A stretch of 64,000 nt of DNA from Candidatus Kapaibacterium sp. (GTDB taxonomy: Bacteria; Bacteroidota; Ignavibacteria; Kapaibacteriales; UBA2268), in NCBI GenBank assembly GCA_963665665.1, contig OY762428.1, positions 1,733,200 to 1,797,199 of the forward strand. The letters run 5' to 3'. Made by a program: the position numbers and the translations under genes. The notes under the pieces are model-generated. The model was not told the origin of the DNA. It worked only from the letters and a program-made list of their open reading frames with translations, and ran no database searches. Of this stretch, positions 1 to 64,000 are shown piece by piece (positions within the stretch are counted from its first letter, which is position 1; each line of letters begins with the position of its first letter).

Positions 1-167
1 GGTATTGGTTAGAGAATGTTTTGGCTTTTCCGGACCGGATATTTGGTTTTTTGTAGAAAATATTCGGTAAAAAGAAGTGTGTAAAGCATCAAAGCTATGT
101 TGTTTTTGTTCTCTGATGAAGAATGTCCGGACATTAATATCTGCTTAAAAGCTATACTAATCAAATA

Positions 168-3100
168 CTACCTATATATTGTAACCATTGCGGAATGAAG
201 GGATTCCGGCCCGCTGTAACGGAAAATATATATGCCGTCAGGCAGCTGACCGAAGTTAAGTTCTGTTGATTTTTTATCAAGATTATATTTCTCAATTTCC
301 CGGCCCTCGATGGTAAATACGGACAGGATGCCCCCGGTATTCGATGCGGAAATTTCCACACTGCCAATTGAGTTAACAGGATTTGGAGTAATGTTCAGCC
401 CGGGTTCCCCGAATATAATATTGTTTACCAGGCCGTAAGCGCAGGATTGTATCTCTATACTTCCCGAACGTAAGCTCGTTTTTATCAGTTCGCTTTCAAT
501 TTCAGCCGAATATATTTCAAGCGGGAAAATCCTGACATCATTCAATAGCGACTTACCGGGAATTTCGAATAGTAAATATTTCCCCCTTCGTACAGTATCA
601 ATCATGCCTTCCTTTTTAAGGTAAGCAAATTTGCTGTCCGATCGGTAATCAAATCCTGCCGGTTCGGCAAGGAAGGATTCCAGCGGGTAGCGTATCACGA
701 TTGAATATGGAAGTTTGTACAGAACAGTATCAAAATCAAAATCCGCGTAAACAGGTATCTTTATGATTTCTCCAATATTGGCAAGTGTGTCGGGACAGGA
801 TACCAGGCAGGGAAGCCCGACACCAGTTCCGGCAAGAGTGAAGACAGGTATATTAACAAGTTCAGACGAATAAAATTCCAATGCCGCCCCGGTACGGCCA
901 AATTCTAATGGAGAAAATCTGAAATTCATATCTTTGGTTTCCCCGGCGGCCAGAAGAAAGGCGCCGCCACCGGAATTTATTGAAAAATAATCTTTTCCGA
1001 AGCCTGTAATCTTAATGCTGTCAATCAGCAGGTTGGTATTGCTGATATTTTCAATCACGGGGTTGATGCTGTCTATATGGTTAGCTACCGGAACCAGCCC
1101 GAAATCGAGAATATCAACGGCAAGACGTATCTTGTTCTGTGAGCCAGTCCCACGGATACTGCATTCTACGCTGTCGCATGAAGTTAAAAATATAATTTGC
1201 GCGTTCCTGGCGCCGATATCGGAAGGAGTAAACCATATTTCCAGAGGAAATGTGCCGCCCGGAGGAATTACAAGCGGCGGCTGCACGTTTGTAATAGCGA
1301 AATCGGCTGCGGCTGACCCTGTGATTTTTACTCCATTAATTGTAAGTGGAAAAATATCGTCGTTATTTATCATTATATTGTTAATAAGAGTGTCCTTCCG
1401 AACCCCTTTATAGGATTCTCCTATATCAATATTATCAACAGCAAGTTCAGGGCAGCGTATTTCCCAAACATCATCGGAAACATCTTCGATATATCTGTTC
1501 CCCGATATCTTCCACACAAAAGCGCTGCTGTCCCTTTTGGTTATCAGGGTATCTTCTCCGAATGCCGCCTTATCCGAGAAATAACCGCATGAATAAATAC
1601 TGCCATCCATATCTGTAAAAATATTGGTTATTAGGTCAACTCCGCGGGCTCCGGCAGTTTTAGCGAAACTATCATTCCCCAGGGGATCAATTTTTGCAAT
1701 AAATGCATTGGGCCCCTGCGATGTCCAGTGGGTAACAGACCCAAGACTGAGACCGGATTTGAACCAGCCGCCAAGAATAAGATTCCCGAGATCATCTTTC
1801 GCAAAATATGTTGTCGCATCGTCTCCTATGCCCCCGTTATTCTCCGTCCACTCAACATTTCCGTCTGCATCTAATTGAATGTAATAACCGTCGCGGGCAC
1901 TATTGGAATACCTTACTGTTTCGCCAAATTGAGTTTTTTTATCATAATCGCCGGACATCAGAAGCTTGTCTCCGTAGGTAGTCAGGGAAAATACTCTTTC
2001 ATTGTACTCGTGCCCGTAGGATTTCAAAATCCTTATTTGATCGCTTTCATCGAAGGAAAGGAGAAAGATATCTCCGTTGCCCCAGGAGTTAACTCCCTTG
2101 CCGTTAATGAAAAACAGATCCCCATAGTGGCCGGCAACATAAACATCTCCGCCGTCGATTGCAGCCATCCTTACTGCTTCGTCAAAATAATGCCCGCCTC
2201 CCCCGCTGATGCCAAACATTACATTCAAATCCCTATCATATTTTATTATTAGCGCGTCGCCGGAACCGATACTGTACAGGATATCGCCCCCAATTGTTAT
2301 CCGCTCGGTGAATGAACCCGCAGCCCAGATGTTCCCGTTGCTGTCCCTGCACATACAGTTAAAAATTTCGAACCCTATGCCGTCCGGATTATTAAAACCT
2401 GTAAAATCCATACCCGGATCAACTCTGGCGATAAATGCGTCTCCCTTTTCAGAGGCGTTCTTCGGAAGGCTGCCAAAATCAACATCGCCTGTAAATGAAC
2501 CACAGATCAGCGCGTTGCCATTGCCGTCCGACATTATCTCCCCGGCAAGTTCCGCGCCCGGGCCGCCAATTGTTATAAGGGTGTCCAGCGATCCGGATTC
2601 ACTAAGCCTTGCCAGGAACAGGTCTGTTTCTCCTGCCGAATTAACAATCTTTCCCATAAAATCCGCGCTGCCCTCGAACTGCCCGAAAACCCATACGCCG
2701 CTGTTGTCAACCATAATATCCGTAGGAGTAATTACTTCATTGCCGCTAAACCCGCGGGCCCAGTTCGATTCGGAGAATGTTCCGGCCTTCAGCAGACACT
2801 GTTCGGAACTGACAGACGGTACTTTCCACTGGTAATTATAGCCGTAAACCTTATCGATATCTGTCCAGTTTGAGCCATTATTTAGGCTGAATTTTAAATC
2901 CACCAATTCCGAAGCCCTGTTGCCTGACCATTCCAGCGTGGTGTCGCTGCCTGCAAGAAGAACTTCACCTCCGTTTGGTTTTAACACTTTGATTCCGTCT
3001 TCTCCGGCAATGGCGCCGCCGCTCAGGTACAGAGTATTGCCAAGGCATGCATTTGTAATTAATTTCAGGTATGCTCTAACGTATTGTGAATCCACGGGAT

Positions 3101-4217
3101 TGAACGATACTCTCAGGTTCTTCTGCCTGCCTTCTTCAATTAAAAGCGGCAGCTCGGATACCGTTGGTTGCTCCACACGGAAGCGGCTGTCGGAAAAATC
3201 AAACCCGTATATCTCTACATCGCCGTTAACTGCCGTCATTGTTATGTCTTGATAGTCGCTGGCGCCGGGAAGTATCAGCCCGAAATCCAGGTAAGACGAA
3301 GGTGAAAGGCTCAGCCTTGGTTCAAGTTTAGTCGGCGGGAAAAATGTTAGCTCATAAGTATAATTGTAGGGCAGAAGTTTTATCTCTGTTCCCGGATCAA
3401 AACTACAAACTGATGATACCCATTCAATTGTGCAGCTTCCGTCAGTAAATATATCGGAAAACAAGGCCCCGGCAATTTCCTCGGAAGTTGATTCGTTTGC
3501 ATTTCCATATACCCGGCCACCTGTGGAAGATGCGATCATTCTCAGATTATAACCCACCGACATATTGATGACAACAGGATAGATTGATGCATCAATATTA
3601 TTTGCACGGGTTACAACATCATTTACATCGGCATCTCCCGCTCCGTCAGTAAGCAGAATAATTGCAGGTTTATTAACTGCATTTTCAGCTATATTCAAAG
3701 CGCCGAACTGAAGCTCTGTAAGAGCAGCGTTGAAAGAAGTACCGCCGTTAGCGCTGATATTATCGAGCCTGTCGGTAATTTCAGATTTCTCATTTGTAAA
3801 ATCTTTTACAATATAGTTTTTTGAATTAAATGTTATAAGTGCATATTCGGCCATACCCTCGGGAACATAATCCAAAATGCCCGTTATTATTTTTTTAGCT
3901 ATGCTTAGCCCTGAAGTAGCCATTGAACCGGATACATCAAGTGCGAATACCACTGATGCCGGTTGGAACTGACCGCTCCCGGTACAGCCGGCATAAAGAA
4001 CTTCCTTTATGCCGCCCCGGTCTGTAATTTCAAAATCATTTTTTGAAAGATTGGTTAACATCTTGTTGTTATGGAAAGCTTTAAACTGTGCCTTGACAAC
4101 CGGAAATTCGCTCATATCCGGATTGTAAACCAGAAGTTGGGCGCTAATGGTTTCAAATCCTAAAAAAATTATAATTATTAGAAGTATTTTGTTTAAGTTT
4201 TTCATTATTATCTCCAA
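168..4217 (-). CDS. Large secreted protein: N-terminal signal peptide, vWA domain (MIDAS DVSGSM), beta-propeller-like repeats, C-terminal T9SS sorting domain
   Basis: 1349-aa ORF. The vWA motifs are VVFALDVSGSMATSG...LLTDGAGD. The C-terminus (DGIYIFRYSGPESLHSAMVTIYR) resembles a T9SS CTD. The N-terminal MKNLNKILLIIIIFLGFETISAQ is a signal peptide. Confidence 0.6.
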   Translation of the reverse strand: MEIIMKNLNKILLIIIIFLGFETISAQLLVYNPDMSEFPVVKAQFKAFHNNKMLTNLSKNDFEITDRGGIKEVLYAGCTGSGQFQPASVVFALDVSGSMATSGLSIAKKIITGILDYVPEGMAEYALITFNSKNYIVKDFTNEKSEITDRLDNISANGGTSFNAALTELQFGALNIAENAVNKPAIILLTDGAGDADVNDVVTRANNIDASIYPVVINMSVGYNLRMIASSTGGRVYGNANESTSEEIAGALFSDIFTDGSCTIEWVSSVCSFDPGTEIKLLPYNYTYELTFFPPTKLEPRLSLSPSSYLDFGLILPGASDYQDITMTAVNGDVEIYGFDFSDSRFRVEQPTVSELPLLIEEGRQKNLRVSFNPVDSQYVRAYLKLITNACLGNTLYLSGGAIAGEDGIKVLKPNGGEVLLAGSDTTLEWSGNRASELVDLKFSLNNGSNWTDIDKVYGYNYQWKVPSVSSEQCLLKAGTFSESNWARGFSGNEVITPTDIMVDNSGVWVFGQFEGSADFMGKIVNSAGETDLFLARLSESGSLDTLITIGGPGAELAGEIMSDGNGNALICGSFTGDVDFGSLPKNASEKGDAFIARVDPGMDFTGFNNPDGIGFEIFNCMCRDSNGNIWAAGSFTERITIGGDILYSIGSGDALIIKYDRDLNVMFGISGGGGHYFDEAVRMAAIDGGDVYVAGHYGDLFFINGKGVNSWGNGDIFLLSFDESDQIRILKSYGHEYNERVFSLTTYGDKLLMSGDYDKKTQFGETVRYSNSARDGYYIQLDADGNVEWTENNGGIGDDATTYFAKDDLGNLILGGWFKSGLSLGSVTHWTSQGPNAFIAKIDPLGNDSFAKTAGARGVDLITNIFTDMDGSIYSCGYFSDKAAFGEDTLITKRDSSAFVWKISGNRYIEDVSDDVWEIRCPELAVDNIDIGESYKGVRKDTLINNIMINNDDIFPLTINGVKITGSAAADFAITNVQPPLVIPPGGTFPLEIWFTPSDIGARNAQIIFLTSCDSVECSIRGTGSQNKIRLAVDILDFGLVPVANHIDSINPVIENISNTNLLIDSIKITGFGKDYFSINSGGGAFLLAAGETKDMNFRFSPLEFGRTGAALEFYSSELVNIPVFTLAGTGVGLPCLVSCPDTLANIGEIIKIPVYADFDFDTVLYKLPYSIVIRYPLESFLAEPAGFDYRSDSKFAYLKKEGMIDTVRRGKYLLFEIPGKSLLNDVRIFPLEIYSAEIESELIKTSLRSGSIEIQSCAYGLVNNIIFGEPGLNITPNPVNSIGSVEISASNTGGILSVFTIEGREIEKYNLDKKSTELNFGQLPDGIYIFRYSGPESLHSAMVTIYR

Positions 4218-4292
4218 CCCATAAATGTTTAAATCCTTTAAATATTAATGTGATTTCCCGTTCTGATCTTCCAAAAATACAGCCTTTTGAGA

Positions 4293-4424
4293 ATGTCATT
4301 CCCCGACACGCCGGGGCCGGCTTCCGGAGCGAAGCGACTGAAGAATCCGGATTTCTTTTCAAATACTATTTATGAATCTAATAACTTTTATTACAATGGA
4401 TTCTTCACTTCGTTCAGAATGACA
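4293..4424. repeat. MITE/REP-like palindromic element (GTCATTCC...GAAGAATCC family), intergenic
   Basis: The arms gtcattccccgacacgccggggccggcttccggagcgaagcgactgaagaatcc and ggattcttcacttcgttcagaatgaca form an imperfect inverted repeat. Related copies occur at 38845, 41470, 41741, 43137, 44547 and 49677. Confidence 0.55.
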
Positions 4425-4633
4425 AATCTCAAAAATTCAGGCTTTCGAGACAACCCCGTTGCAAGGGTCGCCATTATGTGATTTGAGAATGTACCAAAAA
4501 TTTTCGTTTCATATCAGATTCTGCCCATAATATATAAAATATTATCTACATCGATTATTAAAATAACAAACTGAAATATGAAAAGTGCCCTGCCTAAATT
4601 GAAGAAAAATTGAAACTATTATAAGAAAAAAAT

Positions 4634-6025
4634 ATGAAATTCGAACATCACAGCCCTTCGTGGCTGGCTTATACACATTCCTGTGGGGCATGGATACCGG
4701 CCCGCCATATAATGCATATCGAGAAAAGCATACTGAAAGAGCTTGCCATGGGTGGGGGCAGGATAATAGTAAATATGCCGCCCCGCCACGGCAAATCGGA
4801 GTATATATCAAAATATTTTCCGGCATGGTTTCTTATCTCCAACCCCGGCAAGCGGGTTATCCTTTGCTCCTACGAGGCCTCCTTCGCGGCGGAATGGGGC
4901 AGGAAGGTCAGGGATATTATATCGGGGATGGCTGATAGCACAGGCATCGGGATAAATCCATCCAAAAAGGCAGCGGATAACTTCCTTATAAAAGATCATG
5001 GCGGTAGTATGATCTGCTCCGGCGCCGGAGGCTCGATTACCGGCAGGGGCGCCGACCTGATAATTATAGACGATCCGGTGAAAAACGATGCCGAGGCAAA
5101 CAGCCGTACAATCCGGGACAATATCTGGAACTGGTTCCGAGCTACCATCTATACACGGCTGGAACCCGGCGCCACCCTGATACTGCTGATGACCCGCTGG
5201 CACGAGGACGACCTCTGCGGACGCCTGCATAAGTATTTCCCGGACGAGTGGAAAAGAATTTCGCTTGCCGCTTTTGCAGGGGAAAACGACCCGCCTGGCA
5301 GGAAAGCCGGCGAAGCGCTCTGGCCGGAACGCTTCCCCGCGGACAAGCTTGGGGAGATAAAAAAAGGCATAGGCTCCTTCTGGTTCAACGCCCTTTACAT
5401 GCAGAAGCCCACGCCGCCGGGCGGTTCGGTATTCAGGGCGGCATACTTCCGCTACTACCATCAAAACGGGAAGATATTCGAATTGCAGAACGGCGGCAGA
5501 ATAGCGGAATACAAGCTGCGCACATTTGCCGTGGCAGACCTTGCCTCCACCATCAGCGAAAAATCCGATTTCACTGTTGTACTGGTATTTTCTGCAGCGC
5601 CGGGCAATATCGTACTTGTAAGGGACATAATCAGGGAGCGGATTGAAGGCGCGGGGCACGCCGATCTGATAAAAACAGTTTTTGCCAGGTGGCGGCCCCT
5701 GCAAATAGGCATTGAATCGGTGCAGTACCAGGCATCACTTGTTCAGGCATTATCGCGTGACGGGCTGCCAGTTCGCCCCCTGAAACCGGACAGGGACAAG
5801 CTGTCCCGTGCCCTGCCCATGGCCGCCCGCGTGGAGTCCGGCGATGTTTACTTCCCGGCGGAGGCCCCCTGGCTCGCGGATTTCGAATCCGAGCTGCGCC
5901 AGTTCCCCAACGCCGAGCACGACGACCAGGTTGACGCTTTCGCCTATATCTGGCAGATGATGCAGGGCGGCGGCGGCATTATGCCCGCCTCGGCTGGAAG
6001 GAAACGGGAGTGGCGGTTTATATAG
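4634..6025 (+). CDS. Phage terminase large subunit (ATPase + RNaseH-like nuclease domains)
   Basis: Walker A-like MPPRHGKSEY and Walker B LIIIDDPV. The motifs LILLMTRWHEDDL and C-terminal AEHDDQVDAFAY are typical of terminase large subunits. The gene is GC-rich relative to its neighbours. Confidence 0.75.
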   Translation: MKFEHHSPSWLAYTHSCGAWIPARHIMHIEKSILKELAMGGGRIIVNMPPRHGKSEYISKYFPAWFLISNPGKRVILCSYEASFAAEWGRKVRDIISGMADSTGIGINPSKKAADNFLIKDHGGSMICSGAGGSITGRGADLIIIDDPVKNDAEANSRTIRDNIWNWFRATIYTRLEPGATLILLMTRWHEDDLCGRLHKYFPDEWKRISLAAFAGENDPPGRKAGEALWPERFPADKLGEIKKGIGSFWFNALYMQKPTPPGGSVFRAAYFRYYHQNGKIFELQNGGRIAEYKLRTFAVADLASTISEKSDFTVVLVFSAAPGNIVLVRDIIRERIEGAGHADLIKTVFARWRPLQIGIESVQYQASLVQALSRDGLPVRPLKPDRDKLSRALPMAARVESGDVYFPAEAPWLADFESELRQFPNAEHDDQVDAFAYIWQMMQGGGGIMPASAGRKREWRFI

Positions 6026-6114
6026 CTGTTACATCCATTTATTTTTGTAAATAAATAATTTTTAAAGTTATGCGTAATTTGATAAACTGCATCGAACTGA
6101 AATGGAATGACATT

Positions 6115-7143
6115 ATGAAAATAAAACAAATAAAACGTATATTCAGGATCGTATTTATTATTGCCGGCATAAGCTCCTTATACTTCGTACCATGGATTTT
6201 AGTGAGAGCATGGATAATGCCACTGCCTGATACGGTTCAAGAACAACTCAACGAAGGAATAAATTACGGATTTGACGGAATGATTGTTTATGTGGACGAA
6301 GCAGGAAAGCCGCCGAAGTTTTATGCCTCAGGCTGGCATAACCGAAAAAAGAGAATTCCTGCTTACCCTCAGGCATTATTCAAAATTGCGAGTATTACAA
6401 AGTTATATATCGCTGTGGCCACCACAAAATTGGTTAAAGAAGGGCGTTTGTCTTTGGATAAAACACTTGCTGAATACTTCCCGGAACTTACGAAACGAAT
6501 TGAATATTCAGACAAGATAACTTTGAGAATGATGGTGCAGCATCGGAGTGGAATTCCAAATTTTGTTGACCATCCTGATTATTGGACAAAACCTCCAAAA
6601 AACAGGCAGGAAACACTTGAATACGCCCTGGATTTGCCCGCCGACTTTGAGCCGGGTGAAGATTATGGTTATTCAAATACCAATTATATGTTGATTGAGA
6701 ACCTCATTGATAAAACTTTGGGCTATCCCCGCCAACAATATATTAAGGAGAGAATATTGATTCCACTCGGGCTGAATCACACTTTTGGTTCGCTTGGCGA
6801 AGTGAATATGGGCGATGTGATGAGTGGCTATTATGTTGGCGTTGAAACCGATTTCAAGTATGAAAATACCGGCTTAATGCTGGCTACTGCAGAAGACGTG
6901 GGCTTATTCCTGCGGGCGTTAAACGATGGTTCGGCGTTTGATGAAGGTGAGCAGGAAATTTATGCTTCAATTTACGTTTATGAACATACAGGTCTGCTTC
7001 CCGGCTACCAGAGCATTGCAAAATACTACAAAGATACGGACATGGTTGTTGTTCAATTCAATAATACAACTAATTTTGATGGATATGACTGGAATTTAGC
7101 GGAAATCATTTATAACCGGATTGTCAAAATATTAAAGAAATAA
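6115..7143 (+). CDS. Serine hydrolase, beta-lactamase/transpeptidase family (class C-like); membrane-anchored
   Basis: S-x-x-K motif (ASITKLY) and Y-x-N motif (GYSNTNY). There is an N-terminal TM/signal segment. An alternative upstream start at 6070 is possible. Confidence 0.65.
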   Translation: MKIKQIKRIFRIVFIIAGISSLYFVPWILVRAWIMPLPDTVQEQLNEGINYGFDGMIVYVDEAGKPPKFYASGWHNRKKRIPAYPQALFKIASITKLYIAVATTKLVKEGRLSLDKTLAEYFPELTKRIEYSDKITLRMMVQHRSGIPNFVDHPDYWTKPPKNRQETLEYALDLPADFEPGEDYGYSNTNYMLIENLIDKTLGYPRQQYIKERILIPLGLNHTFGSLGEVNMGDVMSGYYVGVETDFKYENTGLMLATAEDVGLFLRALNDGSAFDEGEQEIYASIYVYEHTGLLPGYQSIAKYYKDTDMVVVQFNNTTNFDGYDWNLAEIIYNRIVKILKK

Positions 7144-7392
7144 AGCACATAACATGTTGTATAAGTAATGGCAGGGAATGTGGTAAACATCAAGGTTTGC
7201 ATTCCGCTTCAACTGCGTAGCTATAGAAAAAATTATTAACATACCCCCCACCCTTATTCCAAAACCGGAGCAAAAGATTGATATGAAAAAGATAGAAGAT
7301 AAAAACACAAGATACTGAACGGCTTCCTTTAAAAAAAACAGCGATTTAAGGTGAAATAATCTTAACTTGCAAAAAATCAAAAGGAGCATCAA

Positions 7393-7680
7393 ATGGCAAA
7401 CAAACGAAGAAATTACAGTTCAAAATTCAAAATGCAGGTAGCCCTGGAGGCAGTCCAAGAGAGAAAAACAATAACCGAGCTGGCATCGGAGTACGGGGTT
7501 CATCCAAACCAGATAAGCATGTGGAAAAAGCATTTAAAAGAAAGTGAAAAGGAAGTATTTGAAAACAAGCGTGGGCCAGGGAAGAATAAAAAAGAAAAAG
7601 ACGAATCAGTATTATATGAAGAAATAGGCCGGCTAAAAATTGAATTAGACTGGTTAAAAAAAAAATTGGGACGTGAGTAA
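7393..7680 (+). CDS. IS3 transposase OrfA (HTH)
   Basis: 95-aa ORF. It ends after the slippery run A10 at 7656-7665 (TTAAAAAAAAAATTGGG). Confidence 0.85.
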   Translation: MANKRRNYSSKFKMQVALEAVQERKTITELASEYGVHPNQISMWKKHLKESEKEVFENKRGPGKNKKEKDESVLYEEIGRLKIELDWLKKKLGRE

Positions 7681-8518
7681 AGAAGAACGCAGGAAGATGG
7701 TAGATGCTGATAATAAAGAAATTAGCATAAGCCGGCAGTGCGAGCTTTTGGGTATTAGCAGGAGCTGTTATTATTACAAACCCAAGGGTGAAAGTGAAGC
7801 AAATATTCTATATATGAAGCTGATCAAAGAACAATTCGCGATTACTCCATTTTATGGAGCCAGAAAAATGACAGCACACTTACGTTCTTTGGGATACCAT
7901 GTTAACTATAAACGAATCAGGCGATTAATGAAATTATTGGGACTTCGGGCAATATATCCCCAACCGGACACGAGCAAACCGAACAAGGAGCACAAAATTT
8001 ATCCATACCTGTTGAGGGATATGAAAATAAGTCGTCCGGATCAGGTTTGGAGCCTGGATATAACATATATTCCGATGCGTAAAGGATTTATGTATCTTAT
8101 AGCAATTATAGATGTTTATAGCAGGTATATCGTCGACTGGGAATTATCGAATAACCTTGAGAAGGAGTTCTGCATAGATACAATAAAAAGGTCTTTGAAA
8201 ACCAGGAAACCGGAAATAACAAACACGGATCAGGGCAGTCAGTTCACGAGCAATGATTTTGTGAAAACGATTCTGGATGCTGATGTTAAGGTAAGCATGG
8301 ACGGCAAGGGCCGCGCCTTGGACAATGTTTACATAGAACGCTTCTGGCGGAGCTTTAAATACGAAGACCTGTATCTGAAGTCTTACGAAGACGGAAAAGA
8401 GCTCTATGGCGGTATAAAGGCTTATGTCGATTGGTATAACAACACGAGGCCGCACGCAGGAATTGAATACCAGATTCCGGCTGAAAAATATATGAACGAA
8501 CAGCGGTTCGTTAATTGA
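7673..8518 (+). CDS. IS3 transposase OrfB (DDE/RNaseH-fold), expressed as OrfAB by -1 frameshift
   Basis: DDE-type motifs VWSLDITYIPM, NTDQGSQFTS and YIERFWRSFKYE. It lies in the -1 frame relative to orfA. Confidence 0.85.
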   Translation: MSKEERRKMVDADNKEISISRQCELLGISRSCYYYKPKGESEANILYMKLIKEQFAITPFYGARKMTAHLRSLGYHVNYKRIRRLMKLLGLRAIYPQPDTSKPNKEHKIYPYLLRDMKISRPDQVWSLDITYIPMRKGFMYLIAIIDVYSRYIVDWELSNNLEKEFCIDTIKRSLKTRKPEITNTDQGSQFTSNDFVKTILDADVKVSMDGKGRALDNVYIERFWRSFKYEDLYLKSYEDGKELYGGIKAYVDWYNNTRPHAGIEYQIPAEKYMNEQRFVN

Positions 8519-8755
8519 AAACTTTGTTGGAAAAGTGAAAAAATGCAATCCGGTAAGCAATTGATAAAAAAAGAAATAGAAAGGAGAGTGAAAGTTATCC
8601 ACAATTTCCAGGTTGTTAACAAAAAGAAAAAAAAGTAGCAAAAAAAAGAAAAATTAATATTATTACATATTTTTTTCTTATTTTATTAGAGAAGAAGTAT
8701 AGATTAATAAACACCATAAACTATACTTTTATTTGTCTAAGCAATAGGGAGCATT

Positions 8756-9673
8756 TCACTTTTCTTCTATATATTTTAATGTTTCATCAATATGTTTTTG
8801 AGGATATTTATCAATTATTTCTTGGGCTTGATTTGGTGTTAAGCAAAAATAATTAATCAATTTATTGTAATGCTCGTAATTATAATTATCACTCAATAAT
8901 AATTCAGCTTTATCTTCTTCCAGTAATATATTATTTGATTTAATATGAAATACTATCTCAACTACTTTTCTTCCCTGTTTCCTTTCAGAAAATGTAAAAT
9001 TTATATCAGTTGTTTCATTTATTTCTCTCTGAGCCTGTTGTAATACTTTTATTTTGAAATTTGAATAATTAGGATATTGACCATCTTTTATCCATATTTT
9101 CTTTTTTAAATCCTCAACCGATATCCTCCTTTTAGCAATTCTTTCATACTGTTTCAGCATTTCATATAATCGTATACTGTAGGTACTTCTTAATCTCAAT
9201 ACATATTTCAATGTAAATTTTGTAAATTTTTCTTTCAATTGTAAAAAATACTTTTGTACATCATTTCCCAATTCTATTACTAAATATCCTTTGTTATTAA
9301 CGTATTTACATTTATTCACCCAATGAAGTTGATAATGATTTTCCCCGTCATCATATTCTATTACTCTGGTCATTAACTGCCGTGATATAGTTCTCATTTC
9401 ACTATAATTATTTTTACTCTTAGTACCTAATATTTCATTCAAATCTTTAATATTTAAGTGGTATTCCTGAAATTTTGTATCACCTTTTTCAATTAATGAT
9501 GCTACAATCAACAATAATCTTTGTTCCTGTAAAGATAACTTATAAGGCATTTCAATTAATTCATTATGCTTTATAATAGTTCGTCTATCATCAATAATTT
9601 TCATTTTAATGACTTTTTTCATATTATTCATTATGTTATAAGACAATATTATCATAAAACAAATTAAATGCAA
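8756..9673 (-). CDS. Plasmid replication initiator protein, Rep_3 family
   Basis: The N-terminus IKHNELIEMPYKLSLQEQRLLLIVASLI matches the Rep_3 signature. The gene is AT-rich and sits directly upstream of the iteron array. Confidence 0.65.
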   Translation of the reverse strand: MHLICFMIILSYNIMNNMKKVIKMKIIDDRRTIIKHNELIEMPYKLSLQEQRLLLIVASLIEKGDTKFQEYHLNIKDLNEILGTKSKNNYSEMRTISRQLMTRVIEYDDGENHYQLHWVNKCKYVNNKGYLVIELGNDVQKYFLQLKEKFTKFTLKYVLRLRSTYSIRLYEMLKQYERIAKRRISVEDLKKKIWIKDGQYPNYSNFKIKVLQQAQREINETTDINFTFSERKQGRKVVEIVFHIKSNNILLEEDKAELLLSDNYNYEHYNKLINYFCLTPNQAQEIIDKYPQKHIDETLKYIEEK

Positions 9674-11030
9674 CTACATTTTATCCACAGTTGCATTTAA
9701 TTTGCCCCAAATTGGTTGCACTTAAAAAAACTCAATCCGGTATGTATACCCCAATGTATAGGTAAAATATTTATTATAATATCTGTAACATATTATATTT
9801 TCACGTATATAACTATTGTTATTTATGAATTCCCCAACTGCAACCAATTTGGGGTGAAACCACTTGCTTTTTTCATTTTCGAGGAATATTTTGGAAAATT
9901 ACTATCATATTCCATATAAAAACGACCTATAACAGACCCAGGTCGCATTAAAATGTCTGCTATACCCCAAATCGGTTGCATTTCGCCCCAAATCGGTTGC
10001 ATTTATTTTTTTATTTCCTTGTTTTAAAAGGGTTTTCTGCATCCTAAAATATATAAAATAATTAAAAGATATAAAACAACAACAACAGAGCATCATCACC
10101 CCAAATCGGTTGCATTTAAAATATTATTCGTTGTTGTTGATTCTTTTTTTCAGAATTAAAATAAGAATAAGAATACTAACTATATAAATATCAACTACTA
10201 CATAAGCCTGTACATAGTATTATAAACACCCGGTATGTATACCCCAATGTACAGACAGAAAGTACGACTAAGTTATTGCTAACAGCAATGATATAACTAT
10301 TTCCCCCGCGCCGGTCGCAAGCTCCCGACTCCCCTCCTTTTCCTGACGGCTCCGCTAACGCTCCGGAGCAAAGTCTAACGACATATTGCCAAAAGGAGGG
10401 GAGCCGGAAGCACGTGTTTGCAAACCGCTCGCTGTCGCTCACGGGCAAGCCACGGCACCGGCGCGGGGGAACTTGTTTAACCCAGTCAGGAAAAGGATTT
10501 CCTTCCCCAATATCCAAATGCAACTAATTTGGGGTCAGGTCGAATATTTAGGCAAGCCTAAACCAAAAATTATTACATCCGAATTCTCAGGCAACAATGT
10601 GATGAAGAAAAGAAAAACAAGAAAAAAAACGAAACCCGACCCACCAAAAAGGTCGCATTATAATCCCGTCGTTCATTATATATTCATTATTAATATTCTA
10701 TGTCTAATTGATTCAATAGTTTAATATGTTTCTATTTTCTTCCTTTCCCCAACTGCAACCAATTTGGGGTGAAACCACGGACAAAAGGATGATCTGCGAC
10801 CAAAAACCAGGCAAACAGTGGCAAACAGGCAGAAAAACAGCAGGAATATTAACAAAAACTAATAAAACTACCAATTTGACCCCAAATCGGTTGCATTTCG
10901 CCCCAAATTAGTTGCATTTAACGTAAAAATCTAAAAAATGACCCCAAATCGGTTGCATTTCGCCCCAAATTAGTTGCATTTAACGCAAAAATGTAAAAAA
11001 TGACCCCAAATCGGTTGCACTTAGAGAAAA
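9665..11030. repeat. Iteron array: at least 12 copies of the 19-bp CCCCAAATCGGTTGCATTT (and variants) in both orientations
   Basis: Copies near 9705, 9838(rc), 9963, 9984, 10099, 10518(rc), 10751(rc), 10882, 10903, 10943, 10964 and 11005. A second repeat, CCGGTATGTATACCCCAATGTA, occurs at 9738 and 10230. Confidence 0.75.
10304..10469. repeat. GC-rich nested long inverted repeat (cruciform/hairpin candidate) within the iteron region
   Basis: CCCCCGCGCCGGT (10304-10316) pairs with ACCGGCGCGGGGG (10457-10469). The inner arms CTCCCCTCCTTTT (10330-10342) and AAAAGGAGGGGAG (10391-10403) also pair. Confidence 0.6.
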
Positions 11031-11049
11031 ATATTACTATTTTAATATC

Positions 11050-12381
11050 GTGAGCCCGGCGAAGCCGGGTCCGGACGCCAGACATTTTAATAAAAAAAAG
11101 AAATTATTTCCCGGCAGAGCCGGGAATAAAACATTTTGTTATAAAAAAGCATCGGGAGATGAGCCTTTGAGGTGGTTTTCTCTAATAACATCGCTTATAG
11201 CGGCGGTATTTTTCTTATACATGTTCCTCCGGGGCATGGCATACTCCGAGATAGAGGAGGCAAGGGCAGAGAAAAGGGCAACCGACAGTATCCTTAACTC
11301 GGAATCAATTCCGGCGCCAGTGGAAGAGGAAAATGTCCCGGAGGGTTTCTTTCGCGTAAGGGGAGGGGCATATAATAACATAAGCATTCTGCGGGGAAAG
11401 ATTGACGGCATGCTGATCGGAAATGCCTGGACAATGACGGACAAGGAAAGGATAACGTCCTTCTGTTACTACTGCGATATCGATACGGACATAAAGCTTC
11501 TTGTAAGCTATTCGCGTTTTCAGCAGTATGAAACAAACGACGCTAAAGTAAAAAAAAGAAAAAAACCGTCTTACCCTTTGTTTACCTGGCTGGAAAAATC
11601 CGATTATTCCTATGTCGGATATAATATGAAAAAGGGCATGGCCCTTATTCTTCCTCCGCAACCGGAATTATATTATATAAGCCGCAGGGACGCTTCGGGA
11701 AGCGAGGACAACATATTAATGCCTGCCATGCGCGACGACAGGAATACGAAGATATACCGTTCCTTCGGCAGTGAGAGAATATCGTTTTTTGCCGCAGAGA
11801 AGGATTTTATGTTCCGCATTAACGAGGCTCCCTGCCGTGAGACGATGAAGTTTATGGATGAGGAAAGAAAATCGGTTTACCTGCTTCCCGGGGAAACTTA
11901 CGATACGGGGCTTTGGACAGACAGGGGGGATCAACTGATAATATTCTTTACAGGAAGCATAAAGGTAAGCTCGTTAAACTACGGGGAAAGGACATACTGG
12001 CCCTGCCATGACGCCGACAATTACCGTTGCAGTCATTATTACTGCCGGGAGGGTCAGGAAGGCTTTATAAGCCTGCACGCCCTTGATTCGTCGGCTCTCC
12101 TTTCAATAGAAATAAAGAGGGGATACGGCGAGAAACTGGACCTTGAACCAGGCAAAGCCGCTTACATGGATTTGTTCGAGGGCGACGAGTTTGTGTTTTT
12201 CTCTAAGTCAAGGTTTTATCTTAACGGCAAATTGCAGGATCCGATATACGGCCATTACAGTGACGCCCTGTGGAGCGGCAAAGGCCGCTTTACCGCCGAC
12301 AGCAACTGCACGGTGGAGATAAGGGCTTCGGTCAATCCTAAAACAATATACATCAGGTCAATAAAAAGAAGGGGTTACTGA
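11050..12381 (+). CDS. Hypothetical membrane-anchored protein, first gene of the GC-rich plasmid operon
   Basis: 443-aa ORF. The true start is probably an internal Met (MFLRGMAYSE...). There is an N-terminal TM segment and no recognisable family. Confidence 0.4.
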   Translation: MSPAKPGPDARHFNKKKKLFPGRAGNKTFCYKKASGDEPLRWFSLITSLIAAVFFLYMFLRGMAYSEIEEARAEKRATDSILNSESIPAPVEEENVPEGFFRVRGGAYNNISILRGKIDGMLIGNAWTMTDKERITSFCYYCDIDTDIKLLVSYSRFQQYETNDAKVKKRKKPSYPLFTWLEKSDYSYVGYNMKKGMALILPPQPELYYISRRDASGSEDNILMPAMRDDRNTKIYRSFGSERISFFAAEKDFMFRINEAPCRETMKFMDEERKSVYLLPGETYDTGLWTDRGDQLIIFFTGSIKVSSLNYGERTYWPCHDADNYRCSHYYCREGQEGFISLHALDSSALLSIEIKRGYGEKLDLEPGKAAYMDLFEGDEFVFFSKSRFYLNGKLQDPIYGHYSDALWSGKGRFTADSNCTVEIRASVNPKTIYIRSIKRRGY

Positions 12382-12382
12382 T

Positions 12383-12697
12383 ATGTTTTTTACGGTATTA
12401 TTCCTTGCCCTCGGGGTATGGATTTTTGACTTAATAACGGGAACGCTGGACTATTATATATTTATAATTTACGCTTTCATGTCCGTTTACCTCGGCATTT
12501 TCTACTTTGCCCGTTATACCACGAGCCGGTCAGAAAAGGCCATATACAACAAATTCACGAATATGGTGGAGGATTTGAGCGACAGGGCTGATTACCTCGA
12601 GGCGAGGAGACAGGGCAGAAACAGGGCGAGAGCCGAGAGCATGTCCGAGATGATAGGCAGACGAAGATTATCGGAGGGAAAAAGATATGAGCGATAA
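12383..12697 (+). CDS. Small membrane protein (2 TM + charged tail)
   Basis: The gene is tightly coupled (2-bp gap) to the upstream gene. It has a hydrophobic N-terminus and an R/E-rich C-terminus. Confidence 0.4.
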   Translation: MFFTVLFLALGVWIFDLITGTLDYYIFIIYAFMSVYLGIFYFARYTTSRSEKAIYNKFTNMVEDLSDRADYLEARRQGRNRARAESMSEMIGRRRLSEGKRYER

Positions 12698-13445
12698 AAA
12701 GTATATAGTAAAGCTTGATCAGGGCGAGTACGATGCCTACCTGAAGATGAGGGAAAGGGGAGACATTCCCTCCGGACTGGTAAGCTCAAGGCGCGGCCCC
12801 TCCGGAGGGCAGCTTATGATAAACATGCCTCCTCCGGAGCCGTCAGGAACGATTATGGGGAACAATTACCAGGGAAAGAGGCTGGACTCCTACAACAGCC
12901 TTTTGAACAGGTACATGAACCTTATAAACGGTTTTATGAAGCTTGAGAGGCTTTATCACAAGTATGAGAATATAGAAAAATATTTCTACAGCGACGACCT
13001 TGATATAGAGATAGAAATAAAACATAAGGAAAATTATTTAAACAGCCTTACCGAATCATATAAAACAACGGTAAGCGACGAGGAGCTTAAAAGAAAAATG
13101 AACTCCTATAAGATGGAACTGGCAGACATAAGGCTTGAGGAAAGACGCCTTAAACTACAGGCAAAGGGGGAGAAAGAGGAAATGACTGCTGCCGAGAGTT
13201 ACCGTCGCGAGCAGGAGGAAAAGCTTGAACTGGAAGCCATAAAGGCAGAGTACAGCCGCAAAAGGGAGAGGATGAAGCTTGAGGAAAGGCTGGCAAACAG
13301 GAGGGAGCTTGACGAATATTTTATGAAGATGTCGGAGAGTATTTTAAAGGGCAGGACAGCGGAGGAATTAAGCCCGAGGGAAAGAACCGATTACGAGAAC
13401 CTTGAGGACGAGTATAATGCCTGCTTCGGAAGGGATTTTGAGTAG
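12687..13445 (+). CDS. Charged coiled-coil protein
   Basis: The start overlaps the upstream gene. The E/K/R-rich heptad-like C-terminal half indicates a coiled coil. Confidence 0.45.
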   Translation: MSDKKYIVKLDQGEYDAYLKMRERGDIPSGLVSSRRGPSGGQLMINMPPPEPSGTIMGNNYQGKRLDSYNSLLNRYMNLINGFMKLERLYHKYENIEKYFYSDDLDIEIEIKHKENYLNSLTESYKTTVSDEELKRKMNSYKMELADIRLEERRLKLQAKGEKEEMTAAESYRREQEEKLELEAIKAEYSRKRERMKLEERLANRRELDEYFMKMSESILKGRTAEELSPRERTDYENLEDEYNACFGRDFE

Positions 13446-13448
13446 TTT

Positions 13449-15215
13449 ATGAAAAAAAGCGGAATAGTTCTCGGAAAGGACAATAATGGCAATGATGTAT
13501 TCATGCCTGCCAAAACCAGGTCAACGCACATGCACGTGATAGGATCCACGGGAACGGGAAAATCAAAATTTTTCGAGAGCATGATAAGGCAGGATATATT
13601 AAACCGCCAGGGGCTTTGCCTTATAGACCCTCACGGTTATCTTTTCCATGACATAATAAGGTGGTGCGAGACCATGGGCCTGAGGAACGGCAGGCTTGCA
13701 AAGAACATTGTTTTGCTGGATCCGTCTGCCGACGGATGGGCCTTCGGTTTTAATCCGCTTCGCGGAGGAAGCTGCGAGATAAGCTATCACGTGGATACTA
13801 TGGTAAAAGCCGTAAGCAAGGTATGGGGAGGAGAGAACTCCGACAGGACGCCGCTTCTTAAAAGAGCTTTAAGAAGCATCTTTCACGTTCTTGCCGAGAA
13901 CGAGCTTTCATTGCTCGAGGGGAGGTTTTTAATCGATCCCGTACATGCGGAAACAAGAAAGAAACTGACGGAAAACATCAGCGACCCGGTAATAAAACAG
14001 CAGTGGGATTATTTTAACGAGCTTAAGCCCAAGCCTTTTTACGACGAGTTTGGCTCGACCATTAACAGGCTCATGGAATTTTTTTCATCTCCCCTTATAC
14101 GGGCAATGATAGGGCAGACCGAAAAAGTCATAGACTTTCGGTCAGTAATGGACGAGGGAAAGGTAGTCCTTGTAAACCTGTCGTCCTCCGACCGCGTTTC
14201 CCCGGACAATGCCCGTCTGCTCGGCTCTCTGATTGTTAACGACCTTTTTATGAGGGCTATGGGAAGGCCCGAGGGAAGCAGGCCTTTTTATTTGTACATT
14301 GACGAGTGCAGCCTTTTTGTAAACGAGGATATAGAGCGCATACTCAACGAGGGACGTAAGTTCGGCCTTCACCTTATCCTTGCCCACCAGCAGCTTAAGC
14401 AGTTAAAGAAACAGGCCGGGGAGGGCGTCTATGACGCCGTTATGGGAAGCGCAAAGACAAAGGTGATATTCGGAGGGCTGTCTTATGAAGACGCCGAGGT
14501 CATGGCCAACCAGGTATTCCTCGGTGAGATAGACCTCGAGGAGGGTAAGAAATCCCTTCGCAGGAAAGCCGTCACTGGCCAGGTAAGGATATGGATGAAA
14601 AGCATGTCTGAGGGTGAGAGTGAAAGCACGGGCAGGGGGGAGGCAGACTCCTGGTCGGAGACGGAGACGACAAGCACAGGGGATTCTTCTTCTGCATCAT
14701 TGACTTTCCATGAATCGGGCCTTGTAAGAAGCCAGGGAAGCGGCATGAGCAGCGGGGAGAGCTTTTCCACGTCAAGCTCAAAGAGCGTCAGCAGTTTTAG
14801 TTCCGAGGGGAAAAACAGGAGTAATGGCATAAGAGAGAGTTTTCAGAATGTATATACCGAGCAGGAGGGAGGCCTGTTTTCTTTAGAGGAGCAGAGGTAT
14901 AAGAAGATGGCGGTAATGGTAAACCAGGAGCCGAGGCAGGCGGTGGTAAAACTGCCTGCAAAGAGGAGTAATGTCATAGAAACGCCTTTTGTAAGGGAGG
15001 GCATAGCAAGGCGTGAGAGGGTGGAAAGATTTAAGCGCGAATGCTTCGGGAGCGAGGATTTTGCCATGACGCGAAAGGACGCTGAAAGGCTTATTGACGA
15101 GAGGCATGGCAGGCTTACAGCCGGGGAAGCGCCGGAAAACGAGGAGGAAATCACCGGGCTGACGGATTTTGAGATAGTGGACGATATTCCGGATAGCTGG
15201 AAAGATCTGAAATAA
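13449..15215 (+). CDS. T4CP-like (TraD/TrwB/VirD4, FtsK-HerA superfamily) P-loop ATPase with Ser/Glu-rich C-terminal tail
   Basis: Walker A (IGSTGTGKS) is followed by LIDPHGY, as in the coupling-protein DPKGE box. Walker B is YLYIDECSLF. There is no N-terminal TM segment. Confidence 0.55.
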   Translation: MKKSGIVLGKDNNGNDVFMPAKTRSTHMHVIGSTGTGKSKFFESMIRQDILNRQGLCLIDPHGYLFHDIIRWCETMGLRNGRLAKNIVLLDPSADGWAFGFNPLRGGSCEISYHVDTMVKAVSKVWGGENSDRTPLLKRALRSIFHVLAENELSLLEGRFLIDPVHAETRKKLTENISDPVIKQQWDYFNELKPKPFYDEFGSTINRLMEFFSSPLIRAMIGQTEKVIDFRSVMDEGKVVLVNLSSSDRVSPDNARLLGSLIVNDLFMRAMGRPEGSRPFYLYIDECSLFVNEDIERILNEGRKFGLHLILAHQQLKQLKKQAGEGVYDAVMGSAKTKVIFGGLSYEDAEVMANQVFLGEIDLEEGKKSLRRKAVTGQVRIWMKSMSEGESESTGRGEADSWSETETTSTGDSSSASLTFHESGLVRSQGSGMSSGESFSTSSSKSVSSFSSEGKNRSNGIRESFQNVYTEQEGGLFSLEEQRYKKMAVMVNQEPRQAVVKLPAKRSNVIETPFVREGIARRERVERFKRECFGSEDFAMTRKDAERLIDERHGRLTAGEAPENEEEITGLTDFEIVDDIPDSWKDLK

Positions 15216-15230
15216 TGTATTATAATTTAA

Positions 15231-16208
15231 TTGTTATTTATAATATTTTATTTATTAATAATATTTATGGCGGAAAGAAGAAGAAAAAAATTTAAGCCGG
15301 ATCCATCTGTATCCTTCCAGTTGCAGGAAAGGGACGTTGACATTATTCACGACGTTTATACTCACCGCTTCTTAGACACTTCCCTTATCACTCTCAAGAC
15401 GGGCGCAAGCCGCCAGGCAGTGCAACGCCGCCTTAACAAGCTCTATCATAATGGCTACCTGTCCCGTCCCGGAACGCAGAGGACGCGCCAGGGAAACAAC
15501 AGCATGGTCTATGCCCTCGGCAACGAGGGGGCGCGCCTGCTTGCCCGGCGCTATGACTATGACATAGAGCGTCAGAACTGGGCGTGTAAGAACAGGGAGA
15601 GCAAGAACGACTATCTTGACCACAGCCTTATGACGGCGCGTTTTCTTATCCTTGCCGAAGTGTTTTGTAAGACATACGCCAATAAGATTGATTTTATTCC
15701 CGCCCGTGAAATGATAAGCAAAAGGCCCGTTCCGGCTAAGGAGAGGTTTAACCCCCTGTCCTGGAGAGTGGAGGGAAAGGCTTTTCCGGAGTACAAGGGT
15801 TCTGTCGTTCCCGACGGAGCCTTCGGGCTTAAGTATGCCCTGAAGGACGGCAGGAAGATGGAGAAGTATTTTTTTATCGAGGCAGACCGTTCCACAATGC
15901 CTGTTAAGAGGAATAACCTTAACAGGTCTTCATATTTTAAAAAGCTTATTGCCTATTGGGAAAGCTTTGACCAGGGACTTTTTGAAAAGTACTGGGGTTT
16001 TAAGTCAGCAAGAGTCCTGACCCTTACCCTGTCTGTCGAGCGTTCCCGCAATATCCAGGCTGCCTGCCGGGAGCTTGACAGGAAAGGCCGCGGCCTGGGG
16101 CTTTTCCTCTTTGCTCCCGAAGCGGTCTTCAGGCATGAAGATGTTAAGACCTTTATAGGAAGGAACTGGATATCAGGTGCAGGGAAACAGGTCTCGGTCG
16201 TGGAGTGA
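15231..16208 (+). CDS. Replication-relaxation family protein (putative relaxase-like/DNA-processing wHTH protein)
   Basis: The N-terminal wHTH-like region (DVDIIHDVYTHRFLDTSLITLKTGASRQAVQRRLNKLYHNGYL) resembles the Replic_Relax family. The gene is adjacent to a T4CP-like ATPase. Confidence 0.45.
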   Translation: MLFIIFYLLIIFMAERRRKKFKPDPSVSFQLQERDVDIIHDVYTHRFLDTSLITLKTGASRQAVQRRLNKLYHNGYLSRPGTQRTRQGNNSMVYALGNEGARLLARRYDYDIERQNWACKNRESKNDYLDHSLMTARFLILAEVFCKTYANKIDFIPAREMISKRPVPAKERFNPLSWRVEGKAFPEYKGSVVPDGAFGLKYALKDGRKMEKYFFIEADRSTMPVKRNNLNRSSYFKKLIAYWESFDQGLFEKYWGFKSARVLTLTLSVERSRNIQAACRELDRKGRGLGLFLFAPEAVFRHEDVKTFIGRNWISGAGKQVSVVE

Positions 16209-16360
16209 ATATTTGCCTGAAGCGCTATGTTCCTGCTTTTCCTTTGCTCCTGTTAAGACATATTTTGCTTTTATCATGCTGAAATTTGATATGATTTTGA
16301 GTTGTAAGTTGTAATTCCGGCCTGTTTCTGACCGTTTATGGCTATGCACATATATGTAAC

Positions 16361-16439
16361 ATTAATTGCACTGTTATTGCACTGTTATTGCACTGTTATT
16401 GCACCGTTATTGCACCGTTATTGCACTGTTATTGCACTG
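16361..16439. repeat. Tandem repeat of 11 bp, TTATTGCAC(T/C)G, 7 copies
   Basis: Read directly: ttattgcactg x3, ttattgcaccg x2, ttattgcactg x2. Confidence 0.85.
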
Positions 16440-16699
16440 GTTGTTCTTTGTCTGTGTCGTGATATGTATCCGGTATTTGACAATCACTGAACAATCACTG
16501 CAAACAGTATCGCATAGCAGAAAACAGGCAGATTAATACAATGCAAAAGGCAATAAACAAGCAAATAATTGTTTCCCGGATCAATATGGAGCATCAATAT
16601 ACGATCAGACAAGTACCCGAAAACATCAATTTTTTACATTTTTTAATTATGTGCGGGCTAATTTTGTAAGCTGTCGCAACCATGTACCGCCGGGCGTAA

Positions 16700-16969
16700 T
16701 TATCGTTTGTTTTTCCATTCTTCCGGTTTATAATCCAGGTTGATGAATTCCTCTGCTTTTTCTTTATTGAAACTGTAGAGCTTAGAATATCCTTTGTCAC
16801 CGACGGGCCTTGTGCCGCTTACAAGCATCCACGAAGGCTTATATTCTTCTATCCATGCCATTTCCTCGTCGGTAAACAGGTTGTTATTCCGGCAAAGGCT
16901 GCATTTTCTTTTAAACTTATTGAATTCTCTTATGTTCATAGATAAAAACCCTGTAAAATATAATGTCAT
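16700..16969 (-). CDS. Hypothetical small protein
   Basis: 89-aa ORF in an AT-rich region with no recognisable domain. Confidence 0.2.
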   Translation of the reverse strand: MTLYFTGFLSMNIREFNKFKRKCSLCRNNNLFTDEEMAWIEEYKPSWMLVSGTRPVGDKGYSKLYSFNKEKAEEFINLDYKPEEWKNKR

Positions 16970-17394
16970 TAACGTTTGAAAGAAATATTATTGAATAATA
17001 ACAATCGAAAATATGCTTTTGTTTCAGATAGTAATTGAATGATTGTATTAATTATCAACAGAATATATTTAAGGCATTGAAAAATATTCCTTAATGTTAT
17101 ATAATTTTCATGCCGCGCGCCGCCGATGCCACGCCGGATAAAAAACACCTACCAGGGGGCTGCCTTAGGACAGGGGCGGCCCCGAATAAAAGTTTTTTCC
17201 AATAAGCGGCGGCTCTCCCTGACGGGTTCCCTGCCAAAAAAAAAGGCGGGAGGGTAGCCGGGCTTATCCGCTCCTTGACGAACCCGCCTGTATAATGGGC
17301 GATAGGCCGGTATCACCACTAAAAGGCCGCGGCAAAAAGAAAAACGGCATCCTGCATCAAAATAATGCGGGGCGCCGTTTTAATTGCCCGGAAA

Positions 17395-18444
17395 TCATAT
17401 TCGGAGCAACTTTTTAATATCCTCATCTTTTAAAAGGTGAGGTTTTTTTGCGTAAGGCATTGGCGTTATCGCCCTGACAAAGAAATGCTCCGAGAGCTCC
17501 TGCGTCCACTGTTTTCGGGCTTTAAGTCCGGGTTCGTCGTGATCGGCTATAATTAGAACTCTTGCCGAGGGGCTCAAAACAGCCCTCAGGAGGCTTTTTT
17601 GTTCAATTGCAAGGTTTGTACCCATCAGAGCCGCAACGTCCCTGTATCCCGCCCTGGCGAGCCTCAGGACGGACATAAAGCTCTCTGTGAGGATCAGTTT
17701 TTCGGCTCCGTCTTTGATCTTATGGATGTTATAGATTTCCGCATTCTTTTTAAAGCCCTCAGGAAACTTGTATTTTCCTTCCAGTTCGGCCTGCTCACGT
17801 GTCACGGCCCTGCCGCAGTAAGCGACAAGCTCGCCTTTCCTGTTTCTTATCGGTATGACAATTCTGCCGGACATAAGGCCTTTATTGCAGAAACCAAGCC
17901 CAAACTCCCTGATGATATTTTTGGGTATTCCTCTTTCGCTAAAGAATGGATGTTTATTGTCTAAGTTTTTCAGTTCGAATGTCAGGGGCTCGTTAGAGCT
18001 TGTTTCCGCTTTTTCTTCACTGGTTTGAGTATTGTCCTCCTGTGGCGCATTCATGAACCATCCCTGCAGGAGCAGGGCAGCTTCATGAAAGCTTATTCTT
18101 TCCATGTTCTTTACGAAGTCGATTACGTTGCCGCCGCCCTTACACTTGCCGAAGCAATTGTATATTCCTTTGTCAATGTTTACGGAGAACTGCCTGTCAT
18201 TGCTTCCCCCGTGTACGGGGCAGCAACCGGTCAGGTTTTGTCCTGATTTTTTTAACTTTTCAAGGAGGCCGTAGCGGGAGAGAACATCCCTAAAGTTTAC
18301 GGTCGCTTTTAGCTCGCGGTAGTCAACCCATTGTTTCTTTTCTGTCATGATTATGCCTTTCTTTTTTTTAAAGGAACTTTTTTCTTTAATACTAGCCCGG
18401 TAAGTGATTTTAGTAAAGGGCAGGCCTTCAGGCTGATAATGCAT
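17395..18444 (-). CDS. DNA primase, DnaG-like (CHC2 zinc finger + TOPRIM)
   Basis: CHC2 zinc finger (CCPVHGGSNDRQFSV...CFGCKGGG) and TOPRIM motifs (LILTESFMSVL, VLIIADHDEPG). The true start is probably the internal Met at 18348 (MTEKKQW). Confidence 0.75.
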   Translation of the reverse strand: MHYQPEGLPFTKITYRASIKEKSSFKKKKGIIMTEKKQWVDYRELKATVNFRDVLSRYGLLEKLKKSGQNLTGCCPVHGGSNDRQFSVNIDKGIYNCFGKCKGGGNVIDFVKNMERISFHEAALLLQGWFMNAPQEDNTQTSEEKAETSSNEPLTFELKNLDNKHPFFSERGIPKNIIREFGLGFCNKGLMSGRIVIPIRNRKGELVAYCGRAVTREQAELEGKYKFPEGFKKNAEIYNIHKIKDGAEKLILTESFMSVLRLARAGYRDVAALMGTNLAIEQKSLLRAVLSPSARVLIIADHDEPGLKARKQWTQELSEHFFVRAITPMPYAKKPHLLKDEDIKKLLRI

Positions 18445-18453
18445 TTTAGCGTC

Positions 18454-18516
18454 AGCTTAGCCATGTCAACCTCGTACAAGTCTCCAAATTGACAAAGGCC
18501 ACAGCGATCAGCCGCT
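18454..18516. repeat. 63-bp direct repeat, copy 1 (partner at 19033-19096, about 90% identical)
   Basis: The sequence agcttagccatgtcaacctcgtacaagtctccaaattgacaaaggccacagcgatcagccgct contains the inverted hexamers TGTCAA...TTGACA. Confidence 0.7.
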
Positions 18517-18593
18517 TTGTATGTCTTATCATCCTGAAGCTCAGAGCGCCGTTTCAGTCATGATTTTTTAATTAAAGGCGTTCAAAAAAAAAT

Positions 18594-18902
18594 ATGAGTA
18601 ATCTTAAAAATTACTTTCCGGGAGTTTTTATCACTACCGGAATACATGAACTTGCGCGATCAAAGGAATGTTTCTGGCTCCTTGACCTTATCGTGTCTTA
18701 CCAGGCACATCCCGTTGTCGGTAAAGAACCATTTCAGTCTTACAGGCTAAAGGTCAATCCGGACGAATCCGCAACGCTTACCGTTACCGACGGCAATGAC
18801 AATGTCCTTGCCGAAAGGAAAATACCCTGGACTGATTTTGCGGGTTCTGCGCTTACCGTCTGGTGCGTTGATAAAATCATTTTGTTGCCTTCTGAATACT
18901 GA
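18594..18902 (+). CDS. Hypothetical protein
   Basis: 102-aa ORF flanked by the 63-bp direct repeats. Confidence 0.3.
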   Translation: MSNLKNYFPGVFITTGIHELARSKECFWLLDLIVSYQAHPVVGKEPFQSYRLKVNPDESATLTVTDGNDNVLAERKIPWTDFAGSALTVWCVDKIILLPSEY

Positions 18903-19032
18903 AGGCAACATTTTCTTTTTTTTATAAAGGCAGCTCAATGGAGCTTTTTGTTAATTATTCCGGGGAGCGCAAGTCTTTACTTTATGCTTTTATAACCCCT
19001 TTTGTGCCCGTCGGAATCCTCATTATAGCGGC

Positions 19033-19096
19033 AGCTTAACCGTGTCAACCTCGTACGGAGTCTCCAAATTGACAAAGGCCAGAGCGATCAGCCGCT
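19033..19096. repeat. 63-bp direct repeat, copy 2
   Basis: agcttaaccgtgtcaacctcgtacggagtctccaaattgacaaaggccagagcgatcagccgct. Confidence 0.7.
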
Positions 19097-19366
19097 GTAT
19101 TCGGGGCTTGCCGACAGGTAACAAACACGGCGTTACCGGCAGGCGGATATAAATAAAAGCCGTGAACAATAACTTTATGAACAAAGTTCAAAAAGAGAAG
19201 CATGAAAATGTTTCCGAAGCAAAACAGGATTTTCTGAAAAAACAGGAGATCATCAGAAAGCAGATCAAAGCCCGATGGGGCGAAAGGGATGAACGGCTTC
19301 CTTTAAAAAAAACAGCGATTTAAGGTGAAATAATCTTAACTTGCAAAAAATCAAAAGGAGCATCAA

Positions 19367-19654
19367 ATGGCAAACAAACGAAGAAATTACAGTTCAAAAT
19401 TCAAAATGCAGGTAGCCCTGGAGGCAGTCCAAGAGAGAAAAACAATAACCGAGCTGGCATCGGAGTACGGGGTTCATCCAAACCAGATAAGCATGTGGAA
19501 AAAGCATTTAAAAGAAAGTGAAAAGGAAGTATTTGAAAACAAGCGTGGGCCAGGGAAGAATAAAAAAGAAAAAGACGAATCAGTATTATATGAAGAAATA
19601 GGCCGGCTAAAAATTGAATTAGACTGGTTAAAAAAAAAATTGGGACGTGAGTAA
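19367..19654 (+). CDS. IS3 transposase OrfA
   Basis: Protein identical to copy 1 OrfA. Confidence 0.85.
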   Translation: MANKRRNYSSKFKMQVALEAVQERKTITELASEYGVHPNQISMWKKHLKESEKEVFENKRGPGKNKKEKDESVLYEEIGRLKIELDWLKKKLGRE

Positions 19655-20492
19655 AGAAGAACGCAGGAAGATGGTAGATGCTGATAATAAAGAAATTAGC
19701 ATAAGCCGGCAGTGCGAGCTTTTGGGTATTAGCAGGAGCTGTTATTATTACAAACCCAAGGGTGAAAGTGAAGCAAATATTCTATATATGAAGCTGATCA
19801 AAGAACAATTCGCGATTACTCCATTTTATGGAGCCAGAAAAATGACAGCACACTTACGTTCTTTGGGATACCATGTTAACTATAAACGAATCAGGCGATT
19901 AATGAAATTATTGGGACTTCGGGCAATATATCCCCAACCGGACACGAGCAAACCGAACAAGGAGCACAAAATTTATCCATACCTGTTGAGGGATATGAAA
20001 ATAAGTCGTCCGGATCAGGTTTGGAGCCTGGATATAACATATATTCCGATGCGTAAAGGATTTATGTATCTTATAGCAATTATAGATGTTTATAGCAGGT
20101 ATATCGTCGACTGGGAATTATCGAATAACCTTGAGAAGGAGTTCTGCATAGATACAATAAAAAGGTCTTTGAAAACCAGGAAACCGGAAATAACAAACAC
20201 GGATCAGGGCAGTCAGTTCACGAGCAATGATTTTGTGAAAACGATTCTGGATGCTGATGTTAAGGTAAGCATGGACGGCAAGGGCCGCGCCTTGGACAAT
20301 GTTTACATAGAACGCTTCTGGCGGAGCTTTAAATACGAAGACCTGTATCTGAAGTCTTACGAAGACGGAAAAGAGCTCTATGGCGGTATAAAGGCTTATG
20401 TCGATTGGTATAACAACACGAGGCCGCACGCAGGAATTGAATACCAGATTCCGGCTGAAAAATATATGAACGAACAGCGGTTCGTTAATTGA
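19647..20492 (+). CDS. IS3 transposase OrfB
   Basis: Protein identical to copy 1 OrfB. Confidence 0.85.
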   Translation: MSKEERRKMVDADNKEISISRQCELLGISRSCYYYKPKGESEANILYMKLIKEQFAITPFYGARKMTAHLRSLGYHVNYKRIRRLMKLLGLRAIYPQPDTSKPNKEHKIYPYLLRDMKISRPDQVWSLDITYIPMRKGFMYLIAIIDVYSRYIVDWELSNNLEKEFCIDTIKRSLKTRKPEITNTDQGSQFTSNDFVKTILDADVKVSMDGKGRALDNVYIERFWRSFKYEDLYLKSYEDGKELYGGIKAYVDWYNNTRPHAGIEYQIPAEKYMNEQRFVN

Positions 20493-20857
20493 AAACTTTG
20501 TTGGAAAAGTGAAAAAATGCAATCCGGTAAGCAATTGATAAAAAAAGAAATAGAAAGGAGAGTGAAAGTTATCCACAATTTCCAGGTTGTTAACAAAAAG
20601 AAAAAAAAGTAGCAAAAAAAAGAAAAATTAATATTATTACATATTTTTTTCTTATTTTATTAGAGAAGAAGTATAGATTAATAAACACCATAAACTATAC
20701 TTTTATTTGTCTAAGCAATAGGGAGCATTTCACTCAGCAGATCTGTGGAATTTCATTACAAAAGATAATTTAACAGCAGAAGATTCTTTTGGATTTACAA
20801 CACCAAGGAGCCTATCAAAATCAATTAGAAAAAAAGATTAGAAAAGGATAATCGAAA

Positions 20858-21232
20858 ATGATATCAAAAAAAATTATATTTTGTATAATATTCATCATAG
20901 TAAATATGGCAAAATTAGCATCAACAGATAATCTTAATGAAGATTACATTGGTATTTGTAAAATATCAAAAGACACAATCAGAATTGATTATTTTAGTTC
21001 TGTGCATGGTATTTCAAAAGTTTGTACTAAAATTAACGGTGATACACTAAACCTTAATCTTTTAGTAAGAGTTGGCAAGAAGCAAGATAGTCATTTCATT
21101 AAAATAAATGAAAATATAAAAGTTATATCAACTGGAAATATTAAATATTATGTTAATGATTTGGATTCATGTGGACAATTATATGAGGGAATTGATGCAA
21201 TAGAATATCTAAAAAAGCAAAGAACTGAATAA
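20858..21232 (+). CDS. Small secreted hypothetical protein
   Basis: 124-aa ORF with an N-terminal hydrophobic signal-like segment. Confidence 0.35.
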   Translation: MISKKIIFCIIFIIVNMAKLASTDNLNEDYIGICKISKDTIRIDYFSSVHGISKVCTKINGDTLNLNLLVRVGKKQDSHFIKINENIKVISTGNIKYYVNDLDSCGQLYEGIDAIEYLKKQRTE

Positions 21233-21417
21233 TTTATTATCCACTTTATCCCCCCGCCCTTCGGGGCGGGGATATATAAAGATCAATAACTGATGTATCC
21301 TTAATCATAAGAAAAAAGAGTTAAGGAATGGAGGATTGTTAAGGTTAAATGTTAGAGTTAACATCCACTGCTAAATCATTGGTTATTTTAATTTACTAAT
21401 TAATTTTGGAGGTTGCC

Positions 21418-22023
21418 ATGAAATCAGGCAAAGGAATTTTTATTGTTCTTGCAGTAATTTTGTTTTCGTATTTAAACATGCAGGCTGACTGTTATTATCC
21501 CTACCAGCAGTATTCATTCACCGGAAATTATGACGGTTGTGAATATATCTGCTACATTTGTTCAAAAACTGATTCGACATATCCGTTTGATCAGACATCA
21601 TATATCGATAGGATCGAAGTTTTGAATATTAACTGTTCCGACATGTTTGAAGATCCCTTATTCTGGGAAGAAGTAAATGAGAATGTTCTGTTAACTTTAA
21701 TGAATGATGCAAGCTGGCCGCCCTGCAGTAATGAAACTTATGAGTTTCTTATAAAAAGCGCACGATGCTGGAAGATTATTCATGACCATGTCGATAATAT
21801 GCTCACAATGAAAAATTGCGGGTATGATGCTTATTGCCTCAGTACTTATGAAGTATGTACCGATTATAACAAAAATCCGCCGGAAAACAAATGGACAATG
21901 ATTGGTAAATCAGTTATTAGTACTCCGGGATGTTCCGGAAACGGAGTTCCCGATTTACCTCCTTCGGGCAAAACCTGGAGTCAGGATTGGGAAACAGACT
22001 GCTTTATATTAGATTGCTATTAA
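21418..22023 (+). CDS. Cysteine-rich secreted hypothetical protein
   Basis: ATG at 21418 is preceded by GGAGG. The protein has a signal peptide and many Cys residues. Confidence 0.4.
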   Translation: MKSGKGIFIVLAVILFSYLNMQADCYYPYQQYSFTGNYDGCEYICYICSKTDSTYPFDQTSYIDRIEVLNINCSDMFEDPLFWEEVNENVLLTLMNDASWPPCSNETYEFLIKSARCWKIIHDHVDNMLTMKNCGYDAYCLSTYEVCTDYNKNPPENKWTMIGKSVISTPGCSGNGVPDLPPSGKTWSQDWETDCFILDCY

Positions 22024-22092
22024 TTTATTAATTTTCGTCATCCATCCGTATATTTGTACGGATGGATGATTTATTATTATTTTGGTTAGACT

Positions 22093-24327
22093 ATGAAAAG
22101 ATTAATCCTTTTATTCGCTTCGATTATTTTTATTACATCGCAAGCACAATCTGAACTTGTATTTGACTATCAAAGATTGGATATCAATTACACCGCAGTT
22201 ATTCATAAATACAATAATGTTTTCTTCTCAGGAAATTCGAATATCATAACGAGATATAACAAAGCATTACAGAAATGGAATCATATTAAAGTTGGGAAAA
22301 AAGATATTGATATTATAACTATAAAGGATTCTGATCAATCTCTTTACGGAATCTTCAAGCACCAATATATTTTTAAACTTGATATTAATGGAACGCCCCT
22401 GCAAATTGAAAATATTTCGGATACATCGACTAAGTTTTTAGATGTTCAATATCACTTAGGCAAATACTATATATTATGCAGGGATAAACTTATTGAACTT
22501 GATTCCGGATTTTCGTTTGTTCGGGATATTGAATTGCCTGAGGAAATAGAAGTATTGGAACTAACAGTGTTCGATGAAGCAATGATTATCGGAACAACTA
22601 ATGGTAAACTGCTTGTTTTTGAAGGGCAGGTTAACAGCAGTCCTGATATAATCGATTTAAATAGTATGCAATTATGCGAGCCTGATGCCAGGGTACATAA
22701 ATTTATTGAAAGTGATAACGAGCTTTACCTGATAATTGGTTCAAAGATATATTCAAGCGGCGATCTGGAATCTTTCAGGCCGCATGAAACCAATAATTTG
22801 AACTATAATGTTAATCATGGCAAAGTTTTTACTTTTTCAGTTGGTGGAAACGAGTTAAATCAATGTTCCTTTCACGTGTATGAAAATCAGGAACCTGTCC
22901 TGGTTAACAGGGGAAAGCTTGACAGATATGTAGAACAAATAAACGTATTGAACTTCTACTTTGTTGATTATAACATTATTTATGCTGTTGGCTCCAATAA
23001 CCTGATCCTGCGTTCAACGGACAGGGGAGGAACCTGGAAAGTAATATCATTTCTGAAACCTTATTACAAGTCTTCCTGGATAAGTGATGAAACAGGTTTT
23101 ATATATGCTGATGACGGTATTTTCATAAAAACGACAAACGGCGGTATTACATGGCAGCCACAATTAAATACATGGGTAAGCCTAAAGAAATTTAACCGCA
23201 AAACAACCTGCAACTTTGACCAGGATGGTAGATGTGTGATGTTCAGAGGATATGTTCAGGGTAGCGATCCGCATGCAGTTATTTCAAAAGACAGCTGTAA
23301 TACTTTTGAATACAAGAGAATTAATGAAATATCATCCTATGGGTTTGTTGATTTGCAGGCTCCGATAGTCAGAACAGAAGATGAATATAAGCTTTTTTAT
23401 CCCGGAAGGCACGGGCAAATGACTTATACTCTTATTTATACTCTTGACCTTGAGTTGAATTATAAAAACAAAGAGTTACTGGATGCAATCCATATCTTTG
23501 ATATTAAAAGCTATAAAGACGGTTGGCTTGCATTAGCCAAGGATTTTAAATATACAGACCTATACAGTCCTGATACAAATGTATACCATGTTATGTATTC
23601 TGATTACCCGGGCGTGGAATGGGATACCCTTCTGACGGTTAATCTTATGGATACTATTGCCCGAAATATAAACATTTTTGGTGATCAGGTTTTTCTGAAT
23701 GGTCATGTATTTAATCCTCTCCCTGATACATCAAGATATGTCCTTTATTTGCTTGATCCGGAGTATTCCACATATAAATCAATTCGTGTTGATTATGAAT
23801 CAACTTATAATAAAGTTTTTAAAACAGGCAATTATTATGTAACCGGCGGAAATAATTGCCTGTTGTATTGCGAGGATATTGAGAATAACCCTGAACATTG
23901 GGAAAAAACCACGGTAGAAGGGTATAATATCTTTTATTTAATGGGTAAAGGCAACAATTCAATGTACGCCTATACTTATGATGGGCATTATTTAAAATTC
24001 ACTTTCCAAAAGGAAACCTCGGTTGAAGATATAAGTGTTGAAAAAGTCAAAATGTATAGCTATCCTCCCTATCCTCAACCGGCGAATTATTCCGTGAAAT
24101 TTGAAATTTTCTGGGACAGCCGCTATAATCTTGAAAATGCAGCAATCGCAGTTCATGATTACATGGGCAGGGTTGTAAGCCGCCCCGGTGAAATTAGTAT
24201 TGATAAGTTAAACAATTACCAGGGCTATCTAAATTGGAACTGTTCCAAAACGTCCAACGGCGTATATTTCATTACTATTAATAATGCAGGTACTGTAAAG
24301 ACTGTTCCTGTTGTTGTTGACAGATAG
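22093..24327 (+). CDS. Secreted BNR-repeat protein with T9SS C-terminal sorting domain
   Basis: BNR motifs STDRGGTWKV and TTNGGITWQP, a signal peptide, and a C-terminus (NGVYFITINNAGTVKTVPVVVDR) typical of a T9SS CTD. Confidence 0.6.
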   Translation: MKRLILLFASIIFITSQAQSELVFDYQRLDINYTAVIHKYNNVFFSGNSNIITRYNKALQKWNHIKVGKKDIDIITIKDSDQSLYGIFKHQYIFKLDINGTPLQIENISDTSTKFLDVQYHLGKYYILCRDKLIELDSGFSFVRDIELPEEIEVLELTVFDEAMIIGTTNGKLLVFEGQVNSSPDIIDLNSMQLCEPDARVHKFIESDNELYLIIGSKIYSSGDLESFRPHETNNLNYNVNHGKVFTFSVGGNELNQCSFHVYENQEPVLVNRGKLDRYVEQINVLNFYFVDYNIIYAVGSNNLILRSTDRGGTWKVISFLKPYYKSSWISDETGFIYADDGIFIKTTNGGITWQPQLNTWVSLKKFNRKTTCNFDQDGRCVMFRGYVQGSDPHAVISKDSCNTFEYKRINEISSYGFVDLQAPIVRTEDEYKLFYPGRHGQMTYTLIYTLDLELNYKNKELLDAIHIFDIKSYKDGWLALAKDFKYTDLYSPDTNVYHVMYSDYPGVEWDTLLTVNLMDTIARNINIFGDQVFLNGHVFNPLPDTSRYVLYLLDPEYSTYKSIRVDYESTYNKVFKTGNYYVTGGNNCLLYCEDIENNPEHWEKTTVEGYNIFYLMGKGNNSMYAYTYDGHYLKFTFQKETSVEDISVEKVKMYSYPPYPQPANYSVKFEIFWDSRYNLENAAIAVHDYMGRVVSRPGEISIDKLNNYQGYLNWNCSKTSNGVYFITINNAGTVKTVPVVVDR

Positions 24328-24390
24328 AGTAGTGATAAGCAGGACGTTCCAGAAATAAATATTAGTTTACATAAGATAGATTATAATGCA

Positions 24391-24420
24391 AAATCCGGGA
24401 AGATTTTTCCGGATTTTGTT
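24391..24420 (+). terminator. Rho-independent terminator
   Basis: Hairpin tccgggaagatttttccgga followed by a T-run, downstream of the 744-aa gene. Confidence 0.6.
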
Positions 24421-24988
24421 CGTTTTGTGGCCGCCGTTGACGCATGCCGACGGCCAGCGGCAGCCAACTACGAAAAATGACGAGCTGCGACGCAAAAATT
24501 ACTCTCCGGAGAGAATTCCTTCATAAATTAGTCGTTTTCAGGAAAAATTTCCGGAAATTGTCCCATCCCAGAGGCTATTTCTAAAAACGACCGCCATAAA
24601 TCGCTTCTAAGGGGTTTTTATTTTTAGATTCGGTTGATGTATGGTAATTTTTGAAACGAGGCATCGCTTGACAACAATCTTATAATGATGTAATGTTTGC
24701 TAATGTTCTTTTTACAATAATATAATAGGTGTACAATGTATTCTAAAAATAATTCTCAATCAAATTCAAATTATGGCATTTGGTTTGTGATAATAGCATT
24801 AGTTTCAATAAACATCATTGCTTTTGGTTTTTTATCCTATTACCTTTCTTACTGGTTTATTGTTTTAGTTTCAATCCAATTTCTTTATTTTTCTTTTTTT
24901 AAAAGGAAATCTGAACGGCTTCCTTTAAAAAAAACAGCGATTTAAGGTGAAATAATCTTAACTTGCAAAAAATCAAAAGGAGCATCAA

Positions 24989-25276
24989 ATGGCAAACAAA
25001 CGAAGAAATTACAGTTCAAAATTCAAAATGCAGGTAGCCCTGGAGGCAGTCCAAGAGAGAAAAACAATAACCGAGCTGGCATCGGAGTACGGGGTTCATC
25101 CAAACCAGATAAGCATGTGGAAAAAGCATTTAAAAGAAAGTGAAAAGGAAGTATTTGAAAACAAGCGTGGGCCAGGGAAGAATAAAAAAGAAAAAGACGA
25201 ATCAGTATTATATGAAGAAATAGGCCGGCTAAAAATTGAATTAGACTGGTTAAAAAAAAAATTGGGACGTGAGTAA
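24989..25276 (+). CDS. IS3 transposase OrfA
   Basis: Protein identical to copy 1 OrfA. Confidence 0.85.
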   Translation: MANKRRNYSSKFKMQVALEAVQERKTITELASEYGVHPNQISMWKKHLKESEKEVFENKRGPGKNKKEKDESVLYEEIGRLKIELDWLKKKLGRE

Positions 25277-26114
25277 AGAAGAACGCAGGAAGATGGTAGA
25301 TGCTGATAATAAAGAAATTAGCATAAGCCGGCAGTGCGAGCTTTTGGGTATTAGCAGGAGCTGTTATTATTACAAACCCAAGGGTGAAAGTGAAGCAAAT
25401 ATTCTATATATGAAGCTGATCAAAGAACAATTCGCGATTACTCCATTTTATGGAGCCAGAAAAATGACAGCACACTTACGTTCTTTGGGATACCATGTTA
25501 ACTATAAACGAATCAGGCGATTAATGAAATTATTGGGACTTCGGGCAATATATCCCCAACCGGACACGAGCAAACCGAACAAGGAGCACAAAATTTATCC
25601 ATACCTGTTGAGGGATATGAAAATAAGTCGTCCGGATCAGGTTTGGAGCCTGGATATAACATATATTCCGATGCGTAAAGGATTTATGTATCTTATAGCA
25701 ATTATAGATGTTTATAGCAGGTATATCGTCGACTGGGAATTATCGAATAACCTTGAGAAGGAGTTCTGCATAGATACAATAAAAAGGTCTTTGAAAACCA
25801 GGAAACCGGAAATAACAAACACGGATCAGGGCAGTCAGTTCACGAGCAATGATTTTGTGAAAACGATTCTGGATGCTGATGTTAAGGTAAGCATGGACGG
25901 CAAGGGCCGCGCCTTGGACAATGTTTACATAGAACGCTTCTGGCGGAGCTTTAAATACGAAGACCTGTATCTGAAGTCTTACGAAGACGGAAAAGAGCTC
26001 TATGGCGGTATAAAGGCTTATGTCGATTGGTATAACAACACGAGGCCGCACGCAGGAATTGAATACCAGATTCCGGCTGAAAAATATATGAACGAACAGC
26101 GGTTCGTTAATTGA
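25269..26114 (+). CDS. IS3 transposase OrfB
   Basis: Protein identical to copy 1 OrfB. Confidence 0.85.
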   Translation: MSKEERRKMVDADNKEISISRQCELLGISRSCYYYKPKGESEANILYMKLIKEQFAITPFYGARKMTAHLRSLGYHVNYKRIRRLMKLLGLRAIYPQPDTSKPNKEHKIYPYLLRDMKISRPDQVWSLDITYIPMRKGFMYLIAIIDVYSRYIVDWELSNNLEKEFCIDTIKRSLKTRKPEITNTDQGSQFTSNDFVKTILDADVKVSMDGKGRALDNVYIERFWRSFKYEDLYLKSYEDGKELYGGIKAYVDWYNNTRPHAGIEYQIPAEKYMNEQRFVN

Positions 26115-26614
26115 AAACTTTGTTGGAAAAGTGAAAAAATGTAATCCGGTAAGCAATTGATAAAAAAAGAAATAGAAAGGAGAGTGAAAGTTATCCACAA
26201 TTTCCAGGTTGTTAACAAAAAGAAAAAAAAGTAGCAAAAAAAAGAAAAATTAATATTATTACATATTTTTTTCTTATTTTATTAGAGAAGAAGTATAGAT
26301 TAATAAACACCATAAACTATACTTTTATTTGTCTAAGCAATAGGGAGCATTTCATACTATATCGAGATTGATATAAAAACAATGAAGATCATCAATTATG
26401 ATTACGACCAAAAAGAAAATTTTGACCTAAACCAGTTAAACAAAGGGCCGACTCAAATAATATTTTTAACAAAAGGCCAGTACAACAAATTTGTTGGCCG
26501 CCTTGCAGAATAATATCCGCAACCAAATCGAAAGATTAAATAATTATATAACTACTGATTTTACTGCCAATATCGCTTTGGGCTCAGGCTATCAATAAAA
26601 TTTCTCCTTTTTTT

Positions 26615-26729
26615 GGGTTACTTTTATTATGAGGCAACGATATTTTTTCTATTTTGATGGGTTACATTTTTTATGAGGCAACGACATTTTTAAAAAATAT
26701 TTATGGTTACATTTTTTATGAGGCAATTC
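26615..26729. repeat. Three direct repeats of about 26 bp (GGTTACATTTTTTATGAGGCAACGA) at about 44-bp spacing
   Basis: Repeat units at 26615, 26658 and 26703. Confidence 0.7.
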
Positions 26730-26774
26730 GTCCTCTAACCAAATCCACCTCCCCCCCTCTTTCCTATTCCAAAA

Positions 26775-26792
26775 TATTTTGTATATTCAGGA
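26775..26792 (+). promoter_or_regulatory. Conserved island motif ATATTTTGTATATTCAGG (copy 1 of 4)
   Basis: The same 15-18-mer recurs at 28006, 30234 and 31327, each time upstream of a gene unit. It resembles the Bacteroidetes -7 element TAnnTTTG. Confidence 0.4.
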
Positions 26793-26829
26793 GTGATTCT
26801 GGAATTGCTTTTCGGCTGCATTTAATCCT

Positions 26830-27525
26830 GTGGGCAATTACAGGCAAATATATAATATGAGTTTGATTAAATTTGCGGATCAAAAAATGGAAAAATCTGA
26901 AAAATTTGAAGATATTTACTCCTCGCCGAATAATGCGCCGTGGACATACCCGGAAATCCCCGCTGAGTTTTACGATCTGATCGAAAAGAAGATAATCACG
27001 CCGCCGGGAAAAGTCCTTGAGATGGGCTGTGGCGAAGGACACATCTCAATTTTCCTGGCAAAACTCGGATTCGATGTTACCGCCATCGACCGCTCCGCTA
27101 ATGCAATCAAATTTGCCATGCAGAATGCAAACGCTCAGGACGCAACAGTCGATTTCAGAACCGGGGAATTTCATGAAATAGATCATTATAATGAAAGATT
27201 TGATTTTATCTTTGACTGGAGATTCCTGCACGAGATTTGCGATGAGCCCCTGCGTGAAAAGTATATTCAATCAATAACTAAGCTGCTTAAGCCGGAAGGG
27301 ATATATCTATCTGTATCATTTAGTGGTGATTCCGATTTCATGGGTTCCGGCAAACTCAGGACGTCGCCTGCAGGAATCGAGATATATTTCTCACCCCTTA
27401 CCGATTTACAGAGTTTAGTTGGAAATTATCTTCAGGTTCTGGATTCAGGAATAATCATTGTACCCCAGAAACCCGACCTAAAGATAAAATCAAACTATAT
27501 TCTTGCTAAGAAGGTAAAATATTGA
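26830..27525 (+). CDS. Class I SAM-dependent methyltransferase (TPMT/TehB-like)
   Basis: Motif I is VLEMGCGEGHISIFLAKLGFDVTAIDRS. The start is probably an internal Met (MSLIKF or MEKSEKF). Confidence 0.6.
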   Translation: MGNYRQIYNMSLIKFADQKMEKSEKFEDIYSSPNNAPWTYPEIPAEFYDLIEKKIITPPGKVLEMGCGEGHISIFLAKLGFDVTAIDRSANAIKFAMQNANAQDATVDFRTGEFHEIDHYNERFDFIFDWRFLHEICDEPLREKYIQSITKLLKPEGIYLSVSFSGDSDFMGSGKLRTSPAGIEIYFSPLTDLQSLVGNYLQVLDSGIIIVPQKPDLKIKSNYILAKKVKY

Positions 27526-27558
27526 AGAATTGGAGGATGATTTATTTAATGAGAATTA

Positions 27559-27903
27559 TTGAATGGTAATTATATGGCAAATCGTTGGGGAATACCAAAG
27601 GATGTTGAAGAAATTGTAAGAAAAAGAGATACTGCATGTGTTTATTGCGGAGTAAAATTTTCGAATGATAACACTACTCGGGCAAGCAAACCATCATGGG
27701 AACATATAATAAATGACATTAGAATAAATGGTACAGATAATATTGCTCTTTGTTGTATATCCTGTAACGCAAGTAAGGGCGCTAAATTGCTTGAGGATTG
27801 GCTTGCATGTGATTACTGCAAGAAAAAAAATATTACGGTTGATTCTGTTGCAGAAGTAGTAAGAATGGCATTACTGCAACCACCAGGATTGAAAAACAAA
27901 TAA
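27559..27903 (+). CDS. HNH endonuclease
   Basis: Motifs CVYCGVKF...WEHIINDIRINGTDNIALCCISCNASKG (C-x2-C...H...N...C-x2-C). Confidence 0.65.
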   Translation: MNGNYMANRWGIPKDVEEIVRKRDTACVYCGVKFSNDNTTRASKPSWEHIINDIRINGTDNIALCCISCNASKGAKLLEDWLACDYCKKKNITVDSVAEVVRMALLQPPGLKNK

Positions 27904-28005
27904 ACCCAACACAAGATATAGTTAACAAGGGTTTAAGCGGTTAGCGCAATTTTATCTCCCGCTTTAGCTTTATCGTATAGAGCTGATATTTTTACAATTA
28001 TTTTT

Positions 28006-28023
28006 ATATTTTGTATATTCAGG
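28006..28023 (+). promoter_or_regulatory. Conserved island motif (copy 2)
   Basis: atattttgtatattcagg lies 96 bp upstream of the 28119 gene. Confidence 0.4.
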
Positions 28024-28118
28024 GGGTTGATAAATAGAAGTTGCTTTAATCGGGTCAACTAATTATTTCTGTTATCGATATTTGTTTCGTTTTTAAAACA
28101 ACTGGAGAATCATAGATT

Positions 28119-28592
28119 ATGAATTATTTAATAATCACAATTTTGTTATTCAGTTTAACTGTTGGAGCTTTTGGGCGGGAAGAAACCATTGAAATTAAAC
28201 TAAATGAAAATTACGTCCTGATTCTAACAAAAATACCCTTTGACCCCCAGAAACATTCCATCAGGGATATCGGTAATTATACTTACATCATCGACGAAAA
28301 ACCGATATTTGGAAACGACGGGCATTTGCCGAGATTTGAATTGATTAATGCTCAACTTCAATTTGACGGAAAAAGTGTGAAATTGGATACAGATTCAATG
28401 TTCGAACCCTGGTTTGAAAAAAATATCAAAAAAGAAAGCTTTAAAATTAAATACGATGAGGCAGGACTAAAACTTTCAGGTTTATTTTCTGACGGAGCAG
28501 GTCTTTATGGGGCTGAATGGTTGATAGTTGACACTGTAAGTATTAGAACGATTATTACCAAAGATGAAGAAGTTTTGTTTGAATATTTTTAA
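28119..28592 (+). CDS. Secreted hypothetical protein
   Basis: 157-aa ORF with a signal peptide. A hairpin (ctcagtttac...gtaactgag) lies downstream. Confidence 0.4.
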   Translation: MNYLIITILLFSLTVGAFGREETIEIKLNENYVLILTKIPFDPQKHSIRDIGNYTYIIDEKPIFGNDGHLPRFELINAQLQFDGKSVKLDTDSMFEPWFEKNIKKESFKIKYDEAGLKLSGLFSDGAGLYGAEWLIVDTVSIRTIITKDEEVLFEYF

Positions 28593-28689
28593 CAATATTC
28601 TCAGTTTACTATATTGTAACTGAGATAATGCAACCGATGTTCGAGTTGGAAAAACAGCAAATAATATTTAATCAATTTGAAATATATAC

Positions 28690-29364
28690 GTGAAAGAAGA
28701 AATTACTCAATATTACAATGATTTGGCAAAAGACTATGATAATAATAGATTTAGTAATACTTATGGGCAATATATTCATAAGCAAGAGGACGAAATATTA
28801 ATTAGGTATTTGGGCAAGAAAAATACTGAGTTCAATTTAGATATTGCATGTGGAACAGGGAGATTCTTGAAATACACAGATTATGGCATTGATATCAGTA
28901 AGGAAATGGTGAAAATATCAAGGAAGAAATTTCCTAAAAAGAGAATCTCAATTGAAGATGCAGAATCTTTATCATTTGAAGATTCATTTTTTGACAATGT
29001 TATCTCGTTTCATTTATTCATGCATCTAAATATTGTTTCATTCAAAACAATACTTATTGAAGTTTATAGAATCTTAAAAACTGGAGGATATTTTATTTTT
29101 GATATACCTTCAGAAAAGAGAAGAAAACTTTCAGGATACCACAGTTCCAATTGGCACGGAGGCAATCAAATGAGTGTTAAATCAATAAGAAGCCTAATCG
29201 ATCCAGAATGGGAATTGGTTTCTTTTCACGGTATAGCATTTTTTCCTATTCATCGTATACCTAATAAACTCAGAAAAAGAATTGTAATTTTGGATAGTTT
29301 TATGAGTAATTCATTCCTAAAAGAATATAGTTCACATTTAATTTTTATTCTCAAGAAAAAATGA
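28690..29364 (+). CDS. Class I SAM-dependent methyltransferase (Methyltransf_11-like)
   Basis: GTG start. Motif I is LDIACGTGRFL. Confidence 0.6.
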   Translation: MKEEITQYYNDLAKDYDNNRFSNTYGQYIHKQEDEILIRYLGKKNTEFNLDIACGTGRFLKYTDYGIDISKEMVKISRKKFPKKRISIEDAESLSFEDSFFDNVISFHLFMHLNIVSFKTILIEVYRILKTGGYFIFDIPSEKRRKLSGYHSSNWHGGNQMSVKSIRSLIDPEWELVSFHGIAFFPIHRIPNKLRKRIVILDSFMSNSFLKEYSSHLIFILKKK

Positions 29365-30068
29365 TAAACAGGATTATTCCATACTTCATAAAAGTTAGGC
29401 TTCAATTAATTAAAAGAAGAATATATGACATAATTATGGGGTATCATTATAACTATGCGAAAAAATTGAATTACAAAAACAATTTACCAAAAACTTTAAC
29501 AATTAAACAGGAATTAAAACCAAATAAATCAAAAATGAAAAATCTGGAAATAGCAATAAAAAGTATTGAATCTGTCCAAATAAATCCAAATGAAATATTT
29601 TCTTTTTGGCATATTTTAGGTAGACCATCACAAAAGAAAGGGTTTGTAAAAAGTCGTTCTTTGGTTAATGGTAAACTGGACAATTCTTTTGGTGGTGGTT
29701 TGTGCCAATTATCAGGTTTAATATATTTTATTAGTTTATTTGCCAACCTTGAAATACTAGAAAGACATAATCATTCCATGGATATTTATACTGATGAAAC
29801 TCGTTTTACTCCATTGGGTTCTGATGCTACTGTTGCTTATGGTTACAAAGATTTAAAGATAAGAAACACATTAACTAGTCCAATAAGATTTGAATTTTCT
29901 ATAGAGGAAAATAACATAATAATTTACCTTAGGCACGAATGTTTAATAGAAAAAAATAAAGTTGAGTTTATAATAAATGAGATTGATAGTACTGTTATTG
30001 AAGTTGATACAAAAATCAATAATGTACTCATAAATAAATCGAAATATCAAAGACTTCAGTTAAGCTAG
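29361..30068 (+). CDS. VanW-family protein
   Basis: GGGLCQLSGLIYFISLFANLEILERHNHS matches the VanW core (GGGxCQxS...ERHNHS). The start overlaps the upstream stop (ATGA). Confidence 0.65.
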   Translation: MINRIIPYFIKVRLQLIKRRIYDIIMGYHYNYAKKLNYKNNLPKTLTIKQELKPNKSKMKNLEIAIKSIESVQINPNEIFSFWHILGRPSQKKGFVKSRSLVNGKLDNSFGGGLCQLSGLIYFISLFANLEILERHNHSMDIYTDETRFTPLGSDATVAYGYKDLKIRNTLTSPIRFEFSIEENNIIIYLRHECLIEKNKVEFIINEIDSTVIEVDTKINNVLINKSKYQRLQLS

Positions 30069-30233
30069 ATAATATGCATCCTAAAAAGCTGAAACAGTCT
30101 TAATTTATTGCAGTTAAACCTATTAATACAACAGCAATTCGCTTTGCAAGCACAGGTTTATTAAAAATTAGCCGTTATTTAAGCTCTGTATTTCCCTATC
30201 CAAATCATTCCACATGACTTTACTGTTAACCAT

Positions 30234-30251
30234 ATATTTTGTATATTCAGG
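30234..30251 (+). promoter_or_regulatory. Conserved island motif (copy 3)
   Basis: atattttgtatattcagg lies 34 bp upstream of 30285. Confidence 0.4.
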
Positions 30252-30284
30252 TATTGATAATCCTGCTGAAGGAGGAAGATTTTA

Positions 30285-31313
30285 ATGAACACAGCTATGC
30301 AAAAATTCGAGAATGATTTTTATAATAAAGTTGCCGATTTATTGAAAGAAGCGCGGCAGAACGTTGTTCAAACAGTCAATAAAACTATGGTTCGCGCTTA
30401 TTATGAAATTGGGCGAATGATTGTTGAAGAGGAACAAAACGGAAAAGAACGCGCAGAATATGGCAAATCTCTATTGAAGGGACTATCCCAAAAATTGATA
30501 TCTGAGTTTGGAAGGGGGTTCTCGGTTACAAATCTCCAACAAATGAAGAATTTTTATGCTATTTATGGAAAACAACAGACACTGTCTGTTAAATCTGAAC
30601 ATAAAGATATGAGTTTTCGGCTAAGCTGGTCTCATTATTTGTTTTTAATGCGAATAGACAGTATTGAAGAAAGAAAGTTCTATGAGATTGAAGCAATAGA
30701 TAACAATTGGAGTTTGCGCGAGCTTCGCAGGCAATTCGATGCCTCGCTATACGAAAGGCTTGCATTAAGTCGGAACAAAAATGGAATAAAAGAACTTTCT
30801 GAAAAAGGACAGGTAATCGAAAATGCAAGGGATAGTTTGAAAGATCCATATATTCTTGAATTTATCGGTCTGCCGGAAACGAACAAATATTCCGAAAGTG
30901 AATTGGAACAAAAGTTAATCGATAAATTGGAACATTTTCTCCTTGAATTGGGAAAGGGCTTCACATTTGTTGGCAGGCAGGTTAGATTTACATTTGATGA
31001 GGAACATTTCAGGGCAGATTTGGTTTTTTACAATCGACTTTTGCAATGTTTTGTTGTTATTGATTTGAAAATCGGAAAATTAACACATCAGGATTTGGGT
31101 CAGATGCAGATGTATGTTAATTATTACGACAGATTTGTAAAACTTGATTCGGAAAATAAAACTATAGGGATAATTTTATGTAAAGACAAGAAAGATACGC
31201 TTGTGGAAATAACTTTGCCGGAAAATAATGACCAGATATTTGCGAGCAAGTATCAGACAGTATTACCCAGTAAAAAAGAATTAAAGAAATTGATTGAGAA
31301 TAAAGAAGATTAG
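30285..31313 (+). CDS. DUF1016/YhcG-family PD-(D/E)XK nuclease
   Basis: The N-terminus (YYEIGRMIVEEEQNG...EFGRGFSVTNLQQMKNFY) is typical of YhcG. PD-(D/E)XK-like motif ADLVFY...VVIDLKIGK. Confidence 0.7.
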   Translation: MNTAMQKFENDFYNKVADLLKEARQNVVQTVNKTMVRAYYEIGRMIVEEEQNGKERAEYGKSLLKGLSQKLISEFGRGFSVTNLQQMKNFYAIYGKQQTLSVKSEHKDMSFRLSWSHYLFLMRIDSIEERKFYEIEAIDNNWSLRELRRQFDASLYERLALSRNKNGIKELSEKGQVIENARDSLKDPYILEFIGLPETNKYSESELEQKLIDKLEHFLLELGKGFTFVGRQVRFTFDEEHFRADLVFYNRLLQCFVVIDLKIGKLTHQDLGQMQMYVNYYDRFVKLDSENKTIGIILCKDKKDTLVEITLPENNDQIFASKYQTVLPSKKELKKLIENKED

Positions 31314-31326
31314 CAAAACTTAAATT

Positions 31327-31341
31327 TTTTGAATATTCAGG
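31327..31341 (+). promoter_or_regulatory. Conserved island motif (copy 4, variant TTTTGAATATTCAGG)
   Basis: Located 107 bp upstream of 31448. Confidence 0.35.
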
Positions 31342-31447
31342 AGTTAGATGTAGTAATTATTGAGTTTATGTATGGAATATTTAATCGATTATGTTTAATT
31401 GAAAGACTTATGATTGAAATTTCTCAAATTCTAAAGGCCGGATACCA

Positions 31448-31744
31448 ATGGGTAAGACAAAATTAAAAGTTAATGAGTTAGAAATTGTTCTTTATAAACT
31501 AAATGAGGAAGAATATATCTCATTGACTGATATGGCAAAATTCCGCGACTCTGACAGAACAAATTATATCATTCAGAACTGGATGAGAACCAGAAACACA
31601 ATAGAATTTCTGGGACTTTGGGAACATCTGCATAATACTAATTTTAAAAGCATCGAATTCGATGCTTTTAGAAATGAATCAGGTGCAAACAGTTTTTCTC
31701 TTACTCCAAAGAAATGGATTGATGCTACAAAAAAGGCCTGGTAA
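31448..31744 (+). pseudogene. KilA-N domain protein, truncated/degraded
   Basis: ISLTDMAKF...NWMRTRNTIEFLGLWEHLHNTNFKSIEFDAF...GANSF matches the KilA-N N-terminal half. Full-length homologues are about 250 aa. A frame-shifted remnant of the C-terminal part (MHKEGMKFYLPANGVWLTEF) lies at about 31840-31940. Confidence 0.45.
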
Positions 31745-31978
31745 AATAGAGCCTAAGCAACGGCAAGATAATTTTTTAAATTTTTGGGTATGTAATAATA
31801 AGGCTGCAATCCGTTTCAATTCTCAGGCTTAATGCACAAAGAAGGAATGAAATTTTACCTACCCGCAAACGGAGTCTGGCTGACTGAATTTGTAGCACAT
31901 AGATTTATTGCAGAAGAGTAGAATTTAGTTTTATTATCAAATAATTATTTGTTTCAAAATTTATAAAGGGTTGTTTCA

Positions 31979-32428
31979 ATGAAAAGATTGATTTATTCAG
32001 CATTTGTGATTGGCGTATTTGTAATGTTTGGCTCGTCGGTAATAGCAAAGAATGCAATGAATATCGATGAATTTACCAAGGAAATCAGCAAGGCTGTTCC
32101 AAAGGAGTTCAAGTTTGATGAAAAAGGAACGGATAAAGGTAACCTGTACGTGGTTTATAAGAAAAGTCCGCAGGAAGTAATGACGGTGAATTGGCAAAAA
32201 GAATATGATATTGAGTTCCCGGACCAGGAAACAACAACTGTTAAAGGCCATAAAACAATTTTTTATTATATGGGATTCAAAAAAAGCGCGGGGATTGTTG
32301 TATTTTTAAAAAATAACGCAGGATATCTTGTGGTTGGATTCAACAAACCCTATATGGGCGAAGAGATAGTGAAAAAGGAAGAGCTTATTGACATCGTAAA
32401 GAAATTGGATTTAAGCAGGTTTGAGTAA
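31979..32428 (+). CDS. Secreted hypothetical protein
   Basis: 149-aa ORF with a signal peptide. Confidence 0.4.
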   Translation: MKRLIYSAFVIGVFVMFGSSVIAKNAMNIDEFTKEISKAVPKEFKFDEKGTDKGNLYVVYKKSPQEVMTVNWQKEYDIEFPDQETTTVKGHKTIFYYMGFKKSAGIVVFLKNNAGYLVVGFNKPYMGEEIVKKEELIDIVKKLDLSRFE

Positions 32429-32920
32429 AAAAGAAGAAGACATGCGCTTCAGAGCAAATACTTTGGAGCGCATGTTTTGTTTGAAAACCGATTCCAATAT
32501 TTCGAGTATTTATGATTTGTTTAGATAATTTGTGTTTTTATGGTGCTGTAAAATAAGTAGAAGAACAAAAAACAAAAAATGCAAATAACAACTAATCTAT
32601 GTTTATTGCATTTCGACTATTGAGTGCGCCCGCTTGTAGTCTCAAATTAACTATATGCCTCCGGCAGACTTTGAAAATTTGCGGCTTTAACCTCCAAAGG
32701 TTTGGTAAAATAGCTCCGTAGGAGCGACACAAAAAGCGATATGCCGCAGCTACGGGGCTTATACATGTGATTGGGTAATAAATTCTACAAAAATGACGCA
32801 GCTACGCTGCTTGAGAATTGTTGAATTTTATTGAAATATAAGGTTTGGATACCCTTTTTCACTGCAAAGAATCGGCATCGGCTGGCATTATCTGCGTGAT
32901 TTGATGCAGATGAAAATTAT

Positions 32921-33193
32921 TTGTATATTATTACGTATAGGAAAGTAACAAAGAAAAGGCATATTATCATGGAAACAATTTCAATTTCAAAGGAAGAATA
33001 TTTGTCTCTTAAAAAAGAGAATGAATTGCTTAAAGACCAGGAGCTTTTGAACAAAATGAATATTCTTATTGATATATTGTTCGAGAAAAAATATGGCCTT
33101 TATCTTGGCGATGACACCAGGGATTTAACTGAAGCTTTATTAGATAACCTGCCTGAGTGGAAAACCGACAGCGAGGCATGGGATGGAGTTTAA
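32921..33193 (+). CDS. Putative antitoxin of a MazF/PemK toxin-antitoxin pair
   Basis: Small ORF overlapping the toxin gene by 11 nt. The likely start is the internal Met (METISISKEEY). Confidence 0.5.
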   Translation: MYIITYRKVTKKRHIIMETISISKEEYLSLKKENELLKDQELLNKMNILIDILFEKKYGLYLGDDTRDLTEALLDNLPEWKTDSEAWDGV

Positions 33194-33536
33194 GCAGAGA
33201 GATGTAGTATTAGTTCCATTCCCGTATTCCGACCTCACTTCTGTCAAAAGAAGGCCGGTTCTAATTATTTCTAATGATTCCTATAACAATAAAAGGGAAG
33301 ATGTTATTGTATGTATCCTTACAAGTAATACCTTTATTGATGAATATTCTATCCCGATATCAAATGATTCTCTGGAATACGGGCTTTTGCCGGAACCATC
33401 GGTAATCAAAGCCGCAAAGTTGTTTACAATTCATAAGGCAATGATATTGAAGAAATTTAGCGTGGTTAACAAGGAAACTTTTAAAGAGGTGGTTTCGAGA
33501 TTGTCAAAAATATTCAAAAACAATGGCAAAAAATAA
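33183..33536 (+). CDS. MazF/PemK-family toxin (mRNA interferase)
   Basis: RDVVLVPFPYSDLTSVKRRPVLIISNDSYN...VIVCILTSN matches the PemK/MazF signature. Confidence 0.7.
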   Translation: MEFKQRDVVLVPFPYSDLTSVKRRPVLIISNDSYNNKREDVIVCILTSNTFIDEYSIPISNDSLEYGLLPEPSVIKAAKLFTIHKAMILKKFSVVNKETFKEVVSRLSKIFKNNGKK

Positions 33537-33754
33537 TCTTATCAGTTCTTTGAAATTACGCATCCATCCCAGGGAAGATTTTGCATTCAGCTCCGTAGGA
33601 GCGATATTTTTGTAGAAAACATAAATCCCAAACGCATTCCCCAAGCTCCGTAGGAGCGACACAAAAACGACATATCCCAGCTACGCTGCTGATGTATTAT
33701 TAAATTTTTGGAATTTTTGATATTAACTCCGAAAGGTTTTGGCAGGTGGATTTT

Positions 33755-36700
33755 TTACTCTACTATCAGCCTTTGGGAATAAATATCTGTTCCGGTTTTT
33801 AATAATAGCATGTAAATTCCCGACGGGAAATCAGTTAAGTTCAGGATGTAATCCCCGTTGGTTTCTATATCGATATTTTTTATACAGTTGCCAAGTAGGT
33901 CATAAATACCGAGAATGGTATTATTTATATTTGTTGAATTTATGGATATAGTCGCCCGGGCGTTTGCCGGATTCGGCGAAATAGTTAGCGGAGGAGCCGA
34001 AAACACTACTCCCCTTAAATCCGGGGCGCAGTATTCTTCTATCGTAAGCGAACCGGGCTGACGTGTTACTGTTGCTGTTGGAAAAAAGTTTACCGCATCG
34101 ATATTAACAACATTATTCATGGTGTTAAAAAGTAATAATTTACCCGATATTTTCGCAAGTATGGTATTCTCATTGCTCAGTTTGCCCTGCGATCCACTGA
34201 ATCTGATGATTCTATCGTAACCTTCTATACTATTCGAAAGTTCGTCGGCGCCCGATATAGTTAAAGGCAAAAACATAGATGCATCGTAGCTTATTGTACA
34301 TTCGTAGTTAATATCTGTTATAACAGTATTTTCATTTTTTGTCCTGGCATATACGGGAATTTCAAAATTGTCAGTTCCGGGCTTTCCTTTCAAATCCGGA
34401 ATACTGACGATAATTTCGTTATTTACAGCCTTTCCCGTGCCGCTTATCTCCGCGGAATATTTTCTTTCGCAAGGCGAGCTTACGTAAATATACACGCTGT
34501 CGGTATATTCCTGCTCCAGATCGGGCGAAAAAACAATATCAAAATCCAGCCCTGCGCCTGAAGCTATCGCTCCGGGTTCATTCCCTTCAAGCGTAAATAC
34601 ATTTCCTGATAATCCTTTCAGGCTGATCGATCCCACTACGATTTCAGTATCTCCGGTATTTGTGATATTGACTGTTTTTCTGTCGCTTAGGCCGATATCA
34701 GCGGAGGGGAAATTATAATCGCTCAGGCCTTCAACTGAAATAAGCGTTTTCTTTGTAGTAAATTCTGTGCGGCCTTTGCAGCCGCTTGAATTTGTAACTT
34801 CCACCCAGAAATTGCCTGAATCGTCCATTAATATCGAAGGCGTGGTTTCGCCTGTGCTCCAGAGATAATCTTCATATACTTTTTCTAATTTTATTTCTAT
34901 CTGGCCTCCTTCGCAGAAAGGAATATTACCCGTAACTTCAGGTTGCGGTTTGGGCGATTCTGTAATCCGAAAAATATCAGAAGTCCCGTCGCATCCGGAA
35001 GCGCCGCTTACTCTGACGCTGTAATCTCCGGCTTTGTCAACAATAATTTCTCTGACTGTCTCTCCTGTTGACCAAAGATATGTGTCATATTCCTGTTCTG
35101 TTTTCAGCGTTATACCCGGCCCGTCTTCGCAAATAATATCAGAGCCGATTATTTTCGGATGCAGGCTGTCGGCTATTTCAACATAAAGAGTATCCGAAGC
35201 CGCGCAGCCTGTAACAGGGTTGGTTTTAGTTGCTATCAGTTCGCCAAGGCCTTTCTGTGGCCAGTCTGTTGCAACATTGTCTTTATCGCTGTCCGAAGTT
35301 ATATTGCCGAAATTACAAGTCCATTCCACTAAACAATTATCGCTATTATCGATAGTATAAATATTACCTTCGCTTACGCAAACTTCCCGAGGGCCGCTGA
35401 TTTTAATTTCCGGAAGGGGAAGGAAATTAATCTCTACTTCATCGGATACGCCTTCGCAGCCCTGCGAGGAAATTACAGAAACGTAATATATGCCGGATTT
35501 ATTTACTTTTATCGCAGCCGAGGTTTCGCCTGTGCTCCATTTATAACTATCGTAATTTCCATTTACTTTCAGTTCAATTTCTTCGCCTTCGCATTTATCA
35601 TTGTCGCCGATAATTAGTATTTCAGGTTCGGGAGCAGGATAAACCGCCAGGCTGACGCTATATTCGTCGCTGCATCCTTGATTATTAGTGATTTCTACCG
35701 TGTATTTGCCGGATTCCTTTGCATAAATTTCTTTTGTTTTTTCCCCGGTTGACCAAAGGTATGAATTATCCGGATCATCCGGAATACTGTAGGCAGTAAG
35801 TTTCAGGCTGTCTCCTTCGCAAAAAGCATTATCTCCGCCATTATCAATTTTAGCCGTAGGCTGCTTTCCAACAATAACATATACGGAATCCCCGACGGTA
35901 AAATTATCATTTGTTGCATTAACGTGGTACCAACCGGAGAAAGAAGTAATACAATTTTTTCTGACAGGCGACGCTTTTTCCGATTCAAAATAATCCGGGC
36001 CGGTCCATGAATAGCGCATATCTCCTATAGGCCGCGATAATTGCCCGGACAAAAGCAAGTCCTCGCCTTCGCAGATTTTAATTGTATCTCCGGCATCTAT
36101 TGAAACATGATAATCGCTGTTTAAAAACCTTGGATAAGAATAATTACCAACTTTTGTCGAACCAATATTTATTGTGTCAAGTTTGCATTCTGAAATATCA
36201 AAATTCGGTTTATCTATACATCCCAGATAATAAGGTTTAACATAACCATTTTCTGTTAGAACCTGACCTGTTGATAAATGAAAATATAACTGTCCGTCAG
36301 GTCCCATTAAATTATAATGAAACTCCAAATATTTAGAAAATTCCGGCGGAATCATAATTACTTCAGTATCTCCCAACGATAGTTCATCCGGGGTCACATT
36401 CATATCTATTTGTGTAATACAATTATTATTAATAAAAAACCATAGTTTGTTTCCGTCCGGAGAAAAATCCAACAGTTCTACCGCATCATGTATTTTATAT
36501 TCCTTCTTCAGTTCCATCTCTGCCGTTTCGGGATTTAAATCATAAATCGCTATTTTTGCTATTTTCTTATCCATATCTTCTCCCAATAAGGTCGCATATT
36601 TGTTTCCGTCAAGAGAAACAATATCATTATTAATTATCCAATATCCCCAATGTTTAGGGGATGCAAATTCTCCATTAATTGAATGCGAATAGCTTATCGA

Positions 36701-37285
36701 ATTTTTTGTTACATTGTAAATACAAAGAGAGTCATAACTATATGAAGAAGATTGGTTGGAATCATATCTAATAAGGCAGAAAAGCCAATAATTATCACTA
36801 TCAGGTCTATTAACAGGAGTCAATTTTAATAGCAGTGCATTTTCCTCCAATATCTTTATTTCTTTAATATCGCCAAGTCCTCCATCAAGGTCTATATCAA
36901 TAACAGCACAGGCAAATTTATGATGATTATTTTCATCCTGTTCATAGAAGAGATAATATTCATTATCACTTCCGGGTTTTTTGTGCGCAAAACAAGCGTT
37001 ATAATCTGTACTTGGATATAAAATGTTACTATTTGGCATTATTTCAAATTTTTTGTTATAAACATAATTCCCATCAAAATAAAATAGTATTTTTCCTTCA
37101 GAATCTGAAATGATTGCATGCCTTCTGCTACCATAGGAATTAATCATTATAGGCTTTGGATTTACACCATTGGGATTAAATGTAATGCCAATATTTTCTG
37201 CAATACTCCAATTATAGGTTTCTTTTTGTGCAAAAGAAGCGGACAGGCTGAATAAAATCAGAAAGGCAGTAATACAATATTTCAT
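33755..37285 (-). CDS. Large secreted protein with tandem Ig-like repeats (Y-x-W-S-T-G-E-T motif x4) and T9SS C-terminal sorting domain
   Basis: 1176-aa ORF with a signal peptide. The module C-E-G...Y(K/L)WSTGET...SG.Y.V....GC recurs four times. The C-terminus is SGIYMLLLKTGTDIYSQRLIVE. Confidence 0.6.
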   Translation of the reverse strand: MKYCITAFLILFSLSASFAQKETYNWSIAENIGITFNPNGVNPKPIMINSYGSRRHAIISDSEGKILFYFDGNYVYNKKFEIMPNSNILYPSTDYNACFAHKKPGSDNEYYLFYEQDENNHHKFACAVIDIDLDGGLGDIKEIKILEENALLLKLTPVNRPDSDNYWLFCLIRYDSNQSSSYSYDSLCIYNVTKNSISYSHSINGEFASPKHWGYWIINNDIVSLDGNKYATLLGEDMDKKIAKIAIYDLNPETAEMELKKEYKIHDAVELLDFSPDGNKLWFFINNNCITQIDMNVTPDELSLGDTEVIMIPPEFSKYLEFHYNLMGPDGQLYFHLSTGQVLTENGYVKPYYLGCIDKPNFDISECKLDTINIGSTKVGNYSYPRFLNSDYHVSIDAGDTIKICEGEDLLLSGQLSRPIGDMRYSWTGPDYFESEKASPVRKNCITSFSGWYHVNATNDNFTVGDSVYVIVGKQPTAKIDNGGDNAFCEGDSLKLTAYSIPDDPDNSYLWSTGEKTKEIYAKESGKYTVEITNNQGCSDEYSVSLAVYPAPEPEILIIGDNDKCEGEEIELKVNGNYDSYKWSTGETSAAIKVNKSGIYYVSVISSQGCEGVSDEVEINFLPLPEIKISGPREVCVSEGNIYTIDNSDNCLVEWTCNFGNITSDSDKDNVATDWPQKGLGELIATKTNPVTGCAASDTLYVEIADSLHPKIIGSDIICEDGPGITLKTEQEYDTYLWSTGETVREIIVDKAGDYSVRVSGASGCDGTSDIFRITESPKPQPEVTGNIPFCEGGQIEIKLEKVYEDYLWSTGETTPSILMDDSGNFWVEVTNSSGCKGRTEFTTKKTLISVEGLSDYNFPSADIGLSDRKTVNITNTGDTEIVVGSISLKGLSGNVFTLEGNEPGAIASGAGLDFDIVFSPDLEQEYTDSVYIYVSSPCERKYSAEISGTGKAVNNEIIVSIPDLKGKPGTDNFEIPVYARTKNENTVITDINYECTISYDASMFLPLTISGADELSNSIEGYDRIIRFSGSQGKLSNENTILAKISGKLLLFNTMNNVVNIDAVNFFPTATVTRQPGSLTIEEYCAPDLRGVVFSAPPLTISPNPANARATISINSTNINNTILGIYDLLGNCIKNIDIETNGDYILNLTDFPSGIYMLLLKTGTDIYSQRLIVE

Positions 37286-37374
37286 AACATATCCTCATTT
37301 ATAAATTCTCCTTACCTCAATGACACTAAAAAGTGAAAAAGGTCTCAGGGAATTGAAAAATTAACAGGATATGA

Positions 37375-37905
37375 TCAATCTATATCTATCTTTTTTCTCA
37401 GGCGGAAAAGCATTGTGAATATGGCTATCACAGTGGTATATGAGGATATGGCGATGCCGTATTTCATAACGAATGCCAGGTAGTCAATCTCGCTTGGTTT
37501 TATGTAGAAGAAGAAGTAAACGATATTATGGAAAAATGAGGCAAGGAAAACAATGTACAGGAAACGGTAGCGGCCTATTTTGTGCTCAAGGCTGCCCTCG
37601 CGGCAGAAAAGCCCGGCAATATAAACTGCAACCGTTTTGGCAAGAGCGTTGGTGCCAATCACGTCGGCGGATATGATATCAAACATTATACCCACCAGGA
37701 AACCGGCAAAAAGCCCCTTCAGGCGCCCCTCGGCAAGAGTAAACCATACGCAGAATATCAGCAGCAGGTCCGGTGTGATGTTCTGCACGGAAATGAAACG
37801 CAGGAATACGATATGCAAAATAACAAGGAATAACGCTGTTATGGCGTATTTAATATATTTTATTATTGCATCTCTTGTGCCTTTTGGCGTATCGAATTTT
37901 ACCAT
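37375..37905 (-). CDS. mreD: Rod shape-determining protein MreD
   Basis: Polytopic membrane protein immediately downstream of mreC. Confidence 0.65.
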   Translation of the reverse strand: MVKFDTPKGTRDAIIKYIKYAITALFLVILHIVFLRFISVQNITPDLLLIFCVWFTLAEGRLKGLFAGFLVGIMFDIISADVIGTNALAKTVAVYIAGLFCREGSLEHKIGRYRFLYIVFLASFFHNIVYFFFYIKPSEIDYLAFVMKYGIAISSYTTVIAIFTMLFRLRKKIDID

Positions 37906-37909
37906 GCCG

Positions 37910-38764
37910 CTATCTCCTGCCCGTTCTTGCTTTTAATCTTTGTTCCATCTCTTCTATCAGCTGCTGCCGCTCGGGGTCGGGCGTGTGCAATATCACAAAA
38001 ACTTCTTCAATTGTATTGAAATCAACAAATGGCTTTACTTTTATTTTCAGAAACAGTGAGGATTTATCTTCTTCAATCAAAATAATCTGCCCGATGGGAA
38101 TGCCTTCAGGAAATTTATTACTGAAATTCGAGGTCATAACAATGTCGCCTGTCTGAACGTCGAATGATCCCGGGATGTTTTTCAGCAGGAAGTTATTGCC
38201 TCCTTCCCATGCCAGTATGCCGTTAATATCAGTTCTCTGGATTTTAGCCGAGATTTTAATATTCCGGTTGGCGATAAGCTCCACTAAGGAATAATTTTCA
38301 CTTACGCCTACCACCACTCCGCAAAGCCCCGCATCGGACCTTACGGTCATCCCGCGCCTGACACTGTCCGCGGCACCCGAGGCAAGTGTGAAATACTGAC
38401 GCATTTCCACGGTAGTTTTGCCGACAATTTCCGATGTGATATATGGTCTTTCCTGCGCCTCTTCAAGCTCCATCAGCTTACGCAGCTCCTTGTTTTCTAT
38501 CAGGGCATGGCGCATCCTTGTAACTTCGGATGATAACTTAAGGTTGAGTTCCCTAAGCGCTTTGTTTTCGCTTTCCAAAGCTCCCGGGTTGGGAACCCAT
38601 GAAAAAAGCTCCTGCAGCCAGCCTGTAGCGCCGATAACCACGGTGCGGAAACCGCCTATCTGAGATACATTGCCCATGGAAATAAGAGACAAACTAATGA
38701 TAATCAACGCTGCAAACGTTATCATTTCCTTGAATCTGACTATCAGCTCAATTAGTCTCTGCAT
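37910..38764 (-). CDS. mreC: Rod shape-determining protein MreC
   Basis: N-terminal TM segment followed by a coiled coil (ENKALRELNLKLSSEVTRMRHALIENKELRKLMELEE). Located downstream of mreB. Confidence 0.75.
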   Translation of the reverse strand: MQRLIELIVRFKEMITFAALIIISLSLISMGNVSQIGGFRTVVIGATGWLQELFSWVPNPGALESENKALRELNLKLSSEVTRMRHALIENKELRKLMELEEAQERPYITSEIVGKTTVEMRQYFTLASGAADSVRRGMTVRSDAGLCGVVVGVSENYSLVELIANRNIKISAKIQRTDINGILAWEGGNNFLLKNIPGSFDVQTGDIVMTSNFSNKFPEGIPIGQIILIEEDKSSLFLKIKVKPFVDFNTIEEVFVILHTPDPERQQLIEEMEQRLKARTGRR

Positions 38765-38844
38765 AGGGTAAGTTTAAATAAATAATATAATTTGTAATTA
38801 TGTTTCACTGAAGAATTTTTCAATTTTCAACTTTATCAATGTTT

Positions 38845-38973
38845 GTAATTCCCCGACAGGTCACCGATAAATCGGTGCAGGCAGGGGCAGGCTTCAGGAG
38901 CGAAGCGACTGAAGAATCCATTTCCTACTTTCTTTATCAGAAGAATAAACTCTTCGCTCGGCTCAGAGTGACA
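38845..38973. repeat. MITE/REP-like palindromic element inside the mreB-mreC intergenic spacer
   Basis: gtaattccccgacaggtcaccgataaatcggtgcaggcaggggcaggcttcaggagcgaagcgactgaagaatcca...ctcttcgctcggctcagagtgaca belongs to the same family as 4293 and 49677. Confidence 0.55.
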
Positions 38974-39142
38974 ACATCATCAGCTTATGAGACAGCCTCC
39001 TTTTGCTCTTAGCCATCCCCTTCGGGAAGACGACAGTCTTTTCGAGGGTTTGGGAGGGATCAAGTGTAAGAGACTTATTAAATTTTCAAAAATTTCAATA
39101 CAATTTCTATAAACCTTCGGAAGGTTAATCTAAAAATTTCTA

Positions 39143-40168
39143 TCAATATCTTGTATTCTTGATCAATACCGAGGAATAATCATTCAGAGATTCCAGGGCT
39201 TTTCCTGTTCCGCGAGCAACGGCAAAGAGTGGTTCTTCGGCAACATTTACCGGAAGGCTGGTTTCGCGCCTGAGCCTTTCGTCAAGTCCTTTCAGCAATG
39301 CACCGCCGCCGGAAAGCATAATACCGCGGTCGAAAATATCAGCCGATAGTTCCGGTGGAGTTTTCTCCAAAAGGCTGCGAACGGCATCAACTATCTCTGA
39401 AACTGCCTCGGAAAGGGCTTCCCTGATATCAACCGATGTAACCTGGATCATTCTCGGGAAACCTGAAACCAGGTCGCGTCCCTTCACTTCAATCTCGATT
39501 TCTTCTTCCAGTTCCACAGCCGAGCCAACTTCACATTTTATCATCTCGGCAGTTCTGTCGCCGATCAGGATATTGTGCTGCCTGCGGAAATACTGCACGA
39601 TAGATTCCGTCATCTCGTCGCCGGCCACCCTGATGGATTTGTCGCTGACTATACCGGAAAGAGCAATCACGGCAATTTCTGTTGTACCGCCGCCGATATC
39701 AACTATCATGTTGCCAATCGGCTCATGCACGTTCAGCCCGATACCGATTGCAGCAGCCATAGGTTCCGCAATCAGGTGTACTTCTTTGGCACCGGCATGC
39801 TCGCAACTGTCCCTTACAGCGCGTTTTTCCACCTCGGTAAGCCCCGAGGGAACGCAGACCACAACCCTGCGCGCGGGCTGCCAGCTAAGCGATACCTTGC
39901 GGATAAAAGCCCTGAGCATACCTTCTGTAATTTCGAAGTCGGCGATAGCGCCGTCCCGTAGGGGACGAATAATTTTAATATCTTTATGTGTTTTACCCAC
40001 CATAGCCTGCGCTTCGCGCCCGATAGCGATAATATGCTTGCTGGAACGGTCGAAAGCAACAATGGATGGTTCGTTCAATACTATATTTTTCCCTTTCATC
40101 CAGATAAGGGTATTGGCGGTGCCAAGGTCAATTGCTACGTCATTGGAGAAGAATCTGAAAGAAGCCAT
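39143..40168 (-). CDS. mreB: Rod shape-determining protein MreB (actin homologue)
   Basis: N-terminus DVAIDLGTANTLIWMKGKNIVLNEPSIVAF and the motif DIGGGTTEIAVIALSGIV are typical of MreB. Confidence 0.9.
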   Translation of the reverse strand: MASFRFFSNDVAIDLGTANTLIWMKGKNIVLNEPSIVAFDRSSKHIIAIGREAQAMVGKTHKDIKIIRPLRDGAIADFEITEGMLRAFIRKVSLSWQPARRVVVCVPSGLTEVEKRAVRDSCEHAGAKEVHLIAEPMAAAIGIGLNVHEPIGNMIVDIGGGTTEIAVIALSGIVSDKSIRVAGDEMTESIVQYFRRQHNILIGDRTAEMIKCEVGSAVELEEEIEIEVKGRDLVSGFPRMIQVTSVDIREALSEAVSEIVDAVRSLLEKTPPELSADIFDRGIMLSGGGALLKGLDERLRRETSLPVNVAEEPLFAVARGTGKALESLNDYSSVLIKNTRY

Positions 40169-40869
40169 GAATTTATCGTTTCGTTATTATGTTTCAAAAA
40201 TGCTTTTATTCCATTTACAAAAATAACAGAATTATGAGAGTTTTTTTAATCTAAATACAATATAAATGAAAAAATTTATAATAATAAGTGATAATCAAGA
40301 ATTGTGGAGCTATAGTTTAGGCAAAAGAAAGGATTTTTAAAGAAATAAGGCATGGGAGGTTTGGAGTAAATTCGGATTTTACATCTGAATGGTTTTGATT
40401 GAAATTTAATATTCCGAATTGTTCATTGAATAGAATATTGATGTCAATAATTATTAAATTCGGATCAATTTTTCTCGAGATTATCTTATATGTATTCAAA
40501 TAACCTGAATCTGAAGTAACAAAATAAAAAATTGATTCATCGCAATCGGATTGAGCAAAAAGTATAGAATCATTGGGAATTATAGCTCGGAATTGCTTCA
40601 ACACAGGCCATCCTGCTCGATCCAGGAATGCCTACTAATACTTTCACGGGTATTCTCTCTTTGTTGTTTCTGTCTGTCAGCTACAAATGCTTTCCGTTAT
40701 AGTCAACATACATCTTATCGCCGTCCTTGTGCTAAAAATGCGTTACCGACTGCTTCTTTTGCAGTTTGTTGTTCAGGTGTGCAGAACCGGGTATAGTTAT
40801 AGCCTCCGGGGATTTCCTTTTTATATTCTATCCATTATAAGAATTTGTTCACGCTCGTTTTTGTCAGCC

Positions 40870-41118
40870 CTATCCCAAATACATGAAAATTATTTGCAGG
40901 GTCGGCATAGCTATCTTCAGGGGGCATATCTGCTTATGGAATAAATTAAATAATTCGTCATTGCTCATATTACTTATGCCAGAATAGTTTATTCCTGCCG
41001 AACCTGCCAGTACCAGGCAGCGGCTCAATGTTTTCCTCGATACTCCTGCTATAGTTGATGTTTTACTTTTACTTACCTTCACTCTGCCGAGCCTTAATAT
41101 CTGTCTTATATCAATCAT
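40870..41118 (-). pseudogene. IS21-family IstA-like transposase N-terminal HTH fragment (remnant)
   Basis: MIDIRQILRLGRVKVSKSKTSTIAGVSRKTLSRCL resembles the IstA N-terminal HTH. The ORF is only 82 aa with no DDE domain downstream. Confidence 0.3.
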
Positions 41119-42220
41119 ACTGAAACTCGTTTTAGCAATAATTGTTTCCTGTTATGTGAATTGTTTTTTTATCATGGGGATTAGCATTATTCGTGCAATT
41201 TTTGGCTAAAAAAAACGGGCCTTTACTGCGAAATAAACATAGAACATCCTCCGAAACAAGGTTGGACTTTGAAGCGAAATATACAGCTAAACCCTCCTTT
41301 CTTCTTCATACCCCCGTGCCCTCTCATTCATAAGCCGTGGACAGCCATAGTTTCAATTTCCTGCTTCCCGGGTTGCACTTTGGAATTCTGAAGCTCATAT
41401 CCAAAGTAGAACTTTGCAGGAAATATTCCTTCCCAGGTACAACTTGGGAAGGAGGCTTTAAGGGTGTATTGTCATTCTGAGCGCCAGCGAAGAATCCATT
41501 CTTAATACCTAATCTGCAAAGAAAGATGGATTCTTCGGTCGCTTCGCTTCGTCAGAATGACGGATGGAAATGTCCCCCGCTGGCGGGGGTGGATTCTTAA
41601 AATTCCCCTCGTTGAGGGGTGGCGAGCGCAGCGAGTTCCCGACACGTCGGGACAGGCAGGGGTGGATTCTTTTTCCGTAACCTCCCTTATCCACGAGCTA
41701 AAGCACGTGGCTATTGAATTTGACGATTATAAGGCTGGGATGTCATTCTGAGCGCCAGCGAAGAATCCATTCTTAATACCTAATCTGCAAAGAAAGATGG
41801 ATTCTTCACTTTGTTCAGAATGACGGATGGGAATGTCCCCCGCTGGCGGGGGTGGATTCTTAAAATTCCCCTCGTTGAGGGGTGGCGAGCGCAGCGAGTT
41901 CCCGACACGTCGGGACAGGCAGGGGTGGATTCTTCACACACTATCTGCAAAGAAAGATGGATTCTTCGGTCGCTTCGCTCCGTCAGAATGACAACATAAC
42001 ACCTCATTCTTTTGCTCAGTTTACCCGTTCTTCCACCCAAATGAACAGGCCGCCGGCCTTAATTCCCCAACCTGTGGTTTCAATGAATCGGATAATTTCC
42101 TTATTTCAATGCTGTTTTTAATCAAAACCATGATGTTTGGGCTAATTGCTTTGTTGGCAGGGCTTTAAACTGCCTTGGCCGGAGTTATTGAACTACTGTT
42201 TGGCCTTAATGTAGTGAAAT

Positions 42221-42865
42221 TTGGCCTCATTGAACACTTGGTTGACCTTATTGAACACTTGGTTGACCTTACTGAACACTTGGTTGACCTTATTGAACAC
42301 TTGGTTGACCTTACTGAACACTTGGTTGACCTTACTGAACACTTGGTTGACCTTACTGAACACTTGGTTGACCTTACTGAACATGTTCTTTGCCTCCGAC
42401 CAAGAGTTCAATGACTTCGACCAAGGCGTCAATAAAGCAAAACATTGCTGCAATAGTGTCGACCAAGAGTTCATTATCTTCAAACATCAGTACAATGATT
42501 TGAAACAAGGCAGCAATAACTTCGAACAAGGCAGCAATGACTCCGACCAAGGCATCAATGACTTCAACCAAGGCGTCAATAACTTCAACCAAGGCATCAA
42601 TAACTCCAAACAAGGCATCAATGACTTCGACCAAGGCATCAATAACTCCGACCAAGGCATCAATAAAGCAAAACATTGCTGCAATAGGTGCAAACAAGAG
42701 TTCATTATCTTCAAACAAGGCGGCAATAAAGCAAAACATTGGTGCAATGACTTCAACCAAGGCAGCAATAAAGCAAAACATTGCTGCAATAGTGTCGAAC
42801 AAGACCTCAATACCTCTGACCCCTCCCAAACCCTCCCCGAAGGAGAGGGCTTTGAAGAAGAATAA
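42221..42865 (+). CDS. Candidate heptad-repeat / Q-N-rich repeat protein (frame uncertain; all six frames open across the 21-bp arrays)
   Basis: 214-aa ORF spanning both arrays: MASLNTWLTLL x7 followed by DQGINNF-type 7-aa repeats and NKAKHCCN x4. It may be non-coding satellite DNA. Confidence 0.25.
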   Translation: MASLNTWLTLLNTWLTLLNTWLTLLNTWLTLLNTWLTLLNTWLTLLNTWLTLLNMFFASDQEFNDFDQGVNKAKHCCNSVDQEFIIFKHQYNDLKQGSNNFEQGSNDSDQGINDFNQGVNNFNQGINNSKQGINDFDQGINNSDQGINKAKHCCNRCKQEFIIFKQGGNKAKHWCNDFNQGSNKAKHCCNSVEQDLNTSDPSQTLPEGEGFEEE

Positions 42866-43616
42866 GGCGGCAATGAGTTAGAACATCAGTGCAATAACTT
42901 AGACCAAGGCAGTAATAGGTTAAACCATTGGTGCTTTGCTTTCGACACTTTCTACCTCCCCCCGCCCCCCTCCTTCAAAAGGAGGGGGAGTTAATTCTAT
43001 GATATTTAACTTCTTATCCCCTCCTCGGGGAGGAGGGGAATAAAGGGGTGGTTTTCTTGCTTTGCTTTGGGTCAGGGCACATTTATCCACGCGCTAAAGC
43101 ACCTGGCCATTGAATTTGACGATTATAAGGCTGGGATGTAATCCTGAGCACCAGTGAAGAATCCATTCTTAATACCTAATCTGCAAAGAAAGATGGATTC
43201 TTCACTTTGTTCAGAATGACGGATGGGAATGTCCCCCGCTGGCGGGGGTGGATTCTTAAAATTCCCCTCGTTGAGGGGTGGCGAGCGCAGCGAGTTCCCG
43301 ACACGTCGGGACAGGCAGGGGTGGATTCTTCACACACTATCTGCAAAGAAAGATGGATTCTTCGGTCGCTTCGCTCCGTCAGAATGACAACATAACACCT
43401 CATTCTTTTGCTCAGTTTACCCGTTCTTCCACCCAAATGAACAGGCCGCCGGCCTTAATTCCCCAACCTGTGGTTTCAATGAATCGGATAATTTCCTTAT
43501 TTCAATGCTGTTTTTAATCAAAACCATGATGTTTGGGCTAATTGCTTTGTTGGCAGGGCTTTAAACTGCCTTGGCCGGAGTTATTGAACTACTGTTTGGC
43601 CTTAATGTAGTGAAAT

Positions 43617-44282
43617 TTGGCCTCATTGAACACTTGGTTGACCTTATTGAACACTTGGTTGACCTTACTGAACACTTGGTTGACCTTATTGAACACTTGG
43701 TTGACCTTACTGAACACTTGGTTGACCTTACTGAACACTTGGTTGACCTTACTGAACACTTGGTTGACCTTACTGAACACTTGGTTGACCTTACTGAACA
43801 TGTTCTTTGCCTCCGACCAAGAGTTCAATGACTTCGACCAAGGCGTCAATAAAGCAAAACATTGCTGCAATAGTGTCGACCAAGAGTTCATTATCTTCAA
43901 ACATCAGTACAATGATTTGAAACAAGGCAGCAATAACTTCGAACAAGGCAGCAATGACTCCGACCAAGGCATCAATGACTTCAACCAAGGCGTCAATAAC
44001 TTCAACCAAGGCATCAATAACTCCAAACAAGGCATCAATGACTTCGACCAAGGCATCAATAACTCCGACCAAGGCATCAATAAAGCAAAACATTGCTGCA
44101 ATAGGTGCAAACAAGAGTTCATTATCTTCAAACAAGGCGGCAATAAAGCAAAACATTGGTGCAATGACTTCAACCAAGGCAGCAATAAAGCAAAACATTG
44201 CTGCAATAGTGTCGAACAAGACCTCAATACCTCTGACCCCTCCCAAACCCTCCCCGAAGGAGAGGGCTTTGAAGAAGAATAA
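43617..44282 (+). CDS. Second tandem copy of the candidate repeat protein (221 aa; one extra heptad)
   Basis: Identical to 42221-42865 except for one additional 21-bp unit. Confidence 0.25.
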   Translation: MASLNTWLTLLNTWLTLLNTWLTLLNTWLTLLNTWLTLLNTWLTLLNTWLTLLNTWLTLLNMFFASDQEFNDFDQGVNKAKHCCNSVDQEFIIFKHQYNDLKQGSNNFEQGSNDSDQGINDFNQGVNNFNQGINNSKQGINDFDQGINNSDQGINKAKHCCNRCKQEFIIFKQGGNKAKHWCNDFNQGSNKAKHCCNSVEQDLNTSDPSQTLPEGEGFEEE

Positions 44283-44765
44283 GGCGGCAATGAGTTAGAA
44301 CATCAGTGCAATAACTTAGACCAAGGCAGTAATAGGTTAAACCATTGGTGCTTTGCTTTCGACACTTCCTACCTCCCCCCGCCCCCCTCCTTCAAAAGGA
44401 GGGGAAGTTAATTCTATGATATTTAACTTCTTATCCCCTCCTAAAGTAGGAGGGGAATACAGGGGTGGTTTTCTTGCTTTGCTTCCGGTCAGGGCACATT
44501 TATCCACGCGCTAAAGCACCTGGCCATTGAATTTGACGATTATAAGGCTGGGATGTAATCCTGAGCACCAGTGAAGAATCCATTCTTCACACACTATCTA
44601 ACTAAAGAAGATGGATTCTTCCGTCGCTTCGCTCCGTCAGAATAACAGATGAAGAGTACGCTGCTGCCATGCAGAAAATGTGATGGAATATTATCATTAC
44701 ATAATCATCTTATAATCTATTACCTGCTTACAATTATATATTACATTGAACCGTTCATAGTTATT

Positions 44766-46202
44766 ATGAAAATATTAGTAACCGGCGCTACAGGATATAT
44801 CGGAAAAAGGCTGATCCCTATTTTATTACAAAAGGGACATAATGTGATATGTGCTGTCAGGAATGTATCCAGATGGATTAAATATGATATGCCTGAGGGA
44901 AATATAACACCTGTTGAAATTGATTTTCTTGATTCTCCCGAAAACTATCCCGAAATTGAAGCTGATGCTGCTTATTATCTGATTCATTCCATGAGCAGTT
45001 CACTGAATGAATTCCGGGAAATGGAAGAACGAACAGCACGCAATTTCAAACAATTTGCTGTTAAAGGCAGGGTTCGACAGGTAATTTACCTGAGCGGTAT
45101 TGCAAATGAGAACGAATTATCAGAACACCTGCAATCACGAAAAAACACAGAAGACATTTTAAAATCTGATAAATACTCTTTGACGGTACTTCGTGCAGGA
45201 ATAATTGTCGGGTCGGGTTCCGCCTCTTTTGAAATAATCCGCGACCTGGTAGAGAAACTGCCGTTTATGATAACACCAAAATGGCTGAACACAAAAATAC
45301 AGCCAATTGCCATCAGGGATGTGCTGAAATATTTAGTTATGACGATTGAAAATCCGGAATTCAAAAACAGAACCCTGGATATTGGCGGGCCGGATATTAT
45401 GACATATAAAGAAATGCTGATGGGATTCGCAGAAGTCAGGCAGTTGAAAAGAATGATCATAACATTGCCTGTTATGACTCCGAGATTATCTTCCTACTGG
45501 CTTTATTTTGTCACGTCAGTTTCGTACAAGCTTGCCGTGAACCTTGTTAAAAGTATGAAAATAGAAGTTGTATGCCGTGATAACACTGCTGCGGAACTAT
45601 CCGGATTCGAACATATTTCTTATAAAGACTCGGTAAAGCTGGCATTCACAAAAATCGAAAATCATGAAGTTCCGTCCAGTTGGAAGGATTCGCTTGTAAG
45701 CAGTTCTGCCAATCCCTCATTTATGAACAGGGTATCGGTTCCCAGGCATGGCTGTTTTAAGGATATTCAAAGTATAAGGATAATTGACAGAGAAAAAACT
45801 ATACAAAACATCTTCTCCATTGGCGGTGATAATGGCTGGTACTACCTGAATTTTCTATGGTCAATAAGAGGATTCTTAGATAAACTTCTTGGCGGCGTCG
45901 GGTTGAGAAGGGGCCGGACTGATACTGAACATATCTCGTCAGGTGATGCACTTGATTTCTGGCGTGTACTTTATGCAGACAAACAGGCAGGCCGGCTTTT
46001 ACTCTATGCTGAAATGAAACTACCCGGCGAGGCCTGGCTGGAATTCAGAATTGAAGGCGAGGGCAAACGGCAATATCTGGTTCAGGAAGCAACATTTCGC
46101 CCGAAGGGATTATCGGGCAGAATGTACTGGTATTCTATGCTACCGTTTCATTTTTTTGTTTTCTCGGGTATGGCAGCTGCTATTGCTTCAGAAAAAAATT
46201 AA
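44766..46202 (+). CDS. NAD(P)-binding epimerase/dehydratase-like (SDR superfamily) protein with C-terminal DUF2867 domain
   Basis: MKILVTGATGYIGKRLIPILLQKGHNV is a Rossmann GxxGxxG motif. The C-terminus (LLLYAEMKLPGEAWLEFRIE...GLSGRMYWYSMLPFHFFVF) resembles DUF2867. Confidence 0.65.
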   Translation: MKILVTGATGYIGKRLIPILLQKGHNVICAVRNVSRWIKYDMPEGNITPVEIDFLDSPENYPEIEADAAYYLIHSMSSSLNEFREMEERTARNFKQFAVKGRVRQVIYLSGIANENELSEHLQSRKNTEDILKSDKYSLTVLRAGIIVGSGSASFEIIRDLVEKLPFMITPKWLNTKIQPIAIRDVLKYLVMTIENPEFKNRTLDIGGPDIMTYKEMLMGFAEVRQLKRMIITLPVMTPRLSSYWLYFVTSVSYKLAVNLVKSMKIEVVCRDNTAAELSGFEHISYKDSVKLAFTKIENHEVPSSWKDSLVSSSANPSFMNRVSVPRHGCFKDIQSIRIIDREKTIQNIFSIGGDNGWYYLNFLWSIRGFLDKLLGGVGLRRGRTDTEHISSGDALDFWRVLYADKQAGRLLLYAEMKLPGEAWLEFRIEGEGKRQYLVQEATFRPKGLSGRMYWYSMLPFHFFVFSGMAAAIASEKN

Positions 46203-46410
46203 AGCCATCTCATACTAAAACCGGAATGTATCAATTTATAATTACAGATTAATAAGCTGAATTATTAATAATTCAGCCTGCAGCCTGAAATAATTATCTG
46301 ATCTACTATATAATTGCAGCAAGCATCATTCCTGGAAAATCAAAGCTGAAATTACACGTCAAAAAGTATTAAGTAGTTTGTTATTAAATTTTTACAAATA
46401 AGGATAATAT

Positions 46411-47004
46411 ATGAACGATTTTTGGAACAAAAGATATTCAGATAAAAATTACGCTTATGGCAAAGAACCGAATAAATATTTTAAAAAGTTTATTGACAAA
46501 CTCAGCCCGGGTAAAATACTGCTCCCCGCAGATGGCGAAGGCAGGAATTCTGTATATGCTGCCGAACGTGGCTGGGATGTATATGCTTATGACGGCAGCA
46601 GCGAAGGGCAAAAAAAAGCATTGCTGCTTGCCGAAGAAAAAAATGTGAAAATTGAATATAAAGTATCAGATGTACAGGATTATAAAACAAATGAAACCTT
46701 TGATGTCATTTCCACTGTGTTCCTGCACCTCCCACCGGATACCAGGGCGGGATTCCATTCAACGCTGCCATCGTTTATAAGGCCCGGCGGTGAAATTCAT
46801 ATACTTGGATTTTCAAAAAAACAAATTGAAAACAATACAGGTGGGCCAAAGAATATTGATTGGCTCTATTCATCTGAAATGTTGACCCGGGACTTCCAGG
46901 ATCTGAAAATAATTAAATGCATTGATTTTGAAGATCCAATCAGCGAAGGGCCACATCATTCCGGGCCTGCCGCAATGATTGAATTTATTGCCGTGAAGCA
47001 ATAG
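46411..47004 (+). CDS. Class I SAM-dependent methyltransferase
   Basis: LLPADGEGRNSVYAAERGWDVYAYDGS motif I-like and FDVISTVFLHLP motif II-like. Confidence 0.5.
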   Translation: MNDFWNKRYSDKNYAYGKEPNKYFKKFIDKLSPGKILLPADGEGRNSVYAAERGWDVYAYDGSSEGQKKALLLAEEKNVKIEYKVSDVQDYKTNETFDVISTVFLHLPPDTRAGFHSTLPSFIRPGGEIHILGFSKKQIENNTGGPKNIDWLYSSEMLTRDFQDLKIIKCIDFEDPISEGPHHSGPAAMIEFIAVKQ

Positions 47005-47389
47005 TAAAAAGCATTTTAAAAATATTTTCAACGTTTTGTGATCCTCAAAAAGGGAGTAGTATGAAATACAAGATAATTTTAATTGAATTTTATATTATAA
47101 TACCCTTTCTAATTCAAATCAGTTACACGAATCCCAAAGCAATATTCAGGAACAGATTCCGCAGCAGTCAGAGTTCCTTTTTTCGTGGATTCGCCCCGCA
47201 ATGTTAGCCTGATAAATATCTTGTGGTTTTGCTCATAAAAACCAGGCCTAACGAATTCATGCCTTGATGTTTTTCAATAACAGCTGTTCGGGATCAACTA
47301 AATGCCCGGGGATTTTTATATTATTGCAAAATAATATCTTTACTTTTTCAATTCTTTTTTTTAATATTAGCAATCTTTAATTGTGATAA

Positions 47390-49570
47390 TTGAAAGGTAT
47401 CCCTATGAGAATTCCCTTACGAACTTCGAAATGTATATTCCGGATTATTCCTTTTTTACTTTTTTTCATCCATATCAGCTTGTCGGCACAGGATCCGAGA
47501 TATATCAACACCAAAGACCATTCTGTTCTGATAAATGCCTTAGCGAATGAAGCGGACAATTCAATAACCCTGAGTTGGCTGGAGAATGACCTGGAACTGG
47601 GATATAAAATTGAAAGAAGAAAGCTCGGAGCCTCCTATTTCCCGATATCGCCACTGGCAGAGCTGGAAGGAAAGATTCATGAATTTGTTGATAATGGTGT
47701 TGAACCTGGGCAAATTTATGAATATAAGATTACCGGCCTTCGCAATGGCTCTGTATCTCTTACCTTTGAAAGACAGGACGGAACTGAATTCGATTCGGCT
47801 GTTGCATTTAATTTCAATTCCTACGGCTATATTCTTGCAGGAGTAAAAGCAGTTAGCGATAATCAGACTGGCAGGCTGCTTTTGCTTGTTGATGAAACAA
47901 TTGCCGAACCTTTGCAAGCTGAAATTGAACGATACAAAATTCAGGCAGCCAACGAAGGCTGGGATGTTGTCAGCCGTGAAGTCCCGAGAACTGAAAAATT
48001 TGACGGGAACGCCGTTGTTCAGGTAAAATCAGTGATACTGGATGTATATACTGAATATCAGGATCTTAGCCATATATTTATTCTCGGCAGGGTGGCAGTC
48101 CCCTATTCGGGCAGAATCAATCCCGACGCACACAAAAATCATATTGGTGCCTGGCCTGCTGATGTTTATTACGGAATTGCCTACGACAACAACTGGAAAG
48201 ATCAGACAATATATGATACTTCCGCTTCACGCCAACAAAACAGGAACATACCCGGCGACGGAAAATTCGACATATCAATGCTTAGTACCGCGATAGTTAA
48301 TTTCGCCGTGGGCAGGGTTGATTTTTATGACATGCCGGAGTTTGAAGAAAATGAGATCGAACTTCTCCGGAACTATCTTGACAAGAACTATCAATACAGA
48401 ACCGGTAATACCGCTTATCAGACACGCGGCCTTGTTGATGACAACTTCGGTGCCAAAAAATATCTGGAAGGCTTCGGATCAAGCGGCTGGAGAAATCTTG
48501 CGTCTCTTTGCGGAAAAGACAATGTAGTTTCGCTTGACTGGTTTACTACACTTGAAGAACAGTCATATCTGTGGGCTTACGGTTGCGGTGGCGGCACATA
48601 TATTAAAGCCGGAGGAATAGGATTTACGGAGAACTTTGCAAACGCCCCCGCCGTGAATGCTGTTTTCACTATGCTTTTCGGATCTTATTTCGGAGACTGG
48701 GATTCTCAGAACAATTTTCTAAGGGCATCACTTGCATCGAAACCTTCGATTCTGACATGTGCCTGGGCCGGTAGGCCGCCCTGGTATTTTCACCACATGG
48801 CAGCTGGTATGAATATTGGTTTTTCTACTGTGCTTTCGCAAACAAATTCCACTGAATACCTGCCAAATGGTTACTTCCTGAATGGCCCGAATGGAAATGC
48901 AAGCGTTCAGCAATACGGCACTAAGCAGGTACACGCAGCCCTGATGGGCGACCCTACACTGAGAATGTTTATGGGAAATAAAGCCCCGGAAAATTTCAAA
49001 GTTACTAGCAATGAAAACGGTACTGCTCTTCTTACCTGGAACAGCCCCGATGGTGTTTCTGATGATCACTATTTTGATGTTTACCAGGACTATCTGCCTG
49101 ATAACGAAAGTTTTGAAAAAATTAATATTGAACCTGTCAGAACAAATAGCTTTGATATTGGTTATGAAACCGACGGAGACTATAAATTCAAACTTGTACT
49201 GATGGAACTTAAGGAAACCAATACCGGATCGTTCTACATGCAGGGAGAATGCAGCACAGTGCAGGCCACCCTGCTTGACGTGCCTGAAGACGAGAGGGCA
49301 AACAGCCTGATATCCCAACCTAATCCTGCCACGGATAATTCTACAATTACAATAAGCATGGCCAATCCCGCCGAACTAAGGGTTGTGGTTTATGATATTG
49401 CGGGTTTGCCTGTAAAAACACTGTTCGGCGGCAGGAAAGCGGCAGGAAGCCATAGTATAGCCTGGTCTCTTACTGATGATGGCGGACACAAGCTTCCCGC
49501 AGGAGTTTACTTTATACATTATTCAATCGGAAGCCAAAGCGGTTCTGAAAAGATAGTAATATTAAGGTAG
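47390..49570 (+). CDS. T9SS-sorted secreted protein with N-terminal FN3 domain; possible C25 (gingipain-like) peptidase-like middle region
   Basis: Signal peptide, FN3-like region (ITLSWLENDLELGYKIERRK...IYEYKI), and a C-terminal T9SS CTD (VVVYDIAGLPVKTLF...GVYFIHYS...KIVILR). The peptidase assignment is weak. Confidence 0.45.
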   Translation: MKGIPMRIPLRTSKCIFRIIPFLLFFIHISLSAQDPRYINTKDHSVLINALANEADNSITLSWLENDLELGYKIERRKLGASYFPISPLAELEGKIHEFVDNGVEPGQIYEYKITGLRNGSVSLTFERQDGTEFDSAVAFNFNSYGYILAGVKAVSDNQTGRLLLLVDETIAEPLQAEIERYKIQAANEGWDVVSREVPRTEKFDGNAVVQVKSVILDVYTEYQDLSHIFILGRVAVPYSGRINPDAHKNHIGAWPADVYYGIAYDNNWKDQTIYDTSASRQQNRNIPGDGKFDISMLSTAIVNFAVGRVDFYDMPEFEENEIELLRNYLDKNYQYRTGNTAYQTRGLVDDNFGAKKYLEGFGSSGWRNLASLCGKDNVVSLDWFTTLEEQSYLWAYGCGGGTYIKAGGIGFTENFANAPAVNAVFTMLFGSYFGDWDSQNNFLRASLASKPSILTCAWAGRPPWYFHHMAAGMNIGFSTVLSQTNSTEYLPNGYFLNGPNGNASVQQYGTKQVHAALMGDPTLRMFMGNKAPENFKVTSNENGTALLTWNSPDGVSDDHYFDVYQDYLPDNESFEKINIEPVRTNSFDIGYETDGDYKFKLVLMELKETNTGSFYMQGECSTVQATLLDVPEDERANSLISQPNPATDNSTITISMANPAELRVVVYDIAGLPVKTLFGGRKAAGSHSIAWSLTDDGGHKLPAGVYFIHYSIGSQSGSEKIVILR

Positions 49571-49676
49571 CTCATCTTTCCGATATTGATACAATTTTAT
49601 CAGGATTATGTATGTATCGTAACCATTCGGACTGTGTTAAACTAATTGAATATTTTACAAAATAACAGCTGAAAAG

Positions 49677-49784
49677 TGTCATTCCCCGATAAATCGGGGC
49701 AGGCTTCCGCATTTTGCGAGTGAAGAATCCACGTAATATGCAGAATATGTTGAAGAATGGATACTTCGCTTTGCTCAGTATGAC
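49677..49784. repeat. MITE/REP-like palindromic element
   Basis: gtgtcattccccgataaatcggggcaggcttccgc...gagtgaagaatcc...ttgaagaatggatacttcgctttgctcagtatgac. Confidence 0.55.
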
Positions 49785-49912
49785 TGCTTTCTACAATTTA
49801 TCAGATTTATATTGTTCAGCTGAACAGCAACAATGATTTTAATAATATAGCTTGCATATTTGATCATGATAATTATATTTTGCAGGAATATTTTATTAAA
49901 GGATAAAAATAC

Positions 49913-50983
49913 ATGACTGAACTTATAAAACTTCTTTCCATTTCAGATTTAAAATGGGTTAACGCACCTATTGTTCTGGCACTTTATGTTGTTATTGCAA
50001 TAATTATCGACCTGATTATACGCAAAGTACTGATAAAACTTACAAAATTTACCAAATCGAATATCGATGATAAAATTGTAATGCTCCTACGCAAGCCGAT
50101 ATTCTATTCAATTTTAGCAACAGGCCTGCTTGGTGCTTTAAAGATCCTTGAGCTGTCGGGAAATTATGAACTAACTTCAAGAAGAGTGATTTATTCCATT
50201 GTTGTTCTTATCTGGATAATAGTAATTATCAGGGCTTTGAAGCATGTAATCAGCGAGGCTATATATAAACTATCCGACCATACCGGCCTTGGGAAGGACA
50301 TTGTTCCGCTGATAACGAATATTGCCAAAATTGCAGTAATAATTGCCGGTGTAATGACGCTGCTTGCAGTCTGGCATGTGGATATCACACCTATATGGGC
50401 ATCGGCAGGTATAGCCAGCGCTATTATTGCCCTGGCAGCAAAAGATACCCTGGCAAATTTCTTTGGCGGTATAAGTGTCTATTTCGACAAGCCTTATAAA
50501 GTGGGCGACTATATTGAACTGGATCAGAAGGAACGCGGCGAGGTTGTTGAAATTGGTATCCGCAGCACAAGAATAAAAACCAGGGATGATATTTTGATTT
50601 CCATCCCGAACAGCATTATTGCCAATTCAAAAATAGTAAACGAAAGCGCACCTGTTGAACATTTCCGCGTTAGAATACCTATTGGCGTTGCTTACGGATC
50701 GGATATTGATAAAGTGGAAACATTGCTATTGAGCGTAGCATTAGAAAATGATAATATTATAGAAGACCCCGAGCCGCGTGTGCGTTTCAGAAATTTCGGA
50801 GACTCCAGCCTGAATTTCGAGCTGCTCTGCTGGGCCAAGGAGCCTGCCCTGCGCGGCCTGACAATACATGAAATGAATAAAAAAATCTATAAACTTTTTG
50901 CAGAAGAAAATGTTACAATACCCTTCCCGCAAAGAGATCTGCACATTATCAGCCATAAGCGGGACAAAAGCGATAATAATTAG
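49913..50983 (+). CDS. mscS: Mechanosensitive ion channel, MscS family
   Basis: TM helices followed by the MscS beta-domain (DTLANFFGGISVYFDKPYKVGDYIELDQKERGEVVEIGIRSTRIKTRDDILISIPNS). Confidence 0.8.
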   Translation: MTELIKLLSISDLKWVNAPIVLALYVVIAIIIDLIIRKVLIKLTKFTKSNIDDKIVMLLRKPIFYSILATGLLGALKILELSGNYELTSRRVIYSIVVLIWIIVIIRALKHVISEAIYKLSDHTGLGKDIVPLITNIAKIAVIIAGVMTLLAVWHVDITPIWASAGIASAIIALAAKDTLANFFGGISVYFDKPYKVGDYIELDQKERGEVVEIGIRSTRIKTRDDILISIPNSIIANSKIVNESAPVEHFRVRIPIGVAYGSDIDKVETLLLSVALENDNIIEDPEPRVRFRNFGDSSLNFELLCWAKEPALRGLTIHEMNKKIYKLFAEENVTIPFPQRDLHIISHKRDKSDNN

Positions 50984-51008
50984 AAATATTTCTTTTGGGA
51001 TAAAAATG

Positions 51009-51044
51009 AAAAGCCGTCCAAACTGTTTAAGTCCGGGCGGCTTT
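51009..51044. terminator. Bidirectional terminator hairpin between the convergent mscS and Yip1-like genes
   Basis: AAAGCCGTCC...GGGCGGCTTT stem followed by an A/T-rich tail. Confidence 0.45.
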
Positions 51045-51070
51045 GCAATATTTATTCAATATCAATCAAA

Positions 51071-51940
51071 TTACATCATCGTAAGAAATGACAAAAATGG
51101 CACTGCCTGGGCCAAAGCAAATAAAATAAGGCCAAATCCAAGCCATGTTGCAAATACTGCAATAATAAACTTTGTTGAATTTTCAGACCTGTACATCTTG
51201 GCAAGGCCTAATCCAAGAACCCAATAGAACCAAATCCTTAACGGGTCGAGTTTTGATGTAATAAAGAAAGTGAAATCTCCGGGTTCAGAACCCATTACGG
51301 CAGCAACACTTGTGCCCATAATAAATTTACCGGCTATCATAGTAATAAGCAAAATAACAAGTAGCTGAATACTTGTGATAAGTGTGGCTAACCCGTACAC
51401 GGAAAGAGCCGAAGAATACGATCCTTCTCCCCTTAATATAAATCTTGCTAAAATAAACCAAACCAGCCCAAGCAGGAATACCTGCAGGAATGCCCAGATA
51501 ACAACTCCTATCATATTCATTATCGGGCCGGCCTCAAATTGTTTTTCCACCTGGGCATAAGCAGCATCCATTGCACTGTCTGCCTGCTCTTTTGTTAAAA
51601 AGCCTGCTTCCACCTGTTTGTCGATAGATTGCTCTGCCTGGTCCAAACCGAATTCTTTCAGTTGCTGTTTTATCTCAGGGCTTGAATACATCATAAATGT
51701 TGAAACAAAACTAACAGCAATCATTATTATAACGGGAATCAGCCAGTCAACAGCTTTTGGCTGGTATTTTGCCATTTTACCAAATGTTGCCGAGGGCGAA
51801 CTGATAACACCGACCAGTTTATCGGCAAGCGACGGTTCGTCTTCAGGGTTTGCAAATGGCGGGATATCCTGAGTTTCAGGCATTTGAGTATCATTTTCAG
51901 TCATATTTTCTCCATGATATTGCGAAAATTGTTTCTTCAC
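51071..51940 (-). CDS. Yip1-domain family membrane protein
   Basis: Cytoplasmic N-terminus followed by 5 TM helices, with a composition typical of Yip1/DUF1282 proteins. Confidence 0.5.
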   Translation of the reverse strand: MKKQFSQYHGENMTENDTQMPETQDIPPFANPEDEPSLADKLVGVISSPSATFGKMAKYQPKAVDWLIPVIIMIAVSFVSTFMMYSSPEIKQQLKEFGLDQAEQSIDKQVEAGFLTKEQADSAMDAAYAQVEKQFEAGPIMNMIGVVIWAFLQVFLLGLVWFILARFILRGEGSYSSALSVYGLATLITSIQLLVILLITMIAGKFIMGTSVAAVMGSEPGDFTFFITSKLDPLRIWFYWVLGLGLAKMYRSENSTKFIIAVFATWLGFGLILFALAQAVPFLSFLTMM

Positions 51941-52144
51941 CGGAATACGTAAAATAAAAAAAATTGTTCTACGGACAAATTGATAATAAAAAATGGGGCG
52001 CTCTATTCTCGGAAAAGTTAGCAGAAGCTTTAATATTTTTTACACAAATATAAGAGTCATAAATAATCAACAATATTATTTTGAATATTTGAAATATTTT
52101 TATATGTTGTTATTATTGAATTACAATCAAATAGCGAGGAAATT

Positions 52145-53770
52145 ATGCCCAAATTTATCTTATTTTGTATTATTGCTTTTAGCTTTGTCTCATCGCCTCA
52201 TCTTAAAGCTGACGAGGATTCCCGTGAAGGAGATTCTCTGGCCCTGGTAGCACTGTATAATTCAACAAACGGCCCGGAATGGTATGATAGCAGAAACTGG
52301 CTCAGCAATGAACCTATTGACAAATGGGAAGGAATTGAAGTTCGTAATAACAGAGTTTTCTGCATCGATTTAATACGTAATGATTTGGTTGGTGAATTAC
52401 CTGATGAGATTGGCAACCTAAAGTGGGTGCACTATTTTGCTTTGGCATTTAATCGCCTGGAAGGATCAATACCTGAAACTATTACAAATATTGGAAATTG
52501 CCAACTTCTTTATCTTAATGCTAATTGCCTGACTGGGCATATTCCAGATTCAATTTCTAAACTACAAAATCTTTTATGGCTTGATCTTAGTAATAATCGC
52601 CTGACTGGAAAGATTCCGAATTCTATATGTAGTATGAAAAAACTATCATCCATAGACCTTAGTCACAATATCATTTTTGGCGAATTGCCTGAAAAATTGT
52701 ATGAAATGGAAAATTTATCGAAATTAATATTAAGTGATAATAAAATAAGCGGCAATTTTATCGAACCCCTGCAAAATGCAAAAGAACTAAAGGAATTGTA
52801 TTTGAACAATAATGACATGATTGGAAGTTTAACTGATGATCTGTCTGGTTTTACCCGATTAGAAGTTTTAAATATCAGCTATAATAATTTTAGCGGATCA
52901 ATAACAAATAATCTTTCCGCTTTTTCAAAATTGAAAATCCTTGATATTAGTAATAATTATTTTTCAGGGACTATCCCGTCCGGGTTAAGTGCTTTAAAGG
53001 ATTTAGAAAAGTTTGATATATCAGGAAATAATTTTTCGGGCCAAATACCGAAGGAATTAACTGAATTACCTGAACTATCAGTTCTAAATCTGTCTTATAA
53101 TATGTTTCAGGAAAAGTTTGACTTTGAATTAGATTCTCTGAAAAATTTAGACTATCTATATCTCGGAAATAATAAATACCAGTTTGATATGTTCGAAGAG
53201 ATTTATTCAGTTTTCGATCGACTGGACTATTATTGGATATCTCCTCAGGACTCAATCGGAGAAGCCCAAACCATTATAGCTGATCTGTATGATAATATAA
53301 TCCTATCGGCAGAATGCAGGGGGCTAAATAATATTTATCAATGGTATAAAGATAGAAAAGCTTTCAGTGAAAAATCGGATAACCCATTTCTTGAAATAAA
53401 TAATTTTTCTAAAATTGATACAGGTGTATATATTTGTAAAATAACCAATTCTTTAATTAAAGGTTTAAGAATCTATAGTAAACCACAGGTATTAAAATTA
53501 CCTCCTATGGGAATAAACGAAAACAATCAGGTTGTTAAGGATGATTTTGAAATATTTTTGGATTCTGAAAACCATTTGGCCGCAAAGTGGAACAATTTTC
53601 TTAGGGATGTGATTTTATATATTCACGATATTCGGGGCAGCAAAATATATGAAATCAATCCAGAAGGCAATTGTACAAATATCCCTGTGAATAACTTTTC
53701 ACCGGGAGTTTATATCTGTACAATTTCCGATGGCCTTAAATCATTTTCTAAAAAATTCATTGTCAGGTAG
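52145..53770 (+). CDS. Leucine-rich repeat (LRR) protein with T9SS C-terminal sorting domain
   Basis: Repeated LxxLxxLDLSNNxLTGxIP units, a signal peptide, and C-terminus PGVYICTISDGLKSFSKKFIVR. Confidence 0.75.
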   Translation: MPKFILFCIIAFSFVSSPHLKADEDSREGDSLALVALYNSTNGPEWYDSRNWLSNEPIDKWEGIEVRNNRVFCIDLIRNDLVGELPDEIGNLKWVHYFALAFNRLEGSIPETITNIGNCQLLYLNANCLTGHIPDSISKLQNLLWLDLSNNRLTGKIPNSICSMKKLSSIDLSHNIIFGELPEKLYEMENLSKLILSDNKISGNFIEPLQNAKELKELYLNNNDMIGSLTDDLSGFTRLEVLNISYNNFSGSITNNLSAFSKLKILDISNNYFSGTIPSGLSALKDLEKFDISGNNFSGQIPKELTELPELSVLNLSYNMFQEKFDFELDSLKNLDYLYLGNNKYQFDMFEEIYSVFDRLDYYWISPQDSIGEAQTIIADLYDNIILSAECRGLNNIYQWYKDRKAFSEKSDNPFLEINNFSKIDTGVYICKITNSLIKGLRIYSKPQVLKLPPMGINENNQVVKDDFEIFLDSENHLAAKWNNFLRDVILYIHDIRGSKIYEINPEGNCTNIPVNNFSPGVYICTISDGLKSFSKKFIVR

Positions 53771-53777
53771 GAAATTG

Positions 53778-53810
53778 CAGCCTCCCCGATAAAAGGAGGC
53801 TGTTTAAATT
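53778..53810. terminator. Terminator hairpin between the convergent LRR and PPIase genes
   Basis: CAGCCTCC ccgataaaa GGAGGCTG followed by TTTAAATTTT. Confidence 0.6.
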
Positions 53811-54566
53811 TTACGGACTTTCTATCCTTACAGACTGCACTATCTGGTTCTGCCACATTGAATATAGCGTAGTTTTTATCTCTTCTTTCAATTTGTCATT
53901 AAGTTCCGGTTCATGTCGTTTTTGTACTTTGTATAAAGAATATTTATCAGCCTCCTGAATTGGTCCGACAATCTCACCTTCGTCGGCAGTAAATACTTTT
54001 CCTTCAATTTCCGGCGCAAGCATTCCCCTGCGTATATTACCGATATTTCCACCTGACATCTTCAGGCCCGGATCTTCGGAATACTTAGTGGAAAGCCCGG
54101 AAAAATCCTTGCCGTCGTCACGTGCTTCCATCAGCAGTTCCTCGGCCTCTCCTTTTTTTGAAACTAAAATCTTCAGCAGGTCCACGGTAAGGTAGAGCAT
54201 TTTATTCTGAATAAAATACTGCTCAATTTTATCATCGCCAATGATTGTTTTTTTTACCTTGGTTTCAAGAAATTCAAATTCTATGCTATCTATCCACTGG
54301 TCAGAGGTAATTCCCATCTGGGAAAAATACTGCTGCGTTTCCTTCGCTGATATTAGTCCGAGTTTTTTTCGTTTATCATTAACGTAATTTTGCAACTCAT
54401 CATCACTAACTTCAATTTTCTGATGCTTGGCAAAATCCTGGATAGCCCTGATTCTGATCAGATCCTGAAGGGCCTGGCGAAACTTCCCCTGTGTTTTCAG
54501 CAGGATAAGTATGTCATTCTGGGTAACCTCAGCATCATTTACTTTAATAATTACATTGTTTTCCAT
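53811..54566 (-). CDS. Peptidyl-prolyl cis-trans isomerase, parvulin-type (SurA/PrsA-like)
   Basis: C-terminal parvulin region GGNIGNIRRGMLAPEIEGKVFTADEGEIVGPIQ. The N-terminal region resembles the SurA N-terminal domain. Confidence 0.55.
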   Translation of the reverse strand: MENNVIIKVNDAEVTQNDILILLKTQGKFRQALQDLIRIRAIQDFAKHQKIEVSDDELQNYVNDKRKKLGLISAKETQQYFSQMGITSDQWIDSIEFEFLETKVKKTIIGDDKIEQYFIQNKMLYLTVDLLKILVSKKGEAEELLMEARDDGKDFSGLSTKYSEDPGLKMSGGNIGNIRRGMLAPEIEGKVFTADEGEIVGPIQEADKYSLYKVQKRHEPELNDKLKEEIKTTLYSMWQNQIVQSVRIESP

Positions 54567-54638
54567 ATTCGGAATCCTGTTTAAATAAAAAAAGCTGCCC
54601 CGAATTCTTTCCGGGACAGCCTGTAATTTAGTTTGGAT

Positions 54639-55925
54639 TTACAATGAAGCAGCATAGTTTTTAAATGCAGCTTCTTTCACCATGCTCATGAAAGCCTCAT
54701 TTTCATTAAGGAATTTCATAATATCGTCAGCGCCGGTTTTCGCCTCATAGAATTTATTTATTGTTGCGCCTTTTTCGCACATATCAGCCCATGTATCTTC
54801 GCAAATTGCATGAGCATCAAGCCATGCGCCGGTTTCTGCAGCGTTGTGCAGTCCGTTCATTCTGCGCAGGTTGTCCGAAAAATCATTTATTTCTTTATCA
54901 GTTGCTTTAATACCTTCAGTACCGGCAGCATTGAAGAGTTTAGCATAAGTTACCATATCGTTCAGGGCAGCTGCAAATTCTTTTGAAGCCAGAACAGCTT
55001 TCACGATTTTCTCATCATTGAAAAGTTCAATACCGTCTTTGGCAAATTTGCGTTTCAAAAGCTCGGTAACTACCATGTACTCGAATTCATCCATGCTGAG
55101 CCCTGTGGAATTCAGCCATGTTTCGAAAGTAGCAACAGAGTGAAGTTTCATTATCCTGCGGAAATTATCTACAAATTCCTGGATTTCGTTTTCTTCAATG
55201 TCAATATTGTTTTTCTTTGCTTTTGCATGGATAATCTGGCCGAAGAGCATATCGGAAATCAGGCTGTTCAGCACGGGATACTTCTGTAATGCATTAGCAA
55301 TCTCATTCCTGAAGAATTCTTCCAGGTTTTCATCCTGAAGCTGATTAAGTACAATACCAGAATGTACATGTTTTTCCCAGTCGTCTTCATTCATACGTAC
55401 AGCCGCAAGGAATGTCTGAAATTCTTCCAGGCTGTGCATACCCATAATCCTGCGAATATCGTCGGATGTTTCCTGAAGAATTTTGTCATCGGCTGCAATA
55501 CCTTTTGCTTTGGCCTTATTGATAATTTCATCAGTAATATGATTTCTAACTTCAGGAATACCTTTTACAAGTTTCCATGCATCAGCCATTACAACTGAAT
55601 TACCAATAGCAGCACGGGCTTTTTCCCTGAACAATTCATTTTCCAGGGTTTCTTCCCATTCGTCAAGAGTAATTCCCAGCGCTTCAAAGAAATTATTTGT
55701 TTCATTTGCATTGTGCAGCCCGAGTTCCAGCCGCCTGAGATCGGAATATGCCTGCAAAGTTTCGTCGCTTATCTGCAAACCGCCATGAACCGCGTGGTCC
55801 CTGATAACTTCGTTCATAACGACAGTTCTGCGAGCATTGTGGTAAGAGCCGTTCATTTTCATAAATGCCAAAACATCTTTTGCTGTGATTTTGGTTCCGG
55901 CTATGTCGCATAAAGTTTTGTCCAT
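54639..55925 (-). CDS. Protein with four internal SurA-N-like repeats (periplasmic chaperone-like)
   Basis: Four repeats of about 100 aa, each carrying a (L/M)H(N/S)x..(F/W)..LGI(T/S)(L/M)(D/E)(E/D)WE motif. Confidence 0.35.
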   Translation of the reverse strand: MDKTLCDIAGTKITAKDVLAFMKMNGSYHNARRTVVMNEVIRDHAVHGGLQISDETLQAYSDLRRLELGLHNANETNNFFEALGITLDEWEETLENELFREKARAAIGNSVVMADAWKLVKGIPEVRNHITDEIINKAKAKGIAADDKILQETSDDIRRIMGMHSLEEFQTFLAAVRMNEDDWEKHVHSGIVLNQLQDENLEEFFRNEIANALQKYPVLNSLISDMLFGQIIHAKAKKNNIDIEENEIQEFVDNFRRIMKLHSVATFETWLNSTGLSMDEFEYMVVTELLKRKFAKDGIELFNDEKIVKAVLASKEFAAALNDMVTYAKLFNAAGTEGIKATDKEINDFSDNLRRMNGLHNAAETGAWLDAHAICEDTWADMCEKGATINKFYEAKTGADDIMKFLNENEAFMSMVKEAAFKNYAASL

Positions 55926-56105
55926 TGTCTCTCCGGGTGAATGTGTATAATGTATTTTCTACTTGGATAGCCATTTTTTGAATTTACATATAGTGAATAT
56001 AAAAAAAAACTTTATATGATAAAAAAAATTTATTATCTTTTCCTAAGAAAAATTATACATTCAGAACCTATTCAAGATTTTTTCATCATATCAGGGATAA
56101 AAATT

Positions 56106-56573
56106 ATGGCAAAGATTAAAATCAATGACCTGGAACAAAATTCCGAACTTGATGCCAAAGCAATGAAATCAGTAGTTGGCGCAGGCCTTATTGATCAAAG
56201 CAGCGGAATAAGCGGCAATACCGGACACAAAACCGGGGGCTCGGCAACAAACCAGGGCGACCAGACAGGTGGTGCCGGCGGAGCAGGCGGAAGCTCATTT
56301 GGTATTAATGATACAGATAACTTCGGAGGCCACGGCGGAGGTGCAAGCCAATATACCGGAGGCGGCCATCACGACTGGTGGGGCTGGGGTTGGGGCGGCG
56401 GTGGCTCTATTACCGGTTCGAACGCTACCGGCGGAGCAGGCGGCGGTGTAACAAGCATTGGCGCAGTTGGCGGAGCAGGTGGTGCAGGCGGTGCTGCAGT
56501 AGGAGCAATGGGTGGCGCTGTTTCTGATAATGTATCAACATCCATCTCAATGCCCGTTACCATGAATATTTAA
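56106..56573 (+). CDS. Glycine-rich peptide with double-glycine-type leader (candidate bacteriocin/RiPP precursor)
   Basis: The leader MAKIKINDLEQNSELDAKAMKSVVGA|G fits the LSxxELxxIxGG spacing. The core is Gly/Ala/Ser-rich and contains HHDWWGWGWGGGG. Confidence 0.5.
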   Translation: MAKIKINDLEQNSELDAKAMKSVVGAGLIDQSSGISGNTGHKTGGSATNQGDQTGGAGGAGGSSFGINDTDNFGGHGGGASQYTGGGHHDWWGWGWGGGGSITGSNATGGAGGGVTSIGAVGGAGGAGGAAVGAMGGAVSDNVSTSISMPVTMNI

Positions 56574-56593
56574 TTAATCCGGTTATTGGAACT

Positions 56594-56626
56594 AAAAAAG
56601 GCAGGATTTTCATCCTGCCTTTTTTA
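56594..56626. terminator. Bidirectional rho-independent terminator between the Gly-rich gene and yidC
   Basis: AAAAAA GGCAGGA ttttca TCCTGCC TTTTTT. Confidence 0.7.
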
Positions 56627-56628
56627 AT

Positions 56629-58572
56629 TTATTTTTTCTTTTTACCGCCCTGTTTCGGAGATGATTTTTTTACATCTTTTTTCTTGGGTGGAATATATCC
56701 TTTTCTTTCAGTTCCGCCCGAACCGGCCTTCTTGCCCGGAACAGTCTTGCCCTGGGAAGCAGCTACTTCCTGTGCCTCGCGGAGTTTTTTCTGGAACCAG
56801 CCTTCCTTCTTAGGTGCTTTTTTAAGATCATCCAGGGTAAGCTGATTTTTTGAAAACTTATTAATATAAACCTGCTGAATAATACCTACCAGGTTGAACA
56901 TGAAATAATAAAGGTTCAAACCTGACGGGAAGCTTGAGAAAAGAAGGGTGAACATGACAGGCATCATGTAAACCATTGCTTTCTGCCTCGGGTCGGTTAT
57001 TGTCAGTTTCTGCTGGATAAACATTGTTACGCCCATGGCAAGGGCCAGCCCGCTGAACTGGTCGATATTAAAAAGCGGTATCCTGAACGGCAACGAAACA
57101 AGTACATCCGGTACCGAAAGGTCATTAATCCACCAGATAAATTCCGTCTGCCTGAGATCAATGGCCGAGCGGAGGATTGACCATAGCGAATACAGGATTG
57201 GCATCTGCAGCAATAACGGCAGGCAGCCGCCGGCGGGGTTTACTCCGTACTCGGAATAAAGTTTCATAGTAGCCTGCTGCTGTTTTGTGTTGTCGTCCTT
57301 GTATTTCTCCCTCAATTTCTCCATTTCCGGCTGGAGAAGCTTCATTTTGTTGGCGCTTCTCATCTGTTGGATGGATAGGGGATAGAGAAGAATTTTTATC
57401 AGAATAGAGAACAGAATTATTGCCACGCCGTAATTGGGTACAAAATCATGTATGAACTGAAGGATCGGCAGCATGAAGAACTCGCCTATTGGCCTTACCA
57501 GCCATTTCCAGCCCATATCAATAGTTTCACTCAACCCGTATTCCGAAAGAATATCATATTCCATCGGGCCGATATAAACCATAAATTTATTGGTGCTGGA
57601 AGCATTCCTGTAAGGAATTCTGTAGGACATATTGTATTTTTCTACAAGGCCTTCGTTTCTAACTGCTTTTTGCCTGCCACTCAAATCGATAGTGCCATCA
57701 AAATCTCCCTGTGGCCGGGGCATAATAGCAGCAACAAAATACTTCAGCTTTATGGCAGTATAATCCACGATGCCTGTAGGTGAAATACGCTGCTCTTCGG
57801 ATTCATCGGCGTTCAGGTATTCAATTTCCCCGTTCATCGAGGCCATGGCTTCTGCGGAATTGGATTCATCAACAGAATTCTTTTCCTGGTAGCTCAGGCC
57901 GTCGGACCATATAAAATTGTAACCGCGTTCAGGTATAAAAGACTGCATATTCTGAAGGCTGATATCCGTATTTATATGATATTTATCGGCGTAAATAACA
58001 AAAGTTTTATTGATATACTTATCAGGAGCAACATTCAGCCGTGCATTAAGCAGAATGGAGTCTTTACCTGATATTTGATAATAATCTTTATCAAGATTAA
58101 AATCGAAGAACAGGTCGCGGGAATCAATTTTCTTGCCTTCATAAGTAAGGAATTCAAGGAAAAGTTCACCTTTCTTATCAGAGATAAGCTGTGTTGGTTT
58201 CTTATCCCATTTTTTATAATTTTTCAATTCCCATTTTACCAGGTCGCCACCCATTGTAGAGAACTTTGCAGTAACAAGGTCAGTTTCAATAGTAATAACT
58301 TTCCTGTTACCATTGGCAAATGGTGCAAAAGTTTTTCCGAATTTGAGCTCATTGACGTTACTTGCGTTTGCTGAAGTTGCAGAATCGCTAAGGATATCGT
58401 CAGCTGAATCAGCAGAAGCAGTGTCGGTCTGTGCTTTTTGCTCAACAAGTGTTGAATCATTAATATTTTGATTTTTTTCGGGCAGGTCCGGCGCTGTCAT
58501 CTGATTATAAATGAGCCATGCCGCAACTATCAGCGTAATTAGCAGAATTGCCAGTAAATTATTTCTGTCCAT
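56629..58572 (-). CDS. yidC: Membrane protein insertase YidC (long Bacteroidota form)
   Basis: Conserved TM2/TM3 region [44 protein letters not shown] and a K-rich C-terminus. It is preceded by yidD, rnpA and rpmH. Confidence 0.9.
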
Positions 58573-58831
58573 GCCGCTTTAATTTTTTAATTATGAAATT
58601 ATTATTGTCATTATCCGGTTCCGGTACCGGATCAAAACCACCCGGGTGCAGGGGATTACACTTCACGATTCTTTTGGCTGCCAATAACGAACCTTTGGCT
58701 GCCCCGTGTTTTTCAATAGCTTCGTAAGCATAGTGTGAACATGTGGGATAAAATCGGCAGGAATCGGGAAACATTGGCGAAACTCCAACCTGATAAAGCC
58801 TTATTATATTCTTTAATATGTGTTTCACCAT
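58559..58831 (-). CDS. yidD: Membrane protein insertion efficiency factor YidD
   Basis: [56 protein letters not shown]. The start is assumed at MVKHILK. Confidence 0.85.
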
Positions 58832-58832
58832 T

Positions 58833-59309
58833 TTATTTTTCCCCCGTTTCATTTACGGGTTTAGCGCTATCCGGTTTGCGTCTTTGTTTTCTGATAAAAA
58901 CGTTCGTGTAATAATCCAGAGCATTGTAAATCAGTTTTTCCACAGTTGGCTGAATGTCCTGAAGCGATATCATACGTGGAAGCTTCGGAGCTTTTCTCCA
59001 ACTGATAACCAGCAGGTGAAGCGGAAACTGATCGTCAAAATCAAGTTTATTCAATGTAATCCGGACGCTTTCGCGCAGTAGTCTTTTCACCCTGTTGCGG
59101 GTAACAGCTCTTTTTGCTGATTTTTTTGATATTGTAACAGCAAGATATGTAATGCTGGCAGCAGGATGTTTCTTTTTGATCAAAACTTTTTTGCATGGCC
59201 TGAAGCAGGCGGCAAGAGTAGCCTCGGGACATGTAAACCTCCTGCCGTACCTGAAGACGGCAGGAATGGTTTTATATCCTTTTATGCTTTTTAGCCTTTT
59301 TTTAATCAT
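58833..59309 (-). CDS. rnpA: Ribonuclease P protein component
   Basis: Basic protein with RnpA motif [21 protein letters not shown], located between rpmH and yidD. Confidence 0.8.
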
Positions 59310-59352
59310 ACCGCTGTGCGGCCGGTTAATTCAAAGAACATATTTATTTTGC

Positions 59353-59500
59353 TTACATGGAATCGCTTACAGAAAGCCTCATGCGGCCTTTTGCCCTGCG
59401 GCGGGCAATTGTTTTACGTCCGTTTTTAGTAGCCATTCTTGCCCTGAAACCATGCTTGTTTTTCCTTTTACGCCTGCTTGGCTGAAATGTTCTTTTCATC
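59353..59500 (-). CDS. rpmH: 50S ribosomal protein L34, with an apparent +1 frameshift in an A6 homopolymer
   Basis: Reverse-complement translation gives [13 protein letters not shown], then, after dropping one A of the A6 run, [29 protein letters not shown]. The ORF as written is 148 nt (not a multiple of 3). Confidence 0.65.
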
Positions 59501-59823
59501 TTGTTACTCCTTGCATTTAATATTATAAATTATATATTATTACTTATTTACAAATATCTATTCCAAAGAACTACAAAGATAGAAATAATTTTTCAATTTT
59601 TAAATAATAATAGTATTATAACATGATTTTTTTTGGGCCAGGGGAACTTTGATTTGCTAAAGAAAAATCAAATAAAGCCGATTTTATAATTAATGAAATA
59701 TTTTCTATTTTAACAAGTTAATAATTTTAGATATAATAAATGATGAATAAAATTAAATTTTATTACTATTTAGAAAAAAATTTCTATTTTAGCGACGAGA
59801 GCATTTAACAGTATTGGTGTAAT

Positions 59824-61026
59824 ATGAGCATAAAAGTTCCTTTTATAATAGTTGCTGACGACGACTCAGTGTCAGCTCAGTTTAAGGGTTTGATTCAAAA
59901 AGTATTCCCGGATGCTAACGTATATAAATATTACGATGGTATTGAAGCATGGGAACACATCCGTTCGATGAAAAGACGCAGCATCATTATTTCAGAATAT
60001 TTCATTCCAAAATTTTCCGGGCTTCAAATACTCAAAAATTTGAGGAAAGACAAACACGCCGCGGATTCCTACTTTATTATGGTTTTTGATGATAAAGATG
60101 AAGACAGCGAGATCGAGATCCTGCAAAAGGGGGCCGACGACGTAATGAAAAAGCCCCTGAACATTGCCCGGATGATCACAGCATTAAGGAACAGCCACAG
60201 CGTTTATTCTTTGAAGGAAAGCCTGGAAATTGAAACTGCTAATATCAGGCAGCTTGAAAAAGAATTATCCTCGTTTGTGGACAAAGTAAGAGAAGTTCTG
60301 CAAATTACGATTAAATCCAGAATACCCAAATCCCTTGTCCCGAGCGATAAAGTTGTGAAAGCTTCCGCCTGGGTTGCATCACGTTTCCAGAATATGGATG
60401 CAGTAAAAATGAAAACAATAATCACCGCTGCTGAACTTTGCCACCTGGGCAGACTGGCTCTATCGGATGAAGATATCAGCAAACCTCATCTGAAAAATGG
60501 AATGGTGTATAGGGAACTGATGTCGAAATCACCAAAATACGCAAGTGAAATTCTTTCCCGGATCAGCGGGCTGGAAGAAATCGGCCAGATACTGCGTCAT
60601 GTATATGAAAATCATGACGGTAGCGGCATGCCAGACCAGTTCAGAGCATCACAAATACCTCTTGGCTCTAAAATTCTCCGGGTGATTTTAGATTTCGAGG
60701 AAAAAATGGATGAAACCCGTGGGCGGGTAAAAAAATCAATGGAACACATCTATTTAGAGTCAAAACGCCTTTATGATTATCATGTTGTTGCTCTTTTCGA
60801 CCAGTACCTGGCTGAAAACAGGATTAATGACGGGAATTACCGCGAAGAAGGACTTGAACTGGATAAATTAGTTAAAGGAATGACAATTTCCCGGCATATT
60901 ATTACCCGTTCGGGGCATAAAATGCTTTCCGGCGACCAACAGCTTGACGACGATAAGATCAATAAACTTAAATCCCTAAATAAAAGAGATCCGATTATTG
61001 GCAAAGTATATATCCGGAAAAAATAG
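59824..61026 (+). CDS. Response-regulator-like protein: receiver domain (acceptor Asp replaced by Glu) + HD-GYP-like domain with degenerate HD/GYP motifs
   Basis: The receiver region IIVADDD...IIISEYFIPKFSGLQIL has Glu where the phospho-Asp is expected. HD-GYP core: CHLGRL (HD to HL), HVYENHDGSGMPD (GYP to GMP), QIPLGSKILRVILDFEE. Confidence 0.55.
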   Translation: MSIKVPFIIVADDDSVSAQFKGLIQKVFPDANVYKYYDGIEAWEHIRSMKRRSIIISEYFIPKFSGLQILKNLRKDKHAADSYFIMVFDDKDEDSEIEILQKGADDVMKKPLNIARMITALRNSHSVYSLKESLEIETANIRQLEKELSSFVDKVREVLQITIKSRIPKSLVPSDKVVKASAWVASRFQNMDAVKMKTIITAAELCHLGRLALSDEDISKPHLKNGMVYRELMSKSPKYASEILSRISGLEEIGQILRHVYENHDGSGMPDQFRASQIPLGSKILRVILDFEEKMDETRGRVKKSMEHIYLESKRLYDYHVVALFDQYLAENRINDGNYREEGLELDKLVKGMTISRHIITRSGHKMLSGDQQLDDDKINKLKSLNKRDPIIGKVYIRKK

Positions 61027-61220
61027 TCATAATAATATTAAATATTCCAACTCATCCGGTTTGATATATCGGGTGAGTTTTTTAATTATGCAAATTCAGG
61101 TAAATCATTTATTATTATTGGAATTTATAACAAATTATCATCAACTGCTGTTTGTTTCCCAAAATAATAATATTTTTGTGTCGTTGGTTTTAACGGATTG
61201 AAAATAATAAAGACGGAAGA

Positions 61221-62480
61221 ATGAAATTTATCAAAATTATAGCACTAATGATATTATTCAGCGGAACTGTGCGGGCATCTAAAATCCTTATACCAATGGA
61301 TCTTGCCCAGACAGACCATCTGAAAGCTTACGGGCTTGTTTACTGGGTACTGACCCAGGGAGCTCAGGCAGACTGGCTGCTAAATTACAGGGGCGGTGCA
61401 TTCATGACGGATGGTTCCGACCTGATAGCTGCAGAATGCCGTATCAGGGGAATATATTTTGAATCAATTGACGGTGCTACGGCAGCCTCGATATACAGCC
61501 AGGCAAAAAGCGAAGATGAGAACATGGATGTGGTCAGGCTGGAGAAAGCACCGAAAATTGCTGTTTATGCCCCTCCGGGTTCCCAGCCATGGGATGATGC
61601 TGTAAGGCTCGCGCTGGAATATGCTGAAGTGAAACATGAAATTATCTGGGACGAAGAAGTAGTTTCCGGCAAACTATCGGAATATGACTGGCTTCATCTT
61701 CATCATGAAGATTTCACCGGACAGTACGGAAAGTTTTATGCAAATTTCCGAAACCAGCCATGGTATATTCAGCAGGTACAACTTAACGAAGCTATGGCAA
61801 AAAAACTTGGTTTTCCAAAAGTATCACTATTGAAATTAGCCGTTGCCAAGAAGATTAAGGAATATGTGGCAAACGGCGGATTCCTCTTTGCTATGTGCAG
61901 CGCCACTGATTCTTACGACATTGCACTTGCAGCCGAAGGCGTGGATATTTGCGAAACTATGTTCGACGGCGACCCTGCCGACCCAAATGCAAATAAAAAA
62001 CTTGATTTTTCGAAAACTCTTGCATTCGAGAACTTCCAGTTGAAGATGAATCCTTACGAGTATGAATTCTCGGATATTGATGTCCGCCCGGAAAACGGAA
62101 TGGGAAACCCCGACACTGATTATTTTACCTTATTTGATTTTTCTGCCAAATATGATCCCGTACCAACAATGCTTACCCAGTGCCATGTTAATGTGATTCG
62201 TGGATTCCTGGGGCAGACTTCAGCCTTCCACAAAAAATTTATCAAAAAATCTATAATAACAATGGGTTTAAGGGATGGAACCGACGAAGTGAAATATATA
62301 CACGGGAATTTCGGGCGCGGAACTTTTACCTGGTTCGCGGGGCATGACCCCGAGGACTACCGCCATGCAGTAGGCGACCCCCCAACGGAATTGAAACTGC
62401 ACAGAAACTCTCCGGGATACAGGCTGATTTTAAATAATATCCTTTTTCCGGCTGCAAAAAAGAAAAAACAAAAAACTTAA
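61221..62480 (+). CDS. Secreted hypothetical protein (possible ThuA/class-I glutamine amidotransferase-like fold)
   Basis: Signal peptide present. The region KIKEYVANGGFLFAMCSATD suggests a GATase1-like nucleophile elbow. No confident family. Confidence 0.35.
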   Translation: MKFIKIIALMILFSGTVRASKILIPMDLAQTDHLKAYGLVYWVLTQGAQADWLLNYRGGAFMTDGSDLIAAECRIRGIYFESIDGATAASIYSQAKSEDENMDVVRLEKAPKIAVYAPPGSQPWDDAVRLALEYAEVKHEIIWDEEVVSGKLSEYDWLHLHHEDFTGQYGKFYANFRNQPWYIQQVQLNEAMAKKLGFPKVSLLKLAVAKKIKEYVANGGFLFAMCSATDSYDIALAAEGVDICETMFDGDPADPNANKKLDFSKTLAFENFQLKMNPYEYEFSDIDVRPENGMGNPDTDYFTLFDFSAKYDPVPTMLTQCHVNVIRGFLGQTSAFHKKFIKKSIITMGLRDGTDEVKYIHGNFGRGTFTWFAGHDPEDYRHAVGDPPTELKLHRNSPGYRLILNNILFPAAKKKKQKT

Positions 62481-62584
62481 TATTGCTTATTTTTGTAAAA
62501 AAATTATTTTATGGTTTGATTAGCAACCGTTGATATGCTATATTTGCCATAACATTAAATAATTAACCGGAGAAGAATACCCTG

Positions 62585-63415
62585 ATGAAAATATCCAAGT
62601 TATTGATTATTTTTTCAATATTATTTCTTTCAACAGCAATCTCTGTTTTAGCTCAGCTAAGTATTGAAATTGCTGATACCACACTACAAAGAGGAGAAGA
62701 CAATAAAATTCTACTCCCTGTAAAAATCAACCTGCCCCCCGGTGATATAAATTCAGTAACTATAAAATTCAAATACGATGCGAGGATAATTGATATTAGT
62801 TCCGTTTCCGGCGGTACTGACTATATTATGCTCAGCCAGGCCCCTGATATTAAAAAAAGCTTTTCAGTTCTTGAGGAAGCTGACATAACTGTTAGTGACA
62901 ATACAATAGCGCCGGACAATGGCAATATTCTTTGTGTTTTTGAAATTGAAGGCCTTGCCGCCGAAGATTCAATAGCTTATATCGAACCGGTCGAGCTATA
63001 TATCGATAATGAATTAAAAGAAGAGGCTGAATTGGCCAGAGCCACGATAAAAGTTACCGGGGATGCGATTATCAGGATTCTGCCAGAGGGCCTTGGGGAT
63101 AATTACCCCAACCCCTTTTACCAGAACACCAGGGTAATTTTCAATATCAAAAAAGAAACAAATGTAACGTTTTCACTTTTCTCTGTTATTGGTGAAAAAG
63201 TAGCCGATTCGGAAAGCTCCACTGAAGAGATAAAATTTGAATTTTTTACAAAAGACGGTACACCACTTGATGTAGAGAGCAACCCCAGGCTGCAACCCGG
63301 AAAATATGAACTCCTTCTGACTCCCCTAAACTGGAAATTTGCAAGCGGCCCTTATTACCTGCTACTGGAAACCGGTAGCGGAGCTTACAACAAATCAATA
63401 TTATATCATAAGTAA
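62585..63415 (+). CDS. Secreted protein with T9SS C-terminal sorting domain
   Basis: Signal peptide. The C-terminal domain begins LGDNYPNPFYQNTRVIFNI (NYPNPF hallmark) and ends YYLLLETGSGAYNKSILY. Confidence 0.6.
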   Translation: MKISKLLIIFSILFLSTAISVLAQLSIEIADTTLQRGEDNKILLPVKINLPPGDINSVTIKFKYDARIIDISSVSGGTDYIMLSQAPDIKKSFSVLEEADITVSDNTIAPDNGNILCVFEIEGLAAEDSIAYIEPVELYIDNELKEEAELARATIKVTGDAIIRILPEGLGDNYPNPFYQNTRVIFNIKKETNVTFSLFSVIGEKVADSESSTEEIKFEFFTKDGTPLDVESNPRLQPGKYELLLTPLNWKFASGPYYLLLETGSGAYNKSILYHK

Positions 63416-63421
63416 TGAAAA

Positions 63422-64000
63422 AATGAAAAACTTCAAATATATACTGCTGTTTACTATATTACTAACCTGCTGCCGGGTTGATGTCGTTGCACAGGAAGAC
63501 AGCAGCGATGTTGTCAATAAATTGTTGAAAGTTAAGAATCCCGAGGGCGTTGACTTCTGGTTGTGCTTTATGAAAAACTTCAAAGAGCCGAAAACTATTA
63601 CTACATCCAACGCACTGCATCTTGAATTATTTATTACCGGTGATGAAGATGCGAATGTTGTAATTGAAGCAAAAAATATTGGCCTCAAAGAAGAATTGTT
63701 TGTTCCTGCCAGAACAATTAAAAGTATTAAAATTGACCCTAAAGCTCAAATCCAAAGTTCGGAGATACTTGAAAAAAGTGCTGCTGTTCACATTACATCA
63801 GACAATCCAATATCTGTATACGGCCTGAACCGCAGATTCCAGACAACCGATACTTACCTGGGCCTGCCCAAACGGGTGCTTGGCAATGATTACCGTGTTA
63901 TGTGTTATTCCGTATCCGACGGGCTTATGGCACAATTTGCAATTGTGGCAACAGAAAACAACACTATTGTAAAAATTGATCCGGCTGCAAATACCACAAT
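63422..64000 (+). CDS. Secreted protein, 5' partial (runs off the window end); IgGFc-binding-like N-terminal domain typical of Bacteroidota T9SS cargo
   Basis: Open frame from the ATG at 63422 (MKNFKYILLFTILLTCC...) to the end of the window. Signal peptide present. Confidence 0.4.

What the first reader, a model, noticed from the sequence alone, without database searches (positions are those of the whole stretch)
56106..56573. Glycine-rich peptide with a double-glycine-type leader: candidate bacteriocin/RiPP precursor without a cognate transporter in the window
The leader MAKIKINDLEQNSELDAKAMKSVVGA|G matches the LSxxELxxIxGG spacing (L-12, M-7, V-4, G-2). The 128-aa core is about 40% Gly with HHDWWGWGWGGGG and GAGGAGG runs, reminiscent of glycine-rich microcins and bacteroidetocin-like peptides. 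The gene stands alone between convergent housekeeping genes and is terminated by a strong bidirectional hairpin.
Basis: partly seen in the sequence, partly recalled or inferred. Interest (0 to 1): 0.55.

Follow-up and report, generated by a model that had tools for sequence, protein, structure and literature searches.

The report
Glycine-rich secreted peptide with dedicated chaperones
This is a real, conserved gene for a glycine-rich protein with a cleavable export leader; it is paired with two dedicated chaperone-like genes and belongs to a rare, undescribed family that in related bacteria sits beside a peptide-cleaving export pump, though whether the product is an antibiotic is unknown.

Summary
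The ORF at 56106-56573 (+) is real. It encodes a 26-aa double-glycine-type leader (cut predicted after G25-A26) and a 129-aa anionic core that is 34% Gly, not about 40%. It evolves under purifying selection (dN/dS about 0.1-0.2).

It does not stand alone. It is transcribed divergently from a 428-aa cytoplasmic protein built of four SurA-N-like repeats, followed by a 251-aa PrsA-like protein whose parvulin domain lacks both signature histidines. This peptide/SurA-like pair recurs in six other lineages, in unrelated genomic neighbourhoods.

In two of those lineages (L016, L017) the module lies within 10 kb of a HlyD-like adaptor and a long-type cNMP-binding C39-peptidase ABC transporter. L016 also has a TolC-like protein and an ATP-grasp gene. 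The 64-kb window has none of these.

The family has three conserved paralog types, A, B and C. A type C copy lies elsewhere on the 5.46-Mb contig that matches the window.

The family is very rare: four clusters among 1.84 billion representative proteins.

Export as cargo of a peptidase-containing ABC transporter is well supported. A bacteriocin role is plausible but untested, and the strongly conserved core argues partly against it.

The parts
56106..56183 (+). Leader peptide (26 aa, MAKIKINDLEQNSELDAKAMKSVVGA). It is of double-glycine type, with cleavage predicted after G25-A26.
   Evidence: Sequence. Twenty homologs share the architecture and end in GG (GA only in this lineage). Weak, sub-cutoff hit to the GG-leader model TIGR04149 (E 0.013).
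56184..56573 (+). Core of the type A Gly-rich protein plus stop codon. The core is 129 aa, 11.7 kDa, pI 4.7, 34% Gly, with no Cys, Arg or Glu, one Lys (K42) and one Pro (P150). Its conserved C-terminus is ...VSDNxSxSISxPVTMNI.
   Evidence: Composition. Conservation. dN/dS of the core is 0.08-0.18 between type A orthologs. AF2 gives no confident fold (pLDDT 36.8).
56593..56626 (.). Hairpin AAAAAAGGCAGGAT-TTTC-ATCCTGCCTTTTTT with A and T flanks. It is terminator-like in both directions and is shared with the convergent yidC.
   Evidence: sequence.
55926..56105 (.). 180-bp AT-rich divergent intergenic region between the peptide gene and the SurA-N-like gene. It presumably holds both promoters.
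   Evidence: The same divergent arrangement occurs in L002, L005, L006/L016, L009, L012 and L017. Promoters were not mapped.
54639..55925 (-). 428-aa cytoplasmic all-alpha protein with four SurA-N-like repeats (motif LQxxSDxxRRxxGLHxxxxFxxWL...W). It is the invariable partner of the type A peptide gene.
   Evidence: Pfam SurA_N_3, and NCBIfam TIGR04500 at 86.8 bits against a cutoff of 180. Fourteen homologs. Conserved adjacency. AF2 pLDDT 82.9 with 22 helices. No signal peptide, read from the sequence.
53811..54566 (-). 251-aa PrsA-like protein with a SurA-N-like N-domain and a parvulin (PpiC) domain. It has no signal peptide or lipobox, and both parvulin signature histidines are replaced (K132, S210).
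   Evidence: Pfam Rotamase E 6e-12, NCBIfam PrsA-type hits, TIGR04500 at 46.9 bits. Best PDB match is PrsA 6vj6, with residue alignment. The His replacements are conserved in six orthologs. Its N-terminal 95 aa are 34% identical to the 428-aa protein.

Best explanation
The gene encodes the type A member of a three-paralog family (A, B, C) of glycine-rich secreted proteins.

Proposed steps, each marked shown or inferred:
1. The precursor is made in the cytoplasm with a 26-aa double-glycine-type leader (shown from sequence).
2. The two co-encoded cytoplasmic proteins hold the aggregation-prone precursor in an export- or modification-competent state. These are the four-repeat SurA-N-like protein and the PrsA-like protein with a degenerate parvulin domain. 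This step is inferred from conserved adjacency and from the chaperone or partner roles of SurA, PrsA and MirC.
3. A long-type (cNMP-binding) C39-peptidase ABC transporter, working with a HlyD-like adaptor and a TolC-like channel, cuts the leader after G25-A26 and exports the 129-aa anionic core. This is inferred from linkage in orthologous loci; in this genome the transporter must be encoded outside the window.
4. Outside the cell the mature protein probably acts together with paralogs B and C. Its Gly/Ala/Val-rich segment (residues about 113-140, with eight GxxxG motifs in residues 100-145) suggests membrane insertion like class II microcins. I rate an antimicrobial role at about 40%, and a non-antibiotic extracellular role as the main alternative.
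For: - Leader: conserved in 20 homologs, and the only ORF in the window matching the leader profile.
- Real gene: dN/dS 0.09-0.19.
- Partner module: the peptide/SurA-N-like pair is conserved in the window/L001, L002-4/L012, L005, L006/L016, L009 and L017, in unrelated neighbourhoods spanning 30-51% GC.
- Transporter linkage: L016 carries HlyD-like, cNMP-C39-ABC (1020 aa), a 759-aa protein, a TolC-like protein, a 341-aa protein and an ATP-grasp gene immediately upstream of peptide A. L017 carries HlyD-like and cNMP-C39-ABC 4-8 kb downstream. The distant L007 has SurA-like, PpiC, HlyD-like and cNMP-C39-ABC in a row. The three transporters are 52-67% identical and carry the C39 motif DCGAAC.
- Precedents: long-type C39 ABC + HlyD + SurA-rotamase clusters with GG precursors up to 164 aa (PMC3140520). 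A TIGR04500 SurA-like protein is an obligatory partner in a RiPP cluster that has a peptidase-containing ABC transporter (PMC13097080).
- Paralogs in the same genome: window proteins match exactly proteins on a 5,458,198-bp contig that also encodes the type C peptide P0020. In L013, a near-identical strain, P0020 sits beside a type B peptide sharing the lineage-specific VVGAGL / GNTGHK features.
Against: - No transporter, adaptor or TolC-like gene in the 64-kb window. Its presence elsewhere in this genome was not testable.
- Cleavage and export are not demonstrated.
- No sequence relation to any known bacteriocin or microcin.
- The core is more conserved than the leader, and the paralog types are conserved across lineages. 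That fits a conserved structural or signalling role better than an arms-race toxin.
- The candidate immunity genes are not next to the window gene: a small lipoprotein between B and C, and a CPBP protease in L014/L015.
- The parvulin domain lacks its signature histidines, so prolyl isomerisation of the single Pro is doubtful.
Confidence: 0.65

Rival explanations
1. A non-antibiotic extracellular protein. A, B and C would be exported by the same peptidase-containing ABC transporter route but would self-assemble or act as matrix, adhesion or signalling components. The closest analogy is the EbfG1-4 GG-motif proteins, which Synechococcus exports through PteB for biofilm formation.
For: - The core C-terminal part is the most conserved region: 79% mean identity, against 65% for the leader.
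- Paralog types A, B and C are conserved across genomes of 30-51% GC.
- The composition is rich in G/N/Q/S/T and has no predicted fold.
- A conserved lipoprotein lies between B and C.
- The loci sit among housekeeping genes.
- Precedents for non-toxin cargo of such transporters: EbfG/PteB (PMC4997328), and HetC, a long-type cNMP transporter of this class needed for heterocyst differentiation (PMC10986499).
Against: - No similarity to EbfG was tested or known.
- No fibre, amyloid or matrix evidence.
- A CPBP/Rce1-like gene, a type often linked to bacteriocin immunity (from general knowledge), lies next to B in L014/L015.
- The Gly/Ala/Val-rich GxxxG segment equally fits membrane-active peptides.
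Confidence: 0.3
2. A post-translationally modified RiPP. The SurA-like protein would be the obligatory partner of a modifying enzyme, as MirC is for the graspetide synthetase MirB. The enzyme would be an ATP-grasp ligase as in L016, encoded elsewhere in this genome. It would cross-link or extend the core, for example through the single conserved Lys (K42) and the invariant Asp (D141).
For: - In L016 an ATP-grasp gene sits at the end of a run of abutting or overlapping genes (HlyD-like, C39-ABC, 759 aa, TolC-like, 341 aa, ATP-grasp), next to peptide A.
- Its best NCBIfam hits are RiPP ATP-grasp maturases: TIGR04187 at E 2e-9, plus MvdD and MvdC.
- The parts list (precursor, TIGR04500-like SurA-like protein, TIGR03796-like transporter, ATP-grasp) matches the rosaritide cluster (PMC13097080).
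- K42 and D141 are invariant in 10 of 10 sequences, and both are kept in the distant homologs P0031 and P0032.
- L008 has a LynF/TruF/PatF-like prenyltransferase homolog directly upstream of its SurA-like gene.
Against: - An ATP-grasp gene was seen in only one of seven lineages. None is in the window, nor in the sequenced flanks of L002, L005, L009 or L013.
- The scores are far below family cutoffs: 37 bits against 350.
- The core has very few conserved acidic residues, unlike known graspetides.
- A strongly conserved 129-aa core is atypical of RiPPs.
Confidence: 0.15
3. An ordinary Gly-rich cell-surface or structural protein secreted by Sec or the type IX secretion system, or a spurious low-complexity ORF.
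For: Low-complexity Gly-rich sequence leaves several overlapping frames open. Many proteins with a type IX sorting domain are encoded nearby.
Against: - No hydrophobic signal peptide, lipobox or type IX C-terminal domain in any of about 20 homologs.
- Purifying selection in this frame.
- Conserved start and leader.
Confidence: 0.02

Closest known systems
Cyanobacterial 'bacteriocin' gene clusters of groups I, II and VI (Wang, Fewer, Sivonen 2011, PMC3140520)
   Same: They combine a long-type C39-peptidase ABC transporter (with an N-terminal extension of about 300 aa, the cNMP-binding region), HlyD and a rotamase-type SurA protein with double-glycine precursors. Those precursors reach 164 aa and their cores are often rich in Gly, Ser and Thr. 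L007, L016 and L017 reproduce this gene set.
   Different: - The host here encodes many proteins with type IX secretion sorting domains, which points to the Bacteroidota-related FCB group rather than cyanobacteria.
- There is an extra 428-aa protein made only of SurA-N-like repeats.
- The leader is not of the NHLP or N11P type.
- The cargo is a conserved A/B/C triad with a strongly conserved core.
- In the window genome the module is separated from the transporter.
- None of the cyanobacterial products has been characterised either.
Rosaritide graspetide cluster MirA-D (Carter et al. 2026, PMC13097080)
   Same: A cytoplasmic SurA-like chaperone-domain protein of the TIGR04500 family (MirC) is encoded with a precursor and a TIGR03796-type peptidase-containing ABC transporter, and acts as an obligatory partner protein. 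The window proteins hit TIGR04500 at E 1.6e-24 and 2.2e-12. L016 also has an ATP-grasp gene.
   Different: - The TIGR04500 scores are well below the cutoff: 86.8 and 46.9 bits against 180.
- No ATP-grasp gene in the window or in most loci.
- The precursor is about five times larger, Gly-rich and poor in acidic residues.
- There are two partner proteins instead of one.
Class II (Gly-rich) microcins such as colicin V, MccE492 and MccH47 (comparison from general knowledge; review PMC10233263)
   Same: A GG/GA leader of 15-26 aa, a Gly/Ala-rich anionic core, and export by a C39 ABC transporter with a HlyD-type adaptor and TolC.
   Different: - No detectable sequence homology.
- The mature product is 11.7 kDa, above the usual limit of under 10 kDa.
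- No Ser-rich C-terminus for siderophore attachment.
- No adjacent small membrane immunity gene.
- Dedicated cytoplasmic chaperone-like genes are present.
- The core is conserved rather than diversified.
- The host is not an enterobacterium.
EbfG1-4 / PteB of Synechococcus elongatus (PMC4997328) and HetC of Nostoc (PMC10986499)
   Same: Several paralogous small proteins with GG secretion motifs are exported by a peptidase-containing ABC transporter for a non-antibiotic purpose (biofilm). HetC is a long-type transporter of this class with a cNMP-type domain, like those in L016 and L017, and its substrate is still unknown.
   Different: Those are cyanobacterial systems, and no SurA-like partner is described for EbfG.
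TIGR04149 GG-Bacteroidales rSAM-modified RiPP precursors and bacteroidetocins (PMC6671954)
   Same: A Bacteroidota-type GG leader. The only curated model that touches the peptide is TIGR04149 (leader residues 3-25).
   Different: - The score is 15.3 bits against a cutoff of 25.
- No radical-SAM gene was seen next to any of the loci examined.
[quoted passage not shown]

Membership tests
Double-glycine leader cargo of peptidase-containing ABC transporters | N-terminal leader of about 15-30 aa ending in G-G/A/S, with hydrophobic residues at -4, -7 and -12, and no Sec-type hydrophobic core | tested here: met
   The leader is 26 aa, with V-4, M-7, L-12, G-2 and A-1. The same pattern occurs in 20 homologs, 18 of which end in GG. 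The N-terminus is charged with no hydrophobic stretch, read from the sequence; hydropathy profile.
Double-glycine leader cargo of peptidase-containing ABC transporters | Genetic linkage to a C39-peptidase ABC transporter (with adaptor), in this window | tested here: not met
   tblastn of the L007, L016 and L017 transporters and HlyD-like proteins against the window gives no hit at E<0.1.
Double-glycine leader cargo of peptidase-containing ABC transporters | Genetic linkage to a C39-peptidase ABC transporter in orthologous loci | tested here: met
   In L016 the HlyD-like gene and the cNMP-C39-ABC gene (54-3116) lie about 6 kb from peptide A (9372-9839). In L017 the peptide is at 3365-3829, HlyD-like at 9486-10892 and C39-ABC at 10901-13942. 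Pfam Peptidase_C39 E 1e-35. The catalytic Cys motif is present.
Double-glycine leader cargo of peptidase-containing ABC transporters | Leader actually removed at the GG/GA site during export | not testable with these tools
   This needs an in vitro C39 assay or mass spectrometry of the secreted product.
Class II microcins / Gly-rich bacteriocins | Sequence homology to a known microcin or bacteriocin family | tested here: not met
   Pfam gives none and NCBIfam gives only the sub-cutoff TIGR04149 leader hit. Plasmid tblastn gives none. PDB gives none.
Class II microcins / Gly-rich bacteriocins | Dedicated immunity gene next to the structural gene | tested here: inconclusive
   No immunity gene was recognised next to the window gene. 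A small lipoprotein lies between paralogs B and C in L006, L009, L011, L013 and L014, and a CPBP/Rce1-like gene lies in L014/L015. Their function is unknown.
Class II microcins / Gly-rich bacteriocins | Antimicrobial activity of the mature peptide | not testable with these tools
TIGR04500 (PpiC_rel_mature, putative peptide maturation system protein) | Score at or above the curated cutoff of 180 bits | tested here: not met
   The 428-aa protein scores 86.8 bits and the 251-aa protein 46.9 bits. They are related to the family but are not members.
Parvulin (PpiC-type) peptidyl-prolyl isomerase | Rotamase domain with the conserved dual-histidine motif | tested here: not met
   The domain is present (Pfam Rotamase E 6e-12). 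However, the first His is K or R and the second is S, T, C, E or A in all six orthologs. Catalysis is therefore doubtful.
Graspetide (ATP-grasp-modified RiPP), partner-dependent type | ATP-grasp maturase encoded with the precursor | tested here: not met
   None in the window. It is present only in L016, with weak hits to TIGR04187, MvdD and MvdC (37 bits against a cutoff of 350).
Cyanobacterial group I/II/VI bacteriocin-type clusters | Long-type C39 ABC transporter, HlyD and a rotamase SurA protein together with GG precursors | tested here: inconclusive
   The complete set is present in L016 and L017, and in L007 without a visible precursor. In the window only the SurA-like and rotamase genes plus the precursor are present.

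The most novel reading that the evidence does not exclude
The A/B/C glycine-rich proteins would be the first defined cargo of HetC-type long (cNMP-regulated) peptidase-containing ABC transporters outside cyanobacteria. They would not be classical bacteriocins but a conserved three-component extracellular assembly. Its unusually large cores (113-129 aa) would need a dedicated cytoplasmic four-repeat SurA-like partner and, in some lineages, an ATP-grasp ligase, for example to form a K42-D141 isopeptide. That would make this a new class of partner-dependent, ribosomally made, glycine-rich secreted product.
Probability: 0.2. Interest if true: 0.75.

Novelty: new variant of a known kind. Interest (0 to 1): 0.55.

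Why it matters
- Long-type peptidase-containing ABC transporters with cNMP-binding domains are widespread, but their natural substrates are essentially unknown. HetC's substrate is still sought (PMC10986499), and the cyanobacterial clusters with SurA/rotamase genes have not been characterised (PMC3140520).
- This family gives a clear, conserved cargo-plus-chaperone module for such transporters in a different bacterial group, so the question becomes directly testable.
- It extends the recent finding that SurA-like cytoplasmic proteins act as partner proteins in peptide maturation (PMC13097080).
- It adds an unusual cargo type: about 12 kDa, 34% Gly, no Cys, and a conserved core.
- If the product is antimicrobial, it would be a new microcin-like class from non-enterobacterial Gram-negative bacteria.

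Tried and rejected
- **Single-sequence homolog search with the peptide:** nothing found. The later profile search scored only the 8000 candidates sharing most words, so Gly-rich words probably swamp the word index. The family was reached instead through the neighbouring gene and then with peptide profiles.
- **Metagenome scans:** the scan with peptide patterns found nothing. The alignment of the 428-aa family was too diverse to derive patterns. The trimmed alignment gave only L012.
- **AF2 of the peptide with 10 sequences:** pLDDT 36.8, uninformative.
- **Polyglycine-II or period-3 idea:** Gly autocorrelation at lag 3 is only 0.10, so there is no support.
- **Foldseek of the 428-aa model against PDB:** nothing significant. 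The best E was 0.3; a leptospiral protein (3nrk) scored probability 0.57 over 121 columns. A profile search against PDB sequences gave only noise.
- **The 335-361-aa protein next to paralog B as a PatF-like prenyltransferase:** hhalign probability 0.14% against the L008 DUF5838 protein, no PDB hit, no Pfam or NCBIfam hit. The idea is not supported and the function remains unknown.
- **Homology between the two lipoprotein groups:** hhalign probability 35%, E 4e-4, inconclusive.
- **Rfam on the whole window:** no match.
- **Plasmid tblastn and a PDB profile search with the peptide:** none.
- **Wasted look-ups:** one search used minus-strand coordinates that cut the start codon, as did part. One search, with correct coordinates, found no exact product on record in that index, although P0024 is 100% identical to the window protein.

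Full report
**The observation**

The ORF at 56106-56573 (+) exists as described. It encodes 155 aa.
- The leader is 26 aa (MAKIKINDLEQNSELDAKAMKSVVGA) and is charged rather than hydrophobic.
- The core is 129 aa: 34% Gly (44 of 129, not about 40%), 11.7 kDa, pI 4.7. It has no Cys, Arg or Glu, one Lys, one Pro and four Trp.
- A hairpin with A- and T-rich flanks at 56593-56626 separates it from the convergent yidC gene (56629-58572, -).
- A longer 185-aa reading from 56016 is used by one public gene call. However, all orthologs begin at the MAKI/MSRI/MARI position, so 56106 is the likely start.

**It is a real, constrained gene**

A direct homology search with the peptide found nothing. A later profile search scored only the 8000 candidates sharing most words, so Gly-rich words probably swamp the word index. 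The family was found through the divergent neighbour instead.
- Fourteen homologs of the 428-aa protein at 54639-55925 (-) were recovered.
- In every lineage with enough flanking DNA and at least 41% identity, a 148-155-aa Gly-rich peptide gene lies just upstream on the opposite strand. These lineages are L002-4/L012, L005, L006/L016, L009 and L017, besides the near-identical L001.
- Alignments show 59-79% identity among these type A peptides.
- The motifs GNTG(T/H)K(T/S)GG, an aromatic (H)W(F)xW patch, IGAVGGAGGAGG and the C-terminus VSDNxSxSxSxPxTMN(I/L) are nearly invariant.
- dN/dS is 0.09-0.19 with saturated dS.
- The C-terminal 56 residues are the most conserved part (79% mean identity), ahead of the leader (65%) and the N-terminal core (57%).
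- Within the window, only this ORF matches a profile built from 20 leaders (E 1.7e-14).

**The gene does not stand alone**

The 428-aa neighbour:
- It has no signal peptide.
- It matches SurA_N_3 in Pfam. It also matches NCBIfam TIGR04500 ('putative peptide maturation system protein') in four stretches, at 86.8 bits against a cutoff of 180.
- It contains a four-fold repeat, LQxxSDxxRRxxGLHxxxxFxxWL...W.
- AF2 predicts a confident all-alpha protein (pLDDT 82.9). No significant match was found in PDB by fold or by profile.

The next gene (53811-54566, -):
- It encodes a 251-aa PrsA-like protein, with a SurA-N-like N-domain and a parvulin domain.
- It also lacks a signal peptide. Its first 95 residues are 34% identical to the start of the 428-aa protein.
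- Both signature histidines of the parvulin domain are replaced in all six orthologs. It may therefore act as a chaperone rather than an isomerase.
- This gene follows the SurA-like gene in the window, L006/L016, L009, L017, L007 and L008, but not in L002 or L005.

**Link to an exporter**

The window contains no homolog of a C39 transporter, a HlyD-like adaptor, a TolC-like protein or an ATP-grasp enzyme. Two orthologous loci do.
- L016 carries a run of abutting or overlapping genes directly upstream of peptide A: HlyD-like, a 1020-aa cNMP-binding C39-peptidase ABC transporter, a 759-aa protein, a TolC-like protein, a 341-aa protein and an ATP-grasp enzyme.
- L017 carries HlyD-like, a 1013-aa cNMP-C39-ABC transporter and the 761-aa homolog 4-8 kb downstream of the module.
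- The distant L007 locus (29% identity for the SurA-like protein) has SurA-like, PpiC, HlyD-like and cNMP-C39-ABC genes in a row.
- The three transporters are 52-67% identical and contain the catalytic DCGAAC motif.
- Their best NCBIfam matches are type I secretion and NHLP-bacteriocin export transporters.

This is the gene set of cyanobacterial 'bacteriocin' clusters of groups I, II and VI: a long-type C39 ABC transporter, HlyD and a rotamase SurA protein (PMC3140520).

**Three paralog types, and a split system in this genome**

L006/L016 and L009 each encode three peptides:
- Type A has the W-rich patch and lies next to the SurA-like gene.
- Type B has the motif GGGGG(W/Y)LSAGGGG.
- Type C is shorter, 139-143 aa.
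- A 164-165-aa lipoprotein is encoded between B and C, and a 335-361-aa protein of unknown function lies next to B.

Every window protein tested is an exact match to a protein on one 5,458,198-bp NCBI contig. That contig also encodes the type C peptide P0020.

In L013, a contig from the same sample as the 99%-identical L001, P0020 lies in a group of four genes: the 335-aa protein, a type B peptide, the lipoprotein and type C. The type B peptide shares the unusual VVGAGL leader end and the GNTGHK motif with the window peptide. So in this organism the system is dispersed over at least two loci, and the transporter, if present, would be at a third.

**Rarity**

- A profile search of 1.84 billion representative proteins found only four clusters. 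Two are distant relatives (P0031, P0032) that keep the leader, the GWFG patch, the Lys and the ...VSDNxSDxISxPIxVxL end.
- A scan of one genome per species for 185,579 species found three loci.

**Mechanism**

Shown:
- The leader architecture.
- The conserved pairing with two cytoplasmic SurA/PrsA-like proteins.
- Linkage to long-type peptidase-containing ABC transporter systems in relatives.
- Purifying selection.

Inferred:
- The partners keep the aggregation-prone precursor soluble, or present it to the exporter or to an enzyme.
- The transporter cuts after G25-A26 and exports the core.
- The core acts outside the cell together with B and C.

A recent study shows that a TIGR04500 SurA-like protein (MirC) is an obligatory partner of a graspetide synthetase, in a cluster with a peptidase-containing ABC transporter (PMC13097080). 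This makes a partner or chaperone role credible.

It also raises the possibility of modification. The L016 ATP-grasp gene has RiPP maturases as its best hits, although weakly. The core has a single invariant Lys and a single invariant Asp. However, an ATP-grasp gene was seen in only one lineage.

**Bacteriocin or not**

For a bacteriocin role:
- The export route.
- The anionic Gly/Ala/Val-rich C-terminal segment, with eight GxxxG motifs in residues 100-145. It resembles class II microcins in composition (from general knowledge).
- Multi-peptide sets.
- The neighbouring lipoprotein, and a CPBP-type gene in L014/L015.

Against a bacteriocin role:
- No homology to any known bacteriocin.
- Size above 10 kDa.
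- A core more conserved than the leader, and paralog types conserved across genomes of 30-51% GC.
- Dedicated chaperone-like genes.

Transporters of this class are known to export non-antibiotic cargo, as with EbfG/PteB (PMC4997328) and the role of HetC in differentiation (PMC10986499). I therefore rate export as cargo of a peptidase-containing ABC transporter, with dedicated partners, as well supported. I rate an antimicrobial role at about 40%, a structural, matrix or signalling role at about 30%, and a modified-RiPP layer, which is compatible with either, at about 15%.

**Verdict**

The 'stands alone' claim is wrong, and the bacteriocin label remains a hypothesis. The finding is a new, rare variant of the known kind 'double-glycine cargo of peptidase-containing ABC transporters with SurA/rotamase accessory proteins', and is of moderate interest.

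Noticed in passing
window 7673-8518, 19647-20492, 25269-26114 (+): Three identical 281-aa ORFs. By eye they look like IS3-family transposase OrfB, so three copies of one insertion sequence within 18 kb.
   Followed up: no
window 42193-42881 and 43589-44298: Two copies, about 1.4 kb apart, of a segment filled with 21-, 42- and 63-nt tandem arrays. One array has 7-8 near-perfect copies of TGAACACTTGGTTGACCTTAC. The segment is open in several frames on both strands, and nothing explains it so far.
   Followed up: partly
window about 4600-18500: Likely an integrated mobile element. It has a TrwB/TraG-type coupling protein at 13449-15215 (Pfam). By eye only, it also has a terminase-like ORF (4634-6025), a Rep-like ORF (8756-9673) and a primase-like ORF (17395-18444). 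GC content swings between 0.30 and 0.49.
   Followed up: partly
L013:7787-8794 (-), L006:9720-10733 (+), L009:7856-8941 (-): A conserved 335-361-aa protein family of unknown function lies next to the type B peptide gene. Its invariant C-terminal motif is HHFK(F/L)(T/S)F...K.Y...E..W. It has no Pfam, NCBIfam or PDB match.
   Followed up: partly
L008:3198-4091 (+): A LynF/TruF/PatF-like peptide prenyltransferase homolog (TIGR04445 E 3.8e-25, below cutoff; Pfam DUF5838) lies directly upstream of a distant SurA-like/PpiC/HlyD-like set. No Gly-rich precursor was seen on this 7-kb contig.
   Followed up: partly
L016:3118-5397 (+), L017:13957-15326 (+): A conserved protein of about 760 aa follows the C39 ABC transporter gene in both loci. 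It has one N-terminal hydrophobic segment (by eye) and a weak, sub-cutoff phosphonate-binding-like region. The two copies are 37% identical and the role is unknown.
   Followed up: partly
L014:7665-8378 (+), L015:4293-5006 (+): A CPBP/Rce1-like intramembrane protease gene lies directly upstream of the B-lipoprotein-C group. This type is often linked to bacteriocin self-immunity (from general knowledge). It was seen only in this lineage.
   Followed up: no
window 168-4217, 33755-37285, 47390-49570, 52145-53770 (and weakly 62585-63415): Many large proteins carry the type IX secretion C-terminal sorting domain, including the LRR protein next to the module. This suggests a Bacteroidota-related (FCB group) host.
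   Followed up: partly
L009-L011 record titles: The three genome-collection loci carrying this family are labelled 'uncultured Hyphomicrobiales'. Another family member, P0012, is labelled Bacteroidota, so the two labels disagree. I suspect the Hyphomicrobiales label is a binning or taxonomy error, but this was not checked.
   Followed up: no
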